Shown: positions 1 through 64,000 of the stretch, piece after piece | Layout of the letters: every line of letters begins with the position of its first letter | Position numbering within the stretch: position 1 is the stretch's first letter | Assembly (NCBI GenBank): GCA_011773515.1 | Contig: WVXK01000062.1 | Location: forward strand, 68,751-132,750 | Length of the DNA stretch: 64,000 bases | Direction of reading: 5' to 3' | Source of the DNA: Deltaproteobacteria bacterium | Lineage (GTDB): Bacteria > Desulfobacterota > Deferrimicrobia > J040 | Notes under the pieces: generated by a model | Database searches by the model: none | The model's input: only the letters and a program-made list of their open reading frames with translations | What the model was told of the DNA's origin: nothing | Translations under genes and position numbers: made by a program

Positions 1-651
1 GAGTATCACGGCAATCTTTCCTCTCACGTCACCGATGATCTTCGTGAGCTCGGCCACATTCGGGCCGACCCTGCGCTTATCAATAATGGCCAGCGTGGCA
101 TCGAGCCTCTTTGCAAACGCTCGTGCCCTCTCGACCCCCCCAGCATCAGGGGAAACGACAACGATTTCATTTTGATAGGCCTCCCGTAAATAGGCAAGGA
201 TCACCGGTGACGCATACAGGTGATCGACAGGTATATTGAAAAAACCCTGTATCTGGCCTGCGTGGAGATCCATCGTAAGAAGCCGGGAAATTCCTGCTGC
301 CGAAAGAAGGTCAGCCACGAGTTTCGCCGTGATGGACGTTCTCGGGGCAACTTTCCTATCCTGCCGGGCGTACCCGTAATAGGGTATGACGGCATTTATC
401 CGGTTTGCAGAAGCCCTCTTCAGGGCATCGGTCATGACAAGTATCTCCATGAGGTTCTCGTTGACGGGTGGACAGGTCGGCTGAATGAGGAATACATCCA
501 TACCGCGAACGTTCTCCCCGATATCCACGTTTAGCTCTCCGTCGCTGAATCGCTTTACCGCCGCCTCGCCGAGACCGATGCCGAGATAGTCGCAAATACG
601 CTTTGCAAGATCCCTGTTGGCATTTCCTGAAAACACTTTAAGATTGTTCAT
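1..651 (-). CDS. prs: ribose-phosphate pyrophosphokinase (PRPP synthetase); 3' end truncated by window edge
   Basis: Minus-strand translation from ATG (649-651) gives [54 protein letters not shown]..., co-linear with E. coli Prs (FSDGE, NLMEL, ARQDR motifs). Absent from the ORF track because no stop lies within the window. Confidence 0.9.
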
Positions 652-688
652 CGACTGTTTCCTCAACGGGATATCCCGAAGGTTGGCT

Positions 689-716
689 ATTATACACCAA
701 AAAGATAGATATTCAA
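689..716 (-). promoter_or_regulatory. sigma-70-like promoter for prs (TTGAAT-N16-TATAAT), followed by a 12-bp palindrome CGGGATATCCCG in the leader (667-678)
   Basis: Minus-strand reading TTGAAT atctatctttttggtg TATAAT between tRNA-Gln and the prs ATG; near-consensus hexamers. Confidence 0.5.
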
Positions 717-730
717 CAACAAAAAGAAAG

Positions 731-804
731 TGGCTGGGGGGGGAGGATTCGAACCTCCACTAGAGGCTCCAAAGGCCCCTGTCCTGCCCTTAGACGACCC
801 CCCA
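731..804 (-). tRNA. tRNA-Gln (anticodon TTG)
   Basis: Minus-strand 74 nt: TGGGGGG-TC-GTCT...AGGGGCC-TTTGGA-GCCTC...GGAGGTTCGAATCCTCC-CCCCCCA-G-CCA. 7-bp acceptor stem (TGGGGGG/CCCCCCA), T-loop GGTTCGAATCC, anticodon loop CTTTGGA with TTG at positions 34-36, encoded CCA end. Confidence 0.85.
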
Positions 805-828
805 GTCAAGCCGAAAAGTGCACATTCA

Positions 829-1110
829 TCACATCGTCGGCTGCTCGTCAAGGTTTTTCAACTCACTCTCATATTCAGTGAGCACCGCCTTTTCAATCAT
901 GGAGCGCGTTTCGTTGTTCAAGGGATGGGCAGTGTCCCTGTAGGTCCCATCTTTTCTCTTTTTGCTCGGCATGGCAACGAAAAGCCCCTCGTTTCCTTTG
1001 ATTATTTTCAGGTCCCTGACGATAAAACAGTCATCGAAAATAATCGTGGCGTACGCTTTCAACCTCTCATCATTCTGCACGGGAAACACTTTCACCTCGG
1101 TAATGTCCAT
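829..1110 (-). CDS. spoVG: septation protein SpoVG
   Basis: 93 aa, MDITEVKVFPV...AYATIIFDDCFIVRDLKIIKG: classic SpoVG family; ATG with GAGGAGGGGGAG RBS. Confidence 0.9.
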   Translation of the reverse strand: MDITEVKVFPVQNDERLKAYATIIFDDCFIVRDLKIIKGNEGLFVAMPSKKRKDGTYRDTAHPLNNETRSMIEKAVLTEYESELKNLDEQPTM

Positions 1111-1131
1111 CTCCCCCTCCTCATTTGATCT

Positions 1132-1989
1132 CTAAAAGTTGCTCACCAGCTTGGAAAAAAAACCTTCATTACCGTCGAAATCTTTCTGCGCCCTCTCCCC
1201 ATCCTCCTTTCTTTCATATAGTCCAAACACCGATGAACCCGATCCGCTCAAAAGGGCAGCTCCTGCTCCCAGAGCGAGCAGTCTTTCCTTTACCACCCCT
1301 AACTCAGGATACCGCTGAAATATCACATCCTCAAAATCATTGCGCAAAAAACCCTCAAGATCGCCGAGAGAGTTTATCATGTCGGGCTGCGGGCAGTCAA
1401 AAACAACCGGTTCACCACCCCTATCAAGCATCCTGTAGGCGGCTTTTGTGCTCACTGACACATCGGGCTTCACAATGAGAACATGAAACCTTTTTCCGAA
1501 CCGAATTTTTTTCACCTTTTCTCCCCTTCCCGCCACTACTGAGGGACCGGGAAAGATAAAAAAGGGCACATCGGAACCTATCTCCGGAGCAAGACCCATG
1601 AGGTCCCCTGCTCTCATCTCGCCAAGGAAAAGCAGGGACAACCCTTTCAAGACAGCGGCCGCATCACTGCTTCCGCCTCCGAGCCCGGAAGAAACGGGAA
1701 TATTCTTGTCGATTTCTATCTTCACCCCCCCGGACAGGGAATAGTGCTGAAAAAACAGATCGGCGGCCCTGAAGGCTATATTTTCCTCTCCCTCAGGAAC
1801 TTTGAAGTTGCCATCGCATGAAACTTCGATGCCCCTCTGTTTTTGGGAAATTGAAATCAGATCGAACAGGGAAACCGGCACCATGAGACTCACAATCTCA
1901 TGGTAACCATCGCTTCTCCTATGCAATACGTAAAGATAAAGATTGATTTTTGCCGGAGCGAGGATGTTTACTCTCTTAAATTTATTCAC
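1132..1989 (-). CDS. ispE: 4-diphosphocytidyl-2-C-methyl-D-erythritol kinase
   Basis: 285 aa GHMP kinase with LAPAKINLYL and PVSSGLGGGSSDAAA motifs; start is GTG at 1987-1989 per track (start call tentative). Confidence 0.9.
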   Translation of the reverse strand: MNKFKRVNILAPAKINLYLYVLHRRSDGYHEIVSLMVPVSLFDLISISQKQRGIEVSCDGNFKVPEGEENIAFRAADLFFQHYSLSGGVKIEIDKNIPVSSGLGGGSSDAAAVLKGLSLLFLGEMRAGDLMGLAPEIGSDVPFFIFPGPSVVAGRGEKVKKIRFGKRFHVLIVKPDVSVSTKAAYRMLDRGGEPVVFDCPQPDMINSLGDLEGFLRNDFEDVIFQRYPELGVVKERLLALGAGAALLSGSGSSVFGLYERKEDGERAQKDFDGNEGFFSKLVSNF

Positions 1990-2017
1990 CTGATTATCAA
2001 ACGCTGTTTTTTAAACT

Positions 2018-2045
2018 ATTTTAATTTTCACACATCTTTTGTCAA
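2018..2045 (-). promoter_or_regulatory. sigma-70-like promoter upstream of ispE (TTGACA-N16-TAAAAT)
   Basis: Minus-strand ccTTGACAaaagatgtgtgaaaatTAAAATag in the 80-bp gap between clpB stop and ispE start. Confidence 0.45.
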
Positions 2046-2069
2046 GGAATAATCTCTTCAGAACGGCAG

Positions 2070-4649
2070 TCAACTCTCAATCGAAAAGCGCAATCCCTCT
2101 TCACCCCGGTCAACGCTGACGACTGCACCTTCGGGGATCTCGCCGGAGATGATCCTGTGAGCGATGACATCGAGCACATGTTTCTGGATAGCCCTTTTCA
2201 GGGGTCTTGCCCCAAACACGGGATCCCATCCGCTCTCCACGATGAACTTCTTTGCACCTCCCGTAAGGTGTATCGATATATTCCTGTCCTTCAGGAGTGC
2301 CTCAACACTTTTGAGCTGAATATCGACAATTTTGACCAGGTCATCCTTTCCAAGGTTTCTGAATAGAACCGTCTCGTCGATCCTGTTGAGAAATTCCGGC
2401 TTGAAATGTCTCTTCAACTCTTCGAGAACCAGTTCTCCGCCCCGGTCAAAATCCTTTTCCGCCCATTCCTGGATTATGTGGCTTCCCACGTTTGACGTCA
2501 TAATTATAACAGTGTTTTTAAAATCCACGGTTCTGCCCTGGTTGTCGGTAAGACGCCCATCATCGAGTACCTGAAGGAATATATCGAAGACGCTCGAGTG
2601 GGCCTTTTCGATCTCGTCGAAAAGTATGACCGTGTAGGGCCTTCTTCTCACCGCTTCCGTCAACTGTCCCCCCTCCTCGTAGCCCACGTATCCGGGCGGA
2701 GCGCCTATCAGCCGGGCCACCGAGTGTTTTTCCATATACTCTGACATGTCGATCCTCACCATCGCGCTCTCTTCATCGAAGAGAAATTCGGCCAGGGCCC
2801 TGGCAAGCTCCGTCTTCCCGACTCCCGTGGGACCGAGAAATACAAAAGATCCTATCGGGCGGCCCGGGTCCTTGAGGCCGGCACGCCCCCTTCTCACGGC
2901 GTTTGAAACAAGTTCCACCGCCTTATCCTGACCGACCACCCGCTCCATGAGCTTTTCCTCCATTTTCAGGAGCTTGATGGACTCCGACTCCAGCAACCTC
3001 GTAACGGGTATCCTCGTCCACGTCGAGACGATTTCCGCAATGTCATCCTCGGTAACCTCCTCCTTCAGAAATCTTCTTTCCCCGGACAACCCCTCGATCT
3101 CTTCCTGCACCCGGCCCAGCTCCCGCATGAGCTCGGGCAAAACTCCGTAATTCAACCTGGATGCCCGCTCGAGGTCACCCTCCCGCTCGGCTATTTCTAT
3201 CTCGTTCTTGTTCGATTCGATCTTTTCTTTGATCTCCTGAACACGGGATATTATCCCCTTTTCTTTTTGCCATTGCCCGGTGAGCTCTTCCATCTCGCCA
3301 CGTAACTTTTGGATCTCCGTTTCAAATCGACCCAGTTTCTCCCGCGATGCGGCGTCATCTTCTCGCGACAGAGCCTTTTTCTCCATCTCGAGCTGCATGA
3401 TCTTCCTCTGGATCTCATCTATTTCGGTCGGTTTGCTGTCAATTTCTATTCTCAGCCTGGACCCTGCCTCATCAATGAGATCGACCGCCTTGTCGGGGAG
3501 AAATCTGTCGGAGATGTAGCGATGGGATAGAACGGCGGCAGCGATCAGGGCCGAGTCCCTGAACCTGACCCCATGGTGAACCTCGTACCGTTCCTTGAGA
3601 CCCCGGAGGATAGCAATGGTGCCCTCGACGGTCGGTTCCGTCACCATGACGGGCTGAAATCTCCGTTCGAGGGCCGGGTCCTTCTCGATGTTTTTCCTGT
3701 ACTCATCGAGAGTCGTTGCTCCGATACATCTCAGTTCCCCCCGTGCAAGGGGGGGCTTCAGCATGTTTGAAGCATCGATGGCCCCTTCGGCACTGCCTGC
3801 CCCAACAACCGTGTGCAGCTCGTCTATGAAGAGGATGATATCCCCCCCGGAATCGACGACCTCCTTGATCACCGCTTTTAGTCTCTCCTCAAACTCACCT
3901 CTGAACTTTGCCCCCGCAACCAGGGCCCCCATGTCAAGGGCTATGATTCTCTTCTCCTTCAGAGACTCCGGCACATCCTTTGCGAGAATCCTCCTTGCAA
4001 GTCCCTCCACGATAGCGGTTTTTCCCACACCGGCCTCACCGATGAGAACGGGGTTATTTTTCGTCCTCCTCGAGAGCACCTGGACTATCCTTCTTATCTC
4101 CTCATCCCTCCCGATTACGGGGTCGAGTTTTCCTGCCCTCGCAAGGTCGGTAAGATCCTTTCCGTATTTTTCCAGTGGCCTGTACCTGTCCTCCGGAGAT
4201 TCATCGGTTATCCGCATGCTCCCCCTCATTTCCGAAAGGGCCTTCAGGACCGCCTCCCTGGATACCCCCTGGCCGGCAAGAATTTTTGCAACGGATCCGC
4301 TCTCCTTATGGATTGCCCCCAGGAGAACGTGCTCGCCGGAAATATATTCGTCATTGAGCGCTTCCATCTCCCGTAAGGAAAGATCGAGCAGTTTTTCCAT
4401 TTCAGGGGTGATGTATTTCTGTGTAACCCCTGAAACCCTGGGAAGTTTTTCGAGCGCCCCGTCAATTTCTGACACGACCCTCTCAGGGGAGATCCCGATT
4501 TTTTTCACGATATCGCGCGCACTGCTCTCTTTTTCGGACAACAAAGCGTGGATCAGATGGGCACTGTCGATGAACTGGTGCCCCCGGGAATCTGACAGGT
4601 TTCTCGCCTTTTCTATGGCTTCCCGTGTTTTTATGGTAAACCTCTCCAT
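2070..4649 (-). CDS. clpB: chaperone ClpB (AAA+ disaggregase)
   Basis: Track ORF 2070..4814; true start ATG at 4647-4649 ([15 protein letters not shown]) preceded by GGAGG RBS. Two AAA+ modules ([13 protein letters not shown]; [12 protein letters not shown]) and the long coiled-coil middle domain typical of ClpB; no ClpP-binding loop. Confidence 0.95.
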
Positions 4650-4703
4650 GCTAATCACTGGAGAAACCTCCTCTTTTTTACCGTCGTCAATTATGAAAAC
4701 AAC

Positions 4704-4735
4704 AAAAAAAAACCCTCCCGGCAGGGCCGGGAGGG
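4704..4735 (-). terminator. rho-independent terminator after degP
   Basis: Minus strand CCCTCCCGGC-CCT-GCCGGGAGGG (perfect 10-bp GC stem) followed by a U9 run, 12 nt after the degP TAG stop. Confidence 0.8.
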
Positions 4736-4746
4736 GCTCGTGCCGG

Positions 4747-6192
4747 CTATTGCTTTTTGACAACCACGTACATTCTCCTTTCCCCTCTCTCGACGAGAAA
4801 AAGAACGCTGTCATCAGCTGAACCCTTTTTCAGGGCTTCCCTGAACTCATTCAAACTCCCGATGCGGTTTCTGTTCACCTGCCTTATGATGTCTCTCTCA
4901 CGAATACCGGCATCATCGGTGGGAGATCCCGACGCCACGCCGGTGACAATCACCCCTTTCATGTCCTCAATCTCCATGTGCTTCGCTATTTCCTCGGTGA
5001 TGTCCTGAACGGTCAGTCCCAGGTCCCCAATAATGTCCGTCTTTGCCATGGTGACCTCTTCGGGCATCTCTCCGAGTTTTACCTCCACAGTCTGCTCTTT
5101 ACCGTCCCTTATTATCCCGACCTTGACCTTCGTGCCAGGTGGGGTATCTGCAACGATGGCAGGGAGTTGCTGCGCATCCTCGATCTTCTTGGCGTTGAAT
5201 TCCTTCAGCACATCTCCCTCTTTCAATCCGGCGCTCTCGGCTGGTGAGTCTTTCATCACCTCCGTGATGATCACCCCGTCCTTGGACTCGAGGTTGAGAG
5301 ATTTCGCCATGTCATCGGTTATGCTCTGCATGTAGATTCCGAGCCACCCCCGAACGACCTTTCCCCGCTCCTTCAGCTGCGCGAAAACGGTCTTGGCCAT
5401 GTTGACGGGTATGGCGAAACCGATCCCCTGCCCACCCTGAACGATGGCTGTGTTGATCCCCACCACTTCTCCCTTCAGGTTGAAGAGGGGACCTCCGCTG
5501 TTTCCGGGGTTGATGGAGGCGTCGGTCTGGATGAAGTCATCGTAGGGTCCCGATCCGATTACCCTTCCTTTCGCGCTCACGATTCCCGTCGTTACCGTGT
5601 GATCGAGGCCGAAGGGGTTCCCTATCGCAACGACCCACTCACCCACTTTCAGAGAATCCGAGTCACCCATCTCCACCGTTGGCAGGGTATCTCCGTTCCT
5701 TATCCGTATAAGCGCTATATCCGTCTTCGGATCGGTCCCTATGATTTCCGCCTCGAACTCCTTCCCGTCGTGCAGCTTCACCGTTATCTCGTCAGCCCGC
5801 TGTACAACGTGACTGTTCGTAAGTATGAACCCGTCTCCCGACACGATAAAGCCCGACCCGAGAGATCGCCTCTTCTGCTCCCTCGGCATCCTGCCGAAAA
5901 AATCCTCGAAAAACTCCTCAAAGGGATCCCGGGAGAAAGGGCTTCTGAATTGCGGCTTTCTGAACTTCACGATGGTCGTGGTGCTGATGTTCACGATGGA
6001 ATCTTTCACCCCCTCTACGAGCTCCGGGATGTTCGTGGGAAGATTGAAGTTGCTTTCTTTCTGTTCGCCGGGCTTCTTCTCGATATAGGCAGCATCCGTT
6101 TTTTCCAGCAATTTTCCATCTTTGCCGTGAATAATCAGCCCAACCAAAATCACCAGTGCCAGAAGGAGCACACCGATTCTTACCTTCCTCAT
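4747..6192 (-). CDS. degP: periplasmic serine endoprotease DegP/HtrA family (trypsin domain + 2 PDZ)
   Basis: 481 aa; signal peptide [19 protein letters not shown]; catalytic motifs [15 protein letters not shown]; two PDZ-like regions; ATG with AAAGGAGGTGG RBS. Confidence 0.9.
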
Positions 6193-6230
6193 CGCAATCC
6201 ACCTCCTTTTATCGGGTAGACGCCCCTCAT

Positions 6231-6713
6231 CTATGGATTATTCGATACGCCCTGCGCAACCTTCACGTAAACCATCCTCAGCTGGGAAAGGTATTCTTTG
6301 ATCAATGAATCTTCTTCCTCGGACAGGTTTCCCCTCGTTTTACGCTCCAGGACCCCGAGAAGGTCGATATATTGCCTGGCAATCTCCAGATTCGGCTCCC
6401 CGGGTGTCATCCCCTCACCTTCGAGCATGCCCAGTGAGGCCAGTGCCTGCATAAAAAAAGACTTCACGATGTCGGTGAAATCGGGTTCGTGGTATCGGGG
6501 GGGGGTCTCCCGGGCGTAATCTCCGCTCCCACCCGTTTTTTCGGCGGGCCCTTCGCTCTTTTTCGGCTCTTGACTCGCGTCTTTTGCCTGCTTGGCCCCC
6601 TCAGCTGCCCTGGACCCCACGGGAGGGACATCGCTTTTTTCTTCCGGTGCGTCCTCTCTTCCGATTCTCCTCTTGTCGATAACCCTGAACCCCTTCTCCT
6701 TCTCATCACCCAT
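6231..6713 (-). CDS. DUF1844-family hypothetical protein, translationally coupled to upstream Clp ATPase
   Basis: 160 aa; Lys/Glu-rich N-terminus then PDFTDIVKSFFMQALASLGMLEG (DUF1844-like core). Its ATG (6711-6713) directly abuts the TAG stop of the ClpA-like gene (TAGATG). Confidence 0.7.
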   Translation of the reverse strand: MGDEKEKGFRVIDKRRIGREDAPEEKSDVPPVGSRAAEGAKQAKDASQEPKKSEGPAEKTGGSGDYARETPPRYHEPDFTDIVKSFFMQALASLGMLEGEGMTPGEPNLEIARQYIDLLGVLERKTRGNLSEEEDSLIKEYLSQLRMVYVKVAQGVSNNP

Positions 6714-8981
6714 CTATACACCAACCTCCTTTTGGTTCACCACGAGATCCCCCTCAACGAGATCGAGGTAAAACATGTCCGACTCATTCCACATGAGCGT
6801 TATCGGGATCTTCACTTTCTCATCTATCGTCCTCTTGAGAAACCGTGCGCCGTATTTGATGCTGAACCCGATTTCAGAGAGAAAACCCAGAGATTCATCC
6901 GAGTACTGGAGGTCCTTTCCGTATTCGGCCATCGTCTTCTTGATCGTTTTCAGGTACATTTCCGCTATTTTCCTCACCTCCTCCATCGGGAGGAACCTGA
7001 AGACGATCACATCGTCAATTCGATTTATAAACTCGGGCGAAAAGCGTTCCTCAACGAGATTTATCACGCTCTTTTTCACCGATTCGTAGTTGGCATCTCC
7101 CACGTCAAAGCCCAGCGGCTTTGTCAGCCTCGAATACTCGCCGGCACCCAGGTTGCTCGTCATGATTATGATCGAATCGCTGAAGTATACCTTTTTGCCC
7201 CTGCCGTCGGTGAGCCACCCTTCATCGAAAACCTGGAGGAAAAGGTTGAGAACGTACTGGTCAGCCTTTTCGATCTCGTCCAGGAGGACCACGGTGTAGG
7301 GGTTGTCTTTTATCTGATTCGTCAAAATCCCGCCTCTCTCGGAGCCGACGATTCCCCGGGGCATGCCGATAAGTTTATCTACCGAGACGGTGCCGTCCCG
7401 GTACTCCGACATATCCACCCTCACCATCTTCTGATCATCACCGAAAAGGCATTGTGACAGCGCCTTTGCCATCTCCGTCTTGCCCACACCCGTCGGCCCC
7501 AGGAAAAGCAGAACGCCGTCCGGCTTGTAATAATTTTCCTTCAGGGGCCCCTTGTTCAGGCGCAGCGCCCTGCCCACGGCCTGGATTGCCTCGATCTGTC
7601 CCACCACTCTCGCCGTAAGGTCCTCCTCGATATGGGCGAACCTGTCCACAACATCCCGCTTGATTATGTCTACCGGTGTCTTGATCTCCTTCGATATCAC
7701 GCCGATGATATCCTCGGATGTGACGACTTTGTCCTTGTTCTCGATTTCAACCCTAACCGCTGCCGTATCGATCCAGTTGATAACCTTATCGGGGAGCCTC
7801 AGCGACCTTGCATATCTCTTGGACATGGAAAGAGCCATCTCTATTGCCTCATCGTCTATCACCACGCCATAATTAGACTCGAGACGGGGTTTGAGGCCGT
7901 AGAGTATCTCCCGCGTTTCCTCTATGGTGGGCTCGTCGATTTTTACGATTCTGAACCTCCTCGACAGAGCCTCGTCTTCCTGGATAATTTCCTTGTATTC
8001 CGTCGTGGTCGTTGCCCCTATCATCTGCACTTCACCCCGCGCCAGGGAGGACTTGAATATGTTCGCCGCATCGGAAGGAACACCCATGGCGGACCCGGCC
8101 CCGATAATTGTGTGGGCCTCGTCGACAAAGAGAATTATGTTCTTTTTCTCTCTGAGCTCATTTATGATCTTCTCGATCCTGTCCTCGAACATACCCCTGA
8201 ATACCGTACCGGCGACAACCGTGTTCATCTGAAGGTTGACCACCTGGTGGCCTCTCAGCCGCGGGGGCACCCTGTGGGGCTCGAACTCGAGGCGCAGCGC
8301 AACGCCCTCCACAACGGCGGTCTTACCCACACCGGGATCCCCCGTAACCATCACCGAATTGCACCTGTCCTTGTGGCAGAGAATTTCGAGAATCATATCG
8401 ATCTCATCTTCCCTTCCGATGACGGGGGGAATTTTTCCCTCCCTTGCCAGCAGGTTCAGGTTCACACCAAAGGTGCGAAGGTTAGTGGGAAGCTCGTATC
8501 TCTTCTTGAGGTCTTCGTATTTTTCCTCCCGCGTCTTCAGGTGCATGCTGAACTTCGAAAGGGCTGCCTGCGGATCGACCCCGTAACTCTTGAAAATTCT
8601 TGCCGGTATCGAATGTGTCTCGTGGAAGATTGCAAGAAAAATATCGGGAGGTTCGATGAGATTTCTCTTGTTCCTCTGTGTGGTTTCCCACGCGATGCGA
8701 AACACCTGTTTCGTCGCAGGGGGGATCTTCATGCCCACACCCAGGTATTGCCGCGAGATGCTCAAGTACTCCTTCAGGCTGTATATTACCGACTCAGGCT
8801 CGAGGCCGACGCTCTTTACCAGGTCCTGAAAGAGCTGCTTTTCAACCCCCGAAAAGGATATGAAGAGGTGTTCGAGCCCGAGGTAGTAGTGATGCCTCTT
8901 CTGGGACTCCTCGATGGCACTTGAAAGCATCTTCTGTGCTTTCTCGGTAAGTCTCTCTCTGTAGAACGCGATCTCCATCAT
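6714..8981 (-). CDS. ClpA/ClpC-family AAA+ unfoldase (Clp_N repeats + two AAA modules + ClpP-docking LGF loop)
   Basis: 755 aa; N-terminal double Clp_N repeat; Walker A GDPGVGKTAVVEG and [13 protein letters not shown]; KPLGFDVG tripeptide loop in D2 consistent with ClpP binding; ATG with GAGGG RBS. Confidence 0.9.
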   Translation of the reverse strand: MMEIAFYRERLTEKAQKMLSSAIEESQKRHHYYLGLEHLFISFSGVEKQLFQDLVKSVGLEPESVIYSLKEYLSISRQYLGVGMKIPPATKQVFRIAWETTQRNKRNLIEPPDIFLAIFHETHSIPARIFKSYGVDPQAALSKFSMHLKTREEKYEDLKKRYELPTNLRTFGVNLNLLAREGKIPPVIGREDEIDMILEILCHKDRCNSVMVTGDPGVGKTAVVEGVALRLEFEPHRVPPRLRGHQVVNLQMNTVVAGTVFRGMFEDRIEKIINELREKKNIILFVDEAHTIIGAGSAMGVPSDAANIFKSSLARGEVQMIGATTTTEYKEIIQEDEALSRRFRIVKIDEPTIEETREILYGLKPRLESNYGVVIDDEAIEMALSMSKRYARSLRLPDKVINWIDTAAVRVEIENKDKVVTSEDIIGVISKEIKTPVDIIKRDVVDRFAHIEEDLTARVVGQIEAIQAVGRALRLNKGPLKENYYKPDGVLLFLGPTGVGKTEMAKALSQCLFGDDQKMVRVDMSEYRDGTVSVDKLIGMPRGIVGSERGGILTNQIKDNPYTVVLLDEIEKADQYVLNLFLQVFDEGWLTDGRGKKVYFSDSIIIMTSNLGAGEYSRLTKPLGFDVGDANYESVKKSVINLVEERFSPEFINRIDDVIVFRFLPMEEVRKIAEMYLKTIKKTMAEYGKDLQYSDESLGFLSEIGFSIKYGARFLKRTIDEKVKIPITLMWNESDMFYLDLVEGDLVVNQKEVGV

Positions 8982-8993
8982 GGCTCTTTACCC

Positions 8994-9851
8994 TCAAGCT
9001 GACGTTCCCGCCATTTTTGACAGCCTCTGTATTCTTTCCTCAAGTGGCGGGTGAGTTGAGAAAAGAGCCCCGAACGCCCTTCGTCCGGAAAAATTGTTGA
9101 CGATAAACAGATGGGATGTGGCCGGGTTCGCCGCGATCGGGCGCGAGGGCCGGTATCCTCCAAGTTTTCTCAATGCGCTTGCAAGGTTCTCGGGTTTCCC
9201 GGATAGCTTCGCTCCTGAGGCATCGGCGAGATATTCCCTGCCCCGTGAGATTCCCAGCTGTATAACCATGGCGGCAATCGGCGCAAAGATCGCCACCGCC
9301 AGCAGCCCGAGAATTCCTCCTTCCCCGTCGTCGTCTCTGCCGCCGATGCCGAATATTGCAGCGAATCGTGCCATGGAGGCGAGCATCATGACTGCGCCGG
9401 CAAGGGTGGCAGCAACTGTCTGTATCAGCGTATCCCGGTTTCTGATATGGGCAAGCTCATGGGCCAAAACGCCCTCTATTTCGTCCTCCGTGAGCAAACC
9501 GAGCAATCCCGTGGTTACTGCCACGGCAGAGTTTTCCGGGTTTCGCCCGGTGGCAAAAGCGTTCGGCGTCGGATTCGGCACCACACACACTTTGGGCATG
9601 GGGAGGCCACCGGCCCGCGTCAATTCCCTTACGATGCGGTACAACTGGGGATACTCACCTTCATCGGCCTCCTTGGCCCTGTACATGCCGAGTACGATCC
9701 TGTCTGAAAACCAGTAGCTTCCGAAGTTAAAGAGAATGGCAAAGACAAAAGCGATGAGCATCCCCTGTCTTCCGCCAAACAAGCTCCCAATAACCAGCAG
9801 AAGGCCCGTCAGGAGGCTGAGAAGTATTGCCGTTCTAAACGTGCTCGTCAT
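8994..9851 (-). CDS. htpX: membrane zinc metalloprotease HtpX (M48)
   Basis: 285 aa, TM helices, HELAHIRNRD (HExxH) motif, typical HtpX length and topology. Confidence 0.9.
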   Translation of the reverse strand: MTSTFRTAILLSLLTGLLLVIGSLFGGRQGMLIAFVFAILFNFGSYWFSDRIVLGMYRAKEADEGEYPQLYRIVRELTRAGGLPMPKVCVVPNPTPNAFATGRNPENSAVAVTTGLLGLLTEDEIEGVLAHELAHIRNRDTLIQTVAATLAGAVMMLASMARFAAIFGIGGRDDDGEGGILGLLAVAIFAPIAAMVIQLGISRGREYLADASGAKLSGKPENLASALRKLGGYRPSRPIAANPATSHLFIVNNFSGRRAFGALFSTHPPLEERIQRLSKMAGTSA

Positions 9852-9896
9852 CTCTGTTCACCCCATTCTTGCATTTTTCGAAACCTGTTCCCCGAT

Positions 9897-10979
9897 CTAC
9901 TCTGAGTACCTACTCCTTATATCATTATCTTCCCATTTTGCCATTTCTTTAACAAGTCTTCTGTACGCCTCGTCCTGATTTCTGGGAAGGACAACCCTGA
10001 CCACGACATACTGGTCACCCCTTCCCCCGCCGCTTTTGTATGCGCCCTTGCCCTTCAACCGTATCTTCTTTCCGCTCTCGGTACCCGGGGGAATCTTCAC
10101 CTTCACCGTGCCGTCTATGGTCGGCACCTCGATCGTGGCCCCGAGAACAGCCTCAGAGTAATTGAGAGGAACTTCCATGAATATATCGAATCCCTCTCTC
10201 TTGAAGAACCGGTGGGCTCCTACCTCGACTTCCAGGTAGAGATCCCCTGAGCCTCCACCAGCTCTGCCCATCTCTCCTTTTCCTGCAACTCTCACCTTCG
10301 TTCCCCTGCTTGCGCCCGGTGGGATTTTGACCTTAATCCTTTCCGAGACATCTTTCATCCCCGCGCCAATGCATGACCCGCAGGGGGAACCGGTAAATCC
10401 TGCCCCCCTGCAACTTTCACAGGGCTGGGCTATACCCAATATCCCTCCCCCGCGCTTCATCCGCCCGCTGCCCCCGCAGGTTGCACAGGTGGATCGGGCA
10501 CCCGCCTGAATTCCTACTCCCCCGCAGTCAGGGCATTCCACGCGCCTTCTGTAGCTCAGCTCCCTTTCGGTCCCCTTTGCCGCCTCCAGAAAAGAGAGTT
10601 CGGCCCTGATCACGAGATCTCTTCCCCGCGTTGGTCCCCACTCACCATGTCCGGAACGCCCGAAAATATCCCCGAATATGTCTCCCAGGTCGAAGGACAT
10701 TCCCCTTCCGCCGGGATAGTCAAACCCTGAAAAACCCTCGAATCCGCCGGAGGAAAAGGCTCCCCTCTTCACGGCATCGTACTGCGCTTTCTTGCTCTCG
10801 TCGGATAGAACATCATGAGCTTCGTTTATTTCTTTGAACTTTTTCTCCGCTTCCTCATTCCCCGGATTTACGTCGGGATGATATTTCTTCGCAAGTCTTC
10901 TGAACGCTCTCTTTATCTCCTCTTTCGTGGCGCTTTCCGGGATGCCAAGTATTTTGTAATAGTCCCTTGAAAAATCCAT
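9897..10979 (-). CDS. dnaJ: chaperone DnaJ
   Basis: 360 aa; J-domain (YYKILGIPESATKEEIKRAFRRLAKKYHPDVN), G/F region, four CxxCxGxG zinc-finger repeats, C-terminal domains. Confidence 0.95.
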   Translation of the reverse strand: MDFSRDYYKILGIPESATKEEIKRAFRRLAKKYHPDVNPGNEEAEKKFKEINEAHDVLSDESKKAQYDAVKRGAFSSGGFEGFSGFDYPGGRGMSFDLGDIFGDIFGRSGHGEWGPTRGRDLVIRAELSFLEAAKGTERELSYRRRVECPDCGGVGIQAGARSTCATCGGSGRMKRGGGILGIAQPCESCRGAGFTGSPCGSCIGAGMKDVSERIKVKIPPGASRGTKVRVAGKGEMGRAGGGSGDLYLEVEVGAHRFFKREGFDIFMEVPLNYSEAVLGATIEVPTIDGTVKVKIPPGTESGKKIRLKGKGAYKSGGGRGDQYVVVRVVLPRNQDEAYRRLVKEMAKWEDNDIRSRYSE

Positions 10980-11020
10980 CCGCCACTTCCTGTCGGTCCA
11001 GCTTTAAGTAAGATGAACCG

Positions 11021-11048
11021 AAAAAAAATAGGGTGCAGATTAAACCCT
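11021..11048 (-). terminator. probable rho-independent terminator between hsp20 and dnaJ
   Basis: Minus strand GAGGGT-ttaatctgc-ACCCT followed by U8; located 12 nt after the hsp20 stop. Short stem, so readthrough into dnaJ is likely. Confidence 0.55.
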
Positions 11049-11059
11049 CAACGCCTGGA

Positions 11060-11512
11060 TTACCCAGCGTTGATGTCTATCTTCTTGGGTCTCACCTCTT
11101 CTTTCTTCGGAAGAATGATCTCGAGGACGCCATCTTTGAACGTAGCCGATACCTTCTCCTGATCAATCTTGGAGTTCAGGGAAAAGGATCTCCTAAAGGA
11201 TCCATACTCGCGCTCCATGAGATGGAAATGCTCCTTGTCCACCTCTTTCTGATACTTCCTCTCGCCCCGTATCGTCAGGATCCCGTCCTTGACCTCGATG
11301 CTTACATCATCCCGGCCTATCCCGGGAAGCTCGGCTGTTACCATCACCTGTGAATCCGTTTCACATATATCCACAGAGGGTGACCAGACGCCTTTTCCCG
11401 GGACATCCTCCTTTTTCCGGGAGCCTCGAAATTTTTCTTCGAAGAGCCTGTTCATCCTGTCCTGAATTAGCGCAAGCTCCCTTAGAGGATCATACCACCT
11501 TACGATAGCCAT
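11060..11512 (-). CDS. small heat-shock protein (Hsp20/alpha-crystallin family)
   Basis: 150 aa; alpha-crystallin domain (AELPGIGRDDVSIEVKDGILTIRGER); AGGAGG RBS 7 nt upstream; only 27 bp downstream of dnaK. Confidence 0.9.
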   Translation of the reverse strand: MAIVRWYDPLRELALIQDRMNRLFEEKFRGSRKKEDVPGKGVWSPSVDICETDSQVMVTAELPGIGRDDVSIEVKDGILTIRGERKYQKEVDKEHFHLMEREYGSFRRSFSLNSKIDQEKVSATFKDGVLEIILPKKEEVRPKKIDINAG

Positions 11513-11539
11513 GACCTGAACCTCCTCTTGTCTTTATCG

Positions 11540-13462
11540 TCATGAACTCGACTTATCCTGATCTTCAAACTCCGCGTCGATAACATCGGAATCGCCCGCC
11601 GCTCCCTCACCGGACGGCTGAGACGCTGTCGCCTCTCCGGCTCCTTCTTCCGGCTCGGCTGTTTTTGCCTGCTTGTACATTATCTCCGCAATCTTGTGGG
11701 CCTCCTTCATCAGCTCGTCTGCAGCAGAGCGAAGGGCGTCTTCGTCATCCGACTTCAGCACTTCTTTTGCCCTGCTCAACCCATCTTCTGCTTTTGAGAC
11801 TTCATCCGGTGGCAGTTCAGAACGGTTCTCGTTCAAAGTCTTCTCTATGTTATAGATGAGGTTGTCGAGATTATTCCTGGCCTCGACGATCCTCCTTTGC
11901 TTTTTGTCCTCTTCAGAGTGAACTTCCGCTTCATCGACCATCCTCTTGATCTCCTCATCGGTTAGTCCCGTAGAGGACGTGACGGTTATCCTCTGTTCCT
12001 TGTTGGTTGCGAGGTCTTTCGCCGAAACATTGAGAATCCCGTTGGCGTCAATGTCGAAGGTCACCTCCACCTTGGGGATTCCCCTGGGTGCCGGGGGAAT
12101 ACCCTCGAGGTGAAATCGACCGAGGGTCCTGTTGGCCCTTGCCATTTCACGTTCACCCTGGAGAACGTGAATCTCCACCGATGTCTGGTTGTCGGCCGCA
12201 GTGGTAAATATCTCGCTCTTTTTGACCGGTATGGTCGTATTTCGCTCGGTAATTTTGGTCATTACGCCCCCGAGTGTCTCTATGCCGAGCGAGAGAGGAG
12301 TAACATCGAGGAGGAGAACGTCCTTGACCTCTCCGCCGAGGACGCCCGCCTGAACCGCCGCCCCGAGGGCAACGACTTCATCGGGGTTCACACCCTTGTG
12401 GGGCTCTTTTCCGAAGAAATTTTTGACCGCCTCCTGAACCTTGGGGATCCTGGTGGAGCCCCCGACGAGAATGATTTCATCGATGTCATCTCCCTTCAAG
12501 TCAGCATCGGAGAGGGCAAGCCTGCAGGGTTCAAGGGTACGCTCAACGATCTGTTCAATCATGGTTTCGAGCTTCGCCCTGGTCAATTTCATGCTGAGGT
12601 GTTTCGGTCCGGAAGCGTCTGCGGTGATAAACGGCAGGTTTATCTCCGTCTCGAGAACAGACGAGAGCTCGATCTTTGCTTTCTCGGCCGCTTCCTTCAG
12701 CCTCTGGAGAGCCATCTTGTCCTTGGACAGGTCTATTCCCTGGTCCTTCCTGAACTCCTCTATGATCCAGTCGATTACCCGCTGATCGATGTTGTCACCG
12801 CCAAGGTGCGTATCCCCGTTGGTCGCTTTCACCTCGACCACATTCTCTCCCACCTCGAGAATGGATATATCGAAGGTACCACCACCAAAATCATACACCG
12901 CTATGACCTCGTTCTTCTTCTTGTCCAGCCCGTATGCCAGTGCTGCAGCGGTGGGCTCGTTGATGATCCTCATCACCTCGAGGCCCGCGATGGTCCCGGC
13001 ATCTTTGGTTGCCTGCCGCTGCGAGTCGTTGAAGTATGCAGGAACGGTGATGACAGCTTTCTTGACCTCCTCGCCGAGATATGCCTCTGCGGCTTTTTTC
13101 AGCTTCCCCAGGACCATGGCCGATATCTGCTGTGGGGTGTAATCCTTGCCTGCAACCAGGATACGAGCGTCGTTGTTCGGCCCGCTCTGTACCTGGTACG
13201 GCACCATCTCTTTTTCTTCCTTTACCTCATCATGGCGCCGTCCCATGAATCGCTTTATCGAAAAGACGGTATTGTCCGGGTTCGTGATTGCCTGTCTTTT
13301 CGCTACCTGCCCGACAAGAACCTGCCCATCCTTTGCGAAAGCAACGACCGACGGGGTCAGCCTGGATCCCTCTTCATTGATGATGACTTTGGGCTCCCCA
13401 CCCTCCATCACCGCGACAACCGACATCGTGGTACCAAGGTCAATACCGATAATCTTTGACAT
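11540..13462 (-). CDS. dnaK: chaperone DnaK (Hsp70)
   Basis: 640 aa; [30 protein letters not shown], full NBD + SBD + lid; GGAGG RBS overlapped by the stop codon of the upstream REC gene. Confidence 0.97.
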
Positions 13463-13478
13463 CGCAAACCTCCGCTCT

Positions 13479-13862
13479 TTATTTTTTGGGCGTTCTGGTA
13501 ATCAACCGTGCGATAAACCGTGAAAGTGTCTCCGGATGGAGGGGCCTGGTGACGAAACCGACGGCACCAGACTCCAGAGCCCGCGTCCACCGCTCCAGAC
13601 TCCCACTTTCAGACATAAAAACCGAGGGGATCGAAGAGGTAATGTCCAGAAGGTTCCCCAGCGGATCATATCCACCGTAGGGTATGTCATCTAGGTCTAT
13701 GAGCGCCATGGAAAACCCGCCTTTTGCCCATTTCTGCCCAAAATCGAGAAGGTCGAGGCAGACCTCGGCTTCGATACCGAAAACACCGAGTTCCTCGACG
13801 AGCTCCCTTATCTCATCTCCCATCTCTTTCCTGCCTACTATGAGCAGAACCCTCGCAAACAT
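13479..13862 (-). CDS. stand-alone atypical receiver (REC/CheY-like) domain protein
   Basis: 127 aa; CheY-like spacing with phosphoacceptor-position Asp (MALIDLDD), Ser at beta4 (VFMSESG), but the acidic Mg-binding pair after beta1 is replaced (IVGRKE) and the beta5 Lys is Arg (VTRPL). GGAGG RBS; TAA stop at 13479-13481 lies inside the dnaK RBS. Confidence 0.75.
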
Positions 13863-13898
13863 TTCGAGATCCTCCAGGTATCCGCGTAGTGATAAGTT

Positions 13899-13913
13899 TC
13901 AAAAGTCATGCCA
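13899..13913 (-). promoter_or_regulatory. weak sigma-54-like -24/-12 element upstream of REC-dnaK (TGGCATG-N4-TTGA)
   Basis: Minus strand aattgTGGCATGacttTTGAaac. -24 GG present; -12 is GA rather than the consensus GC. About 25-nt leader to the REC ATG. Confidence 0.25.
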
Positions 13914-14011
13914 CAATTTGCTTTAGAAAAAAATTAACACAAGATACCGAAAAGAAATGGCTTTTACATTTTATGCCGATGATGGCAATCAGGGAAAGAC
14001 ACCGATGAGGC

Positions 14012-14044
14012 CTGCCAAAATGGCCTGGCGTGTCATTTTGGCAG
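14012..14044. promoter_or_regulatory. perfect 10-bp inverted repeat CTGCCAAAAT-N13-ATTTTGGCAG (candidate enhancer/operator)
   Basis: Seen directly; sits between the 3' end of the sigma-54 activator gene and the REC-dnaK start (~165 bp upstream of REC ATG); half-sites contain TGGCA. Confidence 0.5.
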
Positions 14045-14053
14045 ACCCTTTGC
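14038..14053 (+). promoter_or_regulatory. sigma-54-type -24/-12 motif TTGGCAG-accct-TTGC on plus strand (antisense to activator gene)
   Basis: GG-N10-GC spacing satisfied (GG 14040-41, GC 14052-53); overlaps right arm of the inverted repeat; would fire into the 3' end of the minus-strand activator gene. Confidence 0.3.
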
Positions 14054-14058
14054 CGACC

Positions 14059-15468
14059 TTACGGTAATCCGTATTCCTTGATCTTTCTGTAGAGGGTCCT
14101 CACTCCGATACCCAGCATCTTGGCCGCTTTTGTCTTGTTGTTTCCCGTTGCTTTCAAGGCTTCGATTATGGCATTTTTTTCAACCTCATCCAGCGGAATG
14201 ACCACGGCACCCCCATCGTCTTCAGCGGGGGATTCCACCCTTCCCGCGACGGGTATCGGATCCCTTCCTTCTCTGTACCGCTTTCTTTTGAGTTCGGTCG
14301 GGAGAACCTCTTTGGAGATAACCTCCCCCTCCGTGAGCAGAACCATGGATTCGATCACATTTCTCAACTCCCTCACGTTGCCCGGCCATGGGTACTGCTG
14401 AAAAACCCGCATCGCATCAGCCGAAATCCTCTTCTCCTCGAGACCGTTTTCCCTGCACAGGTTTTTTGTGAAATGGATCGCCAGGGTGGGTATATCCTCG
14501 GTTCTCTCTCTCAAAGGCGGAATATGTATCGTAAAGACGCTCAATCTGAAAAAGAGGTCTTCCCGAAACTTTTTCGACGAAACCAAGCCTCTCAGGTCAG
14601 AGTTCGTAGCGGCCACTATCCTCACGTCAACGTTGATGACCTTGCCTCCTCCGACTCTCAGGATCTCTTTCTGCTCGATTGCCCTGAGAAGCTTCGCCTG
14701 CGTCGAGAGAGTGAGGTCACCAATCTCATCGAGGAAGAGTGTCCCATCGGACGCAATTTCGAATTTTCCCTTTACCGCACCGACTGCGCCGGTGAATGCG
14801 CCTTTTTCATGGCCGAACAGTTCCGACTCAAGAATGCTTTCGGTGAGGGCGGCGCAGTTTATCGGCATAAAAAGTTTATCCTTCCGTGGGCTCATCTCGT
14901 GAATCGCACGCGCAACCAGCTCCTTCCCCGTGCCCGACTCACCGAGAATCAGGACGTTTGCCTTCGTGGGGGCGACCATGCGCACCATCTGCATTACCTT
15001 CTCCATTTCCCGCGACCGGTAGAGAATTTCACCGACTTCGGTTTTAACCAGTCTTCTCAGTGTCCCCAGCTCTTCCATCATCCCCCGAGCTCGAATCGTC
15101 TTGATCAGGACACCTTTCAGCTCTTCCATGTCAATGGGTTTTTGAAGGTAATCCGTCGCCCCTTCTTTGATTGCGTGGACTGCATTTCCGATCGTCCCGA
15201 AAGCCGTGAGGACGATTACCGGAGCGTGAGGATGGGCCTCTTTCACTTTCCTGATTACTTCCATGCCGTCTAAACCCGGCATTTTCATGTCTGTTATGAT
15301 TATGTCGCCCCCGGAATCATCGATGCGGGAGATAAACTCCAGGGGGGAATTGAAAAGCCTCACCTCGAAACCCAGGTTCGTAAGTGCCCTCCCGATGCTC
15401 GTGAGATTTTCTTTGTCATCATCGATAACCGTTACGCTTTTTCCGGAAAATTCCGGGAGCGATTTCAT
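14059..15468 (-). CDS. sigma-54-dependent response regulator (NtrC family: REC + AAA sigma-54 activator + Fis-type HTH)
   Basis: Track ORF extends to 15711 (alt start); true start ATG 15466-15468 (MKSLPEFSGKSVTVIDDDKEN) with GGAGG RBS. Canonical REC (DDD, D in IITDMKMPG, T, K); GESGTGKE Walker A, GAFTGA sigma-54 contact motif; C-terminal HTH AAKMLGIGVRTLYRKIKEYGL. Confidence 0.93.
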   Translation of the reverse strand: MKSLPEFSGKSVTVIDDDKENLTSIGRALTNLGFEVRLFNSPLEFISRIDDSGGDIIITDMKMPGLDGMEVIRKVKEAHPHAPVIVLTAFGTIGNAVHAIKEGATDYLQKPIDMEELKGVLIKTIRARGMMEELGTLRRLVKTEVGEILYRSREMEKVMQMVRMVAPTKANVLILGESGTGKELVARAIHEMSPRKDKLFMPINCAALTESILESELFGHEKGAFTGAVGAVKGKFEIASDGTLFLDEIGDLTLSTQAKLLRAIEQKEILRVGGGKVINVDVRIVAATNSDLRGLVSSKKFREDLFFRLSVFTIHIPPLRERTEDIPTLAIHFTKNLCRENGLEEKRISADAMRVFQQYPWPGNVRELRNVIESMVLLTEGEVISKEVLPTELKRKRYREGRDPIPVAGRVESPAEDDGGAVVIPLDEVEKNAIIEALKATGNNKTKAAKMLGIGVRTLYRKIKEYGLP

Positions 15469-16226
15469 TTCACAACCTCCGGAAGGTACCGCCCCCTCTG
15501 TTTCTTCGCCAACACCTCCCGGAAACTTTCCTCCGGAAGGAAAGAGAGGGTAAACTCCGTCCCCTTTCTCTTCCTGCTCCTTATGCGTACCTTGCCGTGA
15601 TGCTCCCTCATTATCCTCTTCACTATCGGCAAACCCAACCCGCTCCCTTCGGTCTTGGTCGTGTAAAACACCGAGAACACTTTTCCCCTGTCCTTCCTTT
15701 CGATCCCGCAACCGTTGTCCTTGACCTTTACGAAATAGAAATTCTCCTCTTTTCCCGTTGTCACCCTGATCGTCTTGTCCTCCTTGTCAAGCGATTCCGC
15801 AGCGTTTAAAAGCACGTTCAAAAGAGCCTGTTTCACCATTTTTTCATCGACGAGAACAGGAAAAGGAGCCTCGTCGGGCAAGTATCGCACCTTAATGTCC
15901 CTGCCACGAAAGTCGACCTCCACGAACCGGACCACTTCCTCGACAACCCTGTTTAGGTCAGTAACGACAAACTCCGGCTTCTTCGGGCGGGTCAGCCGCA
16001 AAAATTCCGAAACGATGTCGTTGAGCCTGTTCAAAACTCGAAGATTCGAGTCGATGATCTCCTGCATTTCTCCTTTCTTTTCAAACCACTCAGGCAGAAG
16101 AAACGTATATTCCGAGAGAAGCTGATTATTGATGCTCAGCGCATTGAGCGGATTTCGAATCTCATGGGCAATGCCGGACAGAGCCGATTCGAGCTCTTCC
16201 TGGGAAACTTTTTTTTTCCGGGCCAT
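15465..16226 (-). CDS. cytoplasmic histidine kinase lacking any sensor/TM domain (HisKA + HATPase_c only)
   Basis: 253 aa; H-box GIAHEIRNPLNAL begins ~17 aa from the N-terminus; G-boxes DNGCGIE, GSGLGLPIVKRIM. 4-nt overlap (ATGA) with the activator gene. Confidence 0.9.
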   Translation of the reverse strand: MARKKKVSQEELESALSGIAHEIRNPLNALSINNQLLSEYTFLLPEWFEKKGEMQEIIDSNLRVLNRLNDIVSEFLRLTRPKKPEFVVTDLNRVVEEVVRFVEVDFRGRDIKVRYLPDEAPFPVLVDEKMVKQALLNVLLNAAESLDKEDKTIRVTTGKEENFYFVKVKDNGCGIERKDRGKVFSVFYTTKTEGSGLGLPIVKRIMREHHGKVRIRSRKRKGTEFTLSFLPEESFREVLAKKQRGRYLPEVVK

Positions 16227-16270
16227 CAGGCCTCTCCGTATAGATCTCAGTTACCTTAAGGATATATTTT

Positions 16271-16639
16271 TCAAGGATTATTTTCAATCAGGTGGGGGAT
16301 AAAAACATTTTTGATATCGGGAAGATAAATCTTTTCAGCGGGCGTTTCAAGGACCAGTCTCGCTCCTTTTACCGGCAATATAATCCTGTTCGGAGGGATG
16401 TTCCTGATTATCTTCACCACCTCCCCGCTGGATGACACGAAGAAAGCATCTATCCTGAATCTCATGAAAAACGTGTGGATCGAACTGCAGGGAAACAGAA
16501 TCACCGGTTCCCCTACCGTGTGAACTTTCCTGAATGCAAGACCGAAAAACCTCTCAAGGAAAGAGTCAAGAAGACGCGCTTCGACGACCAGGTCCCCCAT
16601 TGAAGAACGGGCCTCTACCGTGACTCTCCCACCGGCCAT
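16271..16639 (-). CDS. DUF192 (COG1430) family protein
   Basis: Track ORF 16271..16741; internal ATG at 16637-39 (MAGGRVTVEAR) chosen because the upstream lipoprotein gene ends at 16662. DUF192-like core (LERFFGLAFR...GEPVILFPCSSIHTFFMRFRIDAFFV). Start uncertain. Confidence 0.65.
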   Translation of the reverse strand: MAGGRVTVEARSSMGDLVVEARLLDSFLERFFGLAFRKVHTVGEPVILFPCSSIHTFFMRFRIDAFFVSSSGEVVKIIRNIPPNRIILPVKGARLVLETPAEKIYLPDIKNVFIPHLIENNP

Positions 16640-16661
16640 ACCAGCCCCCGACTGCGGTCGT

Positions 16662-17201
16662 TCAGAAATAGGTTGCCTCGATGAAGGGAACGAGACCGGT
16701 TCCCAGGTTATCCCCGCCGTCCTCGAGAAAAACGGCTCCATCCCTGGCTTCGAGGCTGATCTGAAAACGGTCCCCCCTTCCCTCCAGCGCGTCGATCAGA
16801 ATATCCGTCACATCGAGAAAGACATAGCTCATCTCATCGGACAGGAAAATCTCGAAGCTTCCCGCGTAGATACCGGACCCCTGGAAGATATCTATCACCA
16901 GCGAGTCTTCAGGAGCAAAGACAGAGTGAACACCGATGAACAGGAAAGCATGCGAAATGAAAGCATGGGGGGGGATGGCGTGAAGGGGGAAGGAAAAAAA
17001 CCCCGTTGAAAAATGACTCTCTACGAGTATCCCGTCGTGAAGGAATATACCCTCGGTATCCACATATCCATCTTCCGAATCGATGCTGACAAGTTCAACG
17101 ACCACGCCATCATCACCATCGAACAGAAACGACCCCTCAACATTGCAGCCGGCAAGCAGAAGGAGCAACGCAACGGGCCCAAGCATCTTTTTCATCTTCA
17201 T
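16662..17201 (-). CDS. acidic lipoprotein of unknown function
   Basis: Track ORF to 17261 (TTG). Likely start MKMKKMLGPVALLLLLAGC (lipobox LAGC) with GGAGG RBS; mature part is Asp/Glu-rich (DGDDGVVVELVSIDSEDGYVDTEG). Coordinates may be off by 1 nt (my line counting disagreed with the track by one base here). Confidence 0.6.
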   Translation of the reverse strand: MKMKKMLGPVALLLLLAGCNVEGSFLFDGDDGVVVELVSIDSEDGYVDTEGIFLHDGILVESHFSTGFFSFPLHAIPPHAFISHAFLFIGVHSVFAPEDSLVIDIFQGSGIYAGSFEIFLSDEMSYVFLDVTDILIDALEGRGDRFQISLEARDGAVFLEDGGDNLGTGLVPFIEATYF

Positions 17202-17353
17202 AGCCCTGACCTCCATGAAAGAGAAGACGGCACGGGCGAAAGCTATATTCACTGAGGGCAACTATATGGTAGCGTATGGCTGGGTGTTATACTATATGCT
17301 GATATGTGCCTTTTTGCTTCACGTGCCACTGAACACATAAGCAGACGGAACGG

Positions 17354-19417
17354 GTGCGGATGCTCACAGGAAAAATAAGAATCGCCGCAATCACCTTGAC
17401 CTGCCTGGCTGCCGGCATGTTTTGCGGAATCCTCTTTGTCTACTTTTCCGGGCCTTTCCCCGATGTGTCGGTGCTGAAGGAATATCGTCCCTACAACGCC
17501 ACGAAAGTGTACGACAAAGACGGCAGAAACATAGCCGAATTTGCCATTGAGCAGAGAACAACCATTCCCCTCGAAGAGATACCGGAGCTCATCAAAAAAG
17601 CCTTCATCGCAGCCGAGGACTCCAAGTTTTACATGCACGGCGGGATAGACCTTTCAGGCATCATGCGCGCCCTCATCAAGAATATCCAAAAATTCAAATT
17701 CTCCCAGGGAGGTTCGACCATCACGCAGCAACTCGTAAAGCTCCTCTACCTGACGCCCGAGAAAAGCATCCGGAGAAAAATCCTCGAGATACTGCTGGCG
17801 ATAAAGGTTGACAATAACCTATCGAAAGACGAGATCCTCGGCCTTTATCTGAACCAGATCTACCTCGGAGAGGGACAGTACGGCGTGAATGCCGCTGCGA
17901 GGACTTACTTCGGGAAGGATCCCGGTGAGCTCACCCTTGGCGAAATAGCCCTCATCGCGGGGCTCCCAAAATCACCCGGTTACTATTCCCCCCGGACTCA
18001 TCCTGAAAGATCCCTCATGCGACGCAGGTACGTCCTCGAACGGATGGTGGACGAGGATTACATAACACAGGAAGATGCCATACTTGCAGCTCTCGAACCG
18101 GTAACGCTCGTTGCGAAAAAGGACAGGTCGACGGGATCTTACTTCGTCGAGTACGTAAGAAGGTACCTCCATGAGAAATATGGTTACGATGTTCTCTACA
18201 AGGGGGGGCTGCAGGTCTACACCACCATGGACAGGGAACTCCAGGAGGTGGCGGAAACGAGCCTGCGCGAGTGGATCGAGGAACTCGAACCAACCATAGA
18301 AAAAAAGAAACGTGATACCGGGCAGGCAGAGATAGAAAAAATCGAAATAGCAGATGAAAGCGGAGATCAGGAGGCAAAGGAGGTCGAACTCCAGGGCGCG
18401 CTTCTGGCGATCGACATCACAAACGGGGAGGTCCTCTCCATAGTTGGGGGCAGGGACTTCTCCCGCTCCCAGTTCAACCGGGCGATCCAGTCCAGGAGGC
18501 AACCGGGTTCGGCTTTCAAACCGGTCATATACGCAGCAGCAATTGATTCGGGCTACACCCCCGCAGACAGGATTGGGGACAATCCCGTGGAATATGTGAA
18601 AAACGAAAAGGAGAACTGGAAACCGACAAACTATGACGAAAAATTCCTCGGCGACATAACCCTCAGGGAGGCGCTTGCCAGATCCAGAAATCTGGCTACC
18701 GTGAGGCTTCTGGAAAAGATTGGCATACAGAAAGCCATTTCGATGGCAAGGACCCTGGGTATCGATTCAAACATACCCGGTGACCTCTCCATAGCACTCG
18801 GCAGCCTCTCACTCTCCCTGATTGACTTATGCCAGGCATACGCAGCCATAGGAAATCTCGGGAAGCAGCCAGAACCCCTCTATATCAGGGAGGTCAGGGA
18901 CATGGGCGGGGAAATACTCGAGAGCAACAAACCCACCCTCACACAAGTATTATCTCCAGAAACGTCGTATATAATGACATACATGCTTCAATCAGTCATC
19001 AGGGATGGAACGGGAAGAAAGGCGAAGTTTCTGGGAACGAATCTTTCGGGGAAAACGGGGACCACGAACGACTACATCGATGCCTGGTTCATCGGTTTTT
19101 CGCCGAGAGTTCTCGCCGGAGTTTGGGTCGGGTTCGACAACCCCATAACCATGGGAAAGGGGAAAACGGGGGCCGTTGCAGCCCTTCCAATCTGGATACG
19201 ATACATGAAAAAGGCGATACGGAAGTATCCCGCCTCCCAGTTCGATCTCGCACCGGGAATCGTGTTTGCAAAAGTCGACCCCAAAAGCGGGTTGAGGGTT
19301 GGCAAAGATAAGAGGGGAATAATGGTACCATTCAGGCTGGGAACCACGCCACCCTGGCTCCAGCCGGAGGTGAAAATGCGGGAGGAGAAGAAAAAATTTC
19401 TGGACGACATTTTATGA
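17354..19417 (+). CDS. mrcA: penicillin-binding protein 1A (bifunctional transglycosylase/transpeptidase)
   Basis: 687 aa; TM anchor; GT51 motifs EDSKFYMHGGID, GGSTITQQL; transpeptidase SAFKP, SGKTGTT. GTG at 17354 or ATG at 17360. Confidence 0.92.
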   Translation: MRMLTGKIRIAAITLTCLAAGMFCGILFVYFSGPFPDVSVLKEYRPYNATKVYDKDGRNIAEFAIEQRTTIPLEEIPELIKKAFIAAEDSKFYMHGGIDLSGIMRALIKNIQKFKFSQGGSTITQQLVKLLYLTPEKSIRRKILEILLAIKVDNNLSKDEILGLYLNQIYLGEGQYGVNAAARTYFGKDPGELTLGEIALIAGLPKSPGYYSPRTHPERSLMRRRYVLERMVDEDYITQEDAILAALEPVTLVAKKDRSTGSYFVEYVRRYLHEKYGYDVLYKGGLQVYTTMDRELQEVAETSLREWIEELEPTIEKKKRDTGQAEIEKIEIADESGDQEAKEVELQGALLAIDITNGEVLSIVGGRDFSRSQFNRAIQSRRQPGSAFKPVIYAAAIDSGYTPADRIGDNPVEYVKNEKENWKPTNYDEKFLGDITLREALARSRNLATVRLLEKIGIQKAISMARTLGIDSNIPGDLSIALGSLSLSLIDLCQAYAAIGNLGKQPEPLYIREVRDMGGEILESNKPTLTQVLSPETSYIMTYMLQSVIRDGTGRKAKFLGTNLSGKTGTTNDYIDAWFIGFSPRVLAGVWVGFDNPITMGKGKTGAVAALPIWIRYMKKAIRKYPASQFDLAPGIVFAKVDPKSGLRVGKDKRGIMVPFRLGTTPPWLQPEVKMREEKKKFLDDIL

Positions 19418-20409
19418 GGGCCAACAGCGTGCCATTACTTTCAGATCACACTGGCAGGACGGTCAACTACCTGAGAATCTCTGTCACCGACAGGTGCAAC
19501 CTCAGATGCACCTACTGTATGCCACCCGCCGTCGTGTCAGCGAGAAAGGATAAGCGACTCCTTCGCTACGAAGAGATGACCAGGCTCATCGAGATGCTCC
19601 TCCCCCTCGGGATCAGCAAGATACGGATAACGGGCGGGGAGCCACTCGTCCGCAAAGACCTGCCCCTCTTTATCGAAATGATCAAAAAGTCGGCTCCCCA
19701 CGCTGAACTCTGCATGACGACAAACGGTATTCTCGTAACCAGGTACCTGGAAGACCTGAGGAAGGCGGGCATAGACCGATTCAACGTGAGCCTGGACACG
19801 CTGAAGGCAGACAGGTTCAGGAAGATCACCGGTTACGACCTGCTCGATCAGGTGCTCGAGGGAATAAACGGGATAATAGCGAAAGAACTATTTCCGTTAA
19901 AGTTAAACGTCCTTCTCATCCCGGGAGTGAACAGCGATGAGATAGAAAGCTTCATCGAGTTTGCCAGAACCCACCCCGTGGAAGTGCGATTCATAGAAAA
20001 GATGCCGATAGGAAGCCTCAGGGACACAGGTTTTGTTCCCGTGTCGAAGGTTGAGGCGGCTCTCTGGAATAAGTATGGTGAAGTGAGGGGAAGAAGGGCC
20101 AGAGGTGAAACTTCCCTTCAGTACGACCTAAAGGGGTTCGCAGGGAAAATAGGGCTGATTGCTCCCCTCTCCAGAACCTTTTGTTCCGACTGCAACAGGT
20201 TGAGGATTACCGCCGGCGGAGAAATTCTCAACTGTCTCCTCAATAGGACGGCATATGATGTGGGGTCGGCCCTTGAAAACGGCAGCGGAGACTCCGAGAT
20301 CATGGATGTAATAAAGAGGGCTCTGTCAGAAAAACCCGCACGGTACGACCAGGGGTATCTGTTCAGAAGCGGCCAGATGAAAAGGTGCATGACCAGCATC
20401 GGGGGGTGA
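19414..20409 (+). CDS. moaA: GTP 3',8-cyclase MoaA (radical SAM)
   Basis: 331 aa; YLRISVTDRCNLRCTYCMP radical-SAM cluster motif; C-terminal MoaA-specific domain; overlaps PBP1A stop by 4 nt. Confidence 0.92.
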   Translation: MRANSVPLLSDHTGRTVNYLRISVTDRCNLRCTYCMPPAVVSARKDKRLLRYEEMTRLIEMLLPLGISKIRITGGEPLVRKDLPLFIEMIKKSAPHAELCMTTNGILVTRYLEDLRKAGIDRFNVSLDTLKADRFRKITGYDLLDQVLEGINGIIAKELFPLKLNVLLIPGVNSDEIESFIEFARTHPVEVRFIEKMPIGSLRDTGFVPVSKVEAALWNKYGEVRGRRARGETSLQYDLKGFAGKIGLIAPLSRTFCSDCNRLRITAGGEILNCLLNRTAYDVGSALENGSGDSEIMDVIKRALSEKPARYDQGYLFRSGQMKRCMTSIGG

Positions 20410-20463
20410 TTGAAAGGTAAACCCTTGGCTGTATTCGGGGAACTGTCAGGTCAGCAGCGCTTC

Positions 20464-21912
20464 CTATCCCTTCACAACGAGAAGTGGCTTGAGTTTCGCC
20501 ACCTTTTCCGCAATGCCGAGCCTGTGCACGACCTCAACCACCTCCGACACATCCTTGTATGCTTCGGATACTTCCTCCAAGAGGGTTGCCCTCCCGGCCG
20601 CAAAAACCCTTATACCCCTCTTCAGGAGTTCACCCTTGATATCTCTTTTCCGGAACTGTCTCTTGGCGCTGGCCCTGGACATCGTTCTTCCCGCACCGTG
20701 GCAGGTGCTTCCGAAAGAAAGAGTCAGAGCATTCTCGGATCCCACGAGCACATATGAGCTTCGCCCCATATCTCCCGGTATGAGTACCGGCTGCCCCACG
20801 TCCCTGTATACCGGGGGAAGCTCGGGCCTTCCTGCAGGCAGTGAGCGGGTTGATCCTTTCCTGTGGACGAGGAGTTTCTTCTGTTTCCCTCCCACGTCGT
20901 GATTTTCTATCTTCACTATGTTGTGACCGCAGTCATACACGAGGTCCATCCCGAGTCCGGCAGGTCCCGTCTGGAGTACCTGCTGAAACGTCTCCCTCGT
21001 GAAGTGGCTGAGGACCTGCCTGTTGGCCCATGCATAATTTGCTGCACATGCGAGTCCCTTTAAATACCTTTTCCCCTCAGGTGATTGTATGTGCGCGCAG
21101 GCAAGCTGCCTGTCCGGAAGGTCGAGACCCTTTTCCCTCATGTATCTGACCATCTCGCCCAGGAAATCATCACACACCTGGTAACCGAAGCCTCGGGAGC
21201 CTGAGTGAACCTGGACGACAACCTGCCCCCCCCTCAAGCCGAAAGCATCGGCGGCTTCGGGGTTATATATCTCCTCAACCAGATCAATCTCGAGAAAATG
21301 GTTGCCCGAGCCGAGAGTTCCCAGCTGGTCTCTCCCTCTTTTCAGGGCTTTTTCGGAAACAACGTCGGGGTCGGCGCCGTGAAAAGTCCCCCCATCTTCC
21401 GTCCTTTCCAGGTCTTCCTCGGAACCGAACCCCTGCTTGACCACCCAGCGCGCACCCTGGCTGAGAACGTCTCTCTGCTCCGCCCTGCCGAGCCTTATCT
21501 TCCCCGTCGAGCCGACACCGGATGGTATGTTCGTAAAAAGCGCCGCTCCGAGCCTGTCCAGCTGTTGTTCAATGTCCTCGAGTTCGAGGTCGCTTCTCAA
21601 CAGCCTGCATCCGCAGTTGATGTCATATCCCACGCCCCCGGGGCTTATGACCCCCCTGTCCATGTCCATTGCCGCAACCCCACCGATGGGGAAACCGTAT
21701 CCGCGATGGATGTCGGGCATGGCAATGCTGTATTTTTCGATACCCGGAAGGTGCGCCACGTTCACAACCTGCCGGAGGCTATCATCCTTCACGATGTCCT
21801 GGAGCATTTCCCTGGAGGAAAACACAACACCGGGAACCTTCATTTTGCCGGCCTTTGGAATTTCCCACATGTAATCGTTTACTTTTACCAGCTCAATGCC
21901 TTCGAACTTCAT
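20464..21912 (-). CDS. rtcB: RNA-splicing ligase RtcB
   Basis: 482 aa; full-length RtcB with conserved metal/GTP-binding His/Cys residues. Confidence 0.95.
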   Translation of the reverse strand: MKFEGIELVKVNDYMWEIPKAGKMKVPGVVFSSREMLQDIVKDDSLRQVVNVAHLPGIEKYSIAMPDIHRGYGFPIGGVAAMDMDRGVISPGGVGYDINCGCRLLRSDLELEDIEQQLDRLGAALFTNIPSGVGSTGKIRLGRAEQRDVLSQGARWVVKQGFGSEEDLERTEDGGTFHGADPDVVSEKALKRGRDQLGTLGSGNHFLEIDLVEEIYNPEAADAFGLRGGQVVVQVHSGSRGFGYQVCDDFLGEMVRYMREKGLDLPDRQLACAHIQSPEGKRYLKGLACAANYAWANRQVLSHFTRETFQQVLQTGPAGLGMDLVYDCGHNIVKIENHDVGGKQKKLLVHRKGSTRSLPAGRPELPPVYRDVGQPVLIPGDMGRSSYVLVGSENALTLSFGSTCHGAGRTMSRASAKRQFRKRDIKGELLKRGIRVFAAGRATLLEEVSEAYKDVSEVVEVVHRLGIAEKVAKLKPLLVVKG

Positions 21913-21920
21913 GACTCCCC

Positions 21921-22340
21921 CTACACGTCGAGGATGAAGGTTGCCATGTACCCCTCAGCGCTTTTTTCGACCCTCAGGTCATGATAGGTTACCGCTTTAA
22001 TCTCAGTTTTGAGGACATGCCTGCCCTCGTGAAAAGGCTCTCCCCAGGCTTCCGGGCGGTATATACATTCGCCTCTCTCCAGCTTACCGTTTATGGATCT
22101 GATCAGGAAGCCCTCGCCGTAAAACTGAAAATGCACCCACCGCAGAAAGTTAAAGAAGAGATCCTCGATACCCGCGCCTTCTACGAAGGCCTCTTTTTTA
22201 CCGGCTTTCCTGACCCGCCTTCTGTCAACGATGATGCTCACCAGTGACTCCCCTGCCCGGGCAAACAGCTCCTCCAGCGACGCGGCCTCGATGAGAATCT
22301 TGAGGTCCGCCGTGTGGGGAAGGACCTTGTAGCCAGCCAT
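21921..22340 (-). CDS. archease (RtcB activator)
   Basis: 139 aa; MAGYKVLPHTADLKILIEAASLEELFARAGE... matches archease family; 8-nt gap to rtcB. Confidence 0.85.
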   Translation of the reverse strand: MAGYKVLPHTADLKILIEAASLEELFARAGESLVSIIVDRRRVRKAGKKEAFVEGAGIEDLFFNFLRWVHFQFYGEGFLIRSINGKLERGECIYRPEAWGEPFHEGRHVLKTEIKAVTYHDLRVEKSAEGYMATFILDV

Positions 22341-23080
22341 CAGTATCCAGCCTCGAGCCTCTCTGCCAGGAAGGGGGGCAAACCGGCGGTCATTATCTTT
22401 TCCTGGCAGGTTTTTATATCGTAGGGAGCCCTGACCCAGGTCACCACCATTTTATCCCGATCGAACATGACGTATGACGCCCTTACATCGCCGTCCCTTG
22501 GCTGTCCCGTCGAGCCGGGATTTACCAGGTAGCTCGAGTCCTCCTCCAGGGTGATGGATCCCTCTCCCCGATAGGAAGAAAATTTTCCGTCGGGGCCTAT
22601 CTTGTATGCCAGGGGAAAATGGGTGTGGCCAAAAAAACACACCTTCCTCTTGAGATTGCGTACCATGTACAATAACTCACTTTTAGCTGCCTCTTCGGAA
22701 AGGATATACCTGTCGGGATCCGAAGGGGCTCCGTGGACGATGAGTACGGTATCGTCAAAAACAACGGCGCTCCTCAACCTCTTGAGAAACTCCATGTTGG
22801 AGCGTTTCAGTACTTTCCTCGACCACATCACCGCCTCTTTCGCCACCCTGTTGAAGTGGGAGGGCTCGGTGTTACCGACAACGGCGCTGTCGTGGTTTCC
22901 CATGATCGCTATGCTGCACCTGTCTTTTACGATTTCACAGCACTGGTCGGGGTCGGCATTGTAACCGACAACATCGCCCAGACACCAGAGCTGCTCAGCG
23001 CCTCTTTTCTTCGCGTCCTCAACCACAGCCGTGAGGGCTTCAAGGTTGGAATGAACGTCCGATATGACGGCAACCTTCAT
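22340..23080 (-). CDS. calcineurin-like metallophosphoesterase (ApaH/PrpA-like)
   Basis: Track ORF to 23167; probable start MKVAVISDVHSN at 23080. Motifs DVHSN, GDVVGYNADP, GNHD, GHTH. 1-nt overlap with archease start. Confidence 0.85.
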   Translation of the reverse strand: MKVAVISDVHSNLEALTAVVEDAKKRGAEQLWCLGDVVGYNADPDQCCEIVKDRCSIAIMGNHDSAVVGNTEPSHFNRVAKEAVMWSRKVLKRSNMEFLKRLRSAVVFDDTVLIVHGAPSDPDRYILSEEAAKSELLYMVRNLKRKVCFFGHTHFPLAYKIGPDGKFSSYRGEGSITLEEDSSYLVNPGSTGQPRDGDVRASYVMFDRDKMVVTWVRAPYDIKTCQEKIMTAGLPPFLAERLEAGY

Positions 23081-23081
23081 T

Positions 23082-24347
23082 TCAGGAGACCCTGCCAGCC
23101 GGAACCACCCTTTCGCCTCCTCCGAAATCTCCGGCGATGTCCATGAATATCTCGAGGTCATACTCAATATCCCGGTGGGTTTCGTCGAAATAGAAAATCT
23201 TTATCGGCATCCCCCCAAGGTCCCCTGAGAGCTTGTAATAGATCGACTCAGATACGATTCCGTTCATACACGAGAAGGGACTTATGTCGATAACGCCCTT
23301 TGCCCCTTTTCGGTGATAGTAAACCGCTTTCCCGACGCTGAGAATCATCTCTCCCAGAGCCCCCCCCTGGGAGAGGTAGGGACTTGCGAGCCTGAGTATA
23401 TCCATCACGTCTCCGGGCTCCTCCCTTCCGATGAAAGTCTCTTTGAAGGGAGAGTAGAGCGCATGCTCTGTCTTTTTCTGGTAGTAATACTTCAGTTTGG
23501 CCGCAGCCATGTCCTTTGAAAAACCTTTTCCCAGCCTCTTTAAGCCCCTTTCGTTCTCCCTGTCCGTGTACCATATCCACTCGGCCACGTCGCTCTGCCA
23601 TGCCTCCCCTCCCAGCGCTTCGACTTTCCTGATGACATCCATGTTGCTGTACCTGTTCAGCCTGCAGAAAATCTCGCCGACTACACCGATGAGAGGTCTT
23701 TTTTCCCGCTTCACGGGCATGCGGTCGAAATCGTCCCTTATTTTCACAAAAGCCATCTTGAGATAACTGATGCACTTATCTGGCCGCTTCCCGTGGGCTC
23801 TTATGGTCTCGCATATTGCATCGAGAGCTATTTCGAAGAGCCTATCCGCCTCGCCCTCGTTGACCTCGTATGGCCTGTACATCAGCAGCAGTTTCCTCAA
23901 TATGTCGGCAGCCACGATCCCAAGCCAGGCAGGCTTCATGATCCTGCCGACGTATTTTTCAAAGCTTCCGTATCCGTCCTCGCAACTGGGGGAGATAATT
24001 TCCACGTCCCCGAGGCCGCTTTCGGCGAGTATTTTCTGCATGAATGGGGCATACTGCCCGAACCTGCAGGGGCCGTTCGATGTGGGGAACAAAATGGCCG
24101 TCTCCTCGGGTTTGTGCCCATCGACGAGAAAGAGTTTCAATATGTCTCCCGCCGTGATCTTCAGGGGATAACACTCCTCGCCGGAAGCATGCATCGCTCC
24201 CAGTTCCTGGGTCTTCTCATCGGAGGGCCCGATGACCCTGCCGTCCAGGTTAAGAGACTGCAGAACCGCCGCCATGGCCCTCGCTCCAGTGTAGGTCATG
24301 GGATGGATGAAAATTTTTCGATTCTCAAGCCCTCTTTGCTTCACCAT
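23082..24347 (-). CDS. DUF2229 / COG3581-like protein, partner of CoA-substrate-specific enzyme activase proteins
   Basis: 421 aa; resembles the uncharacterized partner family usually encoded next to BadF/HgdC-HgdB fusion proteins; alternative start at 24299 (MTYTGARAM). Confidence 0.6.
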   Translation of the reverse strand: MVKQRGLENRKIFIHPMTYTGARAMAAVLQSLNLDGRVIGPSDEKTQELGAMHASGEECYPLKITAGDILKLFLVDGHKPEETAILFPTSNGPCRFGQYAPFMQKILAESGLGDVEIISPSCEDGYGSFEKYVGRIMKPAWLGIVAADILRKLLLMYRPYEVNEGEADRLFEIALDAICETIRAHGKRPDKCISYLKMAFVKIRDDFDRMPVKREKRPLIGVVGEIFCRLNRYSNMDVIRKVEALGGEAWQSDVAEWIWYTDRENERGLKRLGKGFSKDMAAAKLKYYYQKKTEHALYSPFKETFIGREEPGDVMDILRLASPYLSQGGALGEMILSVGKAVYYHRKGAKGVIDISPFSCMNGIVSESIYYKLSGDLGGMPIKIFYFDETHRDIEYDLEIFMDIAGDFGGGERVVPAGRVS

Positions 24348-27300
24348 CTCTCCACCACCTCATCACACCTCTGCTATCCAGGTGTGCCTCTATTCGGGTC
24401 ATGTACCCGGCGTCGTTGCCGTGCCCGTCAAACTGAAGTATCAGGAAGGGCCTGCCTGAAGCCTGCTCAATGTAATGGCGGATAAAAGAGTCGGGACCGC
24501 AATTGAAGTTGGTTATGAAGATGACGCTCATGTTTTCCCTGTCCTTTGCCCACCTGGCGGCCTTGATCAGCTTGCCCCCGAGGTTCCAGAACATATTCCA
24601 GTTCAGATCGTGGATGTCGATATCATCAAGGTGCGGGATAAACTCATAGGGGACGACATCCAGCCCGTAGTGCTCCCTGATTTTTGAGGGAATATTGAGG
24701 TTCATCTCCCTGTCGTAGATATTGTAGGGCCTTCCCAGCAGCAATATGGCCTTGCCCCCATTTGCATCGATCTCTCTCAGCGCCCTTTCTCCTGCCCCCC
24801 TGATCTTTTCCAGGAACTCGTCATAACTCTCGTACCCTGATTGTATGGCGTCCCGTATGGCCGACTTTTTCCAGCCGAATTTTCTGAAAGAACTGTACAG
24901 GTCATTCGTCACGAACTTTTCCCCGTCCCGGAAATATATCGTTGGGGATAGAACCTTTGAATTCATGTATTTAGCAAGCTCGGGGTTCGCTGAAACCACA
25001 AAGGGCAGGGTTTGTCCCCACGGGCAGTAATGGGTTTCCGTCGTTTTCTTTCTGTACTCGGCGTTTATTACGTTTGGAAGGAAATAGAAATCCGCGTCTT
25101 CCATCTCCTTCATCATGAAAGATACATGACCCAGGGCGGCTTTGACGGGAAAACAGGGCTCTGAGAGAGAGACATCGAAGCCCTTTTCTGCGATCCTTCT
25201 CGAGGTGTTTGGCGTCGCCCTGAGAGAAACATCGAGGTGTTTGAAAAAACCATGCCAGAAGGGAAATCTCTCGTAAAAGTAGAGGGACCGCGGAACAGCA
25301 GCCAGATATTTCCCTCTCTCACCACCCTCGTCGAGGTAACCGTTCAAGAGGGAAACCTTGTACGCCAGGAGGTCTTCCGATTTCGGCCTGACCGGTACCT
25401 TAGGCGGCTTTCTGAAGCGCTCCGAGCACTTATCTCCCCAGTAGGTCTTTTCCCCTTCGATGGTAATCTCCTTTACCTCGCATTCGTTTGAGCACCCCTT
25501 ACAGAGGAACTCTCTTCGGTCGAGCCTCAATCCATCCAGGTCAAATCCTCTGAACTTGGTAACCTCGCCCACCCTCTCGAACTTCTCCTTTGCCACGAGT
25601 GCGGCTCCAATCGCCCCCATGACCCCGTTATGGGGAGGGACTATTACCTGTTTCCCCAGTATTATGGAAAAAGCGGCGGCAACAGAGTCGTTGTAGGCCG
25701 TCCCTCCCTGGAAAAATATCCTCTCTCCCAGGGGCCTTCCTCTCACGACTCTGTTCAGGTAATTGATGACGACCGCGTATGCGAGCCCTGCAACGATGTC
25801 TTCCTTCACCGCCCCCTTCTTCATGAAGCTGCTCACGTCCTGCTCCATGAATACCGTGCACCGCTCTCCGAGCCGAAGGGGATTTTTAGAGGAGAAGGCG
25901 AGCGCGGCAAATTCGTCCTTAATTTTCACCCCTATTTTTGTCGCCTGCTCCTCGAGGAACGAGCCCGTTCCCGCAGCACAGGCATCGTTCATGGCAAAAT
26001 CGACGACGACACCGTCCCTTATGGATATGAATTTCGAATCCTGGCCGCCGATCTCGAAAATAGTATCCACCCTGCTTCCGAAGGACTGCATGGAAACAAA
26101 TGATGCGCCCGTCTTGTGGGCGGTGATCTCATCGATGATCACATCGGCCCCCACGAGTTCGCCGATCAACTCCCTTCCCGAACCGGTAGTCGCAATCCCC
26201 CGAACGTGAACCTTCCCCTGCAGTTTGCCGCCCAATTCCCTCATGTTTTTCGAAACCACGTAAACGGGTCTTCCATCGGTGCCGACATACACCTCCTCGA
26301 TAACTTTCCCATCGTTGTCCACCACGGCAAAGTTCGTGCTCACCGATCCCACGTCTATGCCGATGAAGACATCCCTTCCCGGGATGGCAGCCATTTCATG
26401 AGCAGCCCTGTTCTCGTTATTTCTCAGAAAGACGACATTGTCCCGGACCAGAGGGGGCTGGGATTGCGTGCTCCTTTGCTGCGCTGCCACTTTTATTCCT
26501 TTCTCTCTGAGAACCGGCTCTTCCGCCTCCTTGCATTTTCCCGACACGAGCATCGCAACGCCCGCAGCAGAGTAGTGGCGGTAGTGGGGGGGACGGATAA
26601 TATCCCCTTCCCTCAACTGGAACGTTTCTACCAGGGCGTCAAATACGCCTCTGTTTCCCGCCACACCGCCGAGAAAGAGCACCGGAGGGACCAGCTTTCT
26701 TCCCCGGAACACGTTGCTCTTGAAGTTCCTCGCGACGGCGATCATGAGCCCTTTCAATATCTGCTCGGGAGTGGCTCCCTTTTGCTGGGCGTGAACCATG
26801 TCCGTCTTCGCAAATACCGAACATCTTCCCGCTATCCGGGCCGCATGCTTCACGTCTCTTACATTTTCCCCGATAGTTTCCACTTCGACTTTCATCCTCG
26901 ACGCCTGCTGATCTATGAAAGATCCCGTTCCCGCTGCACATTCTCCATTCGTTCCGTACTCGTCTATGATGAGCTGTCCTTCCTTTTCCCTCTTGAGGCT
27001 TATGAACTTAGAGGTCTCGGCACCAATTTCAAAAACGGCATTGGCTTCAGGGAAGCATTCCGAAACTGCGCTCGCTATCGAACCAAATTCGTTTTCATAG
27101 TAGCCTCCGAAATGATTCGCAACAGTTTTTCCCAATCTCCCCGTCGAACAGAGGATCACCTGACAGCCGATTTTATCCAGCATATCGAGGCAGGTTCGCA
27201 AATGGTCCTCGACGGTCTTCAGAGGCTCGCCGAAAAACCTGACGCATTCCAGGAAGTAAACCCTTCCCCGGGAAACATCAAGATATCCCGTGTGGGGAGG

Positions 27301-27393
27301 TATTGAACCGGGTGGAAAATGAGTATCTGCAGGGATGAGCAGTGACGATTTGAGATAGGACGTCCCCGCATCTATCCCCAGGTATGCCCGCAT
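24325..27393 (-). CDS. CoA-substrate-specific enzyme activase fusion: two BadF/BadG/BcrA/BcrD (HgdC-like) ATPase domains + 2-hydroxyglutaryl-CoA dehydratase D-component (HgdB-like) domain
   Basis: 1022 aa; two ASKHA activase modules (IDAGTSYLK...; IGIDVGSVSTNFAVVD...FEIGGQDSKFI) followed by an HgdB-like C-terminal region with a Cys motif (CKGCSNECEV). Confidence 0.85.
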   Translation of the reverse strand: MRAYLGIDAGTSYLKSSLLIPADTHFPPGSIPPHTGYLDVSRGRVYFLECVRFFGEPLKTVEDHLRTCLDMLDKIGCQVILCSTGRLGKTVANHFGGYYENEFGSIASAVSECFPEANAVFEIGAETSKFISLKREKEGQLIIDEYGTNGECAAGTGSFIDQQASRMKVEVETIGENVRDVKHAARIAGRCSVFAKTDMVHAQQKGATPEQILKGLMIAVARNFKSNVFRGRKLVPPVLFLGGVAGNRGVFDALVETFQLREGDIIRPPHYRHYSAAGVAMLVSGKCKEAEEPVLREKGIKVAAQQRSTQSQPPLVRDNVVFLRNNENRAAHEMAAIPGRDVFIGIDVGSVSTNFAVVDNDGKVIEEVYVGTDGRPVYVVSKNMRELGGKLQGKVHVRGIATTGSGRELIGELVGADVIIDEITAHKTGASFVSMQSFGSRVDTIFEIGGQDSKFISIRDGVVVDFAMNDACAAGTGSFLEEQATKIGVKIKDEFAALAFSSKNPLRLGERCTVFMEQDVSSFMKKGAVKEDIVAGLAYAVVINYLNRVVRGRPLGERIFFQGGTAYNDSVAAAFSIILGKQVIVPPHNGVMGAIGAALVAKEKFERVGEVTKFRGFDLDGLRLDRREFLCKGCSNECEVKEITIEGEKTYWGDKCSERFRKPPKVPVRPKSEDLLAYKVSLLNGYLDEGGERGKYLAAVPRSLYFYERFPFWHGFFKHLDVSLRATPNTSRRIAEKGFDVSLSEPCFPVKAALGHVSFMMKEMEDADFYFLPNVINAEYRKKTTETHYCPWGQTLPFVVSANPELAKYMNSKVLSPTIYFRDGEKFVTNDLYSSFRKFGWKKSAIRDAIQSGYESYDEFLEKIRGAGERALREIDANGGKAILLLGRPYNIYDREMNLNIPSKIREHYGLDVVPYEFIPHLDDIDIHDLNWNMFWNLGGKLIKAARWAKDRENMSVIFITNFNCGPDSFIRHYIEQASGRPFLILQFDGHGNDAGYMTRIEAHLDSRGVMRWWRDGEAKRA

Positions 27394-27480
27394 CTTACCC
27401 TCCTCCTGTGTATACCAGTTAAATATAGTATTTTACCCCACTCAAGGCAGAGTTTGCATCTCAAGAGAAAAAAAAATCAT

Positions 27481-27499
27481 CGGGAAAAAGTTTTTCCCG
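27481..27499. promoter_or_regulatory. palindrome CGGGAAAAA-G-TTTTTCCCG in divergent promoter region (activase operon / tatB)
   Basis: Perfect 9-bp arms with 1-nt centre, seen directly; position suits an operator in the bidirectional promoter region. Confidence 0.3.
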
Positions 27500-27647
27500 G
27501 TACGGCCGACTCCCGCCATTTTTTTATCCCGGAAGACCGACATATCCCGCCGAGGCCCTCTCTCCATTGAATCCGGGGAAAATATATTCCCAAATACCGG
27601 CTGTTTGGATTTATAATTACAGGTGCAACTCAAATTTCGGGGGAGAG

Positions 27648-27995
27648 ATGTTTGGAATCGGATTTCAAGAAATCCTCCTGATTCTTCTTATTGCCCTCAT
27701 TTTTTTCGGGCCCAAGAAATTGCCTGACCTCGCAAGGAGCCTGGGCAAAGGGTTTGCAGAATTCAAAAAAGCAGCTGACGAAGTCAAGAAAAGCTTCGAG
27801 GATGTTGTCGAGGAGGAAGAGCTGAAATCGGAGTTGAAGGAAGAGATGGAAAAATTGAGGGAATTGGGCAACGACATTCACAGAGAAGTCAAAAAGGATG
27901 TAGGAGACCTGGAGAAAGCACTGGATCACAAGGAAGAGGATGAAGAGAAGGCCGATGGGTTAGGGAAGGAGTCCAGCTCCCCCGATGAAGGATGA
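27648..27995 (+). CDS. tatB: twin-arginine translocase subunit TatB-like (TatA/B family with long acidic C-terminus)
   Basis: Track ORF from 27567; true start [42 protein letters not shown] (TatA/B signature), 115 aa; immediately followed by tatC. Confidence 0.85.
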
Positions 27996-28725
27996 GAAAT
28001 TACCGATCACCGAACACCTTGAAGAGCTTCGGAAGAGACTGATAAAAGCCCTTGTCGCCGTTTTCGGACTGGCAATCATATCTTACATCTTTGCGGAAAA
28101 GATACTCGAAGTTTTGCTGAAACCCCTTCTGTCCTCGATACCCGAAGGTTCGACACTCGTTTTCGTCAATCTCACCGAGGCGTTTATCGCTTACATAAAA
28201 ATTTCAATTTTGAGCGGCCTTGTCATTGCCAGCCCCTATGTCTTCTACCAGCTGTGGATGTTCGTTGTCCCCGGCCTTTACAGCAGGGAGAAAAAAGCCA
28301 CAATTCAGTTTGTCTCCATGGCCGTCCTGGCACTTTTTCTGGGAATCCTGTTTTGCTACTTTATCATTCTCCCCGTTCTTTTTCCCTTCCTGCTGTCCTT
28401 TGGAAAGGAGCTCATCAAGCCGATGCCGACGATAAAGAGCTCTGTTTCCGTTGTGATAAGGCTGTTTTTGATATTCGGGGTGATCTTCGAGATCCCGGTT
28501 ACTTCATTTTACCTCGCGAAGATCGGGCTGCTGAGAAGTGAGTTCTTCAAGGGGGCAAGGAAGTTCTATTTCCTCCTCTCCTTTATAATCGCAGCGATCA
28601 TTACCCCTCCTGACATCATCTCTCAGTTGATCGTCGGGTTTCCCCTCTTCTCAATCTTCGAGGTGAGCATGCTGCTTGCAAAACTGGGCGAGAAAATGTA
28701 CCTGAAAAACCTGAAAGGATCCTAA
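27985..28725 (+). CDS. tatC: twin-arginine translocase subunit TatC
   Basis: 246 aa; six TM segments; N-terminal [25 protein letters not shown] is the TatC signature. Confidence 0.92.
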
Positions 28726-28774
28726 AGAAGGAAATTTCTCCCATGGAGGTGAAAAGTCGAATACATCTGTTGGC

Positions 28775-28803
28775 TTGTACGCGTGCCACAATTTTACTAT
28801 ATT
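28775..28803 (+). promoter_or_regulatory. sigma-70-like promoter for hpt (TTGTAC-N17-TATATT)
   Basis: Seen directly in the 111-bp gap between tatC and hpt. Confidence 0.5.
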
Positions 28804-28836
28804 TAGATATAGCCACCTGAAGATCGCTATATATAC

Positions 28837-29397
28837 ATGGGCAGGGACAAATTCAAAATACTTTTCCCATCCGGGGAAATAGAGCTCAAAGTCAAGGAAT
28901 TAGCCAAGCAGATCTCACAGGACTACCGTGGCAAGACGCCGGTTTTGATCGGAATCTTAAAAGGGGCCTTCATCTTTCTTGCAGACCTCGTGCGGAGCAT
29001 AGAGGGAGTCGACGTAGAGATAGACTTCCTCGGTGTCTCTTCCTACGGAAAAAAAACCGCGCCGGACAGGTCCCCCATCATTACGAAAGACCTCTCCATC
29101 GATGTTGCGAACAGGGACGTAATTATCGTCGAGGACATTGTAGACACGGGTGCAACATTCGATTCTATCGTCGGGTACATCGCGGGGAAAAATCCTTCTT
29201 CCCTGAAAATCTGCTCCCTCGTCGACAAAAGGGGGCGACGCAAGGGAACCCTGAAAATCGACTACGTTGGATTTGAAATCGAATCCGGCTTCATCATAGG
29301 ATATGGTATGGACTTTTCTGAAAAATACCGTAACATAAAAGACATCCTTCTCTATCTAGAGGATGCCATACAGACACCTAGAGCAGGAGGCAATTGA
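28837..29397 (+). CDS. hpt: hypoxanthine(-guanine) phosphoribosyltransferase
   Basis: 186 aa; PRPP-binding motif VIIVEDIVDTGATF; N-terminal LIGILKGAFIFLADLVR. Confidence 0.92.
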   Translation: MGRDKFKILFPSGEIELKVKELAKQISQDYRGKTPVLIGILKGAFIFLADLVRSIEGVDVEIDFLGVSSYGKKTAPDRSPIITKDLSIDVANRDVIIVEDIVDTGATFDSIVGYIAGKNPSSLKICSLVDKRGRRKGTLKIDYVGFEIESGFIIGYGMDFSEKYRNIKDILLYLEDAIQTPRAGGN

Positions 29398-31016
29398 TGA
29401 TAATTCAGTGTGACAGTTGCAAGACGAAGTACCGGCTCAACGAAGACAAGATAGCGGGAAAAGGGGCGAGGGTAAAATGCAGAAAGTGCTCGGATTACAT
29501 AATCGTCATGAAGCCCGAATACGAACATTTAAAGGGTGAGTTCATAAGCGGTATCCAGGCAGAAGAGCTGAAAAAACAGATGGAGGAGGAAGCTTCTGAA
29601 GAACAGCGGGATACGGCCCCGGCAGAGCCGCCCGCCCCGCCTTCCGAACAATACGAAACAGAGCAGGAGGTTGCTGAGGACGTTTCGGCGCCCGCTGCGG
29701 AAGATACAGGCGAGGCTCTCCTTTCTGCCCCCCAGGCCCCGGGGGAAGATTTGCCGCACGGAGAGGGCATTCCGGCAGAAAACGCAACGGAAGGGTTGCC
29801 CTCCGCACACGATACAGCGCCCGAGGAGGACGGCATAGACACCGTGACAGAACCGGTTCCGGGGGATATGCAAAGAGAGGATGCAGGGCAAGACGACATG
29901 GACATGGCTTTCGAGAAGTTTCTCGGCTCTCTCAGGGATGAATCCCAAATATTGCCGGAATCAGCGGATTACACGGAATTTGAAGGAACTCAAAGAAAGG
30001 AGACGACAGCCTCTGATGATGAGGAGGAAGCAATAACAGAAGGATTCCCCTTCGGCAAAGAGGAGGAAAAAGAGGGAGTAAGAGGAGAAGATGCCGAAGA
30101 CCCCCAAATCATGACTGCCGGCGAAACACTCGATTTTATCAGCAAGGACGCGGAAGTAACGGAGGCAAAAGAGGATTTCGACCTAAAACTTCAGGATACG
30201 AAAATCGATTTTGAAGATTCCCTGGACTTCACCAGCGCCATAAGCAGGGAACCCTCACAAGACGAGGGGGAGGCTGACCACGAATATCATCCATCTGTTT
30301 CTGCCGACTCCCTGATGGAATCCCCTGCAGAAACCCTGATGCAGGAAGAAGAAAAAATCAAAGGTGACATATCGTTTCCGGAAGGGGATATATCAGATAT
30401 GCATATCGACATTTCGGAGCCGATTTCGCATGAGACAGCTTCTCCCTATGAGTACGTCCCGAAGACATATGTCAGGAGGGGGAGAAAATCAAAAATCGCA
30501 GGATTCCTCCTCGTGCTCCTTGTTTTTCTCATCGCCATTGCAGGGGGAGGGGCATACCTTGCTTTTACGGAGCCGGGAAATGCATTGATAATCAAATATG
30601 CACCCCAGGTGCGCGCTCTATTGGGCATGAAAGGCGGAGTATCCGTGGGCCAGTTCGATATCACAAACCTCATCGGTTACTATGACACAAACCAGAATGA
30701 GGGTAAAATCTTCATCATAAAAGGAGACGTTGTCAATCTCTCAAATACCGTAAACAGCGGGATTGTCCTGAAAGGTCAGCTGCTCGATGAGAGGAGCAAC
30801 GTTCTCAGGGATAAAACCGTTTATGCCGGAAACCTCCTCGGGAACAAAATCCTTAAAAATTCCTCCAAAAGAGCTATCGAAGAAGCCCTCCAGAACAAGC
30901 TCGGAAAAAACCTCTCAAACATAGACATTCAGCCCGGCTCATCGGTGCCGTTTATGATCGTCTTTTTCGACCTGCCGGAAAAAATAGAGGCCTACAAAGT
31001 GGAGAGCATCGAATAG
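29394..31016 (+). CDS. MJ0042-type zinc-ribbon protein with acidic low-complexity linker, one TM helix and C-terminal DUF3426-like domain
   Basis: 540 aa; N-terminus MMIIQCDSCKTKYRLNEDKI...VKCRKCSDYIIV (two CxxC pairs); ~300 aa Glu/Asp-rich linker; TM IAGFLLVLLVFLIAIAGGGAYLAF; C-terminal ~160 aa globular domain. Confidence 0.8.
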   Translation: MMIIQCDSCKTKYRLNEDKIAGKGARVKCRKCSDYIIVMKPEYEHLKGEFISGIQAEELKKQMEEEASEEQRDTAPAEPPAPPSEQYETEQEVAEDVSAPAAEDTGEALLSAPQAPGEDLPHGEGIPAENATEGLPSAHDTAPEEDGIDTVTEPVPGDMQREDAGQDDMDMAFEKFLGSLRDESQILPESADYTEFEGTQRKETTASDDEEEAITEGFPFGKEEEKEGVRGEDAEDPQIMTAGETLDFISKDAEVTEAKEDFDLKLQDTKIDFEDSLDFTSAISREPSQDEGEADHEYHPSVSADSLMESPAETLMQEEEKIKGDISFPEGDISDMHIDISEPISHETASPYEYVPKTYVRRGRKSKIAGFLLVLLVFLIAIAGGGAYLAFTEPGNALIIKYAPQVRALLGMKGGVSVGQFDITNLIGYYDTNQNEGKIFIIKGDVVNLSNTVNSGIVLKGQLLDERSNVLRDKTVYAGNLLGNKILKNSSKRAIEEALQNKLGKNLSNIDIQPGSSVPFMIVFFDLPEKIEAYKVESIE

Positions 31017-31094
31017 CCAGCACGCGTGGAAAAGGACCGGGGGAACACGCAAAAATATGTGGGAATCGACTTCTTTGTGCGGGCTAGGAGGCGT

Positions 31095-31283
31095 TCACTC
31101 TTTTTTTTTCTCCTCATCATCCTTGGGAGTAACATCTATTGACTTCGAATCCTTGATTGCTTTCTTGAAATTCCCGATCGCTTGACCCAGACCCGCCCCT
31201 ATCTGAGGAAGCTTTCCGGCACCGAAAATGAGGACCACGATAACCAGAATGATGAGCAGTTCCGGCAAACCTAATCCGAACAT
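31095..31283 (-). CDS. tatA: twin-arginine translocase subunit TatA/E
   Basis: 62 aa; MFGLGLPELLIILVIVVLIFGAGKLPQIGAGLGQAIGNFKKA matches the TatA consensus. Confidence 0.9.
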   Translation of the reverse strand: MFGLGLPELLIILVIVVLIFGAGKLPQIGAGLGQAIGNFKKAIKDSKSIDVTPKDDEEKKKE

Positions 31284-31424
31284 AAATTTCCTCCGCTATC
31301 CGTATGTTTATTGTACCAGTTAAAAAAATGATATGGAAAGACTAATTAATCGATCCGAATAAGCTATAGGTCCTTCCCGTTAAAGGGAAGAAAGGCCCGG
31401 GTTGCCCACTTATCCGACGGGCAA

Positions 31425-32414
31425 TCACCTCTCCTCCACCGTTTCCTCTATTTTCATCCCGAAGTGCCTCGCCCCATCATCCAGGTAGCACATGACCTCC
31501 GTTCCCCTCCTGATGTCGGCTATTGATATCTGCTCGCCCTGGGGGGAAACGAGCCGTATCGTTTCCGCGTTCTGAAGTATCGCCGAAACTTCCCTCCCCT
31601 CAACGTCTCCCTTGACCAGGATAAGGGGCCTTTTCTCTATCTTCGACCGGCCGACCCAGGCAACCTCGCCGGTCCCATCGCTTCCAACGGTGAGAACCTG
31701 GCTTCCTGCAGAGATTTCCGAGAGATAGCCCGTCCTCCCCGATGGCAGCAGCGTGTACATATGCACGGCACCGGCATTCACCCTGAAGGGCCTCTCACTC
31801 ACATACTCTGATGCCACATTCTCCGCAGAGACAAGGAAAAAGCCCCGCGAGGAGTTACCTACGAGCATGCCGACAGCACCTCTCATAAGTGTGCAGGTGT
31901 CAACGCAAACTCTGTCGCCCAGCCCCAGGACGGTCACCTCGGTGATGACCCCTTTTCTCAGATCAAGGGATATCTTCCATTCATCGAACCGGGAAAGAAG
32001 GAAGGAGAGATCACCGGGGGAATGCAGATCAAAAAGGATCCCCCACACGCCCTTTTCGAGGACTCCCGAAAAAACCCGGAGGTCGTCTTCGCTCTTCACC
32101 GGCACGATGACCTTTTTCCCCATTGCCACGAGGTTTTCGAGGGGAATGATCTCATTTCTCTTCGCCTCGATGTAAATCAACGTGTCGGGCGGAAGGGACT
32201 CTATCTCTTCGAGGTTTCCCCGGTCTTTAATCTCGCAGACCATGAAGTCCACGCCGGGCCTGACGTCTCCGCTATTTGCCACAACCGTTACCCTTCCCAG
32301 TTTTTTTACCTCCGTGACAGACTCTTCGGGGACCCAGAACGTCGATACCCCCCGCTCGAGAGCAAAGGTTATTATTTCTTTGTCATACGGTATGCTCCTT
32401 ACCCAGAACTCCAT
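31425..32414 (-). CDS. 3-dehydroquinate synthase II (archaeal-type, AroB')
   Basis: 329 aa; family COG1465-like (MEFWVRS...VVANSGDVRPGVDFMVCEIKDRG...); adjacent to an AroA'-like DhnA aldolase. Confidence 0.8.
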   Translation of the reverse strand: MEFWVRSIPYDKEIITFALERGVSTFWVPEESVTEVKKLGRVTVVANSGDVRPGVDFMVCEIKDRGNLEEIESLPPDTLIYIEAKRNEIIPLENLVAMGKKVIVPVKSEDDLRVFSGVLEKGVWGILFDLHSPGDLSFLLSRFDEWKISLDLRKGVITEVTVLGLGDRVCVDTCTLMRGAVGMLVGNSSRGFFLVSAENVASEYVSERPFRVNAGAVHMYTLLPSGRTGYLSEISAGSQVLTVGSDGTGEVAWVGRSKIEKRPLILVKGDVEGREVSAILQNAETIRLVSPQGEQISIADIRRGTEVMCYLDDGARHFGMKIEETVEER

Positions 32415-32415
32415 C

Positions 32416-33216
32416 TCAAACTCCCTTTTTAAGGAACTTCATTGCCTCCTCGGCGGGCCTGCCGTTGTGCACGATCTCTGAAATTGCTCTCATCATTTCC
32501 GTCGGCATGTCGTGCTGGAAGACGTTTCTCCCGATGGAAACACCTGCCCCACCCGCAGCTATTGCCTCCTGAACCATCTTCAGCACCTCAAAATCACTGC
32601 TCATTTTCTCGCCCCCCGCAATAACGATCGGGATTGCGCACCCCTTTACAACCTCACTGAATGTCTCGGCCGAGCCGGTGTAGGGAACCTTTACGATATC
32701 GGCACCCATCTCGGCAGCGACTCTCGCGGCGTGCTTGACATATTTATGGTCGTACTGATTCGAAATTTTTGGCCCCCTCGTGTACATCATCGCCAGGAGC
32801 GGCATTCCCCACAGCTGGCAGGACGATGATACCCTGCCGAAATCGGATAACATTTCAGCTTCGTCGTCGGCACCCAGATTAATGTGGATGGATACTGCGT
32901 CGGCACCAAGCCGTATAGCGTCTTCTGTCGTTGCCACGAGGATTTTTCTGTTCGCATCCGGGGCAAGGTTCGTGGAAGCAGAAAGGTGGATGATGAGTCC
33001 TAGGTCTTTGCCATACCCCCGGTGGCCGAACATCGCCCCGCCCCGGTGAACGACCGCTGCATTCGCTCCCCCCTCGGCAATCAAATTGGCCGCCCGGGAA
33101 ACATCGACCAGGCCATCTATCGGACCCACCGTGAGTCCGTGGTCCAGAGGCACGATAACGGTTTTCCCGGTATTTCTGTCGATAATCCTTTCCAGCCGAA
33201 CCCTTTTACCTATCAT
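32416..33216 (-). CDS. 2-amino-3,7-dideoxy-D-threo-hept-6-ulosonate synthase (AroA', DhnA-type class I aldolase family)
   Basis: Track ORF to 33252 (GTG); better start ATG 33214-16 ([11 protein letters not shown]) with GGAGG RBS. DhnA-family class I aldolase with Schiff-base Lys context ADIVKVPY. Confidence 0.8.
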
Positions 33217-33241
33217 TTCCCGCCTCCAGAATTTCCTCAAT

Positions 33242-33271
33242 AAAAAAACCACCGGTTTTTGGCCCCGGTGG
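33242..33271 (-). terminator. rho-independent terminator after the GspE_N-PilT gene
   Basis: Minus strand CCACCGG-ggccaaaaa-CCGGTGG followed by U7; between the pilT-like stop (33393) and the aroA' start. Confidence 0.75.
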
Positions 33272-33392
33272 CTTGTGTGTCGAGGTCAAAGAGACCAAAA
33301 GCCACAGGAGGTTCACAACAGTGTATGGAGCCACAAGGAGTTCCACCGCACTTTTGACCCTGTTGCAAAGCATGTTCGAAACAATCTTCCCC

Positions 33393-34946
33393 TCACCGGT
33401 AAACGCCCCTTAATTTCAACAGATCGTTGAAATAATTCAGGTCATCGGAAAGCTTTATCGCCTCTTCGTACCGAACCTTCCCGGCGGCGACGAGCTCTGC
33501 AATTGTCCAGTCGATGCTCACGAGCTCCTCGAGGTTTGTATGCATCATGTTCTTGAGAAAATGGGTCTTTCCCTCCCGTATGGAATTCCTGACCCGGGGG
33601 CTGGTAGCCATTTTCTCCCACGCAAGAACCCTCCCCGCACCATCTGCTCTCTTTATCAGGCGCTGCGAAAAAACGAGCTGGAAGCTATCGGCAAACTGGG
33701 CCCGCACCTGCTGCTGTTGATTTGGGGGGAATATATCCAATACTCTGTCCACCGCGGAGACGGCATTGTTTGAGTGGAGCGTCCCCATAACGAGGTGGCC
33801 CGTCTCTGCCGCTGTCAGCGCGATAGATATGCTCTCGAAGTCCCGGAGCTCCCCGATCACTATCACGTCCGGGTTCTGCCTGAAGATGTGCTTCAGGCCA
33901 TCGGCGAAAGATCTGGTGTCGGTGCCGACCTCGCGCTGGTTGACATTCGAGTTCTTGTGTTTATGGGTGTACTCGATGGGATCCTCTATGGTGATGATAT
34001 TTGCCTTCCGCTCCCTGTTGATGATATCGACCATACATGCCAGCGTGGTGGACTTTCCATGACCATTCGGCCCCACGATGAGAATCAGCCCGCTCAGTTT
34101 GAGGGCATACTCGTGGACAAAGCCGGGGAGTCCGAGCTCTTCGGCATGCGGAACCTCCTCCACCACGTGTCGGGAAATAAATGCGATCGATCCCCTCTGC
34201 TTGTAAAGGTTGCACCTGAATCTGCCCACCCCTTCCAGGGAATAGGCAAAATCGAGCTCAAAGGTCTCTTCGAACCTCTCTTTCTGCGAAGGGGTGAGGA
34301 TCGTGGATACCATGTTTTCCATCTGTCCCGGAGAGAGAGCAGGAAAGTTAAGTCGTTTCAGCTCATTATCGACTCTAATGCTTGGTATGGCTCCCGCGGA
34401 TAGGTGAAGATCCTGTCCCCCTGATTCTACGAGGGTTGCCAGCAGGCTATCCACATCCTCTCCGAGAGGCTCGGTAATTCTCACCGCCTCCGCTTTCAAC
34501 TCGAAGGCAACCGTCCCGTAACCCCTGTCTTCGAAGTACAAAAGTGCTTCGCCAAACTGATGTGAGGATATGATGACCTGTTTCGTCGCCTTTCCCGTTT
34601 TGAATTCAATCTGTGAAAGCACTTCCAGGTCTGTCGGGTCCACCATCCCGACGATGAGTTTGGACCCCTCATATCCCAGCGGAAGGATCTTTTTTTCCTT
34701 GACTAAAGAGTAGGTTACGATTTTGAGCACATCATCGGGGACTGAAATTTTATGCAGGTTTACATGGGGGATGGACAGCTGTTTTGAAAGGGAACTCAAG
34801 ATCTGCTCTTCCGAGACGTATCCAAGCCTCACGAGGGCTTCGCCAACTGTTCCGCCCAGCTGCCTCTGGGATTTCAGGCCGTAATTGAGTTCTTGCTCCG
34901 TAATCAAGCCGGCTTCAACGAGTATTTCGCCGAGTTTTTTCTTCAT
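33393..34946 (-). CDS. PilT-family retraction ATPase with N-terminal T2SSE_N (GspE N-terminal) domain
   Basis: 517 aa; N-terminal ~150 aa GspE_N-like ([18 protein letters not shown]...[13 protein letters not shown]); C-terminal PilT core ([35 protein letters not shown]). Confidence 0.88.
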
Positions 34947-35038
34947 AGATATACCGCCACTATCTTCACCGCCTTACATGAAATAAACTTATAATAGTGC
35001 GAGTTGTTTTATCAAGCATTAATTGAGAGAGGTATTGC

Positions 35039-36025
35039 ATGGACAGGGAAAAATTTAACGGCATATTAAGGGGATACTGGGAAAGCCAGATACTCTTTAC
35101 TGCAACATATCTTGGCATATTCAATTTCCTGGGCAACACCCACCGGTCATCGGGGGAGGTAGCCGTTTCGCTCAGACTCGACAAAAGAGGCACGGAGATT
35201 CTCCTGAACGCCCTCACAGGGCTCGGTCTCATCGAAAAGCGGCAAAAGGCGTATCGGAACAGCTCTTTTGGGAGGAAACACCTGGTGGATGACGGGGATG
35301 AGCCCCTCACGGGCTTCGTCCTCCACAACATGGATATGTGGGAATCGTGGGGCGACCTTCCGTCGGTCATGAAAAAGGGGAAGCCGCAGAAGGGTTTCGC
35401 CGTTTTGAAATACAAGACAGGCCGGCATTCTCTCTTTAACTTTGCTCTCGCGATGCACCAGGGAGGGACCACTGTTGGAAGGGAGATCGCCCTTCTCTTT
35501 GACTTCTCCTTCGTCAACTCGATCCTCGACGTGGGAGGATGCACGGGAAGGTACGCTCTCTCCGTCATGGAAAGAGCCCCCACGGAAAGGGTGGACGTGC
35601 TCGACCTTCCCGAAATGGTTCGGGAGGCAAAACGAATCATCCGGGCAGAAAACAGGGAGGAGCTGAGAAAAATACGCTTCATCGAAGGAAACTTCTTTTC
35701 AACCGACCCCGGCAGGAAGTACGACCTGGTCATTCTGTCGAACATCATCCACAGCCTGAGCGAAGAAGAGTGCGTAACGCTCTTTACCCGGTTACGAGGC
35801 TGGCTCACACAGGGAGGGCAGCTTTTGCTCCACAACATGACCTCTGACAAAAGCGGCACCCATCCTCCCCACGCTGCCCTGTTCTCGGTAAACATGCTCG
35901 TAAATACCCTGAAGGGCAAAGTCCACGCGGAGAGGGACGTCTTGAAGATGCTGGGGGCCTCGGGGATCAAAAAGATAGCCAAAAAGCGAACAGAGGGGGG
36001 CAACCTGGCGCTACTGTGCGGGTAA
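35039..36025 (+). CDS. class I SAM-dependent O-methyltransferase (family 2, CrtF/ASMT-like)
   Basis: 328 aa; N-terminal dimerisation/winged-helix region, SAM motif LDVGGCTGRYA, family-2 OMT architecture. Confidence 0.8.
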   Translation: MDREKFNGILRGYWESQILFTATYLGIFNFLGNTHRSSGEVAVSLRLDKRGTEILLNALTGLGLIEKRQKAYRNSSFGRKHLVDDGDEPLTGFVLHNMDMWESWGDLPSVMKKGKPQKGFAVLKYKTGRHSLFNFALAMHQGGTTVGREIALLFDFSFVNSILDVGGCTGRYALSVMERAPTERVDVLDLPEMVREAKRIIRAENREELRKIRFIEGNFFSTDPGRKYDLVILSNIIHSLSEEECVTLFTRLRGWLTQGGQLLLHNMTSDKSGTHPPHAALFSVNMLVNTLKGKVHAERDVLKMLGASGIKKIAKKRTEGGNLALLCG

Positions 36026-36853
36026 CGCTCTGCACACTTCCCATGCCTGGCAGTCGCGGCAGCGGCTCACGGAGAATACCCCCCGACAACCCTCTACGAT
36101 ACCGATCCTGGTCAACGCAAAATCATATTTGACAGGGTCGTGAGGGTCGAAGCGCCGCAGAAATTCGGTTATCTCGAGGGCCATCGATAAGTTCCTGATT
36201 TTTTTCCGCGTAAAACCGAAAAGCCCGGACAGCCGGGCAACGTGCGTATCGAGGGGGATGACCAGATCTCCCGGGCTCACGGAATCAAAGATCCCGAAAT
36301 CCACACCATCATCCCTCCTCACCATCCAGCGAAGGTAGAGGAAGAGCCTCTTGCAGGCACTTCCCCTTTCCGGGTCTGGAAGGAGAAATTTCAGCAAATC
36401 CCCCCTTCCGCCAGCCGCCCTTCTCAGGTTTCTTATAAAACGGCTCAAGCTGCCCACCATGTCTCCCGGGGCATAGTCATCAACAAACGCATTTTTGATC
36501 GACCCTCGCTGCGCTATGACCTTTCTCAATGAAAGGATAAGGGTTGCAACCTGTTCTCCCCCCACGAAGCGGTGCCGGAAACCGTCGAGCGCTGATTTCT
36601 TCCTGAAGGTGAAATTTTTTACGAAACCTGCGGGGTGAGGGCCCAGTATCTCGAGAAGGGCTTCTATAGACCTTTTGATCTGGAGAACGTTCCCGAAAGC
36701 GAGAAGGGCTGCGAAAAAACCCACCACCTCGATATCCTCCTCCGAGGAAAACCTGTGAACCAGGCCGACGGGGTCTGTGTCGAGGTATGAGTTTCCATAC
36801 TTTGCGAAGACAGAATCCAGAAGATGGGCGATCTTTTCCTCGTGGTCTTTCAA
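36011..36853 (-). CDS. conserved hypothetical protein (possibly TIGR02757/DUF2400 family) with C-terminal Cys cluster
   Basis: 280 aa; consistent codon usage; C-terminus [19 protein letters not shown]; family assignment from memory only. Convergent 15-nt overlap with OMT. Confidence 0.55.
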
Positions 36854-37728
36854 GGAATGACCTTGTTCAACGGATATTCAACGATGCCGGTGGCGCCCTT
36901 CTCCACGAGTTCGGGAATCAGGTCCCTTACCGTCCTCTCGTTTACGATGACCTCGAGGCTGACCCATCGATCATCTGTCTGAGCCGATACGGTGGGGCTC
37001 TGAAGAGATGGGAGCACCTCCAGTATGGTAGGGAGGTTCTTTTTCTGCACGTTCATCTTCAGCCCCACATTCTCCTCTGCATTCAGGGCACCGTTTAAAA
37101 GAAGGGCTACCTTGCCGATCTTGGTCCTTTTCCAGGGATCTTTCATGGACTGCCTGTTTGCGATGAGCAGCGTCTTGGACTCGAGGATGGTCTCGATTAT
37201 TTTCAATTTGTTCGCCTTCAGCGTAGAACCCGTTTCGGTTACCTCCACAATGGCATCTGCAAGCACCGGCGCCTTCACCTCCGTTGCCCCCCAGGAAAAC
37301 TCCACGAGGGCGCTGACACCCCTCTCCCGGAGATATCTCTTTGTAACGTTGACAAGTTCGGTGGCAATTCTCTTCCCCTGAAGGTCTTCGACCCTCCGAA
37401 TCTTTGATCCTTCCGGAACTGCAATAACCCAGCGGACGGGCCGCAGACCTCCCTTTGCGTAATTGAGTTCGCACACTTCTTTGACCCTGGATCGCTGTTC
37501 CAGGACCCAATCCCTGCCGGTAAGACCCACATCCAGGATCCCGTCCTGAACATAGCGCGCCATTTCCTGTGCCCTGATCAGAAGGCCTGTTATTTCAGGG
37601 TCGTCTATCGCGGGTATGTAAGACCTGGGACCGACGGAGATATTGAACCCGGCCTTCTTGAAGATCTTCAGGGTGGATTCCTGCAGGGATCCCTTCGGCA
37701 AACCGAGTCTCAGAATTTTTTTATCCAT
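36850..37728 (-). CDS. hisG: ATP phosphoribosyltransferase, long form (HisG with C-terminal regulatory domain)
   Basis: [25 protein letters not shown]-terminal signature; ~290 aa with C-terminal regulatory domain. Start at MDKKIL (37728) preferred over track start 37743. Confidence 0.9.
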
Positions 37729-37985
37729 GCTGTCAGACCCCATTGATAGTCAAGGTAAACGATGATATCGCACCTCTTCCTGAAAATAAACTGCTTTTAT
37801 TCTATCCCAAAACCCTCCAAACCTGATCCCCAAGAGAAGACAGCCGGCCAGGGAAGCTCATTACCACCAACCATATCACATTATCCCTTTCTATTCTGGC
37901 AACTTAATCTATAATTTCCATAGTCGATAATCAAAAAATCTTTGCGAGAGAGGGCTTTACATTGCATCATTTCTCTGTTCTGGCC

Positions 37986-38660
37986 ATGGCCAAGGAACCT
38001 GTTCCCGGCAGGGTAAAAACCCGCCTTACACCTCCCTTCACCCCTCACGTCGGCGCAAATCTCTACGAGGCGATGCTATCGGACACCATGGATGTTTTAA
38101 TCTCCCTCAAGGGGGCAAAAAAATACCTCTTTATCGAACCGGAAAACTCCCGGTACTTTGATAGATTCCACGGCTCGGGGATAACAATCTTTCCTCAGTC
38201 CGGCCGTGACCTCGGAGAAAAAATGCTGCGGGCGGTAAAACTCGTCATGGCGCAAACCGGACTTCCCACGGTAATCGTGGGGACAGACATCCCTCTCCTG
38301 AAGGCTTCGACAATTATCAATTCCGTATCCATGCTCTCGAGGGCGGATGTGGTCCTTGGCCCCTGTGAAGACGGCGGCTACTACCTCATCGGCTTGAATA
38401 AATTTACCCCCCTCCCGTTTCTCGGGATTCCCTGGTCAACGGACAGGGTGCTCAGGAAAACAGTTTCAAACCTGAAAGCGGAAAAACTATCCTACGCCCT
38501 GACGGAAAAGCTCTTCGACATAGACACCGCCGGCGACATCGGAAAGCACATCAACTTTATCGGTAAAAACCGGGGGGATGACATATCCCGGACAAGATTC
38601 TCCCGGGCGGCGATGAAGCTCCACACCCATCTGGGCCGGCTCATCGAGCCCGAAACATAG
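37986..38660 (+). CDS. DUF2064 / TIGR04282-like nucleotidyltransferase-fold protein
   Basis: Track start TTG 37962; likely start ATG 37986 (MAKEPVPGRVKTRL, family signature); GPCEDGGYYLIGL. Confidence 0.75.
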   Translation: MAKEPVPGRVKTRLTPPFTPHVGANLYEAMLSDTMDVLISLKGAKKYLFIEPENSRYFDRFHGSGITIFPQSGRDLGEKMLRAVKLVMAQTGLPTVIVGTDIPLLKASTIINSVSMLSRADVVLGPCEDGGYYLIGLNKFTPLPFLGIPWSTDRVLRKTVSNLKAEKLSYALTEKLFDIDTAGDIGKHINFIGKNRGDDISRTRFSRAAMKLHTHLGRLIEPET

Positions 38661-38729
38661 CTCTCGTCTCGATGCCATTTTTCGGCGAATGGCACTCTCT
38701 TAAAAACTTCCGCACTTCAATCCGGCCCT

Positions 38730-40220
38730 CTAATCATATGACTTGACAAGCTCTGTCACCAGCCTCACACCGGCACCGGTTGCACCGGGCATATACCCCA
38801 TATTTTCTTTGTCCCTCCAGGCCACCCCCGCTATGTCCAGGTGCACCCAGGGAGCGTCACCGACGAAATGGCTGAGAAAGTAACCGGCGGTTATCGCTCC
38901 CGCTTCGGGACCTCCCAGGTTCTTGATGTCGGCAACTTCACTCTTGATTTGCTCGCCATACTCCTCAAAAAGAGGAAGTTCCCATGACCTCTCCCCGCTT
39001 TGTTTCGATGCCTCCGCAAATTTGTCGAGCAGGCCCCGGTCATTTCCCATCATACCCATGGAGATACCTCCGAGAGCAACCACACAGGCCCCGGTCAGGG
39101 TAGCAATGTCGATGATGGCTTTCGCACCGAACTTTGTCCTGGCAAAGTGAATTGCATCGGCAAGGATCAGTCTTCCCTCTGCGTCGGTGGTTAGAACCTC
39201 GACGGTTTTTCCCGACATCATCTTGATAACATCGCCCGGCCTGTAGGCGGTTCCCGACGGCATGTTTTCCGCAACGGGCACCACAACGAGAACATTCTTT
39301 TTCACTCCCAGAGAAGAGATAGCCTTGAGTACCCCCAGTGCCGCAGCGGCTCCCGCCATATCGTATTTCATCTTGTCCATACCTTCCCATTTTTTCAGGG
39401 AAATCCCCCCGGTATCGAAGGTCACCCCCTTCCCGATGACTGCCAGTGGCTTATCTTTTACCCTGCCCCCCCGGTAGTTCGCCACGATAAGGCGGGGTGG
39501 AGACGGCGAGCCCATCCCGACCGCATACAGACCCCTCATCCCCATCTTCTTTATCTCCCTCTCATTGTAAACTCTTACCCTGACCTTCCCCACTGAGAGC
39601 TTCGCCGCTTCCTTCGCAAGGTCATCGGGCCGGAGGTAAACGGGGGGGGTATTGACGAGGTCCCGGGCATAATTGACTCCCGCGGCTGTTCCTCTGGCCT
39701 CGAAAACGCCCCTGTTTATTTCTTTCGCGGATCCACCCTTCTCATCGACAATGGTCAGCCGATCCAGACGATGTGCCTTCTCTTCCCTGAACCTGTCGTA
39801 AGAATAGTTGGAAAGGAGATACCCGAGGGTCAGGAACCTGGATAGATCCCTCACATCAAAGCCGCCCTCACCGTCACCGGGCAGCACCGTGGCAAGGTGT
39901 TTTTTCTTGAGACTCTTGGCGATCTTCACCGGGTACAGCGAAAGGTGTCTGGCCCTGTCCAGAGAGAATTTCTCCTTTGAACCGAGTCCGACCACAACGA
40001 CGCGGTCCGATGCAAGTCTGCCCTCCGACAAAAAGACCATGGTTTCGCCGAATTTGCCTTTCAGTTCACCCCTTTTGACGGCCCGGGCGATAGCGCCCCC
40101 GATTATTTCATCGACTATCTTCGTGACACCAAGCAGCCTCTTCGTTCCTTCAAAGAGGCCGACTGCAAGGATATCTGCAGCAACCCCCCGGATATGATCC
40201 GAGATAACCGTGATCTTCAT
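38730..40220 (-). CDS. pepA: leucyl aminopeptidase (M17)
   Basis: 496 aa; M17 signature NTDAEGRLILADAIHFA; metal ligands conserved. Confidence 0.92.
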   Translation of the reverse strand: MKITVISDHIRGVAADILAVGLFEGTKRLLGVTKIVDEIIGGAIARAVKRGELKGKFGETMVFLSEGRLASDRVVVVGLGSKEKFSLDRARHLSLYPVKIAKSLKKKHLATVLPGDGEGGFDVRDLSRFLTLGYLLSNYSYDRFREEKAHRLDRLTIVDEKGGSAKEINRGVFEARGTAAGVNYARDLVNTPPVYLRPDDLAKEAAKLSVGKVRVRVYNEREIKKMGMRGLYAVGMGSPSPPRLIVANYRGGRVKDKPLAVIGKGVTFDTGGISLKKWEGMDKMKYDMAGAAAALGVLKAISSLGVKKNVLVVVPVAENMPSGTAYRPGDVIKMMSGKTVEVLTTDAEGRLILADAIHFARTKFGAKAIIDIATLTGACVVALGGISMGMMGNDRGLLDKFAEASKQSGERSWELPLFEEYGEQIKSEVADIKNLGGPEAGAITAGYFLSHFVGDAPWVHLDIAGVAWRDKENMGYMPGATGAGVRLVTELVKSYD

Positions 40221-40237
40221 ATCGCCTATCTCCTTCG

Positions 40238-40693
40238 CTAAAATTTTTTTTTCGAATCCAGCATTACCGTGTACGGGCCGTCATTTATTATTTCCACCTG
40301 CATGTGTTCCCGGAATGCCCCCGAGACGACACTGTGCCCCTTTCTTTCAAGGGCCGCCAGTACCATCGAGAAGAGTTTCCGGGCGATCTCCGGCTCCTCC
40401 GCGTCTGAGTAGGAGGGCCTGTTCCCCTTTCTCGCATCCCCTGCAAGGGTAAATTGGGGAACGAGGCAGATCTCGCCGCCCACATCGAAAACGGAGAGTT
40501 CGCTCTCCTTTTTTCCATCTTCCGACGGGAAAATTCTAAGGCTGAAAATCTTGCGGGAGATGTATTCGACATCAGCCTCGCCATCGCCCCTCTGCACGGC
40601 GAGAAATACCAGGATCCCCCTGGAGATTGCAGCGACTTCCCTGCCGCCAGCGGTTATCTTCGCCCGCAGGACTCTCTGGATGACTGCCCGCAA
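40238..40693 (-). CDS. dtd: D-aminoacyl-tRNA deacylase
   Basis: Dtd family (RAVIQRV...SGAFREHMQVEIINDGPYTV). Likely TTG start giving MRAVIQRV with GGAGG 5 nt upstream; track gives a GTG 15 nt further upstream. Confidence 0.88.
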   Translation of the reverse strand: MRAVIQRVLRAKITAGGREVAAISRGILVFLAVQRGDGEADVEYISRKIFSLRIFPSEDGKKESELSVFDVGGEICLVPQFTLAGDARKGNRPSYSDAEEPEIARKLFSMVLAALERKGHSVVSGAFREHMQVEIINDGPYTVMLDSKKKF

Positions 40694-40817
40694 CCAGGCC
40701 TCCGTCACAGATCACACAGGCATCTTATTGATCAAAGCCGTTTATACGAAAAAAAGAGCAAACATCGCTTGATATCTGAAAGAACCGGCATGGCTTCCCG
40801 CTTTTTTAAACAATCGA

Positions 40818-41459
40818 TTATTTTGCCTGATGGTGTTGTTTTACGATGCCGGCAAGGAAAATATCTATGAGCTCCCCCGTTATACCCACTACCGCGGCCT
40901 CATCGAGGGCTTCTTGCTTCCTCAAAGATGCGACGACCGGTTCCGTGAGGAAGATAAAGAGTATGAGGCCGAACAGCGTTGCCGCCGTCAATTCGATGTC
41001 AACTTCTCTGAACCGCCCGGTGTCGATGCCCCGCTCGAGGATGTCACGAACGGTGTCGAGGCTCTTTCTGAAGTAGAGGCTGACAAAGTCGCTCAAATGC
41101 CCGTCATCTGCAAACATCTCCCTGTGCATTATTTTTACGATATCCCTGTTGAGGTAGTGGGCCCTTGCATATTCAATGCAGAACTCCCTCAACTGCTCAG
41201 AAGGGTCTCTTTTTCCCTTGAATGCCCGAAGGAGCATCCTGTAGGTTTCATTCGAGCAGAGATCTATGATGCTCCTGTAGAGCCCCTGCTTGTCGTCGAA
41301 GTAATAGTAGATCATGGCACTGTTGACGTCTGCCCTGGCGGCTATTTCCCTGATTGAAGTTGCCGCAAATCCTTTCTCGGCAAAGAGTTCCTCTGCAGCA
41401 ACGAGTATTTTCTGCCTGACCTCTTCTGGAGATCTGTTTCTTTTCTTTCGTGTCGTCAT
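40818..41459 (-). CDS. TetR/AcrR-family transcriptional regulator
   Basis: 213 aa; N-terminal HTH ILVAAEELFAEKGFAATSIREIAARADVNSAMIYYYFDDKQGLY. Confidence 0.9.
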   Translation of the reverse strand: MTTRKKRNRSPEEVRQKILVAAEELFAEKGFAATSIREIAARADVNSAMIYYYFDDKQGLYRSIIDLCSNETYRMLLRAFKGKRDPSEQLREFCIEYARAHYLNRDIVKIMHREMFADDGHLSDFVSLYFRKSLDTVRDILERGIDTGRFREVDIELTAATLFGLILFIFLTEPVVASLRKQEALDEAAVVGITGELIDIFLAGIVKQHHQAK

Positions 41460-41694
41460 AATTAATCAAGCGATTGAAAAACTGAGTTCACCTTATATTA
41501 TGTCCTTTTCCTCTGTCAAGACGAAAAACTCCAAAACAGCGCATACATCCGTCAGTTGCGGAAAGACCGGGAAAGGCGCTTCCAAATAAATTGTCTGGCC
41601 AGCTGTCTGAGACCCCCATCCAACTTTTGCTTTTTCGAGACTTCTTTTTACCCTATAATCAAACCATTAAAACCGGACCAAGTGCTTCCAACCA

Positions 41695-42447
41695 ATGTGC
41701 AAAACAGCGGTGGGCATAGTTTGCGGCTTTTTTCTCGCAGCTTGCATCTCTGGGTGCCAGACAGGGAAAGTGAGAGAGAAAACAGAGGATACCGTGACTC
41801 TTCGGGCTGCGGAAAGCCTCATTGAGGAGGAAGATTACCGGGATGCAATAGAGGTGCTAAAGAATATGATAAACGACCACCCGTCCTCCCCCCTGCTCGA
41901 GAAAGCATATTTCGATATCGGGAAGGCGTATCACCTGGACGAACAGAACGTCGAGGCAGAGGTAGCCCTCGATGATTTCATGCGCCTTTACCCCGACAGC
42001 GAGCTGATCCCGGAGGCTCTTTTCTTGAAGGGAAAAAACACGGAAAGGGACAAGGAAAAACCGGGAAGAGACCAGAGCTTTACCGAAAGCGCAATCGGCA
42101 CATACTCCCAGATTGTCACCAAGTATCCCGAAAGCGCATCAGCAAAGGAGGCCCGGGAGAGGATAAGCGCTCTGAAGGACACCCTCGCGAAACATGAATT
42201 GCTGGTTGCGCGGTTTTATTTCAAGACGAAAAAGTTTTTGAGCGCCGAAAAGAGACTCAAAATGGCTTTTGAAAAATATGCCGATACCGGCACAGCCCCT
42301 GAAATAGTGAGTTTGCTCGCTGAGACATACCTGGCTGAGGAAAAGAGAGATGAAGCGCTGAAGCTCCTTGAATTCATGGAGAGGAACTATCCGGAGAGCG
42401 ATGAGACAGACAATATCAGAGAGGAAATCAAAGGAGCAGGACGATGA
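41695..42447 (+). CDS. TPR-repeat outer-membrane lipoprotein, BamD/ComL-like
   Basis: 250 aa; lipobox LAACISGC; TPR-like repeats; size and architecture of BamD. -10 TATAAT at ~41651-41656 upstream. Confidence 0.65.
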   Translation: MCKTAVGIVCGFFLAACISGCQTGKVREKTEDTVTLRAAESLIEEEDYRDAIEVLKNMINDHPSSPLLEKAYFDIGKAYHLDEQNVEAEVALDDFMRLYPDSELIPEALFLKGKNTERDKEKPGRDQSFTESAIGTYSQIVTKYPESASAKEARERISALKDTLAKHELLVARFYFKTKKFLSAEKRLKMAFEKYADTGTAPEIVSLLAETYLAEEKRDEALKLLEFMERNYPESDETDNIREEIKGAGR

Positions 42448-43148
42448 ATAAACACGCCCTTGTCACGCTGGGGAAAAAAACCTTCGAGGAAAAAGATTAC
42501 GAAGCCGCAGAGAGGATTCTCATAAACGCTATCGACAAGGGAGCAAAATACCCCGACGTGTACTACACCCTCGGACTCACCTGCCACTCCCTGGGTGAAA
42601 TAAACAGGGCGATACACTATTTCAGGGAGGCGCTCAAGCTAAACGCGGAATATGTCGAGGCCCTTCTTGGCCTCTCGATAACGCTAAACGACACGGGAAA
42701 ATACCGGGAAGCAAAAGAGGCCTTCAACAAAGCGATCGACGCCGTATCGGGAAAAAAGACGGTAATATCCGATACGATCGTAAAACCGCGCATGGCGAAC
42801 CTTCACCGGGAACTCGGCAGGGTTTCCATGTCCATAAACCGATACGAAGATGCCGTGTTCTATTTCAAAAAAGCCCTCGAGATCGCTCCCGAGTACATCG
42901 ATGTAAAGCTGGAGTATGCAGGTGCCCTCAGGGAAAAGGGAGACTTTGCCGAAGCCAAAGAGGTGCTCGAAGAAATACTCAAAGAGAAGCCCGCCTTTGT
43001 TCCTGCGCTGCTTGGCATCGGCATAATCAATTACGTCGAGGGGGACGTTGCAGAAGCGAGAGCGTTCTGGGAAAAATCACTGACCATCGAGCCTACAAAC
43101 AGGCTCGCCCACCTCTACCTCAAGTCGATACCGAAGGGAAGGGATTAG
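42444..43148 (+). CDS. tetratricopeptide-repeat protein
   Basis: 234 aa; multiple TPR units (AIHYFREALKLNAEYVEALLGLS...). Confidence 0.8.
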   Translation: MNKHALVTLGKKTFEEKDYEAAERILINAIDKGAKYPDVYYTLGLTCHSLGEINRAIHYFREALKLNAEYVEALLGLSITLNDTGKYREAKEAFNKAIDAVSGKKTVISDTIVKPRMANLHRELGRVSMSINRYEDAVFYFKKALEIAPEYIDVKLEYAGALREKGDFAEAKEVLEEILKEKPAFVPALLGIGIINYVEGDVAEARAFWEKSLTIEPTNRLAHLYLKSIPKGRD

Positions 43149-43162
43149 TTCCAGCCCCGGCA

Positions 43163-45799
43163 TCAGATCCGTTCCAGGTATTCCCGGGCCTTTTCAACGG
43201 CGATCTGTAACAAACGGTTGTCGGAGGAGCCGGTCTGCGCAAGGTCGGCCCTCCCGCCTCCCTTTCCTCCAACGGAGCGGGAAATCTCGTCAACAATTTT
43301 TCTCGCGTCGACCCGTGGAGAAACCTCCTTCGCCACTCCCACGAGAACGGTACTTTTCCCTTCCATTTGCGTTCCAAGGACGATCACCCCTCTTTTTACC
43401 TTCCCCTTCAGCTCGTCCATGACTTCCCTTAATATTTTTACATCCACTTCCTCAAAAAACCGATACGCGAACTGTACCCCTGCAAGCTCCTCCACCGTTA
43501 ACTCACCGCCGGCGAGACCTCCTTTGATGGCCTTTTTCCTGATATCCTCTTTCTCCTTCTCGAGCCTTTTCATATCGGAGAGAAGCTTTTCCACCCTTCC
43601 GTCGACTTCCCCCGGCGCAACGGCCAGAAGGTGAGCGGTGTTATCGAGGATCCTGCGGATACCGTTGAGATAGGTGACGGCCTCAACACCCGTCAAAGCC
43701 TCCATTCTTCGAACACCCGAGGCCAGGGCCCTCTCTTCAATGAGCACGAACACACCCAGTTCTCCCGTGTTCGCCGCATGAGTCCCACCGCAGAGCTCGG
43801 CGCTCACCGCGTCCACCTTTACCATCCTGACGATATCGCCGTACTTCTCCCCGAAGATAGCCACCGCGCCCTTCGTCAGCGCTACGTCGTACGGCAACAG
43901 CTCCCAGGATACATCTCTGCCCTGAAAAATGACCCTGTTCACGTACTCCTCGACGTGGTTTCTCTGGACCGGCGAGACCTGATCGAAATGGGTGTAGTCA
44001 AACCTCAGTTTATCGGGACCGACATAGGACCCCGCCTGTCTCACATGGTCGCCGAGAACGTTTCTCAAAGCCGCCTGGAGAATATGTGTCGCCGTGTGGT
44101 TTGCCCGGATCCTGCGCCGGCGGTCTTCATCCACCGTCAGGGTGGCCCTGTCCCCGACAGATACGATACCGGAGGTCACCGTTCCCCTGTGTCCAATGAT
44201 ATTCTCGGCAGCGTAGAACGTTTCCTCGATTTCAACCTCCCCCTCCGCTGCCGATATTCTGCCCCTGTCACCTATCTGCCCGCCGGCCTCGGCGTAGAAC
44301 GGAGTCCTGTTGGTGACTATTTCGACCTCATCCCCCTCACCCGCCTGCTCCACCGACTCCTGCCCGCGCACGATTCCTGCGATCTCACCGGTATCGGAGG
44401 TAAAATTATACCCGGTAAATTCCGTAACAAATCCCTTTTCCAGAATTTCCACATACGCCGAAATATCCGATGCGTACTCCCCACCCTTCCACGCCTGCCT
44501 TGCCCTTTCTCTCTGCTTCTCCATCTCAGTGTCGAACTCTTCCGTATCGACCGTGAGACCCCTTTCCCGGCAGATATCCTGGGTCAGGTCAAGGGGGAAG
44601 CCGTAGGTATCGTAAAGCTTGAAGGCAACACTGCCCTTGAAGACCTTCTCGCCCCGCATCACGCTTTTTCTCGCCTCTTCCTCGAATATCTTCAGTCCTC
44701 CATCGAGGGTCGCAAGAAACCGCGCCTCCTCATTGACAACCACTTTCCCGATGAACTCTCTGTTTGCCGAAAGCTCAGGGTACTGCTCCTTCATCTCCTC
44801 GATCACCTGCTCGGCGACACCATGTAAAAAAGGCTTTACAAAACCCAGCTTTTTACCGTGGCGCAGAGCCCTGCGCATAATCCTCCGCAGGACGTATCCC
44901 CTCCCCTCGTTTGCAGGCAAGACCCCATCGGCTATCAGAAATGCCGTTGCCCTTCCGTGATCGGCAATGACTCTCATTGCAGCATCTAAAGCTTTGTCTG
45001 ATCCGTATTCGATCCCCGCCATCCCGGCTATTTTCCCAATGAGGCCGGTGAAGAAATCTGTGTCATAATTGCTCTTCACCCCCTGCATGGCCACTGTTAC
45101 CCGCTCGAGTCCCATCCCGGTGTCGATGCTCGGCTTCGGCAGCGGCTGCAGGTTGCCCCCCTCGTCCCTGTTAAACTGCATGAAGACAAGGTTCCATATC
45201 TCGAGATACCTGTCACAGTCACAACCAACGGTGCAGGAGGGTCTCCCACATCCCACATCTTCTCCCTGATCATAAATAATTTCGGAACAGGGTCCGCAGG
45301 GACCCGTCTCTCCCATGGCCCAGAAGTTGTCCTCTTCACCGAACCTGAAAATTCTCTCTTCCGGTAAGCCCATATCCCTGTTCCACATATCGTAGGCCTC
45401 ATCATCATCCCTGAAAACAGAAACGTAAAGACGATCGGGTTCCAGGCCGAGGTCCCTCACGAGAAAGTCCCAGCCGTAAAAAATGGCCTCTTTCTTGAAA
45501 TAATCGCCAAAGGAAAAGTTTCCGAGCATTTCGAAAAATGTGTGATGCCTCGCCGTGTAGCCCACATTTTCCAGGTCGTTATGCTTCCCGGAAACCCTCA
45601 GGCATTTCTGAGAGGTAACAGCCCTCTTCGTCCCCACATTCTCAAGACCGAGAAACGCACCCTTGAACTGCACCATGCCGGCGTTGGTGAAGAGCAGGGA
45701 TGGGTCCTTCCCGGGAACGAGAGAAGAACTGGGAAGTATCCTGTGCCCATGTTTCTCAAAATACTTCAAAAACCTTTCTCTAACTTCCTTCCCCGTCAT
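43163..45799 (-). CDS. alaS: alanine--tRNA ligase
   Basis: 878 aa; class II core, editing domain HxxxH motifs, C-terminal DHHA1-like domain. Confidence 0.96.
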   Translation of the reverse strand: MTGKEVRERFLKYFEKHGHRILPSSSLVPGKDPSLLFTNAGMVQFKGAFLGLENVGTKRAVTSQKCLRVSGKHNDLENVGYTARHHTFFEMLGNFSFGDYFKKEAIFYGWDFLVRDLGLEPDRLYVSVFRDDDEAYDMWNRDMGLPEERIFRFGEEDNFWAMGETGPCGPCSEIIYDQGEDVGCGRPSCTVGCDCDRYLEIWNLVFMQFNRDEGGNLQPLPKPSIDTGMGLERVTVAMQGVKSNYDTDFFTGLIGKIAGMAGIEYGSDKALDAAMRVIADHGRATAFLIADGVLPANEGRGYVLRRIMRRALRHGKKLGFVKPFLHGVAEQVIEEMKEQYPELSANREFIGKVVVNEEARFLATLDGGLKIFEEEARKSVMRGEKVFKGSVAFKLYDTYGFPLDLTQDICRERGLTVDTEEFDTEMEKQRERARQAWKGGEYASDISAYVEILEKGFVTEFTGYNFTSDTGEIAGIVRGQESVEQAGEGDEVEIVTNRTPFYAEAGGQIGDRGRISAAEGEVEIEETFYAAENIIGHRGTVTSGIVSVGDRATLTVDEDRRRRIRANHTATHILQAALRNVLGDHVRQAGSYVGPDKLRFDYTHFDQVSPVQRNHVEEYVNRVIFQGRDVSWELLPYDVALTKGAVAIFGEKYGDIVRMVKVDAVSAELCGGTHAANTGELGVFVLIEERALASGVRRMEALTGVEAVTYLNGIRRILDNTAHLLAVAPGEVDGRVEKLLSDMKRLEKEKEDIRKKAIKGGLAGGELTVEELAGVQFAYRFFEEVDVKILREVMDELKGKVKRGVIVLGTQMEGKSTVLVGVAKEVSPRVDARKIVDEISRSVGGKGGGRADLAQTGSSDNRLLQIAVEKAREYLERI

Positions 45800-46274
45800 T
45801 TTCAGCCCTCGTCTTTCTCTCGTATTCAGAAATTATATCCGCACATTCGCCAGGGTCAAACCCTCTGGCCGCGAGAAATCCAAACACCCTCCTTCTGTTG
45901 TCAAGAATATCCCTCTTTCCCCGTTCCTGCTTCCTCGTCAACAGCTCCACGCCTCTTTCTACCGACCTGTCCCTGGTTAGAGCCTTTGACAACTCCCCGT
46001 TAATTATATCCTCCGGGATTTTCCTCCTCGCGAGATATTCCCGGATCTTCCTCCTGCCGTATCCCGAAGATTTGAATTTAAAGCCGATGAGGGTTCTGGC
46101 AAGCTCCCTGTCATTAAGGTATCCGAATTCCTTGAGCCTGCGAATCGCTTCCTCGACGAGGACCCCGTCAAACCCTTTTTGCAGGAGCTTCCGCCGCACC
46201 TCTGAAACGGAATACTGTCTGATGGAGACGATCCTGAGCGATTCTTTCAAGCAGTCTCTTGGGTCCATCGTCAA
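45780..46274 (-). CDS. recX: recombination regulator RecX
   Basis: 164 aa; RecX three-helix repeats (YSVSEVRRKLLQKGF...); 3' end overlaps alaS start by 20 nt. Confidence 0.88.
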   Translation of the reverse strand: MTMDPRDCLKESLRIVSIRQYSVSEVRRKLLQKGFDGVLVEEAIRRLKEFGYLNDRELARTLIGFKFKSSGYGRRKIREYLARRKIPEDIINGELSKALTRDRSVERGVELLTRKQERGKRDILDNRRRVFGFLAARGFDPGECADIISEYERKTRAENDGEGS

Positions 46275-47413
46275 GAACTGTCGTCATCACCATCAACCCT
46301 ATCAAACTCGTCCCAGGTGAGGTCGGAACTGCTCGTCACACCTTTTACCCGAAGGGCAAAATCTTCAGGATTGGTAGCCTGGCGCATAGCCTCATCAAGG
46401 GTTACCAAATCTTTTCTGTAGAGGTTCATGAGGGACTGGTCGAAGGTCTGCATTCCATACGTGGTAAACCCTTCGGCAATGGCATCCCGTATCTTTTTCG
46501 TCTTTTCCTTGTCTTCGATATACTCCCTTATGCGAGCCGTATTGAGGAGGATTTCCACAGCAGGTACCCTCCCTTCACCGTCAGTGCGCATCACCAGGCG
46601 CTGGGATATGATTGATTTGAGTATCGAAGAAAGCTGCAGCCTGATCTGCTTCTGCTGGTAGGGCGGGAAGACCGTTATGATACGGTTGATAGTCTCCGCC
46701 GCATCCAGCGTGTGCAGCGTGCTGAGGACGAGATGGCCCGTCTCAGCCGCAACCAGCGCAGTCTCGATCGTTTCGTAATCTCTCATTTCACCGACGAGTA
46801 TCACATCCGGGTCCTGCCTGAGAGCGCTCTTCAGGGCTGCGGCGAAGTTGGGGGTGTCAACCTCTACTTCTCTCTGGGTGATTATGCTCTTTTTGTCCTT
46901 CAGGAGAAACTCGATGGGGTCTTCTATCGTAATTATGTGGCAGGTCCGGTGATTGTTTATGTACTCGATAATCGATGCGAGAGTGGTCGATTTTCCGCTC
47001 CCCGTGGTTCCCGTGCAGAGAATGAGCCCCCTTGATTCTGAAGCGACCTTTTCGAGGATTTCCGGAAGATTCAACTCCTCGAAGGAAAGGACCCCCCCGG
47101 GAACAACTCGCAGCGCAACGCCGAGAGTACCTCTCTGCATGAATATGTTCGCCCGAAAACGGCCGAGTCCAGAAACGCTGTACGCCACGTCGAGTTCTCT
47201 CATCTCCCTGAATCTTTCCTTCTGAGCATCGCTCAGCACCATGTTCGTGATACCCATGAGATCTTCCTGCTTCAGCCGGTAATCCATTTTCAGGGGGACG
47301 AGCCTACCATTGACACGAAGGACAGGAGGCAGGCCCACCTTCAGGTGGACATCTGAAGCCTTGTTTTTTACGGCAACTTTCAATATTTCATTTAGGTTCA
47401 GGGACATGTTCAC
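46271..47413 (-). CDS. pilT: type IV pilus retraction ATPase PilT
   Basis: 380 aa; [33 protein letters not shown]; sits between recA and recX with 4-nt overlaps on both sides. Confidence 0.93.
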
Positions 47414-48456
47414 ACTCCCTTTTCTTCATTATTTTGTCTTACCTCGGCAACACTCAGGCCCGTTTTTTCCCGCACCTCTCTCTCTATGCTCTCCTTCAGG
47501 TCCGGATGCTGTTTCAAAAACCCCCTCGCGTTTTCCTTTCCCTGCCCTATTTTTTCACTCTGGAAAGAATACCAGGACCCGCTCTTCTCCACTATTTCGA
47601 GGTTGGTTGCAAGATCTATCAGATCGCCTTCCCTGGATATTCCCTCTCCGTAGAGGATATCGAACTCTACGTCTCTGAATGGGGGTGCAAGCTTGTTTTT
47701 CACGATCTTCGCCCTCGTCCTGTTCCCGATCACCTCGTTTCCAACCTTGATTTGCGCTATTCGCCTGATATCGATCCTCAGAGACGAGTAAAACTTGAGG
47801 GCCATCCCGCCCGTGGTGGTCTCGGGATTTCCGAACATCACGCCTATTTTCATCCTCGTCTGATTGATAAATATGACCGCCGTGTGCGACTTGCTGATGG
47901 TAGCCGTTAGCTTCCTCAACGCCTGGGACATGAGCCTGGCCTGGAGACCCATGTGTGCGTCACCCATCTCGCCTTCGAGTTCAGCTCTGGGAACGAGCGC
48001 GGCAACCGAGTCTATGACGACCAGGTCGACCGCCCCGCTGCGGACGAGTGTCTCCACGATGTCGAGAGCCTGTTCGCCTGAATCCGGCTGGGAAATAATC
48101 AGGTCATCGGTATTCACCCCGAGCTTGCCTGCATAGTGAACATCCAGGGCATGTTCCGCATCGATGAATGCCGCAACACCCGACATTTTCTGCGATTCAG
48201 CGAGTATGTGGAGGGCAAGCGTGGTCTTACCGGACATCTCGGGACCGAAAATCTCGGTAATCCTCCCACGGGGGATCCCGCCGATTCCCAGGGCTATATC
48301 GAGAGAAATGGAACCGGTGGGTATTGCCGGGACCTCCTGAACACTTCCCTGCTCCCCCAGGCGCATGATGGAGCCCTTACCGTACTGTCTCTCTATGGAA
48401 GAGAGGGCAATATCGAGTGCTTTTTTTCTATTAGGATCCATGGCTACCTCCGCCAT
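47410..48456 (-). CDS. recA: recombinase RecA
   Basis: 348 aa; GPEMSGKTT Walker A; canonical RecA. Confidence 0.97.
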
Positions 48457-48499
48457 ATTATTTTTATCGGTAAATTAAGAGAAGTTAATAACTATCCTC

Positions 48500-49039
48500 T
48501 CATAATTCTATCGTCTCGATTATATCGTATATCGGCCCACTCTTTAAAATGGTACTTTTGTAGAGGCAGAAATTCTTTGCCACGAATTCGCCAAAAGAGC
48601 TTTTTTCCGGGGCAAACTGTATATCCCTGGCAAATTTTCTCACCCTCCCGATGGTGCAGTGGGGATGAAACCTCCTGCCTTCTGCAGCAAACCCTAACTT
48701 CCGCATTTCCCTCTGGATATCATCATGCAAATTTTTTACCATTTCGCTTCCTTTTTCCACCCCTATCCAGTAAACCCGGGGATATTTCAACGAGGGAAAA
48801 GCCCCGACCGAGGAGAGGGAAATGAGAAACGGCTCTTTCCCGGCAGCCGATTCCAAAAGCCCCTCGATTATTGAAGAAACGATATCTCCCTCCACCTCTC
48901 CGAAAAATTTCAGGGTTATGTGAAAATTATTTTTTCCCACCCACTTAACCCCTTTCATGTTAACAGGCGCGTCGGCAATAAAGGCAGCTATATCTTCCCG
49001 GATATCACCGGGTATCGGTATTCCGGTGAACAACCTCAC
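48500..49039 (-). CDS. thpR: RNA 2',3'-cyclic phosphodiesterase (ThpR/LigT, 2H family)
   Basis: 179 aa; two HxT/SxK motifs (HITLKF, HCTIGR). Confidence 0.88.
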   Translation of the reverse strand: MRLFTGIPIPGDIREDIAAFIADAPVNMKGVKWVGKNNFHITLKFFGEVEGDIVSSIIEGLLESAAGKEPFLISLSSVGAFPSLKYPRVYWIGVEKGSEMVKNLHDDIQREMRKLGFAAEGRRFHPHCTIGRVRKFARDIQFAPEKSSFGEFVAKNFCLYKSTILKSGPIYDIIETIEL

Positions 49040-49728
49040 AGATTGCCTCCGCTTCTTATTGCCTTCATCAGATTGAAAATCGCAAAAGAGGACACCTTGC
49101 GTTTTATCTCCTGTCTCGTGCCGGCAAACTGTATGCGCTTCCTCTCCCGGCCAAAAGGAGTCACGATACCGAACCAGACCGTCCCGACCGGTTTTTCCTC
49201 CGTCCCGCCCTCGGGCCCGGCAACCCCCGTAATCGAAAGTGCATAATCCGAACCGGTAATTCCCGCTATCCCGCCTGCCATCTCCTCTGCAACGACGGCG
49301 CTGACCGCGCCGAAATCCCTGATAGCCCCCTCCGATACGCCCAACTGAGAAACCTTCATTTGGTTACTGTAGGCAACGACGGACCCGATAAAATAGTTTG
49401 AACTGCCGGGGACATTCGTAATTCTGTCCGCAACCTGACCTCCCGAGCACGATTCGGCAACCGACACCGTCACACCCCTTCCGACGGCAATTTCCTTGAG
49501 GTATTCCTCCATGATGCTTTCCCCCGTACCCGCAAAATGAGAGGCGGCAAACGGGGGTATCATAAATTCAGAATCTTTTTCGGAAATATCCTTGATTTCG
49601 AACAGATACTCGAAATAATTTCCTCTTACATCAGCTACATACATATTCCTTGCCCGGTAGTATCCCCTGATTTTCTCTAAAAGATCTGCCGTTGCGATAA
49701 AGAATTTCACCTTCAGCGTTCCCAACAT
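49036..49728 (-). CDS. CinA C-terminal-domain (PncC-like NMN deamidase) protein with unique ~70-aa N-terminal extension
   Basis: 230 aa; C-terminal 160 aa match CinA_C (AESCSGGQVADRITNVPGSS...GSVVAYSN); ATG directly abuts the pgpA TAG stop (TAGATG), supporting the long form. Confidence 0.8.
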   Translation of the reverse strand: MLGTLKVKFFIATADLLEKIRGYYRARNMYVADVRGNYFEYLFEIKDISEKDSEFMIPPFAASHFAGTGESIMEEYLKEIAVGRGVTVSVAESCSGGQVADRITNVPGSSNYFIGSVVAYSNQMKVSQLGVSEGAIRDFGAVSAVVAEEMAGGIAGITGSDYALSITGVAGPEGGTEEKPVGTVWFGIVTPFGRERKRIQFAGTRQEIKRKVSSFAIFNLMKAIRSGGNL

Positions 49729-50208
49729 CTACCTCCAGAAAGGAATGAGAATCTTCACGATAAGAAAATAGTGGATAATTGCGGCATACATGCCTGCGAT
49801 CAGGTCATCGAGAATGATAAACTGCACCCCCTCCTCTCTGTTTGCCCAGGAAGCGGGCCATGGTTTAAGAATATCAAATAACCTAAAGAGGATAAACAGG
49901 CTCACCCCTGTCAAAAGATCCCTCTCGAAAATGCCTCCTGCAACCATGAAGCCAAGGATCTCATCGACGACAACGTATGAGGGGTCTTTGAACCCCGTTT
50001 CTACAACCACCGATTTTATCCCCGGGATGGAGAAAAAAAGAATAATGGCAAAAAGTCCCCAGTAAAGGAGGAAATCGGTCACGAAATACCATATGGCAAA
50101 ACCGACACAGGAACCGAAAGTACCCGGGATGAGGGGAATATTTCCTGTATAGAACCCCCGGGCGACCAATTCGGAGCATGTGAGAAACAGACCTTTTTCC
50201 TTGTCCAT
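49729..50208 (-). CDS. pgpA: phosphatidylglycerophosphatase A
   Basis: Track ORF to 50292; start MDKEKGLFLTC at 50208 gives 160 aa; PgpA motifs LIPGTFGSCVG, VVDEILG, RLFDILKPWP. Confidence 0.85.
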   Translation of the reverse strand: MDKEKGLFLTCSELVARGFYTGNIPLIPGTFGSCVGFAIWYFVTDFLLYWGLFAIILFFSIPGIKSVVVETGFKDPSYVVVDEILGFMVAGGIFERDLLTGVSLFILFRLFDILKPWPASWANREEGVQFIILDDLIAGMYAAIIHYFLIVKILIPFWR

Positions 50209-50302
50209 AAAAAAGCTCCCCGGGGATACGGAAAGAACCCGAAAGTACCCTATTATAGCGGTAATATCCCCTGCAAAACAGGGCGAAGTCAATTATAAAT
50301 TA

Positions 50303-50332
50303 TTGACTTTCAAAGAATTATAAAAATAGAAT
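50303..50332 (+). promoter_or_regulatory. sigma-70-like promoter (TTGACT-N18-TAGAAT) for the HEAT / HD-GYP gene pair
   Basis: Seen directly in the 80-bp gap upstream of 50373. Confidence 0.4.
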
Positions 50333-50372
50333 ATTTCTGATATGCTCAAACCCGGTTTCAATCGAGGCAATT

Positions 50373-51941
50373 TTGAAAAACAATCTCGGCGATCCTCGGC
50401 TTGAAAAGATAGTTAAAGCAGTCACGGAAATGTCGAAGGGTTTAAAGGCAGTCGCTTTCTACCCGGAAAACCATCCCTCGCTCAATGCAATTTTACAAAA
50501 AATCTGTGAATCATTCGATGCAATCCCCCCACCGGAAAAGGGGCTCGAAATTTCCGTGAGCAAGACGGACCTCCTGATAGACGAGCAGAAGCTTTCCGAA
50601 AGACACGAGGCCGTGTCGGACTTTCGCAATGCCCTTTTCGTCAACAGAACGAAAAAACTCATCATCCTTCCCGGAACAACACCACTGGAAATGATGAATT
50701 TTTTGGAAGCGGTAAACGTAGACCCCGATGAGATCCTGAAAAAGGGAGGGCTGCAGAGGATACTCATCGGTAAAAGAATTGCCAGGATATGGATAAACAA
50801 GGTGGAGTACGACAAACTCATGGAGGAACTCAAAAAGGAGCAGGAGCACAAGGCCCAGGAGGAGGAGTTTGTCGTGATCGATAAGTCCCCCGCGGAAAGC
50901 GAGGTGGACATCGAAGAGGAGGACATAGAAACGCTTCTCAAATCCCTCCGGCAAACGACGGTGTCCGATCTTTACAGGGACCTCGTTCAGCGAATTTCGA
51001 GAAGAATTAATGAATTGATCAAAAACCAGCTGCTCCTTTACGCGGAAAAGGCAATAAAGATATATGCGCATCACATAGAATACCCCCCGGGAGAGGACAG
51101 AGTAATGGCCGATCTCGCCGCTGGCGGTATTCTCGAGGTCACAAACGATGACATAATCGATCTCTACGTAAAGAAATTCGGCAGCAAATCGTTGCAGGAA
51201 AGGATGGAAGCGCAAACGGTTCTGATGGTACTCGGAGAAGTTGGTGTGGCCAAGTTGCTCATTGCGCTCACGGAAGAAAAAAACATTATCGTGCGAAAGG
51301 CGATGGTAGAGCTGATAACAAAGATGGGGGATCCGGCAGTTCCATATATCATCAAGTATCTCAATGATGAGCGATGGTACGTTGTGCGAAACATGGTTAC
51401 CATACTTGGCGGAATAGAAAACGAAGAGGTGGCCTCTTACATAGCAAGTACCCTTCAGAACAAAGATATACGGGTAAAAAAAGAAGCGATAAAGGCCCTT
51501 TCGAAAAACCCGAGCCCAGACGCGACCACTGCCCTGGGGGGATGCTGTTTCGACAGTGACGAAAACATCACGACAATAGCCGTCTCGTCCCTGGGAAGAA
51601 AAAAAGACGATAAGGCCGTCCAAATCCTCGAGGAGAGATTCCATAAAAAAAAGTTCATTTATCCGGAGTATCGAGTTTCGTTGGAAATCATCGAGTCTTT
51701 GAAAAATATCGGCACAAACAGGGCTGTTTCGGCCCTGGAGAAAATCGCAACCTACAATCCTCTCTTCAAGCCCAAGAGGATGAAGGAGCTAAAAAGCGCC
51801 GCCGTGCAGGGCATAGGGAGGGTAAAATCAGAAAAAGCAAGAGAAGTGCTTGAAAAGTTATCCCGAAGTTCCGATATCATATGTAAGCGGGAAGCATCCA
51901 AATCATTACAGAGGTTGGATGATGGAAAGGCTGGAACTTGA
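50373..51941 (+). CDS. HEAT-repeat (PBS-lyase HEAT-like) protein with N-terminal domain shared with the downstream HD-GYP protein (DUF3391-like)
   Basis: 522 aa; TTG start per track; C-terminal half shows HEAT_2-type repeats (VRKAMVELITKMGDPAVPYIIKYLNDERWYVVRNMVTILG...); N-terminal ~130 aa align with the N-terminus of ORF 51919. Confidence 0.75.
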   Translation: MKNNLGDPRLEKIVKAVTEMSKGLKAVAFYPENHPSLNAILQKICESFDAIPPPEKGLEISVSKTDLLIDEQKLSERHEAVSDFRNALFVNRTKKLIILPGTTPLEMMNFLEAVNVDPDEILKKGGLQRILIGKRIARIWINKVEYDKLMEELKKEQEHKAQEEEFVVIDKSPAESEVDIEEEDIETLLKSLRQTTVSDLYRDLVQRISRRINELIKNQLLLYAEKAIKIYAHHIEYPPGEDRVMADLAAGGILEVTNDDIIDLYVKKFGSKSLQERMEAQTVLMVLGEVGVAKLLIALTEEKNIIVRKAMVELITKMGDPAVPYIIKYLNDERWYVVRNMVTILGGIENEEVASYIASTLQNKDIRVKKEAIKALSKNPSPDATTALGGCCFDSDENITTIAVSSLGRKKDDKAVQILEERFHKKKFIYPEYRVSLEIIESLKNIGTNRAVSALEKIATYNPLFKPKRMKELKSAAVQGIGRVKSEKAREVLEKLSRSSDIICKREASKSLQRLDDGKAGT

Positions 51942-53298
51942 TGAAAAAATAAGGGAAATAACGAAAGTACTCGGGGGCAGCCTCAAAAGCCTGGGGCTGT
52001 ATCCGAAAGACCATCCCCTCGTTAAGAAGTCGATAACCCAGGCATTCGACCTCATCAGTTCCCTGCTCGAAGAGCTCGGGGAGCTTGTGCTTGCTATCGT
52101 CGATGACACTCTCGTTTTCGAGGGAACTCCCATCTACAAGCTCACATCGTCTCTTGAGCTCTTTATCGAATCCCTCAGGGACTGCGGAATAGAGGCAATG
52201 ATTTTTCACAGGGGGCTCAAAAGGGACGAGGTGGAAGGTGCGATTTCCCTTCTCCACGAAAACCGGGGCATCAAATTGACCGACAGGAAGGTAAAAACTC
52301 TTTTCAGGGAGAGGGGGATAACGAAGATCGTCATTGTCACCATCGAAAAAGAAGAGGAAGAAGATGATCTGTCGATGGCAAAGGAGATCTACCAGAATGC
52401 CCTCTCCGCGGTAACGGCGGTGCTGAATGATATTCGCCTCGGCAAGATACCTTCGGGAAAGGAATCGAGAAAGGTGGTCCAGGACATATCGAGCATGCTC
52501 ACGAGGAATAAGGACGCCATGCTGGCCCTCACCATGATAAAGAACTACGATGAATACACATACACCCACTCTGTGAACGTGTCCGTCATCTCTCTTGCAA
52601 TAGCCGAGTCCCTCTCTTTATCCGATACGGAAAAGGTGGACATAGGAGTTGCCGGCCTTCTCCACGATGTGGGAAAAACCCAGCTCGCTCTCGACCTGAT
52701 CAGGAAACCTTCGACGCTGACGATAGAGGAATTTGAAGAAATAAAGAAACACCCCGATGAAGGATACAGGATCCTTTCAGAAATGGAGTTCATCAATCCC
52801 GTATCGGGAAAAATAGTAAGGGAACACCACATGGGATACGATCTTTCCGGGTATCCCCACACCGAACCCAGATACACGATGGAACCTTACAGCCAGATAG
52901 TTAGCATCGCAGACTGCTACGACGCCCTCTCAACGCTGAGGACCTATCAGAAACCGAGACCCCCGAAAGAATCGCTCGAGGTAATGACGAAAATGGCCGG
53001 AAAATCCCTGGACCCGGCCATGGTAAAAGTCCTGATAAAAATACTGGGAATCTATCCCATCGGAACAATGGTGCGCCTTGACACAAACGAGGCAGCAGTC
53101 GTATCTGCTCAGAACGTAGAGGATTCGACAAGGCCAAAGGTCATCGTACTGACGGACTCAGAGGGGAAGCAGCTCGAATTTCCCGTTCACCTTGACCTTT
53201 CAGAGAAAGACCCCACCACCGGGAAATATAAGAGGAACATAGTCACGACAGTCAACCCTCTCCTCGAAAATGCCAACCCATCAAGATCCGTGGCTTAA
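51919..53298 (+). CDS. HD-GYP domain phosphodiesterase-like protein (degenerate HHE motif) with DUF3391-like N-terminal domain
   Basis: Track ORF from 51850; start at MMERLELDEK (51919). HD motif GLLHDVGK; GYP motif present as HHMGYDLSGYP (canonical HHExxDGxGYP); overlaps upstream gene by 23 nt. Confidence 0.85.
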   Translation: MMERLELDEKIREITKVLGGSLKSLGLYPKDHPLVKKSITQAFDLISSLLEELGELVLAIVDDTLVFEGTPIYKLTSSLELFIESLRDCGIEAMIFHRGLKRDEVEGAISLLHENRGIKLTDRKVKTLFRERGITKIVIVTIEKEEEEDDLSMAKEIYQNALSAVTAVLNDIRLGKIPSGKESRKVVQDISSMLTRNKDAMLALTMIKNYDEYTYTHSVNVSVISLAIAESLSLSDTEKVDIGVAGLLHDVGKTQLALDLIRKPSTLTIEEFEEIKKHPDEGYRILSEMEFINPVSGKIVREHHMGYDLSGYPHTEPRYTMEPYSQIVSIADCYDALSTLRTYQKPRPPKESLEVMTKMAGKSLDPAMVKVLIKILGIYPIGTMVRLDTNEAAVVSAQNVEDSTRPKVIVLTDSEGKQLEFPVHLDLSEKDPTTGKYKRNIVTTVNPLLENANPSRSVA

Positions 53299-53856
53299 CG
53301 GGATCGCGCCGAGGGCGAAGGCTACTGCTTTTCGCACCGATGGGCTTTCCGATTCCGCCTTGCTCATGATTTCACCCAACGCATCGGAAGAACCTATCCG
53401 GCCGAGGGCTTCAATCGTTCTCGCCTGTATCTCGGTATCGGGGTGGTTTATGAAATTCATCAGCACGGGGCCGAGCTCCCTTCTTCCCGAGTTTCCAAGG
53501 ACGCTTATCACATTACCGAGCACGTAACCTTTTTCCAGGGGTAAACGGTCCACCAGGGCCTTCAGTACTGCACCCCTCGGATAGTTTTCGAGGATCCTGA
53601 TCGCCGCTCCCCGCACATCGTCGGCTGCGTCCCCCACGGCCTTCATGAGAAGCTTCAACCCCTCCTCCCCGCCCATCTCCTCCGCTGCGTAAACCACCCT
53701 GAGCCTCTCCTCCGGCTTTCCAGAGCTCAAGACACCCATGAACTCAGGGAAGTTTTTTCTGGCGGCAAGCCTGCCGAGAGCAATCGAAGCCTCTTCTTTC
53801 ACCGGAGCCACCTTATCATTGACAAGCGCATGTAAAATTCTTTCAATTTCCTCCAA
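53281..53856 (-). CDS. small HEAT-repeat protein
   Basis: 191 aa; 4-5 HEAT_2-like repeats; 3' end overlaps the convergent HD-GYP gene by 18 nt; 5' end overlaps S58 peptidase stop by 14 nt. Confidence 0.75.
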   Translation of the reverse strand: MEEIERILHALVNDKVAPVKEEASIALGRLAARKNFPEFMGVLSSGKPEERLRVVYAAEEMGGEEGLKLLMKAVGDAADDVRGAAIRILENYPRGAVLKALVDRLPLEKGYVLGNVISVLGNSGRRELGPVLMNFINHPDTEIQARTIEALGRIGSSDALGEIMSKAESESPSVRKAVAFALGAIPLSHGS

Positions 53857-54871
53857 TGTTTCCTCCTCTTCCGGTTATTTCCCTGGCGCAGGGCAACCCT
53901 CCTCTGGATTTTGCCGAAAAGACGGCAGAAGTGAGCGATTCATACGTAACTTCTTCCGTCATTGCAATGAATTTCATAAGATTTTCAACCCTTTTCTTCT
54001 TCCCCGTAGACAGGGAAAAAACGATATCCCCGTCAAAGATCGACCCATACGGGCGTATATGCGATGAGAGGAAGTTATTGAGTTGCGACGCCACGATGTA
54101 ATGCTCCTTTTTCTCGAGCAAAGCGTCTGTCACCACCACCGTTATGGTTGTGCTATCCATCCCTCCAAAGGGCTTCCTCGTGTAGCCCTCCAGGAACATC
54201 TTCCTCGTATTCCCGTACCCGCTTTTCCCGGACAACCGAACCCCGGCAATTATTTCACCGCTTTTGTCGTATACATCACCAAAGGCATTGAGTACCATCA
54301 TCGAACCGATAGCATAGCCCTCGTCCGCCAGGCGAAGTCCAATGCCTTTTGTGGTCTTGGTCGCACTCTCGATCCCGAGAATCTTGCCTACCGAAGCCCC
54401 GGCACCGGCTCCCTCCAGGTTATTTCTTCCTTCATCAGAAAGTGCATCGGCAACAGCTTTTCTCCCCAGGTCATGGTAGTCCATACCCACATTTTCTTTG
54501 AATGACAGGTCGTAGATAACCGCGGTCGGAACAACAGGGATACTCGTTGTTCCCGTGAACAACCCGATATTTCGCTCATTGAGCTCGCGCACAACAGCCG
54601 ATGCCGCAGCGAGGCCGAAAACGGAACCCCCGGAAACGACAAGTCCAAAAATTTTTTCCACCGTGTGTGTCAGGGAGAGAGAATCCATCTGCCGGGTACC
54701 CGTTGCAAAACCCCGCGCTTCAGCTGAACCCACCGCACCGTGGGGAAAAAGAAGAACTGAGGTCCCTGTGAGCCCGCTCTCAGAAACGGCGCTTCCGACG
54801 CGTACTCCCTCAATCGACTGCCAAGGACAAATTTTTCCGGCCATTGAGGATATTTGATACAATTTACGCAT
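53843..54871 (-). CDS. P1/S58-family peptidase (DmpA-like L-aminopeptidase/D-esterase)
   Basis: 342 aa; S58/DmpA fold signatures (GTSVLLFP, autoproteolytic Gly-Ser/Thr region GTTSIP); start may be at 54844. Confidence 0.75.
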   Translation of the reverse strand: MRKLYQISSMAGKICPWQSIEGVRVGSAVSESGLTGTSVLLFPHGAVGSAEARGFATGTRQMDSLSLTHTVEKIFGLVVSGGSVFGLAAASAVVRELNERNIGLFTGTTSIPVVPTAVIYDLSFKENVGMDYHDLGRKAVADALSDEGRNNLEGAGAGASVGKILGIESATKTTKGIGLRLADEGYAIGSMMVLNAFGDVYDKSGEIIAGVRLSGKSGYGNTRKMFLEGYTRKPFGGMDSTTITVVVTDALLEKKEHYIVASQLNNFLSSHIRPYGSIFDGDIVFSLSTGKKKRVENLMKFIAMTEEVTYESLTSAVFSAKSRGGLPCAREITGRGGNIGGN

Positions 54872-55002
54872 CTTATGTCAAGAATTGAGAATTCATTGCG
54901 GGGGAAAGAATGCTCCCTGTTGAGCCCGATGTTTTGCTCGAACGGCGGCAAATATCTCCCTTCGTCGACTTTTCCCCCTGTGCTACCATAGAGTGATTTA
55001 TT

Positions 55003-55443
55003 ATGGGTAAAAAAACGGCAGGAAGGCGGCTTTGTTTGGACTATGGGAAGAAAAAGATTGGAATTGCAATTTCCGACCCCACAGCTACCATTGCTCAGCC
55101 TCACTCCGTTATGGAAAGAGAGACCGAAGAGCTGGATATAGAGAAAATTCATGATCTCGTAGCAACTTATGGCATCAAAAAAGTGATCATGGGCTTGCCC
55201 CTGGAACTTTCAGGGGAAGCCGGACAGAGCGCTATGGATGTTTTCCAATTTATCGAAAAGTTGAAAGTTGCCCTCGAGGGGGTGGAAATCGAGACCTGGG
55301 ATGAACGCCTATCGACCGTTTTCGCAGAAAAAGAGATGATCAGGGACAATGTGAGGCGAAAGAAGAGAAAAAAGGTAATCGACCAGCTCGCGGCAACCAT
55401 AATTCTCCAGAGTTTCCTTGATGCAGAATCGAGAGATGGATGA
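55003..55443 (+). CDS. ruvX: putative pre-16S rRNA nuclease / Holliday-junction resolvase-like YqgF
   Basis: 146 aa; RLCLDYGKKKIGIAISD N-terminal RNase H-like motif; conserved pairing with mltG. Confidence 0.9.
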   Translation: MGKKTAGRRLCLDYGKKKIGIAISDPTATIAQPHSVMERETEELDIEKIHDLVATYGIKKVIMGLPLELSGEAGQSAMDVFQFIEKLKVALEGVEIETWDERLSTVFAEKEMIRDNVRRKKRKKVIDQLAATIILQSFLDAESRDG

Positions 55444-56485
55444 AAAAGCGGGGTTGGAAAAACCAACCTTGAGAAGAGTTGCCGAACTGTTCCTCGTCGC
55501 GATTTGCGCCTATGTGATCATTACCTCTATCCTGTTCGTCGCCTACCTCTATTCGACTCCTGCCGCTGAAAATTTTTCAGCCAAGAAAATTTATATCGAG
55601 AAGGGCACGCCTTTCAGGTCGGTAGTCGATGATCTCTACAGGGAGGGAATAATCAGCTCCAAAACCTTTTTCAACCTCCTTGCCCATGTAACTTTCAGCA
55701 CAAAAAAGATAAAGGCAGGTGAATATATAATCCCTACCCCCCAGAAACCCCTCTTCGTGCTGAAAAAGCTCGTCCTCGGGCTCGTAGCAAAATACTACAT
55801 CACGGTCCCTGAAGGGAGCAGCATCTACAACATAAGCTCCCTTCTCGACTCGTATAAAATAGCACAAAAGGAGAGGTTTCTTGCCCTTGCCGGCTCAAAG
55901 GAAGTAGCAAGGCAATACGGGATCGACTCCCGGTCTCTCGAGGGATATCTCTTCCCCGATACCTACGTCTTCACGCGCGGTATGGATGAAAAAGCCATAA
56001 TAGACATGATGATCAACCGTTTTCGCAAGGCCTACCCCGAGGATATGGACGAGAAAAGGAAAAAGCTGGGAATTACAGTCGACGATCTGATCACCATAGC
56101 ATCGATAGTTGAGAAGGAGACCTCCCTTGACAGGGAAAAACCGATCATCGCCTCCATAATATATCGGCGGCTGAAAAAAAACATGCGCCTTCAGATGGAT
56201 CCGACGGTCATTTACGGCCTGAAAAAATGGGACGGGAAGTTGACGAAAAAAGACCTCTCGACCGATCACGATTTCAACACGTACGTGAGGAGGGGTTTGC
56301 CCCCGGGACCGATTTCAAATCCAGGCCTGGCTTCCATAAAAGCGACCCTGAATCCGTCTGAGACAACATACCTCTACTTCGTCTCAAAAAACGATGGGTC
56401 CCACCACTTCTCGCGAACACTGCGGGAGCACATTAATGCGGTGAACCGTTATCAGAAATTTACGAAAGGTTCGAGAAAAAAGTAG
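55418..56485 (+). CDS. mltG: endolytic murein transglycosylase MltG (YceG family)
   Basis: 355 aa; N-terminal TM; YceG signature LYFVSKNDGSHHFSRTLREH. Confidence 0.9.
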   Translation: MMQNREMDEKAGLEKPTLRRVAELFLVAICAYVIITSILFVAYLYSTPAAENFSAKKIYIEKGTPFRSVVDDLYREGIISSKTFFNLLAHVTFSTKKIKAGEYIIPTPQKPLFVLKKLVLGLVAKYYITVPEGSSIYNISSLLDSYKIAQKERFLALAGSKEVARQYGIDSRSLEGYLFPDTYVFTRGMDEKAIIDMMINRFRKAYPEDMDEKRKKLGITVDDLITIASIVEKETSLDREKPIIASIIYRRLKKNMRLQMDPTVIYGLKKWDGKLTKKDLSTDHDFNTYVRRGLPPGPISNPGLASIKATLNPSETTYLYFVSKNDGSHHFSRTLREHINAVNRYQKFTKGSRKK

Positions 56486-56552
56486 TTATCGTCCATGGAT
56501 CGGTTGATAGCCGCGGGGATCGCCCCACAGCAGGCGGGAGCAGTGGGCCTTC

Positions 56553-56963
56553 CTATTCTTCCTCTTCGAAATCGACTATGGAAATCTTCCTCAATGTCTC
56601 TTCGGGTTCCTCTGTCCAGGTTTTTTCCTCTTTTTCGATCATTTCCTTGCAGTCGACACAATAGAGGGCAAATGGCATAACCTTAAGACGCCCCTTCGGT
56701 ATCTTGGCGCCGCACTCCTCACAAACTCCGTAACTTCCCTCGTCAATTTTTTCGAGGGCCTCCTCTATCAAACGGAGTTTCTCTTTCTCCCTCTTGGAGA
56801 GGAGAAGGTCGAACTCCCTCGCTCTTTCCTGGAAACAGGAGTCAACGTCATCTCCGATATCCTCGTTTATGTTCTTGCTCGTCTCTTTGAGCCTCCACGT
56901 GATATCACGGATAAGCTCGTCGCGCATTTTAACGAGGACCTCTTTCATCGATTTCATCGACAT
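56553..56963 (-). CDS. DksA/TraR-family C4 zinc-finger regulator
   Basis: 136 aa; coiled-coil N-region and CEECGAKIP...CVDC zinc finger. Confidence 0.85.
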   Translation of the reverse strand: MSMKSMKEVLVKMRDELIRDITWRLKETSKNINEDIGDDVDSCFQERAREFDLLLSKREKEKLRLIEEALEKIDEGSYGVCEECGAKIPKGRLKVMPFALYCVDCKEMIEKEEKTWTEEPEETLRKISIVDFEEEE

Positions 56964-57010
56964 CCTCCTGCGTTGACATCACAAGGTTCAAAAAATATAC
57001 CCTTTTCACC

Positions 57011-58384
57011 TTAAAAGTCAATCTCTTTTTCATTGATAACTGTCCCGGAGAGGTCATAATGGTCACAACTGTCAATCTTCACCGTAACAAATTCCCCCTC
57101 CTTGACGGGCCGCGTGTATTCTGCCGTCACGAAACCATCCACCTCGGGTGCCTGGCCGTAATATCTTCCTGTCAGCGTGGCCTCACGTCTGCTAACGGCA
57201 TCCACGAGAACCTTTGCTTTTTTCCCCAGGTACCTTTTATTCTTCTCAAAGGATATGCGGGACTGAACCGTGATGAGCTCTTCCAGTCGGGAGATTGCAA
57301 CATTTTTTTTCACCTTCGGAACCATTCCCCAGGCAGGTGTCCCTTCCTCCCTTGAATAGGTGAACCCACCGAGCCGTTCAAATCCCACGTCCTCGATGAG
57401 TCGAAGCAGCAATTCAAAATCATTCAGACCCTCTCCCGGGAAACCCACCATGACCGTCGTTCGAAGGACGAGGTCATCCAGGTTTGTCCGGAGCATGGCA
57501 AAGAGTTCGTAGAGGTATTCCCGCGTATAGCCCCTGTTCATCCTTTCCAGAATTCTGGTGCTTCCATGTTGAATGGGAATATCGAGATAGTTGAGTACAA
57601 GCGGGCTCTCCCGGATGATCTTCACGAGTTTTTCCGTGATACGGGCCGGATGAAGGTAGAGCAGCCTCAACCAGATGTCGCCCGATGCATGGCAGGAAAG
57701 CTCTTCGAGCAAGTTTTCGAGGATAAAACCCCGGGCGCCGTCCTTTCCAAAAGAGCCGATATCCTGACCAACCAGGTTGACCTCGGAAACCCCCTTCTGT
57801 ATCATTGCGCGAAATTCAGAGACAATTCTCTTCGTCTCCCTGCTTGCAAGGGGTCCCCTTATATCGGGAATGGTGCAATAAGAGCAGTGGTTTGAACAGC
57901 CATCTGTTATTTTCAAATATCTCCAGGCCCGTCCTTTCCCTCTGATTCTCTCGATATACAGATCCTCCAGGTCGGTTTTTTCTTCAATACCCATCCCCCC
58001 CCGTCCGACCCCCATCACGTCCATTAAAATTTCGTCTATTCTGCCCACGTCTGTTATTTTGAAACATTTATCGATCTCGGGGATTTCCATTTCAAGCTCA
58101 ACCATGTACCTCTGCGAGAGACAGCCTCCAACGAGAATTTTTCCAACCTTTCCCTTCCTCTTGAGCTCCACGAACCTGAAAATTTCGCCGAGCGATTCCT
58201 CCTTGGCTGCATCGATGAATCCACAGGTATTTATGATCACGGCATCGAGGAAGCCCCTTTTCCTCAGTGAAACACCCCGCCTGGCAAGGACGGTCTCCAT
58301 CACCTCGGTATCGACCATATTTTTTGCGCACCCCAGATGCACCAAGCCGACACGAAACACCCTGTCTTTAACCAATACGCTCAT
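57011..58384 (-). CDS. rimO: radical-SAM methylthiotransferase, RimO-like (MTTase N-domain + radical SAM + TRAM)
   Basis: 457 aa; VGLVHLGCAKNMVDTE (UPF0004 N-domain), CSNHCSYCTIP radical SAM, C-terminal TRAM. RimO vs MiaB not resolved; N-terminus is RimO-like. Confidence 0.8.
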   Translation of the reverse strand: MSVLVKDRVFRVGLVHLGCAKNMVDTEVMETVLARRGVSLRKRGFLDAVIINTCGFIDAAKEESLGEIFRFVELKRKGKVGKILVGGCLSQRYMVELEMEIPEIDKCFKITDVGRIDEILMDVMGVGRGGMGIEEKTDLEDLYIERIRGKGRAWRYLKITDGCSNHCSYCTIPDIRGPLASRETKRIVSEFRAMIQKGVSEVNLVGQDIGSFGKDGARGFILENLLEELSCHASGDIWLRLLYLHPARITEKLVKIIRESPLVLNYLDIPIQHGSTRILERMNRGYTREYLYELFAMLRTNLDDLVLRTTVMVGFPGEGLNDFELLLRLIEDVGFERLGGFTYSREEGTPAWGMVPKVKKNVAISRLEELITVQSRISFEKNKRYLGKKAKVLVDAVSRREATLTGRYYGQAPEVDGFVTAEYTRPVKEGEFVTVKIDSCDHYDLSGTVINEKEIDF

Positions 58385-58393
58385 TGGCTCCTG

Positions 58394-59038
58394 CTACTGT
58401 ATACGAAAAAGGAGAGAAGAGATTGGCCGGTTTACCTCCACCCGGCTGAAGGAGAGGGTATTTGAGGTACCGGTGAGAGAAAAAATCGTAAGCTCTTCGA
58501 CAAGCTTGCTCTTTCTGTTCCAGGTCAGGACTATTCTCCTGACATCCCTCTTCAATTTCTCCAGAGGAACCAGTTCAACCTTTGCATAACTTTCCCCATC
58601 GGTTTCAACGCGCGAAAATTCAAACAGCTCGGGGAGGTTGCCCTCTCCTCCAAGCAGAACATTATATATTCCGATGAGGTGTGCCGAAATCTTGGTCTCC
58701 CTGAAGCTTTCATCCTTTTCCTTCTTGAAGTAGAGAAATTCCCCGTTCACGATAAATACCTGCCTGACGGGCTCGGCATACTCCCACCTGCTCTTTCCGG
58801 GCTTCTTTATGTAAAAAACCCCCCTGGCTTCCCGGGTAATACCCATTCCCTCGAGTGGCATGACCTGGTTGAACTCTCCCGATATGGATGTCACGGTGCG
58901 ATAACGCCTCTCTATCTCGGCGATGACTTCACTCCCTTCGCTGGTAGCAAGCGCAGGGGATGCGAGATAGAGCAACGAGAGAGACAAAAGCAGGCACAGG
59001 GGTGCACGCTTTTTAGCGGAGCGAAGGGATGACGTCAT
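58394..59038 (-). CDS. lolA: outer-membrane lipoprotein carrier protein LolA
   Basis: 214 aa; signal peptide; LolA-like beta-barrel sequence (FNQVMPLEGMGITREARGVFYIKKPGKSRWEY). Confidence 0.85.
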   Translation of the reverse strand: MTSSLRSAKKRAPLCLLLSLSLLYLASPALATSEGSEVIAEIERRYRTVTSISGEFNQVMPLEGMGITREARGVFYIKKPGKSRWEYAEPVRQVFIVNGEFLYFKKEKDESFRETKISAHLIGIYNVLLGGEGNLPELFEFSRVETDGESYAKVELVPLEKLKRDVRRIVLTWNRKSKLVEELTIFSLTGTSNTLSFSRVEVNRPISSLLFRIQ

Positions 59039-61167
59039 TCTCGAATCCTCACCTCTCTCTGTTTTCCTCCCGGACCTACCGGTGTTACGATCCCCTCTTC
59101 CTCCATTTTTTCGATGAGCCTGGCTGCCCTGTTGAAGCCTACCCCCAGTTTCCTCTGCAGATAGGATATCGAGGCCTTCCGTGTCTCAACGACTATTCTC
59201 ACCGCCTCCTCGTATCTTTCGTCCAGAAACTCGACGCCGCCTCCGGCCTCATCCATATCTTCACTGACAACCGACTCGTCGTACGCTGCCTCCCCCTGCT
59301 TCTTGAGAAAGTGCACCACTCTTTTGATCTCATCCTCGGATACGTATGGCGCATGAACCCTGATGAGCCCTTCGGGGCCGGGCCGCAGGAACAGCATGTC
59401 CCCCTGTCCCAGGAGGAACTCGGCGCTGTACTGCCCGAGAATGGTATAGGAGTCGTAGCGCGAGGAAACTTTAAAGGAAATTCTGCAGGGGAAATTGGCC
59501 TTAATTACGCCCGTAACCACATCGACAGATGGTCTCTGGGTGGCGACGATGAGGTGGATTCCCGACGCCCGTGCCATCTGTGAAAGCCGCGTAATAGCTT
59601 CCTCGACCTCCCGTGCCGAACTGAGCATCAGGTCCGATAGCTCGTCGATCACGATAACGATGAAGGGAAGCAGCGATGATTCATCGTCGTCCTTCCTTGC
59701 CGACCTCCTCTTGCGCACCATGTTGTTGTAGGAATCGATGTTTCTCACACCGTTTTCCATCATCAGCCTGTATCTTCCTTCCATCTCGGCCACTGCCCAT
59801 CTGAGGACCTTGGCGGCATCCTTGGGCTGGGTAACGACAGGGTGGAGAAGGTTTGGTATACCGTCGTATGGATTGAACTCGAGCATCTTGGGGTCCACGA
59901 GGATCAGGCGGAGCTCGTCCGGGGTCGTCCTGAACAGAAGCGACAGTATCATGGCGTTCAACGACACACTTTTTCCGGAACCCGTCGTGCCGGCAATCAA
60001 AAGATGAGGCATCTTGGACAGGTCGGTAACGACAGGCCTCCCGAGAATGTCCATGCCCACGGATATGGTCAGGGGGGGCTTGGAGGAAAGGTACTCTTCG
60101 CTCTGTAAGATCTCTTTGAGATAGACCCGCTCCCTTTTCTTATTGGGCACCTCGATGCCCATAACCCCCTTCCCCGGAATATTTTTTATGATTCTCAGGC
60201 TCTCCGCTTTCAGGGCCAGGGCCAGGTCTTCCGAAAGCTTCACTATCCGGTTCAACTTCTCACCCGGTGCAGGTTTGAACTCGTAGAGCGTAACCATGGG
60301 ACCAGCCATTACCGAGGTTATCTCTCCGTCAACCCCAAACTGCCTGAGCTCCTTTATCAGCACCCGTACGTTTTCCTTGAGATCATCCTCATCAGGAATC
60401 AGCCTCGTCGCCGGTGGGCTGTCGAGGAGATTCCGGGACGGCAGCGAGAACTCCGAATGGACAGGCCCGGCAAACGTCCTGACACCACTCTTTTCTTTCC
60501 CGCTCTCTTCGGGGCCCCGCACAATCTTTACTTCTTCTGCCTCATCTATGCTGTCGCTGAACACTATCCCTTTTCGCGCAAGGCTGCGGAGGGATGCATC
60601 CTCCTTTATCTTTTCCCTCACCTTTTTCCTCTTCTCCTTCTTCCTGTTGAGAAATGAGCGTAAATCCCCTATCGATATCCCCGTGGACATCATCAGAGAA
60701 ATGACGAAAAATGAAAAGAGAACTATGCTCCCCCCAACGCTCCCGAAAATTGCCTTCACGGCATTTTTCCCTATGATATAGCCGGTTATACCGGAAAGGT
60801 AAAAATCCACGCCGAAAAGCCTCACGTATTCCGAGTAGATGCTCAAGATGGCCACGGATGAGACGAGGGCGAGAAATATGCCGATACTCCTCAGGAGAAT
60901 TTTCCGCGTCCCGAGCCCCCGGAAAGACAGAATTGCCTGGGAGAAGAATATCAGTGGTATCAGGAAAGCCCCTATTCCGAACCACTGAATGAGAAGATCC
61001 GAGGAGTATGAACCGACCTTTCCGCTCCAGTTGGATATTTTCATCATCTCCGATGAAAAGGTCGAGAAGGATGGATCGAAGGGGTTGTAGGATACAAGAG
61101 ATATGAGCAGTAAGAGGCCGATTGCAGCGTTTATGACCCCCAGGACCTCTTTTTTCACATCCCTCAT
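59035..61167 (-). CDS. ftsK: DNA translocase FtsK/SpoIIIE
   Basis: 710 aa; 4-5 N-terminal TM helices; motor domain GTTGSGKSV; C-terminal gamma domain (YLQRKLGVGFNRAARLIEKMEEEGIV). Confidence 0.95.
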   Translation of the reverse strand: MRDVKKEVLGVINAAIGLLLLISLVSYNPFDPSFSTFSSEMMKISNWSGKVGSYSSDLLIQWFGIGAFLIPLIFFSQAILSFRGLGTRKILLRSIGIFLALVSSVAILSIYSEYVRLFGVDFYLSGITGYIIGKNAVKAIFGSVGGSIVLFSFFVISLMMSTGISIGDLRSFLNRKKEKRKKVREKIKEDASLRSLARKGIVFSDSIDEAEEVKIVRGPEESGKEKSGVRTFAGPVHSEFSLPSRNLLDSPPATRLIPDEDDLKENVRVLIKELRQFGVDGEITSVMAGPMVTLYEFKPAPGEKLNRIVKLSEDLALALKAESLRIIKNIPGKGVMGIEVPNKKRERVYLKEILQSEEYLSSKPPLTISVGMDILGRPVVTDLSKMPHLLIAGTTGSGKSVSLNAMILSLLFRTTPDELRLILVDPKMLEFNPYDGIPNLLHPVVTQPKDAAKVLRWAVAEMEGRYRLMMENGVRNIDSYNNMVRKRRSARKDDDESSLLPFIVIVIDELSDLMLSSAREVEEAITRLSQMARASGIHLIVATQRPSVDVVTGVIKANFPCRISFKVSSRYDSYTILGQYSAEFLLGQGDMLFLRPGPEGLIRVHAPYVSEDEIKRVVHFLKKQGEAAYDESVVSEDMDEAGGGVEFLDERYEEAVRIVVETRKASISYLQRKLGVGFNRAARLIEKMEEEGIVTPVGPGGKQREVRIRE

Positions 61168-61186
61168 GCAGGTTACCCCCGAGACA

Positions 61187-62827
61187 TCAATAATCTATCC
61201 AAACGGGAAATATCACCGGTTTTCTCGAAAGCTGCCTGTTGAAAAAACGCCTCAGTTCCCGCCGGATCTCCAAAACCGCTTCCTCGCCCCCGACCTGGCC
61301 GCATTCCATCACCACATCCCTCAAAATATTCTCTGCCCCTTCGATGATCCCGTTTCCGGCATCGATATCGGTAACCCCCACACAGATCAACTCCGGACCG
61401 TATCTGATCTTCTGCTTCCCGGCATCGTAACAGACCACCGCCACCGCCACACCATCCCGGGAGAGATGTTTTCTCTCTCGCAGCACCATTTCACACACAT
61501 CGCCAACACCCTTTCCATCGACGAAGACTTTTCCCACATTCAAAACCCCTTCCTTACGAAGAACCCCGCCTTCAAGAACGAGCACCTCACCATTTTCCAC
61601 GACGAAGGGAGTGCAATCAACCGCCTTCTGTGCGACCATCGCGTGCTGCACGAGTTGCCGGTACTCGCCATGAACCGGAACGAAGTATTTCGGTGCCGCA
61701 GCCCGGGCCATACGCTCCAGCTCTTTCTGACCCCCGTGGCCGGAAACGTGGACGTCCGATATGGCCTGGTAAACCACATCAGCCCCTCTCCTGTAGAGGT
61801 TGTCAATAAGCCGGAAAATCGCCTTTTCATTACCGGGGATAAATCTCGATGATATTATTACCGTGTCCGTCTCCTTCACCTTTACATAGCGGTGTTGATT
61901 TCTCGCCATGAGTGAGAGAGCACTCAGGGGCTCTCCCTGGGATCCGGTGGTCACGATGGCAAGAGATCTGTCATCGACCTTTCCTATCCCATCGATATCC
62001 ACAAACAGGCTCCCATCTCCGTCATGAACATACCCGAGTTTTCTGGCTATTTTCAAATTCTGCTCCATGCTCCTTCCCGTTACGGCCACCTTTCGGCCGT
62101 CCTGCGCAGCGCTTTCGATGGTATCGGCCAGGCGGGCGATATTCGAGGAAAACATGGAGACTATGGCTCTTCCTGGAATCTTTCTCATGAGACCGTCGAG
62201 AGTTTCCCTGACATACCTCTCTGACATGGTTCTTCCCCTGTTCTCCACATTGGTGGAGTCGGAAAAAAGCAGGGACACTCCCTCTTTTCCAACCTCCTCA
62301 ATTCTTTTAAGATCCGTGAAGACTCCGTCTGAAGGCGTGTCGTCCATCTTGAAATCCCCCGTGTGCACGATAACGCCGTCGCCGGTTCTCACTATGTAGC
62401 CCACCCCTTCCGAGATTGAATGACACACCGGAAAGGCCTCGAACGCAAAATCCTCGAGAAGAACGACCCCATCTCTCTCTATAACCCGTATGTCCGGTGT
62501 ATATTCCGGACCGTGCTCCTCCAGCCTCAGCCTCAATAGTTCGGCAGTTAGATTTGTGGCATAAACGGGAACATTCGCCAGCTGGAGCAAATAGTGCACG
62601 GCACCGATGTGATCATCGTGGCCGTGAGTCAAAAAGATGCAGCGGATTCTGTCCTTCACCGGCTCGAGAGAGGAAAAGTCAGGGATAACATAATCGACTC
62701 CGAACATACCGTCATCGGGAAACATGATCCCGGCATCTATTATCACCGCCTCTCTTCCGCTGTCCAGAAGAAGGCAGTTCATGCCTATCTCTCCCAGGCC
62801 GCCGAGGGCACAAATCGTTATGGTCAT
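61187..62827 (-). CDS. rnj: ribonuclease J (metallo-beta-lactamase / beta-CASP)
   Basis: 546 aa; HGHDDHIGAV motif, beta-CASP and C-terminal domain; typical RNase J length. Confidence 0.93.
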   Translation of the reverse strand: MTITICALGGLGEIGMNCLLLDSGREAVIIDAGIMFPDDGMFGVDYVIPDFSSLEPVKDRIRCIFLTHGHDDHIGAVHYLLQLANVPVYATNLTAELLRLRLEEHGPEYTPDIRVIERDGVVLLEDFAFEAFPVCHSISEGVGYIVRTGDGVIVHTGDFKMDDTPSDGVFTDLKRIEEVGKEGVSLLFSDSTNVENRGRTMSERYVRETLDGLMRKIPGRAIVSMFSSNIARLADTIESAAQDGRKVAVTGRSMEQNLKIARKLGYVHDGDGSLFVDIDGIGKVDDRSLAIVTTGSQGEPLSALSLMARNQHRYVKVKETDTVIISSRFIPGNEKAIFRLIDNLYRRGADVVYQAISDVHVSGHGGQKELERMARAAAPKYFVPVHGEYRQLVQHAMVAQKAVDCTPFVVENGEVLVLEGGVLRKEGVLNVGKVFVDGKGVGDVCEMVLRERKHLSRDGVAVAVVCYDAGKQKIRYGPELICVGVTDIDAGNGIIEGAENILRDVVMECGQVGGEEAVLEIRRELRRFFNRQLSRKPVIFPVWIDY

Positions 62828-62982
62828 GTTTTCACCACCACCGTATCAAAACGATCAGGAACATTCACTCCCTTTGTCATACCATTTCCCACATTATCGG
62901 AAATCTCATGCACTGTCCATTCCCTGAACTTATTTGACCAGACCAGATCGATAATACCCGCACCTCCGGGAAACATGGTCAT
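62824..62982 (-). CDS. possible small ORF (about 52-67 aa) translationally coupled to rnj
   Basis: Stop TGA overlaps rnj ATG (ATGA). Track gives 62824..63027 (GTG start); an internal ATG (MTMFPGGAG...) gives ~52 aa. No recognisable family; AT-rich third positions, so it may be spurious. Confidence 0.25.
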   Translation of the reverse strand: MTMFPGGAGIIDLVWSNKFREWTVHEISDNVGNGMTKGVNVPDRFDTVVVKT

Positions 62983-63278
62983 CGATCTCCCACGCGAGAC
63001 TCCCACTCTATCAACCACTCTGACCATTTTACTGCACTTTGCGCAGCCAGGACGGAATCCGTGAAAGTCTCACACGTCGGCAATGGTTCTCTATCGAGCA
63101 GTGCGTTGTGGGGAAATATATTATCCGGGTCCTGGCGAATATGGTAAGTCTTCTTCCTGTTTTTCTCACGTTCAAGGTAACAGCAGATCCCTTTGATTAT
63201 GTAAATTATCCACCGAAAGAGAGCTTCGGTCAAGAATGGGGTGATAAAGAAGCTTTTGGCCACCAGGAAGCCGGTTCG

Positions 63279-63761
63279 TCAATCAGGTTTCCTCTCGTAG
63301 TCGCCCGATTTGCCGCCTTTTTTCTTTAAGACCTTGATATCGCCTATTACCGCGTCCCGGTCGACAGACTTTATCATATCGTAGACGGTTACAGCGGAGA
63401 TAGAAACAGCGACGAGGGCCTCCATCTCGACTCCGGTGCTCCATCTTGCCCGCACGTCGGAGACGATCCTTATCTCCTTTGCCTCTTCATCAAGATCGAC
63501 ATCTATTTCACAGACATCGAGGGGAATCTGGTGACACAATGGTACGAGATGGCTCGTCTTTTTGGCCGCCATGACTCCCGCCACTTTCGCCACTTCGAAG
63601 AGGTTGCCCTTTGGAAGCTTGTCTTCCTTGAGGAGAGCAATAACCCTGCCTGACACGGAAACCTTCCCGGCGGCCTGTGCCTCGCGGAGTGTTTTTTCCT
63701 TCCCGGTGACATCCACCATACGGGATGACCCATCGCTTTTCATGTGGGAAAAATTTTTCAT
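63279..63761 (-). CDS. moaC: cyclic pyranopterin monophosphate synthase MoaC
   Basis: 160 aa; MoaC signature (MVDVTGKEKTLREA...SHLVPLCHQIPLD...EMEALVAVSISAVTVYDM). Confidence 0.92.
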   Translation of the reverse strand: MKNFSHMKSDGSSRMVDVTGKEKTLREAQAAGKVSVSGRVIALLKEDKLPKGNLFEVAKVAGVMAAKKTSHLVPLCHQIPLDVCEIDVDLDEEAKEIRIVSDVRARWSTGVEMEALVAVSISAVTVYDMIKSVDRDAVIGDIKVLKKKGGKSGDYERKPD

Positions 63762-64000
63762 GCGCTGCTCCGATCAAACAGAATGAAATTTTACGGTTTA
63801 CCGTGATGTTTCTTATGTGAAACAAATGCTTACATCTTTATCGGGGAGGAAAGCCCGTACAGAAAAATCATCTCCCCTCTCCGCTATTTCCGGCACCATT
63901 TTTTACCTTTTTACCATCGGGTGTTATTTCGTTCAACCTCTTTCCTTCTGCATGCAGATCATTCATCACCAAAGATCCCCAGATCGCGAAAAAATGTATG

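Follow-up and report, generated by a model that had tools for sequence, protein, structure and literature searches.

A histidine kinase without a sensor domain and an NtrC-type activator as the probable regulators of a sigma-54-dependent heat-shock operon

The histidine kinase and the NtrC-type response regulator encoded upstream of dnaK in the 64-kb stretch of DNA analysed here (the window) very probably regulate a sigma-54-dependent heat-shock operon. We consider it fairly probable that the pair is a dedicated switch of this operon, the main chaperone operon of the cell, with an input from the cytoplasm and likely under feedback from the chaperones. The domain content of the proteins, the linkage of the genes and the conservation of a predicted promoter with its upstream palindromes follow from the sequence and from the comparison of loci; phosphotransfer, binding of the palindromes by the regulator, heat induction and, most of all, the kind of input are inferred. 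The features are listed in Table 1.

Nine kinase loci were compared (the window, L001, L003, L004, L085, L087, L088, L091 and L092). In all of them the genes for the kinase, the regulator, DnaK, Hsp20 and DnaJ are adjacent, with a small receiver gene ahead of dnaK which is absent from L004 and L091. This linkage is retained while the identity to the window kinase falls to 43%. As the arrangement was found again in independent metagenomic contigs, it is not a chance pattern of open reading frames. The genes for HtpX and then a Clp ATPase follow in every locus whose fetched DNA extends there. In the window, the intergenic gaps from dnaK to htpX are 16–80 nt, and the series downstream of the regulator runs from dnaK to clpB, bearing out the statement of the initial annotation that the sigma-54 activator is located among chaperone and protease genes. 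A CIRCE element was not found in the window, and neither rpoH nor hrcA was present among 30 further window ORFs scanned.

Table 1. Features of the locus in window coordinates.
Feature	Position	Strand	Basis or remark
Probable operon continuation	2070..8981	-	Clp ATPase after htpX wherever loci extend
ClpB	about 4814..2070	-	
DegP/HtrA protease	6192..4747	-	
DUF1844 protein	6713..6231	-	
Clp/Hsp100 ATPase, 755 aa	8981..6714	-	
Proposed target operon dnaK-hsp20-dnaJ-htpX	8994..13462	-	Same order in all loci reaching that far
HtpX-type M48 peptidase	9851..8994	-	
dnaJ	10979..9897	-	
hsp20	11512..11060	-	
dnaK	13462..11540	-	
Small single-domain receiver-like protein, 127 aa, first gene of the sigma-54 operon	13479..13862	-	Response_reg 24.5 bits
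Sigma-54-type promoter TGGCATGACTTTTGA	13899..13913	-	Motif search and locus comparison
Two 13-bp palindrome-type sites, candidate regulator UAS	14013..14043	-	Comparison of loci
NtrC-family response regulator/sigma-54 activator, 469 aa	14059..15468	-	REC, AAA+ with GAFTGA, HTH_8
Sensorless histidine kinase, 253 aa	15465..16226	-	DHp (H21), CA and conserved 25-aa C-terminal tail
DUF192 protein, 122 aa	16271..16639	-	PF02643
Lipoprotein, 179 aa, lipobox LAGC	16662..17201	-	RBS, composition, AF2, synteny
PBP1A (transglycosylase and transpeptidase)	17354..19417	+	Divergent from lipoprotein gene

The regulator has a canonical receiver domain (DD, D, T and K), a Sigma54_activat domain with the GAFTGA motif and a Fis-type HTH, and it matches the NtrC, AtoC and ZraR models. 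Its gene starts at 15468, overlapping the kinase stop codon in ATGA, and is translationally coupled to it. The promoter TGGCATGACTTTTGA, 36 nt upstream of the start codon of the small receiver gene, has the GG of the -24 element and a -12 element of TTGA; across the loci this element is TTGA or TTGT, as opposed to the canonical TTGC. GGCAYG-N4-TTG has one match in the 64-kb window. The pattern [TCG]GGCAYG-N4-TTG[ACT] occurs once in each of the nine loci, in the gap between the regulator gene and the small receiver gene or dnaK and just before the first start codon, while the approximately 190 kb scanned contained one extra match, in L091. The invariable position of this promoter, with its upstream palindromes, between regulator and dnaK supports the functional tie of the pair to the chaperone and protease genes that had been proposed.

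Upstream of the promoter lie two palindromes of the consensus TGCCA-N3-TGGCA: TGCCAAAATGACA at 14043..14031 and, read from the opposite strand, TGCCAAAATGGCC at 14013..14025. Counted from the -24 element, they are 130 and 112 bp upstream. An additional palindrome, TGCCATCATCGGCA, occupies 13974..13987. Eight of the nine loci have palindrome pairs in this gap, at about -141/-131 and -113 to -107; L092 has a single strict one, at -131. The density of palindromes in the gap is 5.5 times background, and their positions have been kept while the surrounding sequence diverged. Since the loose form of the pattern is also found elsewhere (0.0014 per nt), the argument is position and not mere presence. 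The regulator is the only enhancer-binding protein encoded nearby, and 15 nt separate the end of its gene from the first palindrome. As judged from the sequence, promoter and upstream palindromes are arranged as in a textbook enhancer-dependent promoter, and it is this arrangement that makes control of the heat-shock operon by the module very probable.

The kinase consists of a HisKA domain (residues 15–81, with H21 as the phospho-accepting His) and a HATPase_c domain (residues 127–232); Pfam detected nothing else, and a transmembrane segment was not found (highest 19-residue hydropathy 0.99), confirming the earlier description of a kinase without a sensor domain. The AF2 model contains the DHp hairpin (helices 9–42 and 51–79), the CA domain and only one short C-terminal helix, and is ordinary except that confidence is low in the ATP lid and at the two ends of the protein. 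As 117 of the 120 best homologues are 235–277 residues long, the shortness of the kinase is a family trait. Also conserved in the family are the DHp loop and a tail of about 25 residues, with E232 and P249 nearly invariant. The core matches the NCBIfam models of AtoS and ZraS and also the ZraS structure 9jfj (E 5e-30). A bare DHp–CA kinase that has neither a membrane segment nor a conserved upstream gene probably receives its signal in the cytoplasm, for example by chaperone feedback or through an intrinsic heat sensitivity.

In six distant loci, a conserved -10-type element, TAGAAT(C), TG-extended in most, is located 7 nt before the GTG start of the kinase gene, and a seventh distant locus has the variant TGTACAAT. 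This implies that the kinase of the distant loci is encoded on a transcript of its own, which is probably leaderless. Such a promoter is absent from the window and L001, where the kinase may be co-transcribed with the DUF192 and lipoprotein genes; in the window, gaps of 22 and 44 nt and the absence of a predicted terminator make this possible.

The two upstream genes had been proposed as the input components of the kinase. The DUF192 protein is correctly identified: it matches PF02643 with 37.7 bits (cut-off 27; 37.4 bits for the L001 orthologue) and, below the cut-off, NF002996. Its likely start is the ATG at 16639, the alternative at 16741 overlapping the lipoprotein gene by 80 nt, and a signal peptide was not found in the protein. 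Of the nine loci, the window and L001, the closest relative sampled, have the gene, and the other seven lack it. Most plausibly it was inserted in this lineage alone, with a possible lineage-specific role in these two.

The lipoprotein ORF extends over 17261..16662, with its likely start at the ATG at 17201 after GGAGG; the protein of 179 residues then begins with MKMKKMLGPVALLLLLAGC and has the lipobox LAGC as annotated. The mature protein of 161 residues has 29 Asp and Glu (18%), three Lys and Arg and a net charge of -26. It is acidic, although the term 'very Asp/Glu-rich' overstates its composition. With family medians of 12% for Asp plus Glu and 4.5% for Lys plus Arg, the negative charge results mostly from the scarcity of Lys and Arg, not from an Asp/Glu-rich ion-binding tract. 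Family members have about 200–230 residues and no Pfam match. The AF2 model (pLDDT 85) is a CBM96-like beta-sandwich or jelly roll, with the chondroitin-sulfate-binding CBM 8wab as best PDB match (E 7.6e-7, TM 0.63) and a further match to the alginate-binding CBM 7vbo. While it shares the jelly roll with CBM96 and DNRLRE-type modules, the lipoprotein differs from them in having no Pfam or NCBIfam match and only 11% identity to 8wab.

The lipoprotein gene is co-conserved with the divergent PBP1A gene and not with the kinase gene, as it stays with PBP1A in L089, L091 and L092. In the last of these, kinase and regulator remain beside dnaK, and between the lipoprotein gene and the kinase gene lie 8.3 kb with a Lactamase_B gene, five signalling genes on the opposite strand and LysE. 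It adjoins the PBP1A gene in L089, with no kinase gene in the 8 kb fetched downstream, has no adjacent kinase gene in L090 and is followed by a gap of 549 nt before the kinase in L091. The most plausible reading of the lipoprotein is a periplasmic module of the glycan-binding type that is associated with PBP1A, and synteny gives a lead towards a role together with PBP1A. LpoA and LpoB are lipoprotein cofactors genetically tied to class A PBPs; the parallel to the window lipoprotein, also linked to a class A PBP, is drawn from synteny alone.

In the proposed circuit, the kinase would phosphorylate the receiver domain of the regulator, which would then assemble on the two palindromes just past its own stop codon. 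Its AAA+ domain, by means of the GAFTGA loop, would remodel sigma-54 RNA polymerase at the promoter some 110–140 bp downstream. This would switch on transcription of the small receiver gene, dnaK, hsp20, dnaJ and htpX, probably running on into the genes for the Clp ATPase, DUF1844, DegP and ClpB, and the operon would be heat inducible. The likeliest form of the input is feedback from the regulon, with free DnaK/DnaJ and/or the small receiver restraining the kinase or draining its phosphate; unfolded proteins that pile up would titrate the chaperones away and so turn the system on. In an alignment with CheY and the regulator receiver, the small receiver retains the phospho-acceptor Asp and lacks the acidic residue that follows beta1; in the sublineage of the window, Arg stands in place of the conserved Lys. 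Its Response_reg score is below the cut-off of 30.2 bits, that of the L092 orthologue reaches 37.6 bits. Because two loci lack it, the small receiver is not an obligatory feedback element. The initial annotation had considered envelope or protein-folding stress; the latter fits better, as DnaK, Hsp20, DnaJ and Clp make the regulon a heat-shock set of the cytoplasm, to which HtpX and DegP are added at the end.

The initial annotation had the acidic, possibly cation-binding lipoprotein and/or the DUF192 protein sense envelope stress and signal to the soluble kinase and on to the sigma-54 activator. Such a pathway would agree with the co-orientation and close spacing of the four genes on the minus strand of the window, with the position of the lipoprotein gene upstream of the kinase gene in eight of the nine loci, and with the distal location in the cluster of HtpX and DegP, whose targets are envelope proteins. 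An envelope sensor is nevertheless unlikely, and we regard this pathway as highly improbable, because DUF192 is present in only two of the nine loci, the lipoprotein gene stays with PBP1A and the kinase gene of the distant loci has its own -10-type element. Moreover, a periplasmic lipoprotein cannot contact a kinase devoid of membrane segments, the cluster encodes no transmembrane adaptor, and both the CBM-like fold and the origin of the negative charge speak against this pathway. Least probable of all is that the adjacency to dnaK is inherited order and that the two-component system controls another, unlinked sigma-54 promoter. Most loci are indeed syntenic from RtcB, archease and PBP1A through the Clp ATPase, with a break only in one rearranged lineage (L089 and L092), so that gene order alone is weak evidence and part of the linkage could be inherited rather than selected. 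However, sigma-54 motif and palindrome spacing have persisted in diverged intergenic sequence, a sigma-54 promoter requires an enhancer-binding protein, of which only the regulator is encoded nearby, and the pair has stayed with dnaK through the L092 rearrangement.

Two further explanations concern the input. The bare kinase could be a thermometer that needs no partner protein; temperature would shift the balance between its autokinase and phosphatase activities, for instance through the stability of the DHp coiled-coil or the conserved C-terminal helix. We consider this possible, if rather unlikely. Only kinase, regulator and promoter are invariant across the loci, the conserved DHp loop and tail would be in keeping with it, and temperature-labile histidine kinases have precedents in Agrobacterium VirA and Synechocystis Hik34; the part that Hik34 plays in the response to heat has been described (PMC4390874). 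The ordinary AF2 model gives it little encouragement, and a pure thermometer would be blind to proteotoxic stresses other than heat, by which such regulons are normally induced as well. Somewhat more doubtful is a constitutive or relay kinase with the signal entering via an unlinked partner, be it another sensor kinase, a PII-like or anti-kinase protein, or a small metabolite acting on the CA domain or on the AAA+ domain of the regulator. The loci compared have no conserved accessory gene beside the kinase, and the analysis covered 64 kb of a contig that is at least 306 kb long. Cytoplasmic kinases are controlled by unlinked proteins in the cases of NtrB (PII) and KinA (Sda and KipI). Yet no specific partner is indicated, and the tight, exclusive linkage to the chaperone operon points to a self-contained circuit.

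Chaperone feedback on the kinase, the reading that we prefer, has parallels in known systems. Chaperone titration controls sigma-32 (by DnaK/DnaJ), HspR (by DnaK) and HrcA (by GroEL). The genes of these regulators are linked to those of the chaperones under their control, and the same negative feedback by free chaperone is proposed here, most directly comparable to the DnaK control of sigma-32 and HspR; those regulators are a sigma factor or repressors, whereas the window encodes a phosphorelay with sigma-54, for which feedback is our suggestion.

The best sequence matches of kinase and regulator are ZraS/ZraR and AtoS/AtoC of Enterobacteria, with scores far below the equivalog cut-offs (146 versus 479 bits for ZraS, 382 versus 760 for ZraR). 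ZraSR drives the sigma-54 promoter of the stress chaperone gene zraP and thus resembles the proposed system in its type of target. However, ZraS and AtoS are located in the membrane and have periplasmic or PAS sensor parts; only their C-terminal 215–225 residues align with the window kinase, and the proposed target in the window is the DnaK system of the cytoplasm.

In Myxococcus xanthus, the histidine kinase HsfB and the NtrC-like HsfA activate the heat-shock gene lonD (PMC9109919, citing Ueki & Inouye 2002). As far as that account describes HsfB/HsfA, the system proposed here shares with it His–Asp phosphotransfer to an NtrC-type sigma-54 activator of heat-shock or protein-quality-control genes, and a cytoplasmic kinase without a classical ligand-binding sensor domain. 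HsfB differs in having an N-terminal receiver fused to the kinase, while the window kinase is bare and a separate small receiver is encoded first in the target operon. The HsfA targets described there are lonD, secondary-metabolite genes and pilY1 genes, with the dnaK operon not among them. An M. xanthus REC-HisKA-HATPase protein (L067), whose identity as HsfB is not established, has 31% identity to the core of the window kinase. Sigma-54 promoters have also been predicted upstream of dnaK, dnaJ, grpE, groEL and ibpA in Planctomycetota and Bacteroidota (PMC12316311).

The four genes of the module, encoding a lipoprotein, a DUF192 protein, a histidine kinase and an NtrC-type regulator, lie on the minus strand with the domain content described in the initial annotation, and the kinase indeed lacks a sensor domain. 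In a Pfam search it matched only HisKA (PF00512, 44.4 bits) and HATPase_c (PF02518, 81.8 bits), both exceeding the cut-off. No N-terminal input module (TM, PAS, GAF, HAMP or periplasmic) was detected by this search, and the HisKA match is preceded by just 14 residues. The peak 19-residue hydropathy is 0.99, and the protein has no membrane segment. The AlphaFold (AF2) model consists of a DHp hairpin (helices 9–42 and 51–79), a CA domain (87–229) and a single short C-terminal helix, with no additional domain. With the H-box histidine in the DHp helix and the N, G1, F and G2 boxes in the CA domain, the protein has the core of a HisKA-type class I kinase (NtrB/ZraS/AtoS-like). HEIRNPLN (H21), N137/N141, DNGCGI, F187 and GSGLGL are invariant in the family alignment. 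Positions of the module genes and of the candidate regulatory sites are listed in the table.

As judged from its homologues, the short length of the kinase is a family trait and not a truncation: 117 of the 120 best homologues have 235–277 aa. The named sources among these 120 are metagenome-assembled genomes of Deltaproteobacteria or Thermodesulfobacteriota. Among solved or curated proteins, the kinase is closest to the catalytic cores of ZraS and AtoS, with scores far under the equivalog cut-offs; the NCBIfam models for both match via their C-terminal cores only, under the cut-off. After the CA domain comes a conserved ~25-residue tail (residues ~230–253; window 15465–15540) of the form LP-E-x-x-F-R ... 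LPE-x-V-R/K, in which E232 and P249 are nearly invariant and which is modelled as one short helix and a disordered end. This tail could serve as a partner docking site.

Features of the two-component module and of the kinase start region in related loci
Feature	Locus	Position	Strand	Details
Lipoprotein gene	window	ORF from 17261; credible start ATG 17201 after GGAGG	-	179 aa, start MKMKKMLGPVALLLLLAGC
DUF192 gene	window	start most likely 16639	-	122 aa; longer ORF (start 16741) would give an 80-nt overlap with the lipoprotein gene
Histidine kinase gene	window	16226..15465	-	253 aa
Regulator gene	window	start 15468	-	ATG overlaps kinase stop (ATGA)
Candidate palindrome sites (13 bp)	window	14043..14031 and 14025..14013		first begins 15 nt past regulator stop codon
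Candidate sigma-54-type promoter	window	13913..13899	-	TGGCATGACTTTTGA (TGGCATG-N4-TTGA); 36 nt upstream of first start codon
-10-type element	L003	~6985-7000		
-10-type element	L004	6986-7000		
-10-type element	L085	~6986-7000		
-10-type element	L088	~6959-6973		
-10-type element	L091	~9180-9194		
-10-type element	L092	9986-10000		
-10-type element, variant	L087	~6997-7011		

The regulator is, by its domain content, an NtrC-family sigma-54 enhancer-binding response regulator. Response_reg (PF00072, 93.6), Sigma54_activat (PF00158, 228.9), AAA_lid_14 (PF25601) and HTH_8 (PF02954, 64.1) all score over the Pfam cut-off. The receiver residues DD, D, T and K are found in the motifs VIDDD, TDMKMP, LTA and QKP, and the protein has a GAFTGA loop and a C-terminal Fis-type HTH. 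The nearest structures are the NtrC-family regulators 4l4u and 1ny5; the nearest family models, NtrC, AtoC and ZraR, all fall far short of their equivalog cut-offs. The kinase–regulator pair is predicted to be translationally coupled.

To compare gene neighbourhoods, contigs were scanned with the kinase alignment, which contains the generic HEIRNPLN pattern. Among the matches listed there were only paralogous kinases (30–37% identity) and no orthologue. Neighbourhoods were instead gathered through exact-protein look-ups, which yielded those of three lipoprotein homologues and of seven kinase orthologues with identities from 59% to 43%. In all nine kinase loci (the window and the contigs L001, L003, L004, L085, L087, L088, L091 and L092), kinase and regulator are followed by dnaK, hsp20 and dnaJ. 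Genes for an HtpX-type M48 peptidase and a Clp ATPase of ~755 aa come next in every locus whose fetched DNA extends that far, and seven of the nine loci have a small receiver-like gene ahead of dnaK. The window cluster, with intergene gaps of 0–80 nt, runs on into DUF1844, DegP and ClpB.

Region 6231–8981 of the window (minus strand) holds the gene for the 755-aa Clp/Hsp100 ATPase, which scores between ClpA and ClpB, under every equivalog cut-off, and the DUF1844 gene, which abuts it without a gap. The relatives examined likewise have the Clp ATPase gene after htpX; the canonical ClpB is encoded farther downstream (2070–4814).

Comparison of the gap between the regulator stop codon and the next gene revealed one sigma-54-type motif shortly before the first start codon in all nine loci (examples from relatives are TGGCACGCATCTTGT, TGGCACGGGATTTGT and CGGCACGGAAGTTGA). 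The pattern [TCG]GGCAYG-N4-TTG[ACT] has exactly one match per locus at that place and one additional match in ~190 kb, and GGCAYG-N4-TTG has a single match in the 64-kb window. The consensus of sigma-54 promoters is TGGCAC-N5-TTGC, with GG at -24, GC at -12 and fixed spacing. The candidate promoter agrees with it in the -24 GG and in spacing, whereas its -12 element is GA in the window and GT or GA in the relatives instead of the canonical GC. Farther upstream, each locus has palindromes of 13 bp (TGCCA-N3-TGGCA type); measured from the promoter motif, their positions are about -141/-131 and -113 to -107. Tandem dyad-symmetric sites ~100–150 bp upstream have the position expected of putative activator sites. 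A loose form of the palindrome pattern has a frequency of 0.0077 per nt near the promoter versus 0.0014 elsewhere; because it also occurs elsewhere, the argument rests on the fixed positions, kept where the sequence around them has diverged. Together, a sigma-54 promoter, tandem dyads and an adjoining gene for a GAFTGA/Fis-HTH protein form the standard layout of an NtrC-type regulon, and we therefore infer that the regulator is the activator of the dnaK operon, acting via the candidate palindromes. The conserved linkage and the predicted promoter with its palindromes support the earlier proposal of a connection between the sensorless module and genes for chaperones and proteases.

A sigma-54-like match on the plus strand (TGGCAGACCCTTTGC, 14039..14053) was discarded: it shares bases with the first palindrome, faces antisense into the regulator gene and probably reflects no more than the palindrome sequence. 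A CIRCE element was not found in the window, even with three mismatches allowed, and neither rpoH nor hrcA was among 30 further window ORFs scanned. In one lineage (L092), the regulator gene and the small-receiver/dnaK operon are separated by an inserted gene (12224–13447) for a 407-aa protein whose N-terminus includes a hydrophobic segment; the palindromes and the candidate sigma-54 promoter sit downstream of this gene. The protein was considered as a lipoprotein homologue and rejected, as it showed no homology; it also gave no Pfam match.

The conserved receiver residues of the small receiver-like protein differ among loci. The window protein scores 24.5 bits against Response_reg (cut-off 30.2), its L092 orthologue 37.6 bits. 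The phospho-acceptor (equivalent to Asp57) is invariant in the small receivers aligned. In the window and L001, IVG or ISG replaces the acidic residue after beta1 and Arg replaces Lys109; the proteins of L092, L087, L003, L085 and L088 keep the Lys and one acidic residue. L004 and L091 lack the gene, which therefore cannot be essential.

The initial annotation had proposed the lipoprotein and the DUF192 protein as envelope sensing partners of the soluble kinase. This reading appears wrong on the present comparative evidence. DUF192 (PF02643, COG1430; 37.7 bits in the window and 37.4 bits in L001 against a cut-off of 27) is encoded in only two of the nine kinase loci, the window and L001, and is absent from the remaining seven. 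Its N-terminus is not hydrophobic in either start version. A literature search for DUF192 gave incidental mentions only, and PDB sequences gave no match. The constant neighbour of the lipoprotein gene in the loci compared is not the kinase gene but the divergent PBP1A gene. In L092, where the order is PBP1A (minus strand), lipoprotein (homologous to the family at E 3.6e-27), Lactamase_B, five opposite-strand signalling genes, LysE, kinase, regulator, 407-aa protein, small receiver and dnaK, the lipoprotein gene is 8.3 kb away from the kinase gene, and kinase and regulator remain with dnaK. L089, a contig from a related organism (~80% nucleotide identity over shared genes), contains the PBP1A–lipoprotein pair and no kinase gene within the 8 kb fetched downstream of the lipoprotein. 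A third context without a kinase is found in L090, and in L091 a gap of 549 nt lies ahead of the kinase. Topology argues in the same direction: as the kinase has no membrane-embedded part and the cluster encodes no membrane adaptor, an exported lipoprotein cannot contact it.

Separate transcription of the upstream genes, which would count against them as input components, is indicated in the distant loci but not in the window. A conserved TAGAAT(C) element of the -10 type, mostly TG-extended, ends 7 nt ahead of the GTG start codon of the kinase in L003, L004, L085, L088, L091 and L092; L087 carries the variant TGTACAAT. In L092 the LysE gene has the TAG of the element as its stop codon. The called kinase start of L088 appears to be 27 nt too far downstream. 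In these relatives the kinase–regulator mRNA thus looks leaderless and transcribed from its own extended -10 promoter, independently of upstream genes; probable leaderless transcription of the kinase operon is a side lead of this analysis. The element is missing in the window and in L001, where the kinase has an ATG start codon with a Shine–Dalgarno sequence, intergenic distances are small and no terminator was predicted. Co-transcription is therefore possible in the window genome, and the cytoplasmic DUF192 protein may have a lineage-specific role there. The scan for sigma-70 promoters and terminators gave counts not above those for shuffled sequence and has pointer value only.

The N-terminal sequence agrees with the prediction of a lipoprotein. 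In MKMKKMLGPVALLLLLAGC, a positively charged n-region leads into a hydrophobic core and on to a lipobox conforming to [LVI][ASTG][GA]C. A simple pattern finds the lipobox in 31 of 35 family members; among the other four, P0133 (the L003 protein) has LNGC. The mature protein is acidic, as described, but chiefly because Lys and Arg are almost absent (K+R 1.9% versus a family median of 4.5%) and less through an excess of Asp and Glu (D+E 18% versus 12%). Common to all aligned homologues are the lipobox Cys, the motifs FPL and DVT, and P-L-x-V-x-Y near the C-terminal end. The family comprises 49 members by word-indexed search and 1111 cluster representatives by exhaustive search, nearly all of 200–230 aa. 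The family domain also occurs once within P0315, a surface protein of 4139 aa with RHS, Big, PKD and CBM_2 domains.

The window lipoprotein and seven other members had no Pfam match at E <= 0.01, the CBM96/DNRLRE sequence model did not match, and the family profile gave nothing significant against PDB sequences. The AF2 model (pLDDT 85.4) is a beta jelly roll which can be superposed on solved CBM96 modules. The best Foldseek match is the chondroitin-sulfate-binding CBM 8wab_A (E 7.6e-7, TM 0.63, 176 columns); weaker matches are the alginate-binding CBM 7vbo, the carbohydrate-binding domain of BcsB and TGF-beta prodomains. The modelled fold and these matches suggest a periplasmic glycan-binding-type module. 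The lipoprotein gene (16662–17201, minus strand) remains the divergent neighbour of the PBP1A gene (17354–19417, plus strand) also in L089, L091 and L092. Synteny raises the possibility that the two proteins work together, and the lipoprotein may be a lineage-specific Lpo-like cofactor or glycan-binding partner of PBP1A. The region between the genes contains a conserved motif, ATTATAGCA / ATTATATCA (window ~17270–17300; also L003, L004, L089, L091 and L092). On the PBP1A strand the motif is an extended -10 with the sequence TGCTATAAT and probably serves as promoter of PBP1A. A widespread family without annotation, with a CBM96-like fold and genetically tied to PBP1A, is a second side lead.

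Beyond PBP1A and MoaA, almost all related loci keep a cluster for RtcB, archease and a calcineurin-like phosphoesterase (window 20464–23167, minus strand), which has no gene for an RtcR-type activator beside it. Elsewhere in the window, a PilT/PilU-family ATPase with an N-terminal MshE-type c-di-GMP-binding domain is encoded at 33393–34946 (minus strand), and a second, plain PilT gene lies at 46271–47413 beside recA and recX. Genes for 2-amino-3,7-dideoxy-D-threo-hept-6-ulosonate synthase and 3-dehydroquinate synthase II (31425–33252, minus strand) encode the archaeal-type entry steps of the shikimate pathway, which are unusual in bacteria.

Comparison of the loci establishes a coupled kinase–regulator pair, a conserved motif resembling an enhancer-type sigma-54 promoter ahead of a chaperone and protease operon, and a small receiver-like protein encoded by the first gene of that operon. 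In the mechanism we propose, the kinase would phosphorylate the regulator, which would then bind the palindromes and activate sigma-54 polymerase at the promoter of the dnaK operon. The signal reaching the kinase would be cytoplasmic. We favour feedback from the regulon, in which DnaK/DnaJ would restrain the kinase or the regulator until unfolded proteins titrate the chaperones off, or the small receiver would act as a phosphate sink or inhibitor. Alternatively, the kinase itself could be intrinsically temperature-sensitive, or the signal could come from an unlinked partner encoded elsewhere in the genome.

In its full form the chaperone-feedback proposal would have the bare DHp–CA kinase read cytoplasmic folding stress directly, inhibited by free DnaK/DnaJ and/or the degenerate receiver and released by unfolded proteins. 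The core heat-shock response of the whole lineage would then be a two-component sigma-54 chaperone-titration circuit replacing sigma-32, HrcA and HspR. We consider this comprehensive version rather unlikely. If true, it would be a phosphorelay counterpart of the logic of sigma-32 and HSF1. How a kinase without a sensor domain perceives stress is a question that concerns many ‘sensorless’ cytoplasmic kinases in genomes, and the interest would be considerably higher if this one proved to read chaperone availability directly. All parts of this compact system (kinase, regulator, two palindromes, promoter and small receiver) are defined by their sequence, so that it could be rebuilt in E. coli.

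In the textbook view, bacterial heat-shock control is exerted by sigma-32, HrcA/CIRCE or HspR, with titration of DnaK in the case of sigma-32 and HspR. In the literature searched, with incomplete coverage, no account of a dnaK-hsp20-dnaJ-htpX-clp operon under two-component, sigma-54 control came to light; searches on sensorless kinases and on RpoN/NtrC control of dnaK or clpB returned nothing relevant. The nearest functional precedent is HsfB/HsfA of Myxococcus xanthus, a histidine kinase and an NtrC-like activator that switch on the heat-shock gene lonD (PMC9109919). An NtrC-like partner and a heat-shock-type target, the latter predicted for the window, are common to both systems. However, HsfB has a fused N-terminal receiver, which the window kinase lacks, and the targets differ; the likeness seen is one of function. 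A hybrid receiver–kinase protein of M. xanthus (L067; not shown to be HsfB) has 31% identity to the window kinase core and 23% to the small receiver. This similarity is generic, and an origin of kinase and small receiver from a ‘split HsfB’ is therefore not supported. In a survey, sigma-54 promoters were predicted ahead of dnaK, dnaJ, grpE, groEL and ibpA, with enrichment in Planctomycetota and Bacteroidota (PMC12316311); neither the lineage of the window nor a dedicated two-component system is reported there. ZraSR is nearest by sequence, but its sensor is in the membrane whereas the window kinase has no membrane part. Control of a main dnaK-dnaJ-clp cluster by sigma-54 and a two-component system, as predicted here, thus has a partial precedent only, in HsfBA acting on lonD. 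The individual components are ordinary members of their families; the novelty lies in the predicted wiring, in which the core heat-shock operon has an NtrC-type switch of its own, built on a bare kinase, and encodes a small receiver.

Follow-up and report, generated by a model that had tools for sequence, protein, structure and literature searches.

How should a run of five tightly packed bacterial genes be understood when it joins an ATPase-linked, reductase-like pair and a metallophosphoesterase to the RNA ligase RtcB and its activator archease: as one machine, or as separate functions that are merely neighbours? We examined this question at a locus of a Deferrimicrobiaceae-related MAG, within an analysed stretch of DNA of 64 kb (hereafter the window), for which a sequence-only reading had suggested a composite RNA repair or modification system. 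The minus strand at 20464-27393 carries five genes with products of 1022, 421, 246, 139 and 482 aa (ORF list), which are numbered here from the upstream end together with the region that precedes them:

27394..27650, no strand assigned: intergenic region from which gene 1 and tatA diverge, probable promoter region of the unit (sequence)
24325..27393, minus strand: gene 1, probable large subunit of PlsA/Ger type, 1022 aa (Pfam, NCBIfam and PDB matches, BBD architecture)
23082..24347, minus strand: gene 2, probable PlsR-like second catalytic subunit, 421 aa (PF09989 in homologues, AlphaFold model, Foldseek, hhalign)
22340..23080, minus strand: gene 3, binuclear metallophosphoesterase, 246 aa (Pfam Metallophos_2 and Metallophos, invariant motifs)
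21921..22340, minus strand: gene 4, archease, the RtcB activator, 139 aa (PF01951, PDB 4N2P)
20464..21912, minus strand: gene 5, RtcB RNA ligase of the archaeal/eukaryal-length type, without intein, 482 aa (PF01139, PDB)

The close packing reported earlier, with gaps of at most 8 nt or overlaps of up to 23 nt, was confirmed from the sequence, the four junctions measuring -23, +1, -1 and +8 nt. Genes 1 and 2 (24325-27393 and 23082-24347) overlap by 23 nt, the TGA of gene 2 is followed after one base by the phosphoesterase ATG, the phosphoesterase and archease genes meet in a TGATG with a 1-nt overlap, and the archease TAG is separated from the rtcB ATG by GGGGAGTC (8 nt, Shine-Dalgarno-like). 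The ORF call for gene 3 had been 22340-23167; its true start is the ATG at 23080, which gives the 246-aa protein and matches the public gene calls for the contig. Divergent tatA (plus strand, from about 27651) and tatC border the unit on one side and convergent moaA on the other. A minus-strand ORF at 27630-27929 was rejected as tatA, which lies on the plus strand, and an archaeal or mobile origin of the region was rejected in view of flat base composition and bacterial housekeeping flanks. The tight spacing is nothing special and is the norm of this genome: gaps of at most 10 nt or overlaps are found in 17 of the 35 other same-strand neighbour pairs of the window, a count that rests on crude longest-ORF calls. 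In a compact genome, genes may lie this close without sharing a function.

The gene identities given in the sequence-only reading proved largely right, except that DUF2229 lies inside the 1022-aa protein and the 421-aa protein has no Pfam match of its own. Gene 1 matches PF01869 (BcrAD_BadFG) in two stretches (218 bits) and PF09989 (DUF2229) at residues 700-917 (166 bits), and NCBIfam recognises a CoA_E_activ domain. In its layout, two fused BcrAD/BadFG ATPase domains are joined to a DUF2229 catalytic half through a Cys-rich linker (CKGCSNEC...C); the CAAGTGSF and RC(S/T)VF cysteines are present in both ATPase domains, and the ATPase part matches HgdC, HadI, MbdQ and DCCP-R in the PDB. Two BcrAD_BadFG domains followed by DUF2229 make up the BBD architecture described for Ger and PlsA (PMC13159169). 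A PDB sequence search with the 421-aa gene 2 protein returned nothing meaningful. Its homologues show weak PF09989 matches, hhalign finds it weakly paralogous to the DUF2229 half of gene 1 (with shared ExC[FY]PxK and Cx[FW]GQ motifs), and the best Foldseek matches of its AlphaFold model (pLDDT 84.5) are DCCP, BzdNO, MbdON and HadBC (probability 1.00, TM about 0.43). Because of these weak matches among homologues and the resemblance of the model to the catalytic subunits of DCCP, benzoyl-CoA reductase and HadBC, gene 2 is best taken as a second DUF2229/HgdB-like subunit, with an HgdA/B-like fold and four cysteines (C59, C94, C228 and C360) that are invariant across 55 homologues.

The genomic context of homologues adds to this picture. 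In locus L008, from another lineage, homologues of genes 1 and 2 (45% and 52% identical, respectively) directly precede a gene that scores 498.7 bits against the NCBIfam model 'tetraether lipid synthase Tes' (cutoff 450), and in a Phycisphaerae locus (L010) the same two radical-SAM Pfam architectures and a small ORF lie downstream of the gene-2 homologue (Pfam only). The window itself contains no membrane-lipid neighbours of the pair. From architecture, fold and homologue context, genes 1 and 2 are probably a split PlsA/PlsR- or Ger-type enzyme, a lipid ester-to-ether reductase. The family to which they had been assigned was earlier called functionally unassigned, a description that no longer applies, as it corresponds to the PlsA/PlsR/Ger enzymes with a role in lipid ester-to-ether conversion (PMC9702350, PMC13159169, PMC12838417); PlsA and Ger are themselves indistinguishable by sequence (PMC13274423). 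The lipid assignment rests on these three lines. As members of the benzoyl-CoA reductase/2-hydroxyacyl-CoA dehydratase family, the two proteins would use the fused ATPase domains of gene 1 to drive, at the expense of ATP, a low-potential electron into a pair of DUF2229/HgdB-like catalytic halves that carry Fe-S centres. Judged from the same architecture, fold and context, their most likely reaction is the anoxic reduction of membrane glycerolipids at the sn-1 acyl ester, giving an alkyl or vinyl ether.

At the other end of the unit, the RNA ligase module is complete. The rtcBA genes of E. coli are under sigma-54 control, with RtcR as the activator. As stated in the sequence-only reading, rtcA and rtcR are absent: a scan of about 45 ORFs across the 64-kb window revealed neither an RtcA nor an RtcR domain, and the only sigma-54 activator (14059-15711) is of the NtrC type with a receiver domain. 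Gene 5 covers profile positions 1-426 of 426 of PF01139 (570.6 bits), is about 60% identical to P. horikoshii RtcB (E 1e-169) and matches T. thermophilus TTHA1785 with E 1.5e-159. The motifs GYDINCG, GSGNHFLE, HSGSRG, GHNI and STCHGAGR are conserved in alignment with 7LFQ/1UC2; we take the metal ligands and guanylylated His of the P. horikoshii enzyme to be D95, C98, H203, H234, H329 and H404. All catalytic residues are present, and gene 5 is predicted on this basis to be an active ligase. Gene 4 matches PF01951 over profile positions 1-136 of 136 (116 bits), and in the PDB it is closest to the P. horikoshii archease 4N2P. It retains counterparts of His9, Asp12, Lys117 and Asp141, and HTAD, KAVTYHD and a C-terminal ...ILDV align with 4N2P; activation of RtcB needs these four residues, Asp141 being the near-C-terminal carboxylate (PMC3973293). 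RtcB would join RNA 3'-phosphate or 2',3'-cyclic-phosphate ends to 5'-OH ends via RtcB-GMP, with archease accelerating the guanylylation.

The pairing of archease with a bacterial rtcB had been presented as unusual, and this is not borne out. In the window archease immediately precedes rtcB in the same orientation, 8 nt away, and it is likewise the gene directly upstream in 30 of the 44 metagenomic RtcB loci having upstream sequence. The pair is a published operon, the 'tRNA splicing operon', known from P. horikoshii and with bacterial examples in Pelobacter propionicus, Syntrophus aciditrophicus and Synechococcus (PMC3973293).

Between the two modules, gene 3 has the Pfam domains Metallophos_2 and Metallophos (PF12850/PF00149, 78 bits) and carries the DxH, GD, GNH(D/E), H and GHxH motifs of calcineurin-like metallophosphoesterases, with D8, H10, D36, N62-H63-D64, H116 and H152/H154 invariant in an alignment of 30 homologues. 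In the PDB it is closest to the uncharacterised 3RQZ (E 6e-45) and, among characterised proteins, to the SapH Ap4A hydrolase 3QFM (E 3e-8). We found at least 596 relatives in many phyla. Among 80 loci of homologues from other genomes of many phyla, neither RtcB nor archease occurs within 9 kb in any, a plsAR-like pair is present in only one, and ORF clustering yielded no recurrent neighbour, no ORF family occurring in more than 9 of the 80. In L013 the phosphoesterase adjoins moaA and PBP1, without plsAR and without archease-rtcB. Conversely, 28 RtcB loci extend at least 2.5 kb upstream, and neither the phosphoesterase nor a PlsR-like gene was found in any of them. Gene 3 is a widespread stand-alone binuclear metallophosphoesterase, independent of RtcB.

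These counts bear directly on the suggestion that the phosphoesterase heals RNA ends for RtcB, processing 2',3'-cyclic or 3'-phosphate ends for the archease-RtcB pair while genes 1 and 2 merely lie upstream. The 1-nt overlap with archease fits such a triad, as does the position of the phosphoesterase directly upstream of archease wherever both genes occur, yet the association recurs in neither direction across lineages (0 of 80 and 0 of 28 loci), the closest relative of known function hydrolyses Ap4A, and in L028 the phosphoesterase remains with plsAR where archease and rtcB are missing. As cited in PMC3973293, Tanaka et al. 2011 describe RtcB as having its own cyclic phosphodiesterase step and requiring the 3'-phosphate, so that it needs no end healing and a phosphatase would be counter-productive, destroying the substrate. 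We consider such a triad very unlikely.

Whether the unit as a whole is held together by function can be judged from its conservation. The full cluster was seen in eight loci (L001, L003, L006, L007, L009, L163, L164 and L166), each also with tatAC upstream and PBP1 downstream, and two further cluster loci (L002 and L092) are truncated by the contig end. Order, strand and mostly tight junctions are kept while the PlsR-like protein diverges to 48% identity, which is compatible with selection for co-expression. A distant branch of the lineage has a sixth gene in the cluster, an extra methyltransferase. The sequence-only reading had named missing conservation of the linkage in related genomes as evidence that would speak against it; the linkage is in fact conserved there, and it is absent beyond a single Deferrimicrobiaceae-related lineage, where the flanking genes show the same degree of synteny. 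Among its members rtcB has decayed in one organism and is missing together with archease in another, genes 1-3 remaining intact: of rtcB, L004 and L005 keep no more than a remnant, and in L028 plsA-plsR-phosphoesterase abuts PBP1 with neither archease nor rtcB. Outside this lineage, the nearest homologues of genes 1 and 2 stand beside Tes-type lipid synthases or unrelated genes, never beside RtcB.

The composite RNA repair or modification system proposed earlier, with RNA or a nucleotide as the substrate of an ATP-driven radical enzyme (genes 1 and 2) working alongside the phosphoesterase, archease and RtcB, fares poorly against this record. Physical linkage within one lineage is its sole support, whereas rtcB has been lost or has decayed while genes 1-3 persist and is dispensable in the lineage, the flanks are as syntenic as the cluster, characterised family members act on glycerolipids, homologues elsewhere keep the company just described, and a literature search found RtcB and BcrAD_BadFG together in no paper. 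We regard this system as highly improbable; that this radical enzyme acts on RNA is likewise highly improbable, and much less likely than the selected stress operon considered below.

The intergenic region 27394..27650 contains a TAAAATACTAT block common to the window and L001. An Rfam scan of the window returned tRNA-Gln only, with no leader RNA before the five-gene unit, and a promoter and terminator scan gave nothing above shuffled expectation, the sole sigma-70-like match inside the unit lying at 24961-24933 (9/12). No sigma-54 consensus was found upstream of gene 1 in the window or its closest relatives. In a distant sub-lineage (L009, L163 and L164), gene 1 is preceded, at a distance of about 70 nt, by a conserved sigma-54-like GGCAC-N5-TTGAA. 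This putative element has the same form as one before the dnaK operon of the window, beside the NtrC-type activator, and it recalls the sigma-54 control of E. coli rtcBA.

A rival reading is a stress operon in which ether-lipid formation (as membrane hardening), the phosphoesterase and RNA ligation are driven from one promoter against heat, starvation or damage while remaining separate chemistries. Order and tight junctions conserved across the lineage, the sigma-54-like element of the three loci with its dnaK-like form, and the mild up-regulation of T. maritima ger towards stationary phase (PMC13159169) argue for it, and are countered by the absence of that element from the window and its closest relatives, the loss or decay of rtcB in members that keep genes 1-3, and housekeeping flanks that are as syntenic as the cluster. 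We think such an operon unlikely. Its more specific form, a selected unit possibly driven by sigma-54 in some members, in which anaerobic ether-lipid remodelling is combined with archease-RtcB repair and the phosphoesterase serves one of the two, is in our estimate distinctly unlikely. If the stress reading were true, membrane remodelling in anaerobes would be tied to RNA repair in a way that can be tested.

Since the modules occur together in one lineage only, the locus is better read as an ordinary mixed gene cluster than as a new RNA-repair machine. We consider it likely that the five genes form a probably co-transcribed unit of a Deferrimicrobiaceae-related MAG that combines three evolutionarily independent modules in a lineage-specific mixed operon, the modules having become neighbours through lineage-specific gene order in a compact genome and not as components of a single machine. 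All three belong to families already described, their juxtaposition is specific to the lineage, and the find matters little. The annotation 'CoA-substrate-specific enzyme activase / DUF2229' is now better understood to mean a lipid ester reductase of PlsA/PlsR/Ger type. The ability to form ether lipids probably exists in uncultured Deferrimicrobiaceae-related bacteria, a point of relevance to the search for where bacterial ether and tetraether lipids come from.

Among known ether-lipid enzymes, genes 1 and 2 resemble in layout the plasmalogen synthase PlsA/PlsR of Clostridium perfringens (CPE1194/1195; Jackson et al. 2021, as described in PMC9702350 and PMC12838417). [quoted passage not shown] The likeness is one of described architecture, the host here is no Firmicute, and the product of genes 1 and 2 may be a vinyl or alkyl ether. 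The glycerol ester reductase Ger of Thermotoga maritima (Tmari_0479) and Desulfatibacillum alkenivorans, with many homologues reported in 'deltaproteobacteria', likewise has two BcrAD_BadFG domains followed by DUF2229 (BBD...), as in gene 1, and the 'BB' architecture correlates with alkyl-ether producers (PMC13159169). Ger is a single fused polypeptide, whereas the window enzyme is split into 1022 aa and 421 aa, and unlike Ger its C-terminal half (gene 2) has no HGD-D Pfam match but shows weak DUF2229 similarity and an HgdB-like fold. Of the phosphoesterase relatives, 3RQZ shares full-length similarity and the complete calcineurin-type metal-binding motifs, whereas SapH/Spr1479 (3QFM), an Ap4A hydrolase and phosphodiesterase, is only distantly similar. 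E. coli rtcBA has in common with the window an RtcB-family RNA ligase, and differs in that the window has no rtcA or RtcR and its RtcB is the longer archaeal type (482 aa). The archease-rtcB operons of P. horikoshii and bacteria are arranged as in the window, archease and then rtcB on one strand; unlike those published pairs, the pair described here is embedded downstream of three unrelated genes.

The five genes of the unit all lie on the minus strand, and the public gene calls for the contig give identical lengths for each of them.

Open reading frames of the five-gene unit
24325-27393, minus strand: gene 1, plsA-like, 1022 aa
23082-24347, minus strand: gene 2, plsR-like, 421 aa
22340-23167, minus strand: gene 3, phosphoesterase, family match from the ATG at 23080 (246 aa)
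21921-22340, minus strand: gene 4, archease, 139 aa
20464-21912, minus strand: gene 5, rtcB, 482 aa

Read from the sequence, genes 1 and 2 overlap by 23 nt, a single nucleotide separates gene 2 from the phosphoesterase gene, the phosphoesterase and archease genes overlap by 1 nt (TGATG), and an 8-nt spacer including GGGGAG precedes rtcB; together with the list of ORFs these junctions bear out the packing described in the sequence-only reading. Upstream, a 257-nt spacer precedes a divergent tatA-tatC pair, and downstream lies a convergent moaA, so the five genes form a complete co-directional unit, probably carried on one transcript because there is no intergenic space for promoters. Such packing is not distinctive in the window: gaps of ≤10 nt or overlaps were found in 17 of the 35 other same-strand neighbour pairs (crude longest-ORF calls), and equally tight pairs without an obvious functional link occur in hisG/DUF2400 and recA/PilT-like ATPase/recX/alaS. 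In the latter stretch (43163-48456), which has 4- and 20-nt overlaps, a PilT-like T2SSE ATPase gene interrupts the usual recA-recX-alaS group. Elsewhere (31425-33252), a DHQS-II gene adjoins a DeoC-type aldolase gene, a pair also conserved in L004 and L006, two syntenic relatives; the two enzymes make up an alternative, archaeal-type entry to the shikimate pathway.

Gene 1 encodes two BcrAD_BadFG ATPase domains and one DUF2229 domain. Among solved structures, the activators HgdC and HadI match its ATPase part, as do MbdQ and DCCP-R, and each ATPase domain contains the cysteine motifs CAAGTGSF and RC(S/T)VF, which we take to form an inter-subunit [4Fe-4S] site as in HgdC. Gene 2 itself has no Pfam or NCBIfam match; its homologues show weak PF09989 matches, and four cysteines are invariant across 55 homologues. 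The only significant PDB matches of its AlphaFold model (pLDDT 84.5) were catalytic subunits of DCCP, benzoyl-CoA reductase (BzdNO, MbdON) and 2-hydroxyisocaproyl-CoA dehydratase (probability 1.00, TM about 0.43), and hhalign gave weak paralogy, with two common Cys motifs, between gene 2 and the DUF2229 half of gene 1. Together these features indicate the layout Act1-Act2-Red1 plus Red2, and by architecture and modelled fold the pair is predicted to belong to the PlsA/PlsR-Ger family.

Twelve gene 2 homologues were examined in their contigs. Outside the lineage (the Deferrimicrobiaceae-related bacteria carrying the full cluster), homologues 45–52% identical adjoin genes other than phosphoesterase-archease-rtcB. 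In the locus L008 (3752-12180), after the gene 1 and gene 2 homologues come a Zn-ribbon radical SAM gene, a ~164-aa small ORF and a radical SAM/SPASM gene, and the first of these three, directly after the gene 2 homologue, scores 498.7 bits against the NCBIfam model ‘tetraether lipid synthase Tes’ (cutoff 450). This neighbour lends independent support to the proposed role of genes 1 and 2 in membrane lipids. The same two radical-SAM architectures, judged by Pfam architecture only, and a small ORF lie downstream of the gene 2 homologue in the Phycisphaerae locus L010 (7001-12416). The set found beside these homologues, the closest to gene 2 from two other lineages, is a possible gene cluster for bacterial ether or tetraether lipids. 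At 5849-8290 of L010 the PlsR-like gene has no adjacent BcrAD_BadFG ATPase gene, and a 333-aa protein without a family match is encoded upstream of it. A Latescibacterota homologue (L165) has unrelated neighbours, and one from Bryobacterales (L011) has unrelated genes upstream and a contig end ~200 nt downstream.

Gene 4 encodes a full-length archease in which the residues that mutagenesis has shown RtcB activation to require are conserved, and gene 5 a full-length, intein-free RtcB of archaeal type with every catalytic motif present; the two have all tested features of an archease-rtcB operon. In a metagenome scan yielding 70 loci (RtcB 49–82% identical), archease lay directly upstream on the same strand in 30 of the 44 loci with ≥600 nt upstream. 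This pairing is the usual arrangement for archaeal-type RtcB, contrary to the earlier suggestion that it is unusual in bacteria. The phosphoesterase or a PlsR-like gene was found in none of the 28 RtcB loci with ≥2.5 kb upstream, and the only cluster-bearing locus of the set (L092, 81% identity) is from the same lineage.

Gene 3, by family match and motif alignment a complete calcineurin-type metallophosphoesterase, has the uncharacterised 3RQZ as its best solved relative, and its sequence places it with the 3RQZ-type enzymes. Scanning one genome per species yielded at least 596 relatives in many phyla, including Planctomycetota, Acidobacteriota, Chloroflexota, Actinomycetota and Verrucomicrobiota (including Akkermansia). 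By searching the best 80 of these ≥596 loci (36–43% identity, with ≤9 kb of sequence to either side) with the window proteins by tblastn, we found RtcB or archease in none, a plsAR-like pair in one (L028), and no recurrent neighbour, the largest ORF cluster occurring in ≤9 loci. In a Thermodesulfobacteriota locus (L013), the phosphoesterase gene has the orientation seen in the window, facing moaA and the PBP gene, with neither plsAR nor archease-rtcB nearby and with unrelated genes upstream. On these observations the phosphoesterase is a common gene independent of the other modules. The sequence-only reading had cast it as a possible RNA end-healing partner of RtcB, but a healing-and-sealing triad with archease and RtcB is very unlikely given its absence from both the 80 phosphoesterase loci and the 28 RtcB loci. 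Moreover, RtcB accepts ends with a 2',3'-cyclic phosphate or a 3'-phosphate as they are and itself carries out a cyclic phosphodiesterase step, according to the passage of PMC3973293 that cites Tanaka et al. 2011; it does not require a healing enzyme, and the action of a 3'-phosphatase would deprive it of its substrate.

The complete five-gene order was found in seven related loci (L001, L003, L006, L007, L009, L163 and L164) and in L166, labelled Candidatus Deferrimicrobiaceae, while at L002 and L092 a contig end interrupts it; gene 2 identity across cluster-bearing loci falls from 93% to 48%. Wherever flanks are present on the contig, tatA/tatC lie upstream and a class A PBP gene downstream, so conservation of the cluster does not exceed that of the housekeeping synteny around it. 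In L004 and L005, which represent one organism (gene 2 63% identical), genes 1–3 are intact, archease is divergent at 39% identity (and just 105 aa long in the public gene call for L005), and rtcB is a remnant of ~105–135 residues in the ~660 nt before the PBP gene (L004 11408-12087; L005 10240-11095). In L028, tatC, plsA-like, plsR-like and phosphoesterase genes are present, the last abutting the PBP gene, and archease and rtcB were not found within 9 kb. The linkage of activase-DUF2229 with rtcB-archease thus does recur in relatives, but in one lineage only and with breaks in L004, L005 and L028; that the activase-type enzyme, phosphoesterase, archease and RtcB act together on RNA we regard as extremely improbable. 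A more distant branch has a sixth gene within ~10 nt after rtcB, absent from the window.

Sixth gene after rtcB (246 aa)
L009 11072-11812
L163 10984-11724
L164 10959-11699
L166 9620-10360

Its product is a class I SAM methyltransferase (Methyltransf_25/11 matches, weak UbiE and CMAS matches) that could be RNA- or lipid-directed.

In the distant sub-lineage (L009 3895, L163 3907, L164 3900), a sigma-54-like element, GGCAC-N5-TTGAA, is conserved ~70 nt ahead of gene 1, and GGCAT-N5-TTGAA precedes the small-ORF/dnaK operon of the window, beside an NtrC-type sigma-54 activator.

Sigma-54-like element upstream of the small-ORF/dnaK operon, window and close relatives (overall form, with the gene 1 sites, GGCA[CT]-N5-TTGA[AT])
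Window 13912, minus strand
L001 15709
L092 9209

The likeness would fit a co-regulated stress operon, but neither the window nor its nearer relatives have the element ahead of gene 1, and we consider this explanation unlikely. L009, L163 and L164 also have the palindrome TATCCGATCGGATA in common in their tatA-plsA spacers. The heat-shock block itself (window 2070-15711, minus strand) comprises two ClpB-type ATPases, DUF1844, an M48 (HtpX-like) peptidase, dnaJ, hsp20, dnaK and the small ORF, preceded by the NtrC-type sigma-54 response regulator (14059-15711).

The analysis established which genes are present, their architecture, the conservation of catalytic residues, the gene 2 fold as a model, and how the linkage is distributed; the evidence indicates an ordinary mixed operon. 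We consider it likely that genes 1 and 2 encode an ATP-driven, Fe-S-dependent reductase that would form ether bonds in membrane glycerolipids, that archease and RtcB ligate broken RNA, and that the phosphoesterase acts on an unrelated substrate, possibly a nucleotide, with the packing resulting from compaction and lineage history. None of the papers searched contains both RtcB and BcrAD_BadFG, so this lineage-specific juxtaposition appears undescribed.

Each of the three modules looks, by sequence, like a further member of a described family. The unit is not of the E. coli rtcBA/rtcR type: as the earlier reading had noted, rtcA and rtcR are absent, with no RtcA or RtcR domain in the ~45 window ORFs scanned. 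The nearest characterised relative of gene 3 is SapH, an Ap4A hydrolase and phosphodiesterase, only at E 3e-8. The description of the activase family as functionally unassigned is out of date, since under anoxia the sn-1 ester of glycerolipids becomes a vinyl ether through PlsA/PlsR and an alkyl ether through Ger (PMC12838417; PMC13159169; bioRxiv 10.64898/2026.06.23.733905). Sequence cannot yet separate PlsA from Ger, and a correlation links the two-ATPase ‘BB’ form to alkyl-ether producers (PMC13274423). The Act1-Act2-Red1 plus Red2 layout of genes 1 and 2 is the one reported for C. perfringens PlsA/PlsR (PMC12838417), whereas in Ger and the single-gene PlsA enzymes it is fused (PMC13159169; bioRxiv 10.64898/2026.06.23.733905).

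Follow-up and report, generated by a model that had tools for sequence, protein, structure and literature searches.

A YPxxHP N-terminal domain common to adjacent HEAT-repeat and variant HD-GYP genes in a Deltaproteobacteria bacterium

Here, we describe two overlapping genes, A and B, in a window of 64,000 nucleotides (the whole stretch analysed, contig WVXK01000062.1) from a Deltaproteobacteria bacterium, whose products begin with related N-terminal domains (N-domains) carrying a YPxxHP motif, followed by a HEAT-like solenoid in A and by an HD-GYP domain with a variant signature loop in B. Tentatively, and with slightly less than even confidence, we propose that the co-translated pair forms a heteromeric complex through the N-domains, in which B is active and its GYP loop is remodelled. 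Of the two classes of cyclic-di-GMP phosphodiesterase, HD-GYP enzymes have remained the less well understood. According to a 2021 census, most have N-terminal regions without a recognised domain; one such region is now delimited as a large family, which strictly occurs in pairs in genomes and is tied to a defined change of the enzyme's signature loop.

The initial annotation had described overlapping genes with a common N-terminal domain, joined to HEAT repeats in one product and to HD-GYP in the other, and this overall picture was confirmed. The features are as follows (positions in the window):

50303..50332, + strand: sigma-70-like promoter candidate TTGACT-18-TAGAAT, a consensus match within the 80 nt that precede gene A
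50373..51941, + strand: gene A, 522 aa, with YPxxHP N-domain, acidic disordered linker and HEAT-like alpha-solenoid
50394..50810, + strand: N-domain of A (residues 8-146), from hhalign against the B N-domain, joint alignment and AlphaFold secondary structure
50811..50924, + strand: linker of A (residues 147-184), acidic and modelled at low confidence, with AlphaFold pLDDT <50 at residues 159-181
50925..51932, + strand: HEAT-like solenoid of A (residues 185-520), from Pfam, AlphaFold and Foldseek
51922..53298, + strand: gene B, 458 aa, with YPxxHP N-domain, helical hairpin, HD-GYP domain and C-terminal beta domain
51928..52344, + strand: N-domain of B (residues 3-141), from hhalign, joint alignment and AlphaFold
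52531..53046, + strand: HD-GYP catalytic domain of B (residues 204-375), from alignment to PmGH (4mcw) and V-cGAP3 (5z7c)
52825..52857, + strand: variant GYP-loop motif HHMGYDLSGYP (canonical form HHExxDGxGYP)
53047..53256, + strand: C-terminal beta-rich domain of B (residues 376-445), from strands in the AlphaFold model

Gene A starts with TTG, has GAGG upstream, and is also annotated at 522 aa in GCA_012974925.1. Gene B, with AGAGG 5 nt upstream, starts at either the first ATG (51919) or the second (51922), the latter being the start in the public annotation and in orthologues and giving 458 aa. The 23-nt overlap first reported holds from the first ATG, and becomes 20 nt from the annotated start. 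Coupling of the two genes is supported; that one promoter serves both is weakly suggested by the consensus match together with the gene overlap, the promoter being a weak candidate since a consensus scan of the region gave 3 sites against 5.1 expected.

The fusion to HEAT repeats in A was borne out. Pfam HEAT_2 matches five stretches (E=5.6e-32, 110.3 bits), and the tandem helical-hairpin repeats and all-helical solenoid are those of HEAT and PBS-lyase-like repeats (PF13646, PF03130). The AlphaFold model (mean pLDDT 90.3) places 19 helices, forming ~9 hairpins, in residues 185-520, where ~8 repeats had been counted, and Foldseek matches were to alphaRep and armadillo (both E about 1e-9) and to importin-alpha structures.

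Pairwise similarity of the A and B N-termini is marginal though not random, with ~15-20% identity, a 41-aa BLASTP match (E=8e-4) and a Smith-Waterman z of 5.6 (score reached by 1 of 2000 shuffles). Despite this weak pairwise match, the family-level profile-profile match decisively shows homologous, paralogous domains of ~135 residues: compared by hhalign, 28 A-type and 27 B-type N-termini match with a probability of 99.5% and E=1.6e-22 over 132 colinear columns. The joint MAFFT alignment is almost without gaps, with Y, H and P of YPxxHP invariant (YPENHP at 50460-50477 in A, YPKDHP at 52000-52017 in B), and the AlphaFold element order is the same in both domains (alpha-alpha-beta-beta-beta-alpha-beta-alpha-alpha-beta). 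A single HMM retrieves both types, and tblastn with the A N-domain cross-matches B orthologues in other genomes (best 9e-7). As a homologue query, residues 1-163 of A alone returned nothing, seemingly owing to a word-index limit, and full-length A worked. The paralogy proposed in the initial annotation thus passed its alignment check.

The label given to the domain there, DUF3391-like, did not hold. The match of DUF3391 (PF11871) to B is sub-threshold (Pfam E=0.063, 14.2 bits against a cut-off of 27.8) and covers the linker helix only (residues 144-176), outside the N-domain, and 0 of 25 N-domains scanned match any Pfam family, DUF3391 included. DUF3391 has four strands and then two helices (bioRxiv 10.1101/2021.11.05.467447), whereas the N-domain begins with two long helices in the AlphaFold models. 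B accordingly differs from the Bd1817 / PA4108 family (COG2206) of DUF3391-HD-GYP proteins, for which no obligate HEAT partner is described. The N-domain had no sequence match in Pfam, NCBIfam or the PDB, where its profile returned designed coiled-coil and alphaRep noise. Judged by sequence matching, the YPxxHP domain appears to be previously undescribed, and its family comprises ~7,800 protein clusters (50% identity).

At least 33 loci have A and B side by side, with -23 to +50 nt between them. These loci, which include those of the cultured Geomonas diazotrophica and G. anaerohicana, come from Deferrimicrobia, Geobacter/Geomonas, Desulfobacterales, Acidobacteriota, Nitrospiria, Zixibacteria, Elusimicrobia, Ignavibacteria, WOR-3 and Stahlbacteria; among loci with enough upstream DNA, no N-domain HD-GYP was without an upstream N-domain ORF. 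A-type and B-type N-domains form separate clades in a tree, with parallel internal branching, which suggests an ancient duplication of the N-domain and joint inheritance of A and B. N-domains also recur in twos elsewhere: two tandem MshEN-T2SSE ATPases at one locus (L083) have one each (2e-28 and 2e-29), and tandem copies lie in one polypeptide in P0308 (N-N-HEAT), P0329 (N-linker-N-HD), P0246, P0296 and P0374. The single-chain tandems are Rosetta-stone-type evidence for pairing. The MshE-type ATPases, a subset of which has the YPxxHP N-domain at the extreme N-terminus, carry the c-di-GMP-binding MshEN domain and differ from A and B in their T2SSE ATPase output and in being absent from the window. 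Literature searches on HD-GYP with HEAT gave no description of an A-B-type pair.

In the proposed complex, the co-translated and co-inherited proteins would join through their paralogous N-domains, and A would act as a non-enzymatic HEAT scaffold or regulator that brings the enzyme to a target or gates it. The shared N-domain does point to a common partner or ligand, as first suggested, and two separate homodimers sensing one ligand would fit adjacent genes with a common domain just as well. It is conceivable, if rather unlikely, that the YPxxHP domain senses a small molecule or second messenger, to which A and B homodimers respond in parallel and without binding each other. The N-terminal position is that of the sensor domains of HD-GYP proteins (10.1101/2021.11.05.467447), and the N-domain accompanies two cyclic-di-GMP machineries, HD-GYP and MshEN ATPases. 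At the alpha1-alpha2 turn, Y, H and P never vary, and K hardly does, across HEAT, HD-GYP and MshE-type proteins, a motif that may resemble a ligand pocket as much as an interface. However, parallel sensing leaves unexplained both the near-constant occurrence of N-domains as adjacent pairs or single-chain tandems and the need for a sensor on a HEAT scaffold without output activity, and no ligand-binding family is detectable for the domain by sequence.

The catalytic domain of B (Pfam HD_5/HD, E=3.9e-23; HD at 52663-52668) has the HD-superfamily fold with HD-GYP-specific insertions (PS51832). PmGH binds its metals through E185, H189, H221, D222, H250, H276, H277 and D305 (PMC4159591). In B, the HD-GYP metal ligands are present as H216, H248, D249, H277, H302, H303 and D331. 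None of these varies among the 31 paired proteins, nor do D210, K252, D334, G310-Y-P and R340, which together correspond to the PmGH ligands and catalytic residues. What the family keeps unchanged thus comprises the seven binuclear ligands, the catalytic D and K, and the motifs KP(G/S), GYP and RxY. The KPG contact motif is KPS in B (residues 262-264) and KPG in most orthologues, and RxY[K/R] is RTYQ, with K replaced by Q. Tyr212 aligns with PmGH E185 and is Tyr in all 31 paired proteins. An acidic residue at this position marks trinuclear enzymes and its absence binuclear ones (bioRxiv 10.1101/2021.11.05.467447), so B falls in the binuclear class, like PA4781 and other binuclear HD-GYP phosphodiesterases, which have no Glu there; it would be a competent cyclic-dinucleotide phosphodiesterase. 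PA4781 is a REC-HD-GYP with the canonical HHE..DG loop, whereas B has HHM..DL and another input domain. Invariant ligands and catalytic residues argue for catalytic competence of B, and do not by themselves prove phosphodiesterase activity. RpfG is reported to have little phosphodiesterase activity. The C-terminal beta domain of B has no Pfam match and is conserved in orthologues.

B also carries the Rxx[Q/N] 'GAP' signature (R340-T-Y-Q343) of 3',3'-cGAMP-preferring HD-GYPs (bioRxiv 10.1101/600031), and RxxQ is invariant in a 40-sequence alignment of B orthologues. This hints, weakly, that the substrate may be cGAMP rather than c-di-GMP; the hint is weak because the last position varies in the wider paired family (of 31 proteins, 19 have Q, 6 have S and 2 have R, among other residues) and an RxxS HD-GYP still hydrolyses c-di-GMP (10.1101/2021.11.05.467447). 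The 'GAP' HD-GYPs PmxA, Bd2325 and Gmet_3476 have the guanine-1 recognition motif in common with B (RxYQ in the B clade), but their inputs are Cache-HAMP or REC and their HHE is canonical, neither of which is found in B. Gmet_3476, a REC-HD-GYP, was rejected as a B orthologue, and no tested cGAMP member is orthologous.

The GYP loop of B departs from the consensus HHExh(D/N)GxGYP by E to M and G to L, with HH, D and GYP retained, and by this motif B belongs to a variant HD-GYP subfamily and is no canonical member. The HHE had been called degenerate or possibly a sequencing error. Neither description fits, as none of the 120 orthologues has the Glu, and all N-domain HD-GYPs retrieved, those of other phyla included, have HH followed by a non-Glu, usually hydrophobic, residue; HHE is kept in 36 of 36 HD-GYPs without the N-domain. 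Position 304 is M, I, L, V or W in 31/31 paired proteins versus E in 36/43 scored unpaired ones, and the 7 non-E 'unpaired' proteins (W, R or I) carry the N-domain, which the 36 with E lack. Similarly, position 308 is non-Gly in 29/31 paired versus Gly in 42/43 unpaired proteins, and position 320 is L, M or F in paired proteins versus Ile in 34/43 unpaired.

In Bd1817, the GYP loop relies on the Glu of HHE to brace its second U-turn and on the first Gly for a tight kink (PMC3188283). Altered metal coordination, also suggested earlier, finds no support, the binuclear ligands and catalytic residues being invariant and the replaced Glu not being among the PmGH ligands (PMC4159591). Because the replaced Glu and Gly are structural and all ligands and catalytic residues are kept, the intact active site favours an active enzyme whose loop is remodelled over a receptor in place of a phosphodiesterase. 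Three residues that brace the canonical loop are replaced family-wide (the HHE Glu, the first Gly in DGxGYP, and the Ile eight residues past the GYP Pro), and the remodelled, exposed loop may be where the partner makes contact. RpfG (Xanthomonas) offers a precedent, its exposed GYP loop being the contact surface for a GGDEF protein (PMC4159591, PMC3188283); RpfG has a canonical loop, whereas B has changed loop residues and a proposed HEAT partner from the same operon.

It is quite improbable that B is instead a catalytically dead HD-GYP, acting as a cyclic-di-GMP receptor because of its altered HHE, a possibility raised in the initial annotation. Both replaced residues are among the most conserved of the family motif, and degenerate HD-GYP receptors or regulators exist (HnoD, ECA3548, Bd1817 and DvhD; 10.1101/2021.11.05.467447), but the known receptors have lost HD/HH ligands or the Tyr of GYP (Bd1817 is without this Tyr and one His), whereas B has all of them, invariant over phylum-level distances, and the residues it has replaced serve loop structure rather than metal binding (PMC3188283, PMC4159591). 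That the N-terminal resemblance is chance or composition and the gene adjacency incidental, as the low identity and short BLASTP match might suggest, has a negligible probability and is already refuted by the profile-profile match, the tblastn cross-matches, the common HMM and the 33 loci of many phyla.

Extending the heteromeric complex with an active B to the whole family, YPxxHP might be an unnamed pairing (possibly nucleotide-binding) module that couples the products of neighbouring genes, in HEAT/HD-GYP complexes and MshE pairs, with the loop variant serving partner gating; this wider reading is possible, if doubtful. If true, two-subunit local-signalling complexes made of a HEAT scaffold and a loop-remodelled HD-GYP phosphodiesterase would form a class spanning many phyla, and pairs of MshE-type secretion or pilus ATPases would likewise be linked by the YPxxHP domain. 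The HH-hydrophobic/DR loop variant would then be the structural adaptation by which the phosphodiesterase comes to depend on its HEAT partner or to be gated by it. Counts of HD-GYP domains based on motif filters with an obligatory HHE would miss the whole subfamily despite its intact active site.

A wider conserved neighbourhood and membership in a defence system were both considered and rejected: PADLOC matches were all generic HEAT and HD ones, and across lineages A and B alone are linked, with a further gene, C, in two. Deferrimicrobia-like genomes alone have a conserved PilT-RecA-LigT-CinA-PgpA upstream and RuvX-YceG-DksA-MiaB downstream of A-B, and the neighbours of the Geomonas locus are unrelated (Nramp, Usp, desulfoferrodoxin). 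Gene C is the following feature:

53281..53856, - strand: gene C, HEAT-only protein, 191 aa (Pfam HEAT_2, E=2.3e-23)

It is convergent with B, with a 3' overlap of 18 nt, and is a conserved downstream neighbour of B both in Deferrimicrobia-like loci and in those of Geobacter. Its product is a possible third component of the A-B system.

Genes A and B lie in tandem on the forward strand between two housekeeping blocks, and encode, respectively, a protein with an N-terminal YPxxHP domain of ~135 residues (N-domain) followed by a HEAT solenoid and an N-domain HD-GYP protein. The features of the locus are:

45780-50292, upstream housekeeping block: RecX, PilT-like ATPase, RecA, LigT (2',5' RNA ligase family), CinA, PgpA
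50303-50332, sigma-70-like site in the 80-nt gap 5' of A (consensus match only)
50373-51941, + strand, gene A, 522 aa, TTG start with GAGG six bases before
51922-53298, + strand, gene B, 458 aa, start codon being the second ATG of an adjacent pair
52825-52857, HHMGYDLSGYP motif of B
53047-53256, beta-rich C-terminal domain of B (residues 376-445), conserved (YPIGTMVRL...VNP), no Pfam match
53281-53856, - strand, gene C, 191-aa HEAT-only protein, convergent with B
53843-54871, - strand, peptidase family S58 (DmpA-like) gene, 3' end overlapping the start of C by 14 nt
55003-58384, downstream housekeeping block: RuvX, YceG/MltG, DksA/TraR zinc finger, MiaB-like radical-SAM gene

The B start at 51922 is the public gene call and is the same in all orthologues, and AGAGG lies 5 nt 5'; with this start A and B overlap by 20 nt, and counting from the first ATG makes it 23 nt. 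Deltaproteobacteria MAG GCA_012974925.1 (contig JABAOE010000068.1) encodes an identical B protein, and the locus there has the same gene content and order. The nearest relatives are Candidatus Deferrimicrobia/Deferrimicrobiaceae, and outside Deferrimicrobia-like genomes the surrounding housekeeping gene order is not conserved. The bin holding gene A (50001-52000) has the lowest GC of any 2-kb bin in the window (0.463 vs about 0.52) and a strongly positive AT skew (+0.26), probably a compositional effect of Lys/Glu-rich sequence.

The initial annotation proposed that the N-termini of A and B are homologous, and this similarity is confirmed. Pairwise it is marginal (BLASTP aligned 41 residues at E=8e-4; Smith-Waterman gave a score of 60, z=5.6, reached in 1 of 2000 shuffles), but profile-profile alignment is decisive. 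With orthologous loci collected at one genome per species and the ORFs upstream and downstream extracted, hhalign of 28 A-type against 27 B-type N-termini gave a probability of 99.5% and E=1.6e-22 over 132 colinear columns (A residues 11-142, B residues 8-139). When 15 A-type and 10 B-type N-domains are aligned together with MAFFT, gaps are nearly absent, Y, H and P of YPxxHP are invariant and a Lys five residues before the motif is nearly so, and tblastn with the A N-domain alone matches B-orthologue N-termini in other genomes (to 9e-7). AlphaFold models (mean pLDDT 90.3 for A and 81.7 for B) share one element order in this domain: two long helices, three-stranded meander, helix, strand, two helices, strand.

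The same annotation called the domain DUF3391-like, an assignment that we reject. Pfam has no match in the first 140 residues of A or of B, its only DUF3391 match (E=0.063) falls in a linker helix (B residues 144-176), none of 25 N-domains had a convincing Pfam match, DUF3391 included, and the topology differs from the four strands then two helices of DUF3391, as in Bd1817 (bioRxiv 10.1101/2021.11.05.467447). NCBIfam added nothing specific, the N-domain profile against all PDB sequences yielded noise only, and HD and HEAT matches dominated three fold searches with full-length models.

Among 80 loci retrieved with the B family, tblastn places a HEAT protein directly 5' of the B-family gene in 33, the spacing ranging from -23 to +50 nt. 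An N-domain HMM detects two adjacent N-domain ORFs, also in 33 loci, including WOR-3, Stahlbacteria and Vicinamibacterales loci where the upstream protein is too divergent for tblastn. At loci with one detection, a contig end cuts the locus or the B N-domain scores slightly below threshold, and no partnerless N-domain HD-GYP with adequate upstream sequence was found. The taxa are Deferrimicrobia, Geobacter/Geomonas, Desulfobacterales, Bdellovibrionota, Acidobacteriota, Nitrospiria, Zixibacteria, Elusimicrobia, Ignavibacteria, WOR-3, Stahlbacteria and Gemmatimonadetes. A neighbour-joining tree splits the N-domains into an A-type and a B-type clade that branch internally in parallel, with two long-branch exceptions. 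The duplication is thus an old one, and the two genes have since been inherited as a pair.

Scored against 1.84 billion representative proteins, the joint-alignment profile matches 7,776 clusters at E<=1e-3, of which 2,725 remain at E<=1e-10. Among 150 matches listed, 144 proteins were newly retrieved, of which 104 are HEAT-type, 4 are HD-GYP-type and 2 carry an MshEN domain (P0367 being a complete MshEN-T2SSE ATPase), the remainder being mostly fragments plus three large repetitive proteins. The single called ORF of P0253 joins a Mutator-family transposase N-terminus to an N-domain and HEAT repeats, probably through insertion or a gene-calling artefact. The P0367 contig holds two tandem MshEN-T2SSE ATPase genes with an N-domain at each N-terminus (2e-28, 2e-29), at locus L083 (GCA_049472295.1):

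2055-5645, MshEN-T2SSE ATPase, 1186 aa
5983-8874, MshEN-T2SSE ATPase, 957 aa

These tie the N-domain to c-di-GMP-binding secretion or pilus ATPases; the pair sits 3' of a sigma-54 activator gene. Five representatives have two N-domains within one polypeptide, namely P0308 (N-N-HEAT), P0329 (N-linker-N-HD) and three high-GC fragments with the second copy at the end (P0246, P0296, P0374). The occurrence of one domain both in adjacent genes and in tandem within single chains is the classical genomic sign of a self-dimerising domain, and other HD-GYP proteins dimerise via an N-terminal domain and connecting helix. In the mechanism that is most likely, A and B would be made from one transcript with coupled translation and would associate via their N-domains; the main rival explanation is that the N-domain senses a shared ligand, without heterodimerisation.

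Pfam HEAT_2 and HEAT_PBS match A from about residue 280 on, and the AlphaFold model of residues 185-520 is a high-confidence, uninterrupted alpha-solenoid, separated from the N-domain by a ~38-residue acidic linker with a low-confidence core (pLDDT below 50 for 159-181). No catalytic domain was detectable in A. Fold search matched the solenoid to alphaRep binders, designed armadillo proteins and importin-alpha, each a scaffold that binds peptides or proteins.

In B, Pfam HD_5/HD covers residues 206-367. B was aligned by profile with V-cGAP3 (5z7c) and the HD-GYP protein PmGH (4mcw; residues from PMC4159591).

Equivalent residues of PmGH and B.
PmGH D183: B D210
PmGH E185: B Y212
PmGH H189: B H216
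PmGH H221, D222: B H248, D249
PmGH K225: B K252
PmGH H250: B H277
PmGH H276, H277: B H302, H303
PmGH Y285: B Y311
PmGH D305: B D331
PmGH D308: B D334
PmGH R314: B R340
PmGH K317: B Q343

Except at the E185 and K317 positions, the mapped residues are invariant in 31/31 N-domain HD-GYPs encoded beside an N-domain HEAT gene (paired proteins), and therefore the metal site and catalytic residues are intact and under strong purifying selection. Since B keeps every catalytic residue, a role as receptor only is less likely. Tyr at the E185 position marks the binuclear subclass (10.1101/2021.11.05.467447), and the KPG motif of most orthologues is KPS in B. The guanine-1-reading RxxK motif is RTYQ in B, with Q invariant in a 40-sequence alignment, and a published study reports that RxxQ/N biases HD-GYP enzymes toward 3',3'-cGAMP (bioRxiv 10.1101/600031); the G. 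metallireducens enzyme tested in it, Gmet_3476, has REC-HD-GYP architecture and is no orthologue of B. Because this position varies across the paired family (Q in 19, S in 6, R in 2, plus others), a possible cGAMP preference is a lead for the B clade only. The C-terminal domain of B is partly alignable in canonical HD-GYPs without an N-domain (e.g. Marinobacter, Burkholderiales).

The HHM of B, for which sequencing error had been considered, is genuine: in 120/120 orthologues (48-100% identity) the residue after HH is M, V, L, I, A or Y and in no case E, the commonest motif being HHMRFDRTGYP. Across a wider set, 31/31 paired proteins have M, I, L, V or W at this third position, seven more N-domain proteins have W, R or I there, and HHE is present in 36/36 HD-GYPs without an N-domain. 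Of the paired proteins, 29/31 have R, L, H, K or N in place of the Gly of DGxGYP, a residue kept in 42/43 others, and the Ile equivalent to PmGH I294 is L, M or F in paired proteins. In Bd1817 the Glu is not a metal ligand; it acts through a buried water and backbone amides to keep the second U-turn of the GYP loop in place, and the first Gly of DGxGYP allows the chain to kink tightly (PMC3188283). In PmGH, the second turn is closed by I294 (PMC4159591). Thus three braces of the canonical loop are changed together in exactly the lineage with N-domain and HEAT partner, and the expected consequence is a remodelled exposed loop rather than the altered metal coordination first suggested, or lost catalysis. 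This surface-exposed region is implicated in RpfG-GGDEF contacts (PMC3188283, PMC4159591). In the proposed association of A with B, the HEAT solenoid would localise or gate an active binuclear phosphodiesterase, and the remodelled loop is a plausible contact.

The enzyme family is already known; what is new is its input or pairing domain, not described before, together with the obligate partner and a loop specific to the lineage. The 2021 HD-GYP census covers DUF3391, DUF3369 and four membrane domains, leaves HEAT unmentioned, and verifies counts by checking matches for the HHExh[D/N]GxGYP motif; full-text literature searches found no paper linking HD-GYP to a HEAT partner.

Gene C may be a third component of the A-B system, because it follows B in Deferrimicrobia-like and Geobacter loci (L023, L024, L025, L033, L019); outside the Deferrimicrobia-like group it is the sole other conserved neighbour of A-B. 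It is similar to the HEAT portion of A, and its 3' end overlaps that of B by 18 nt. The S58 gene lies beside C only in some Deferrimicrobia-like loci (L004, L009-L012, L027).
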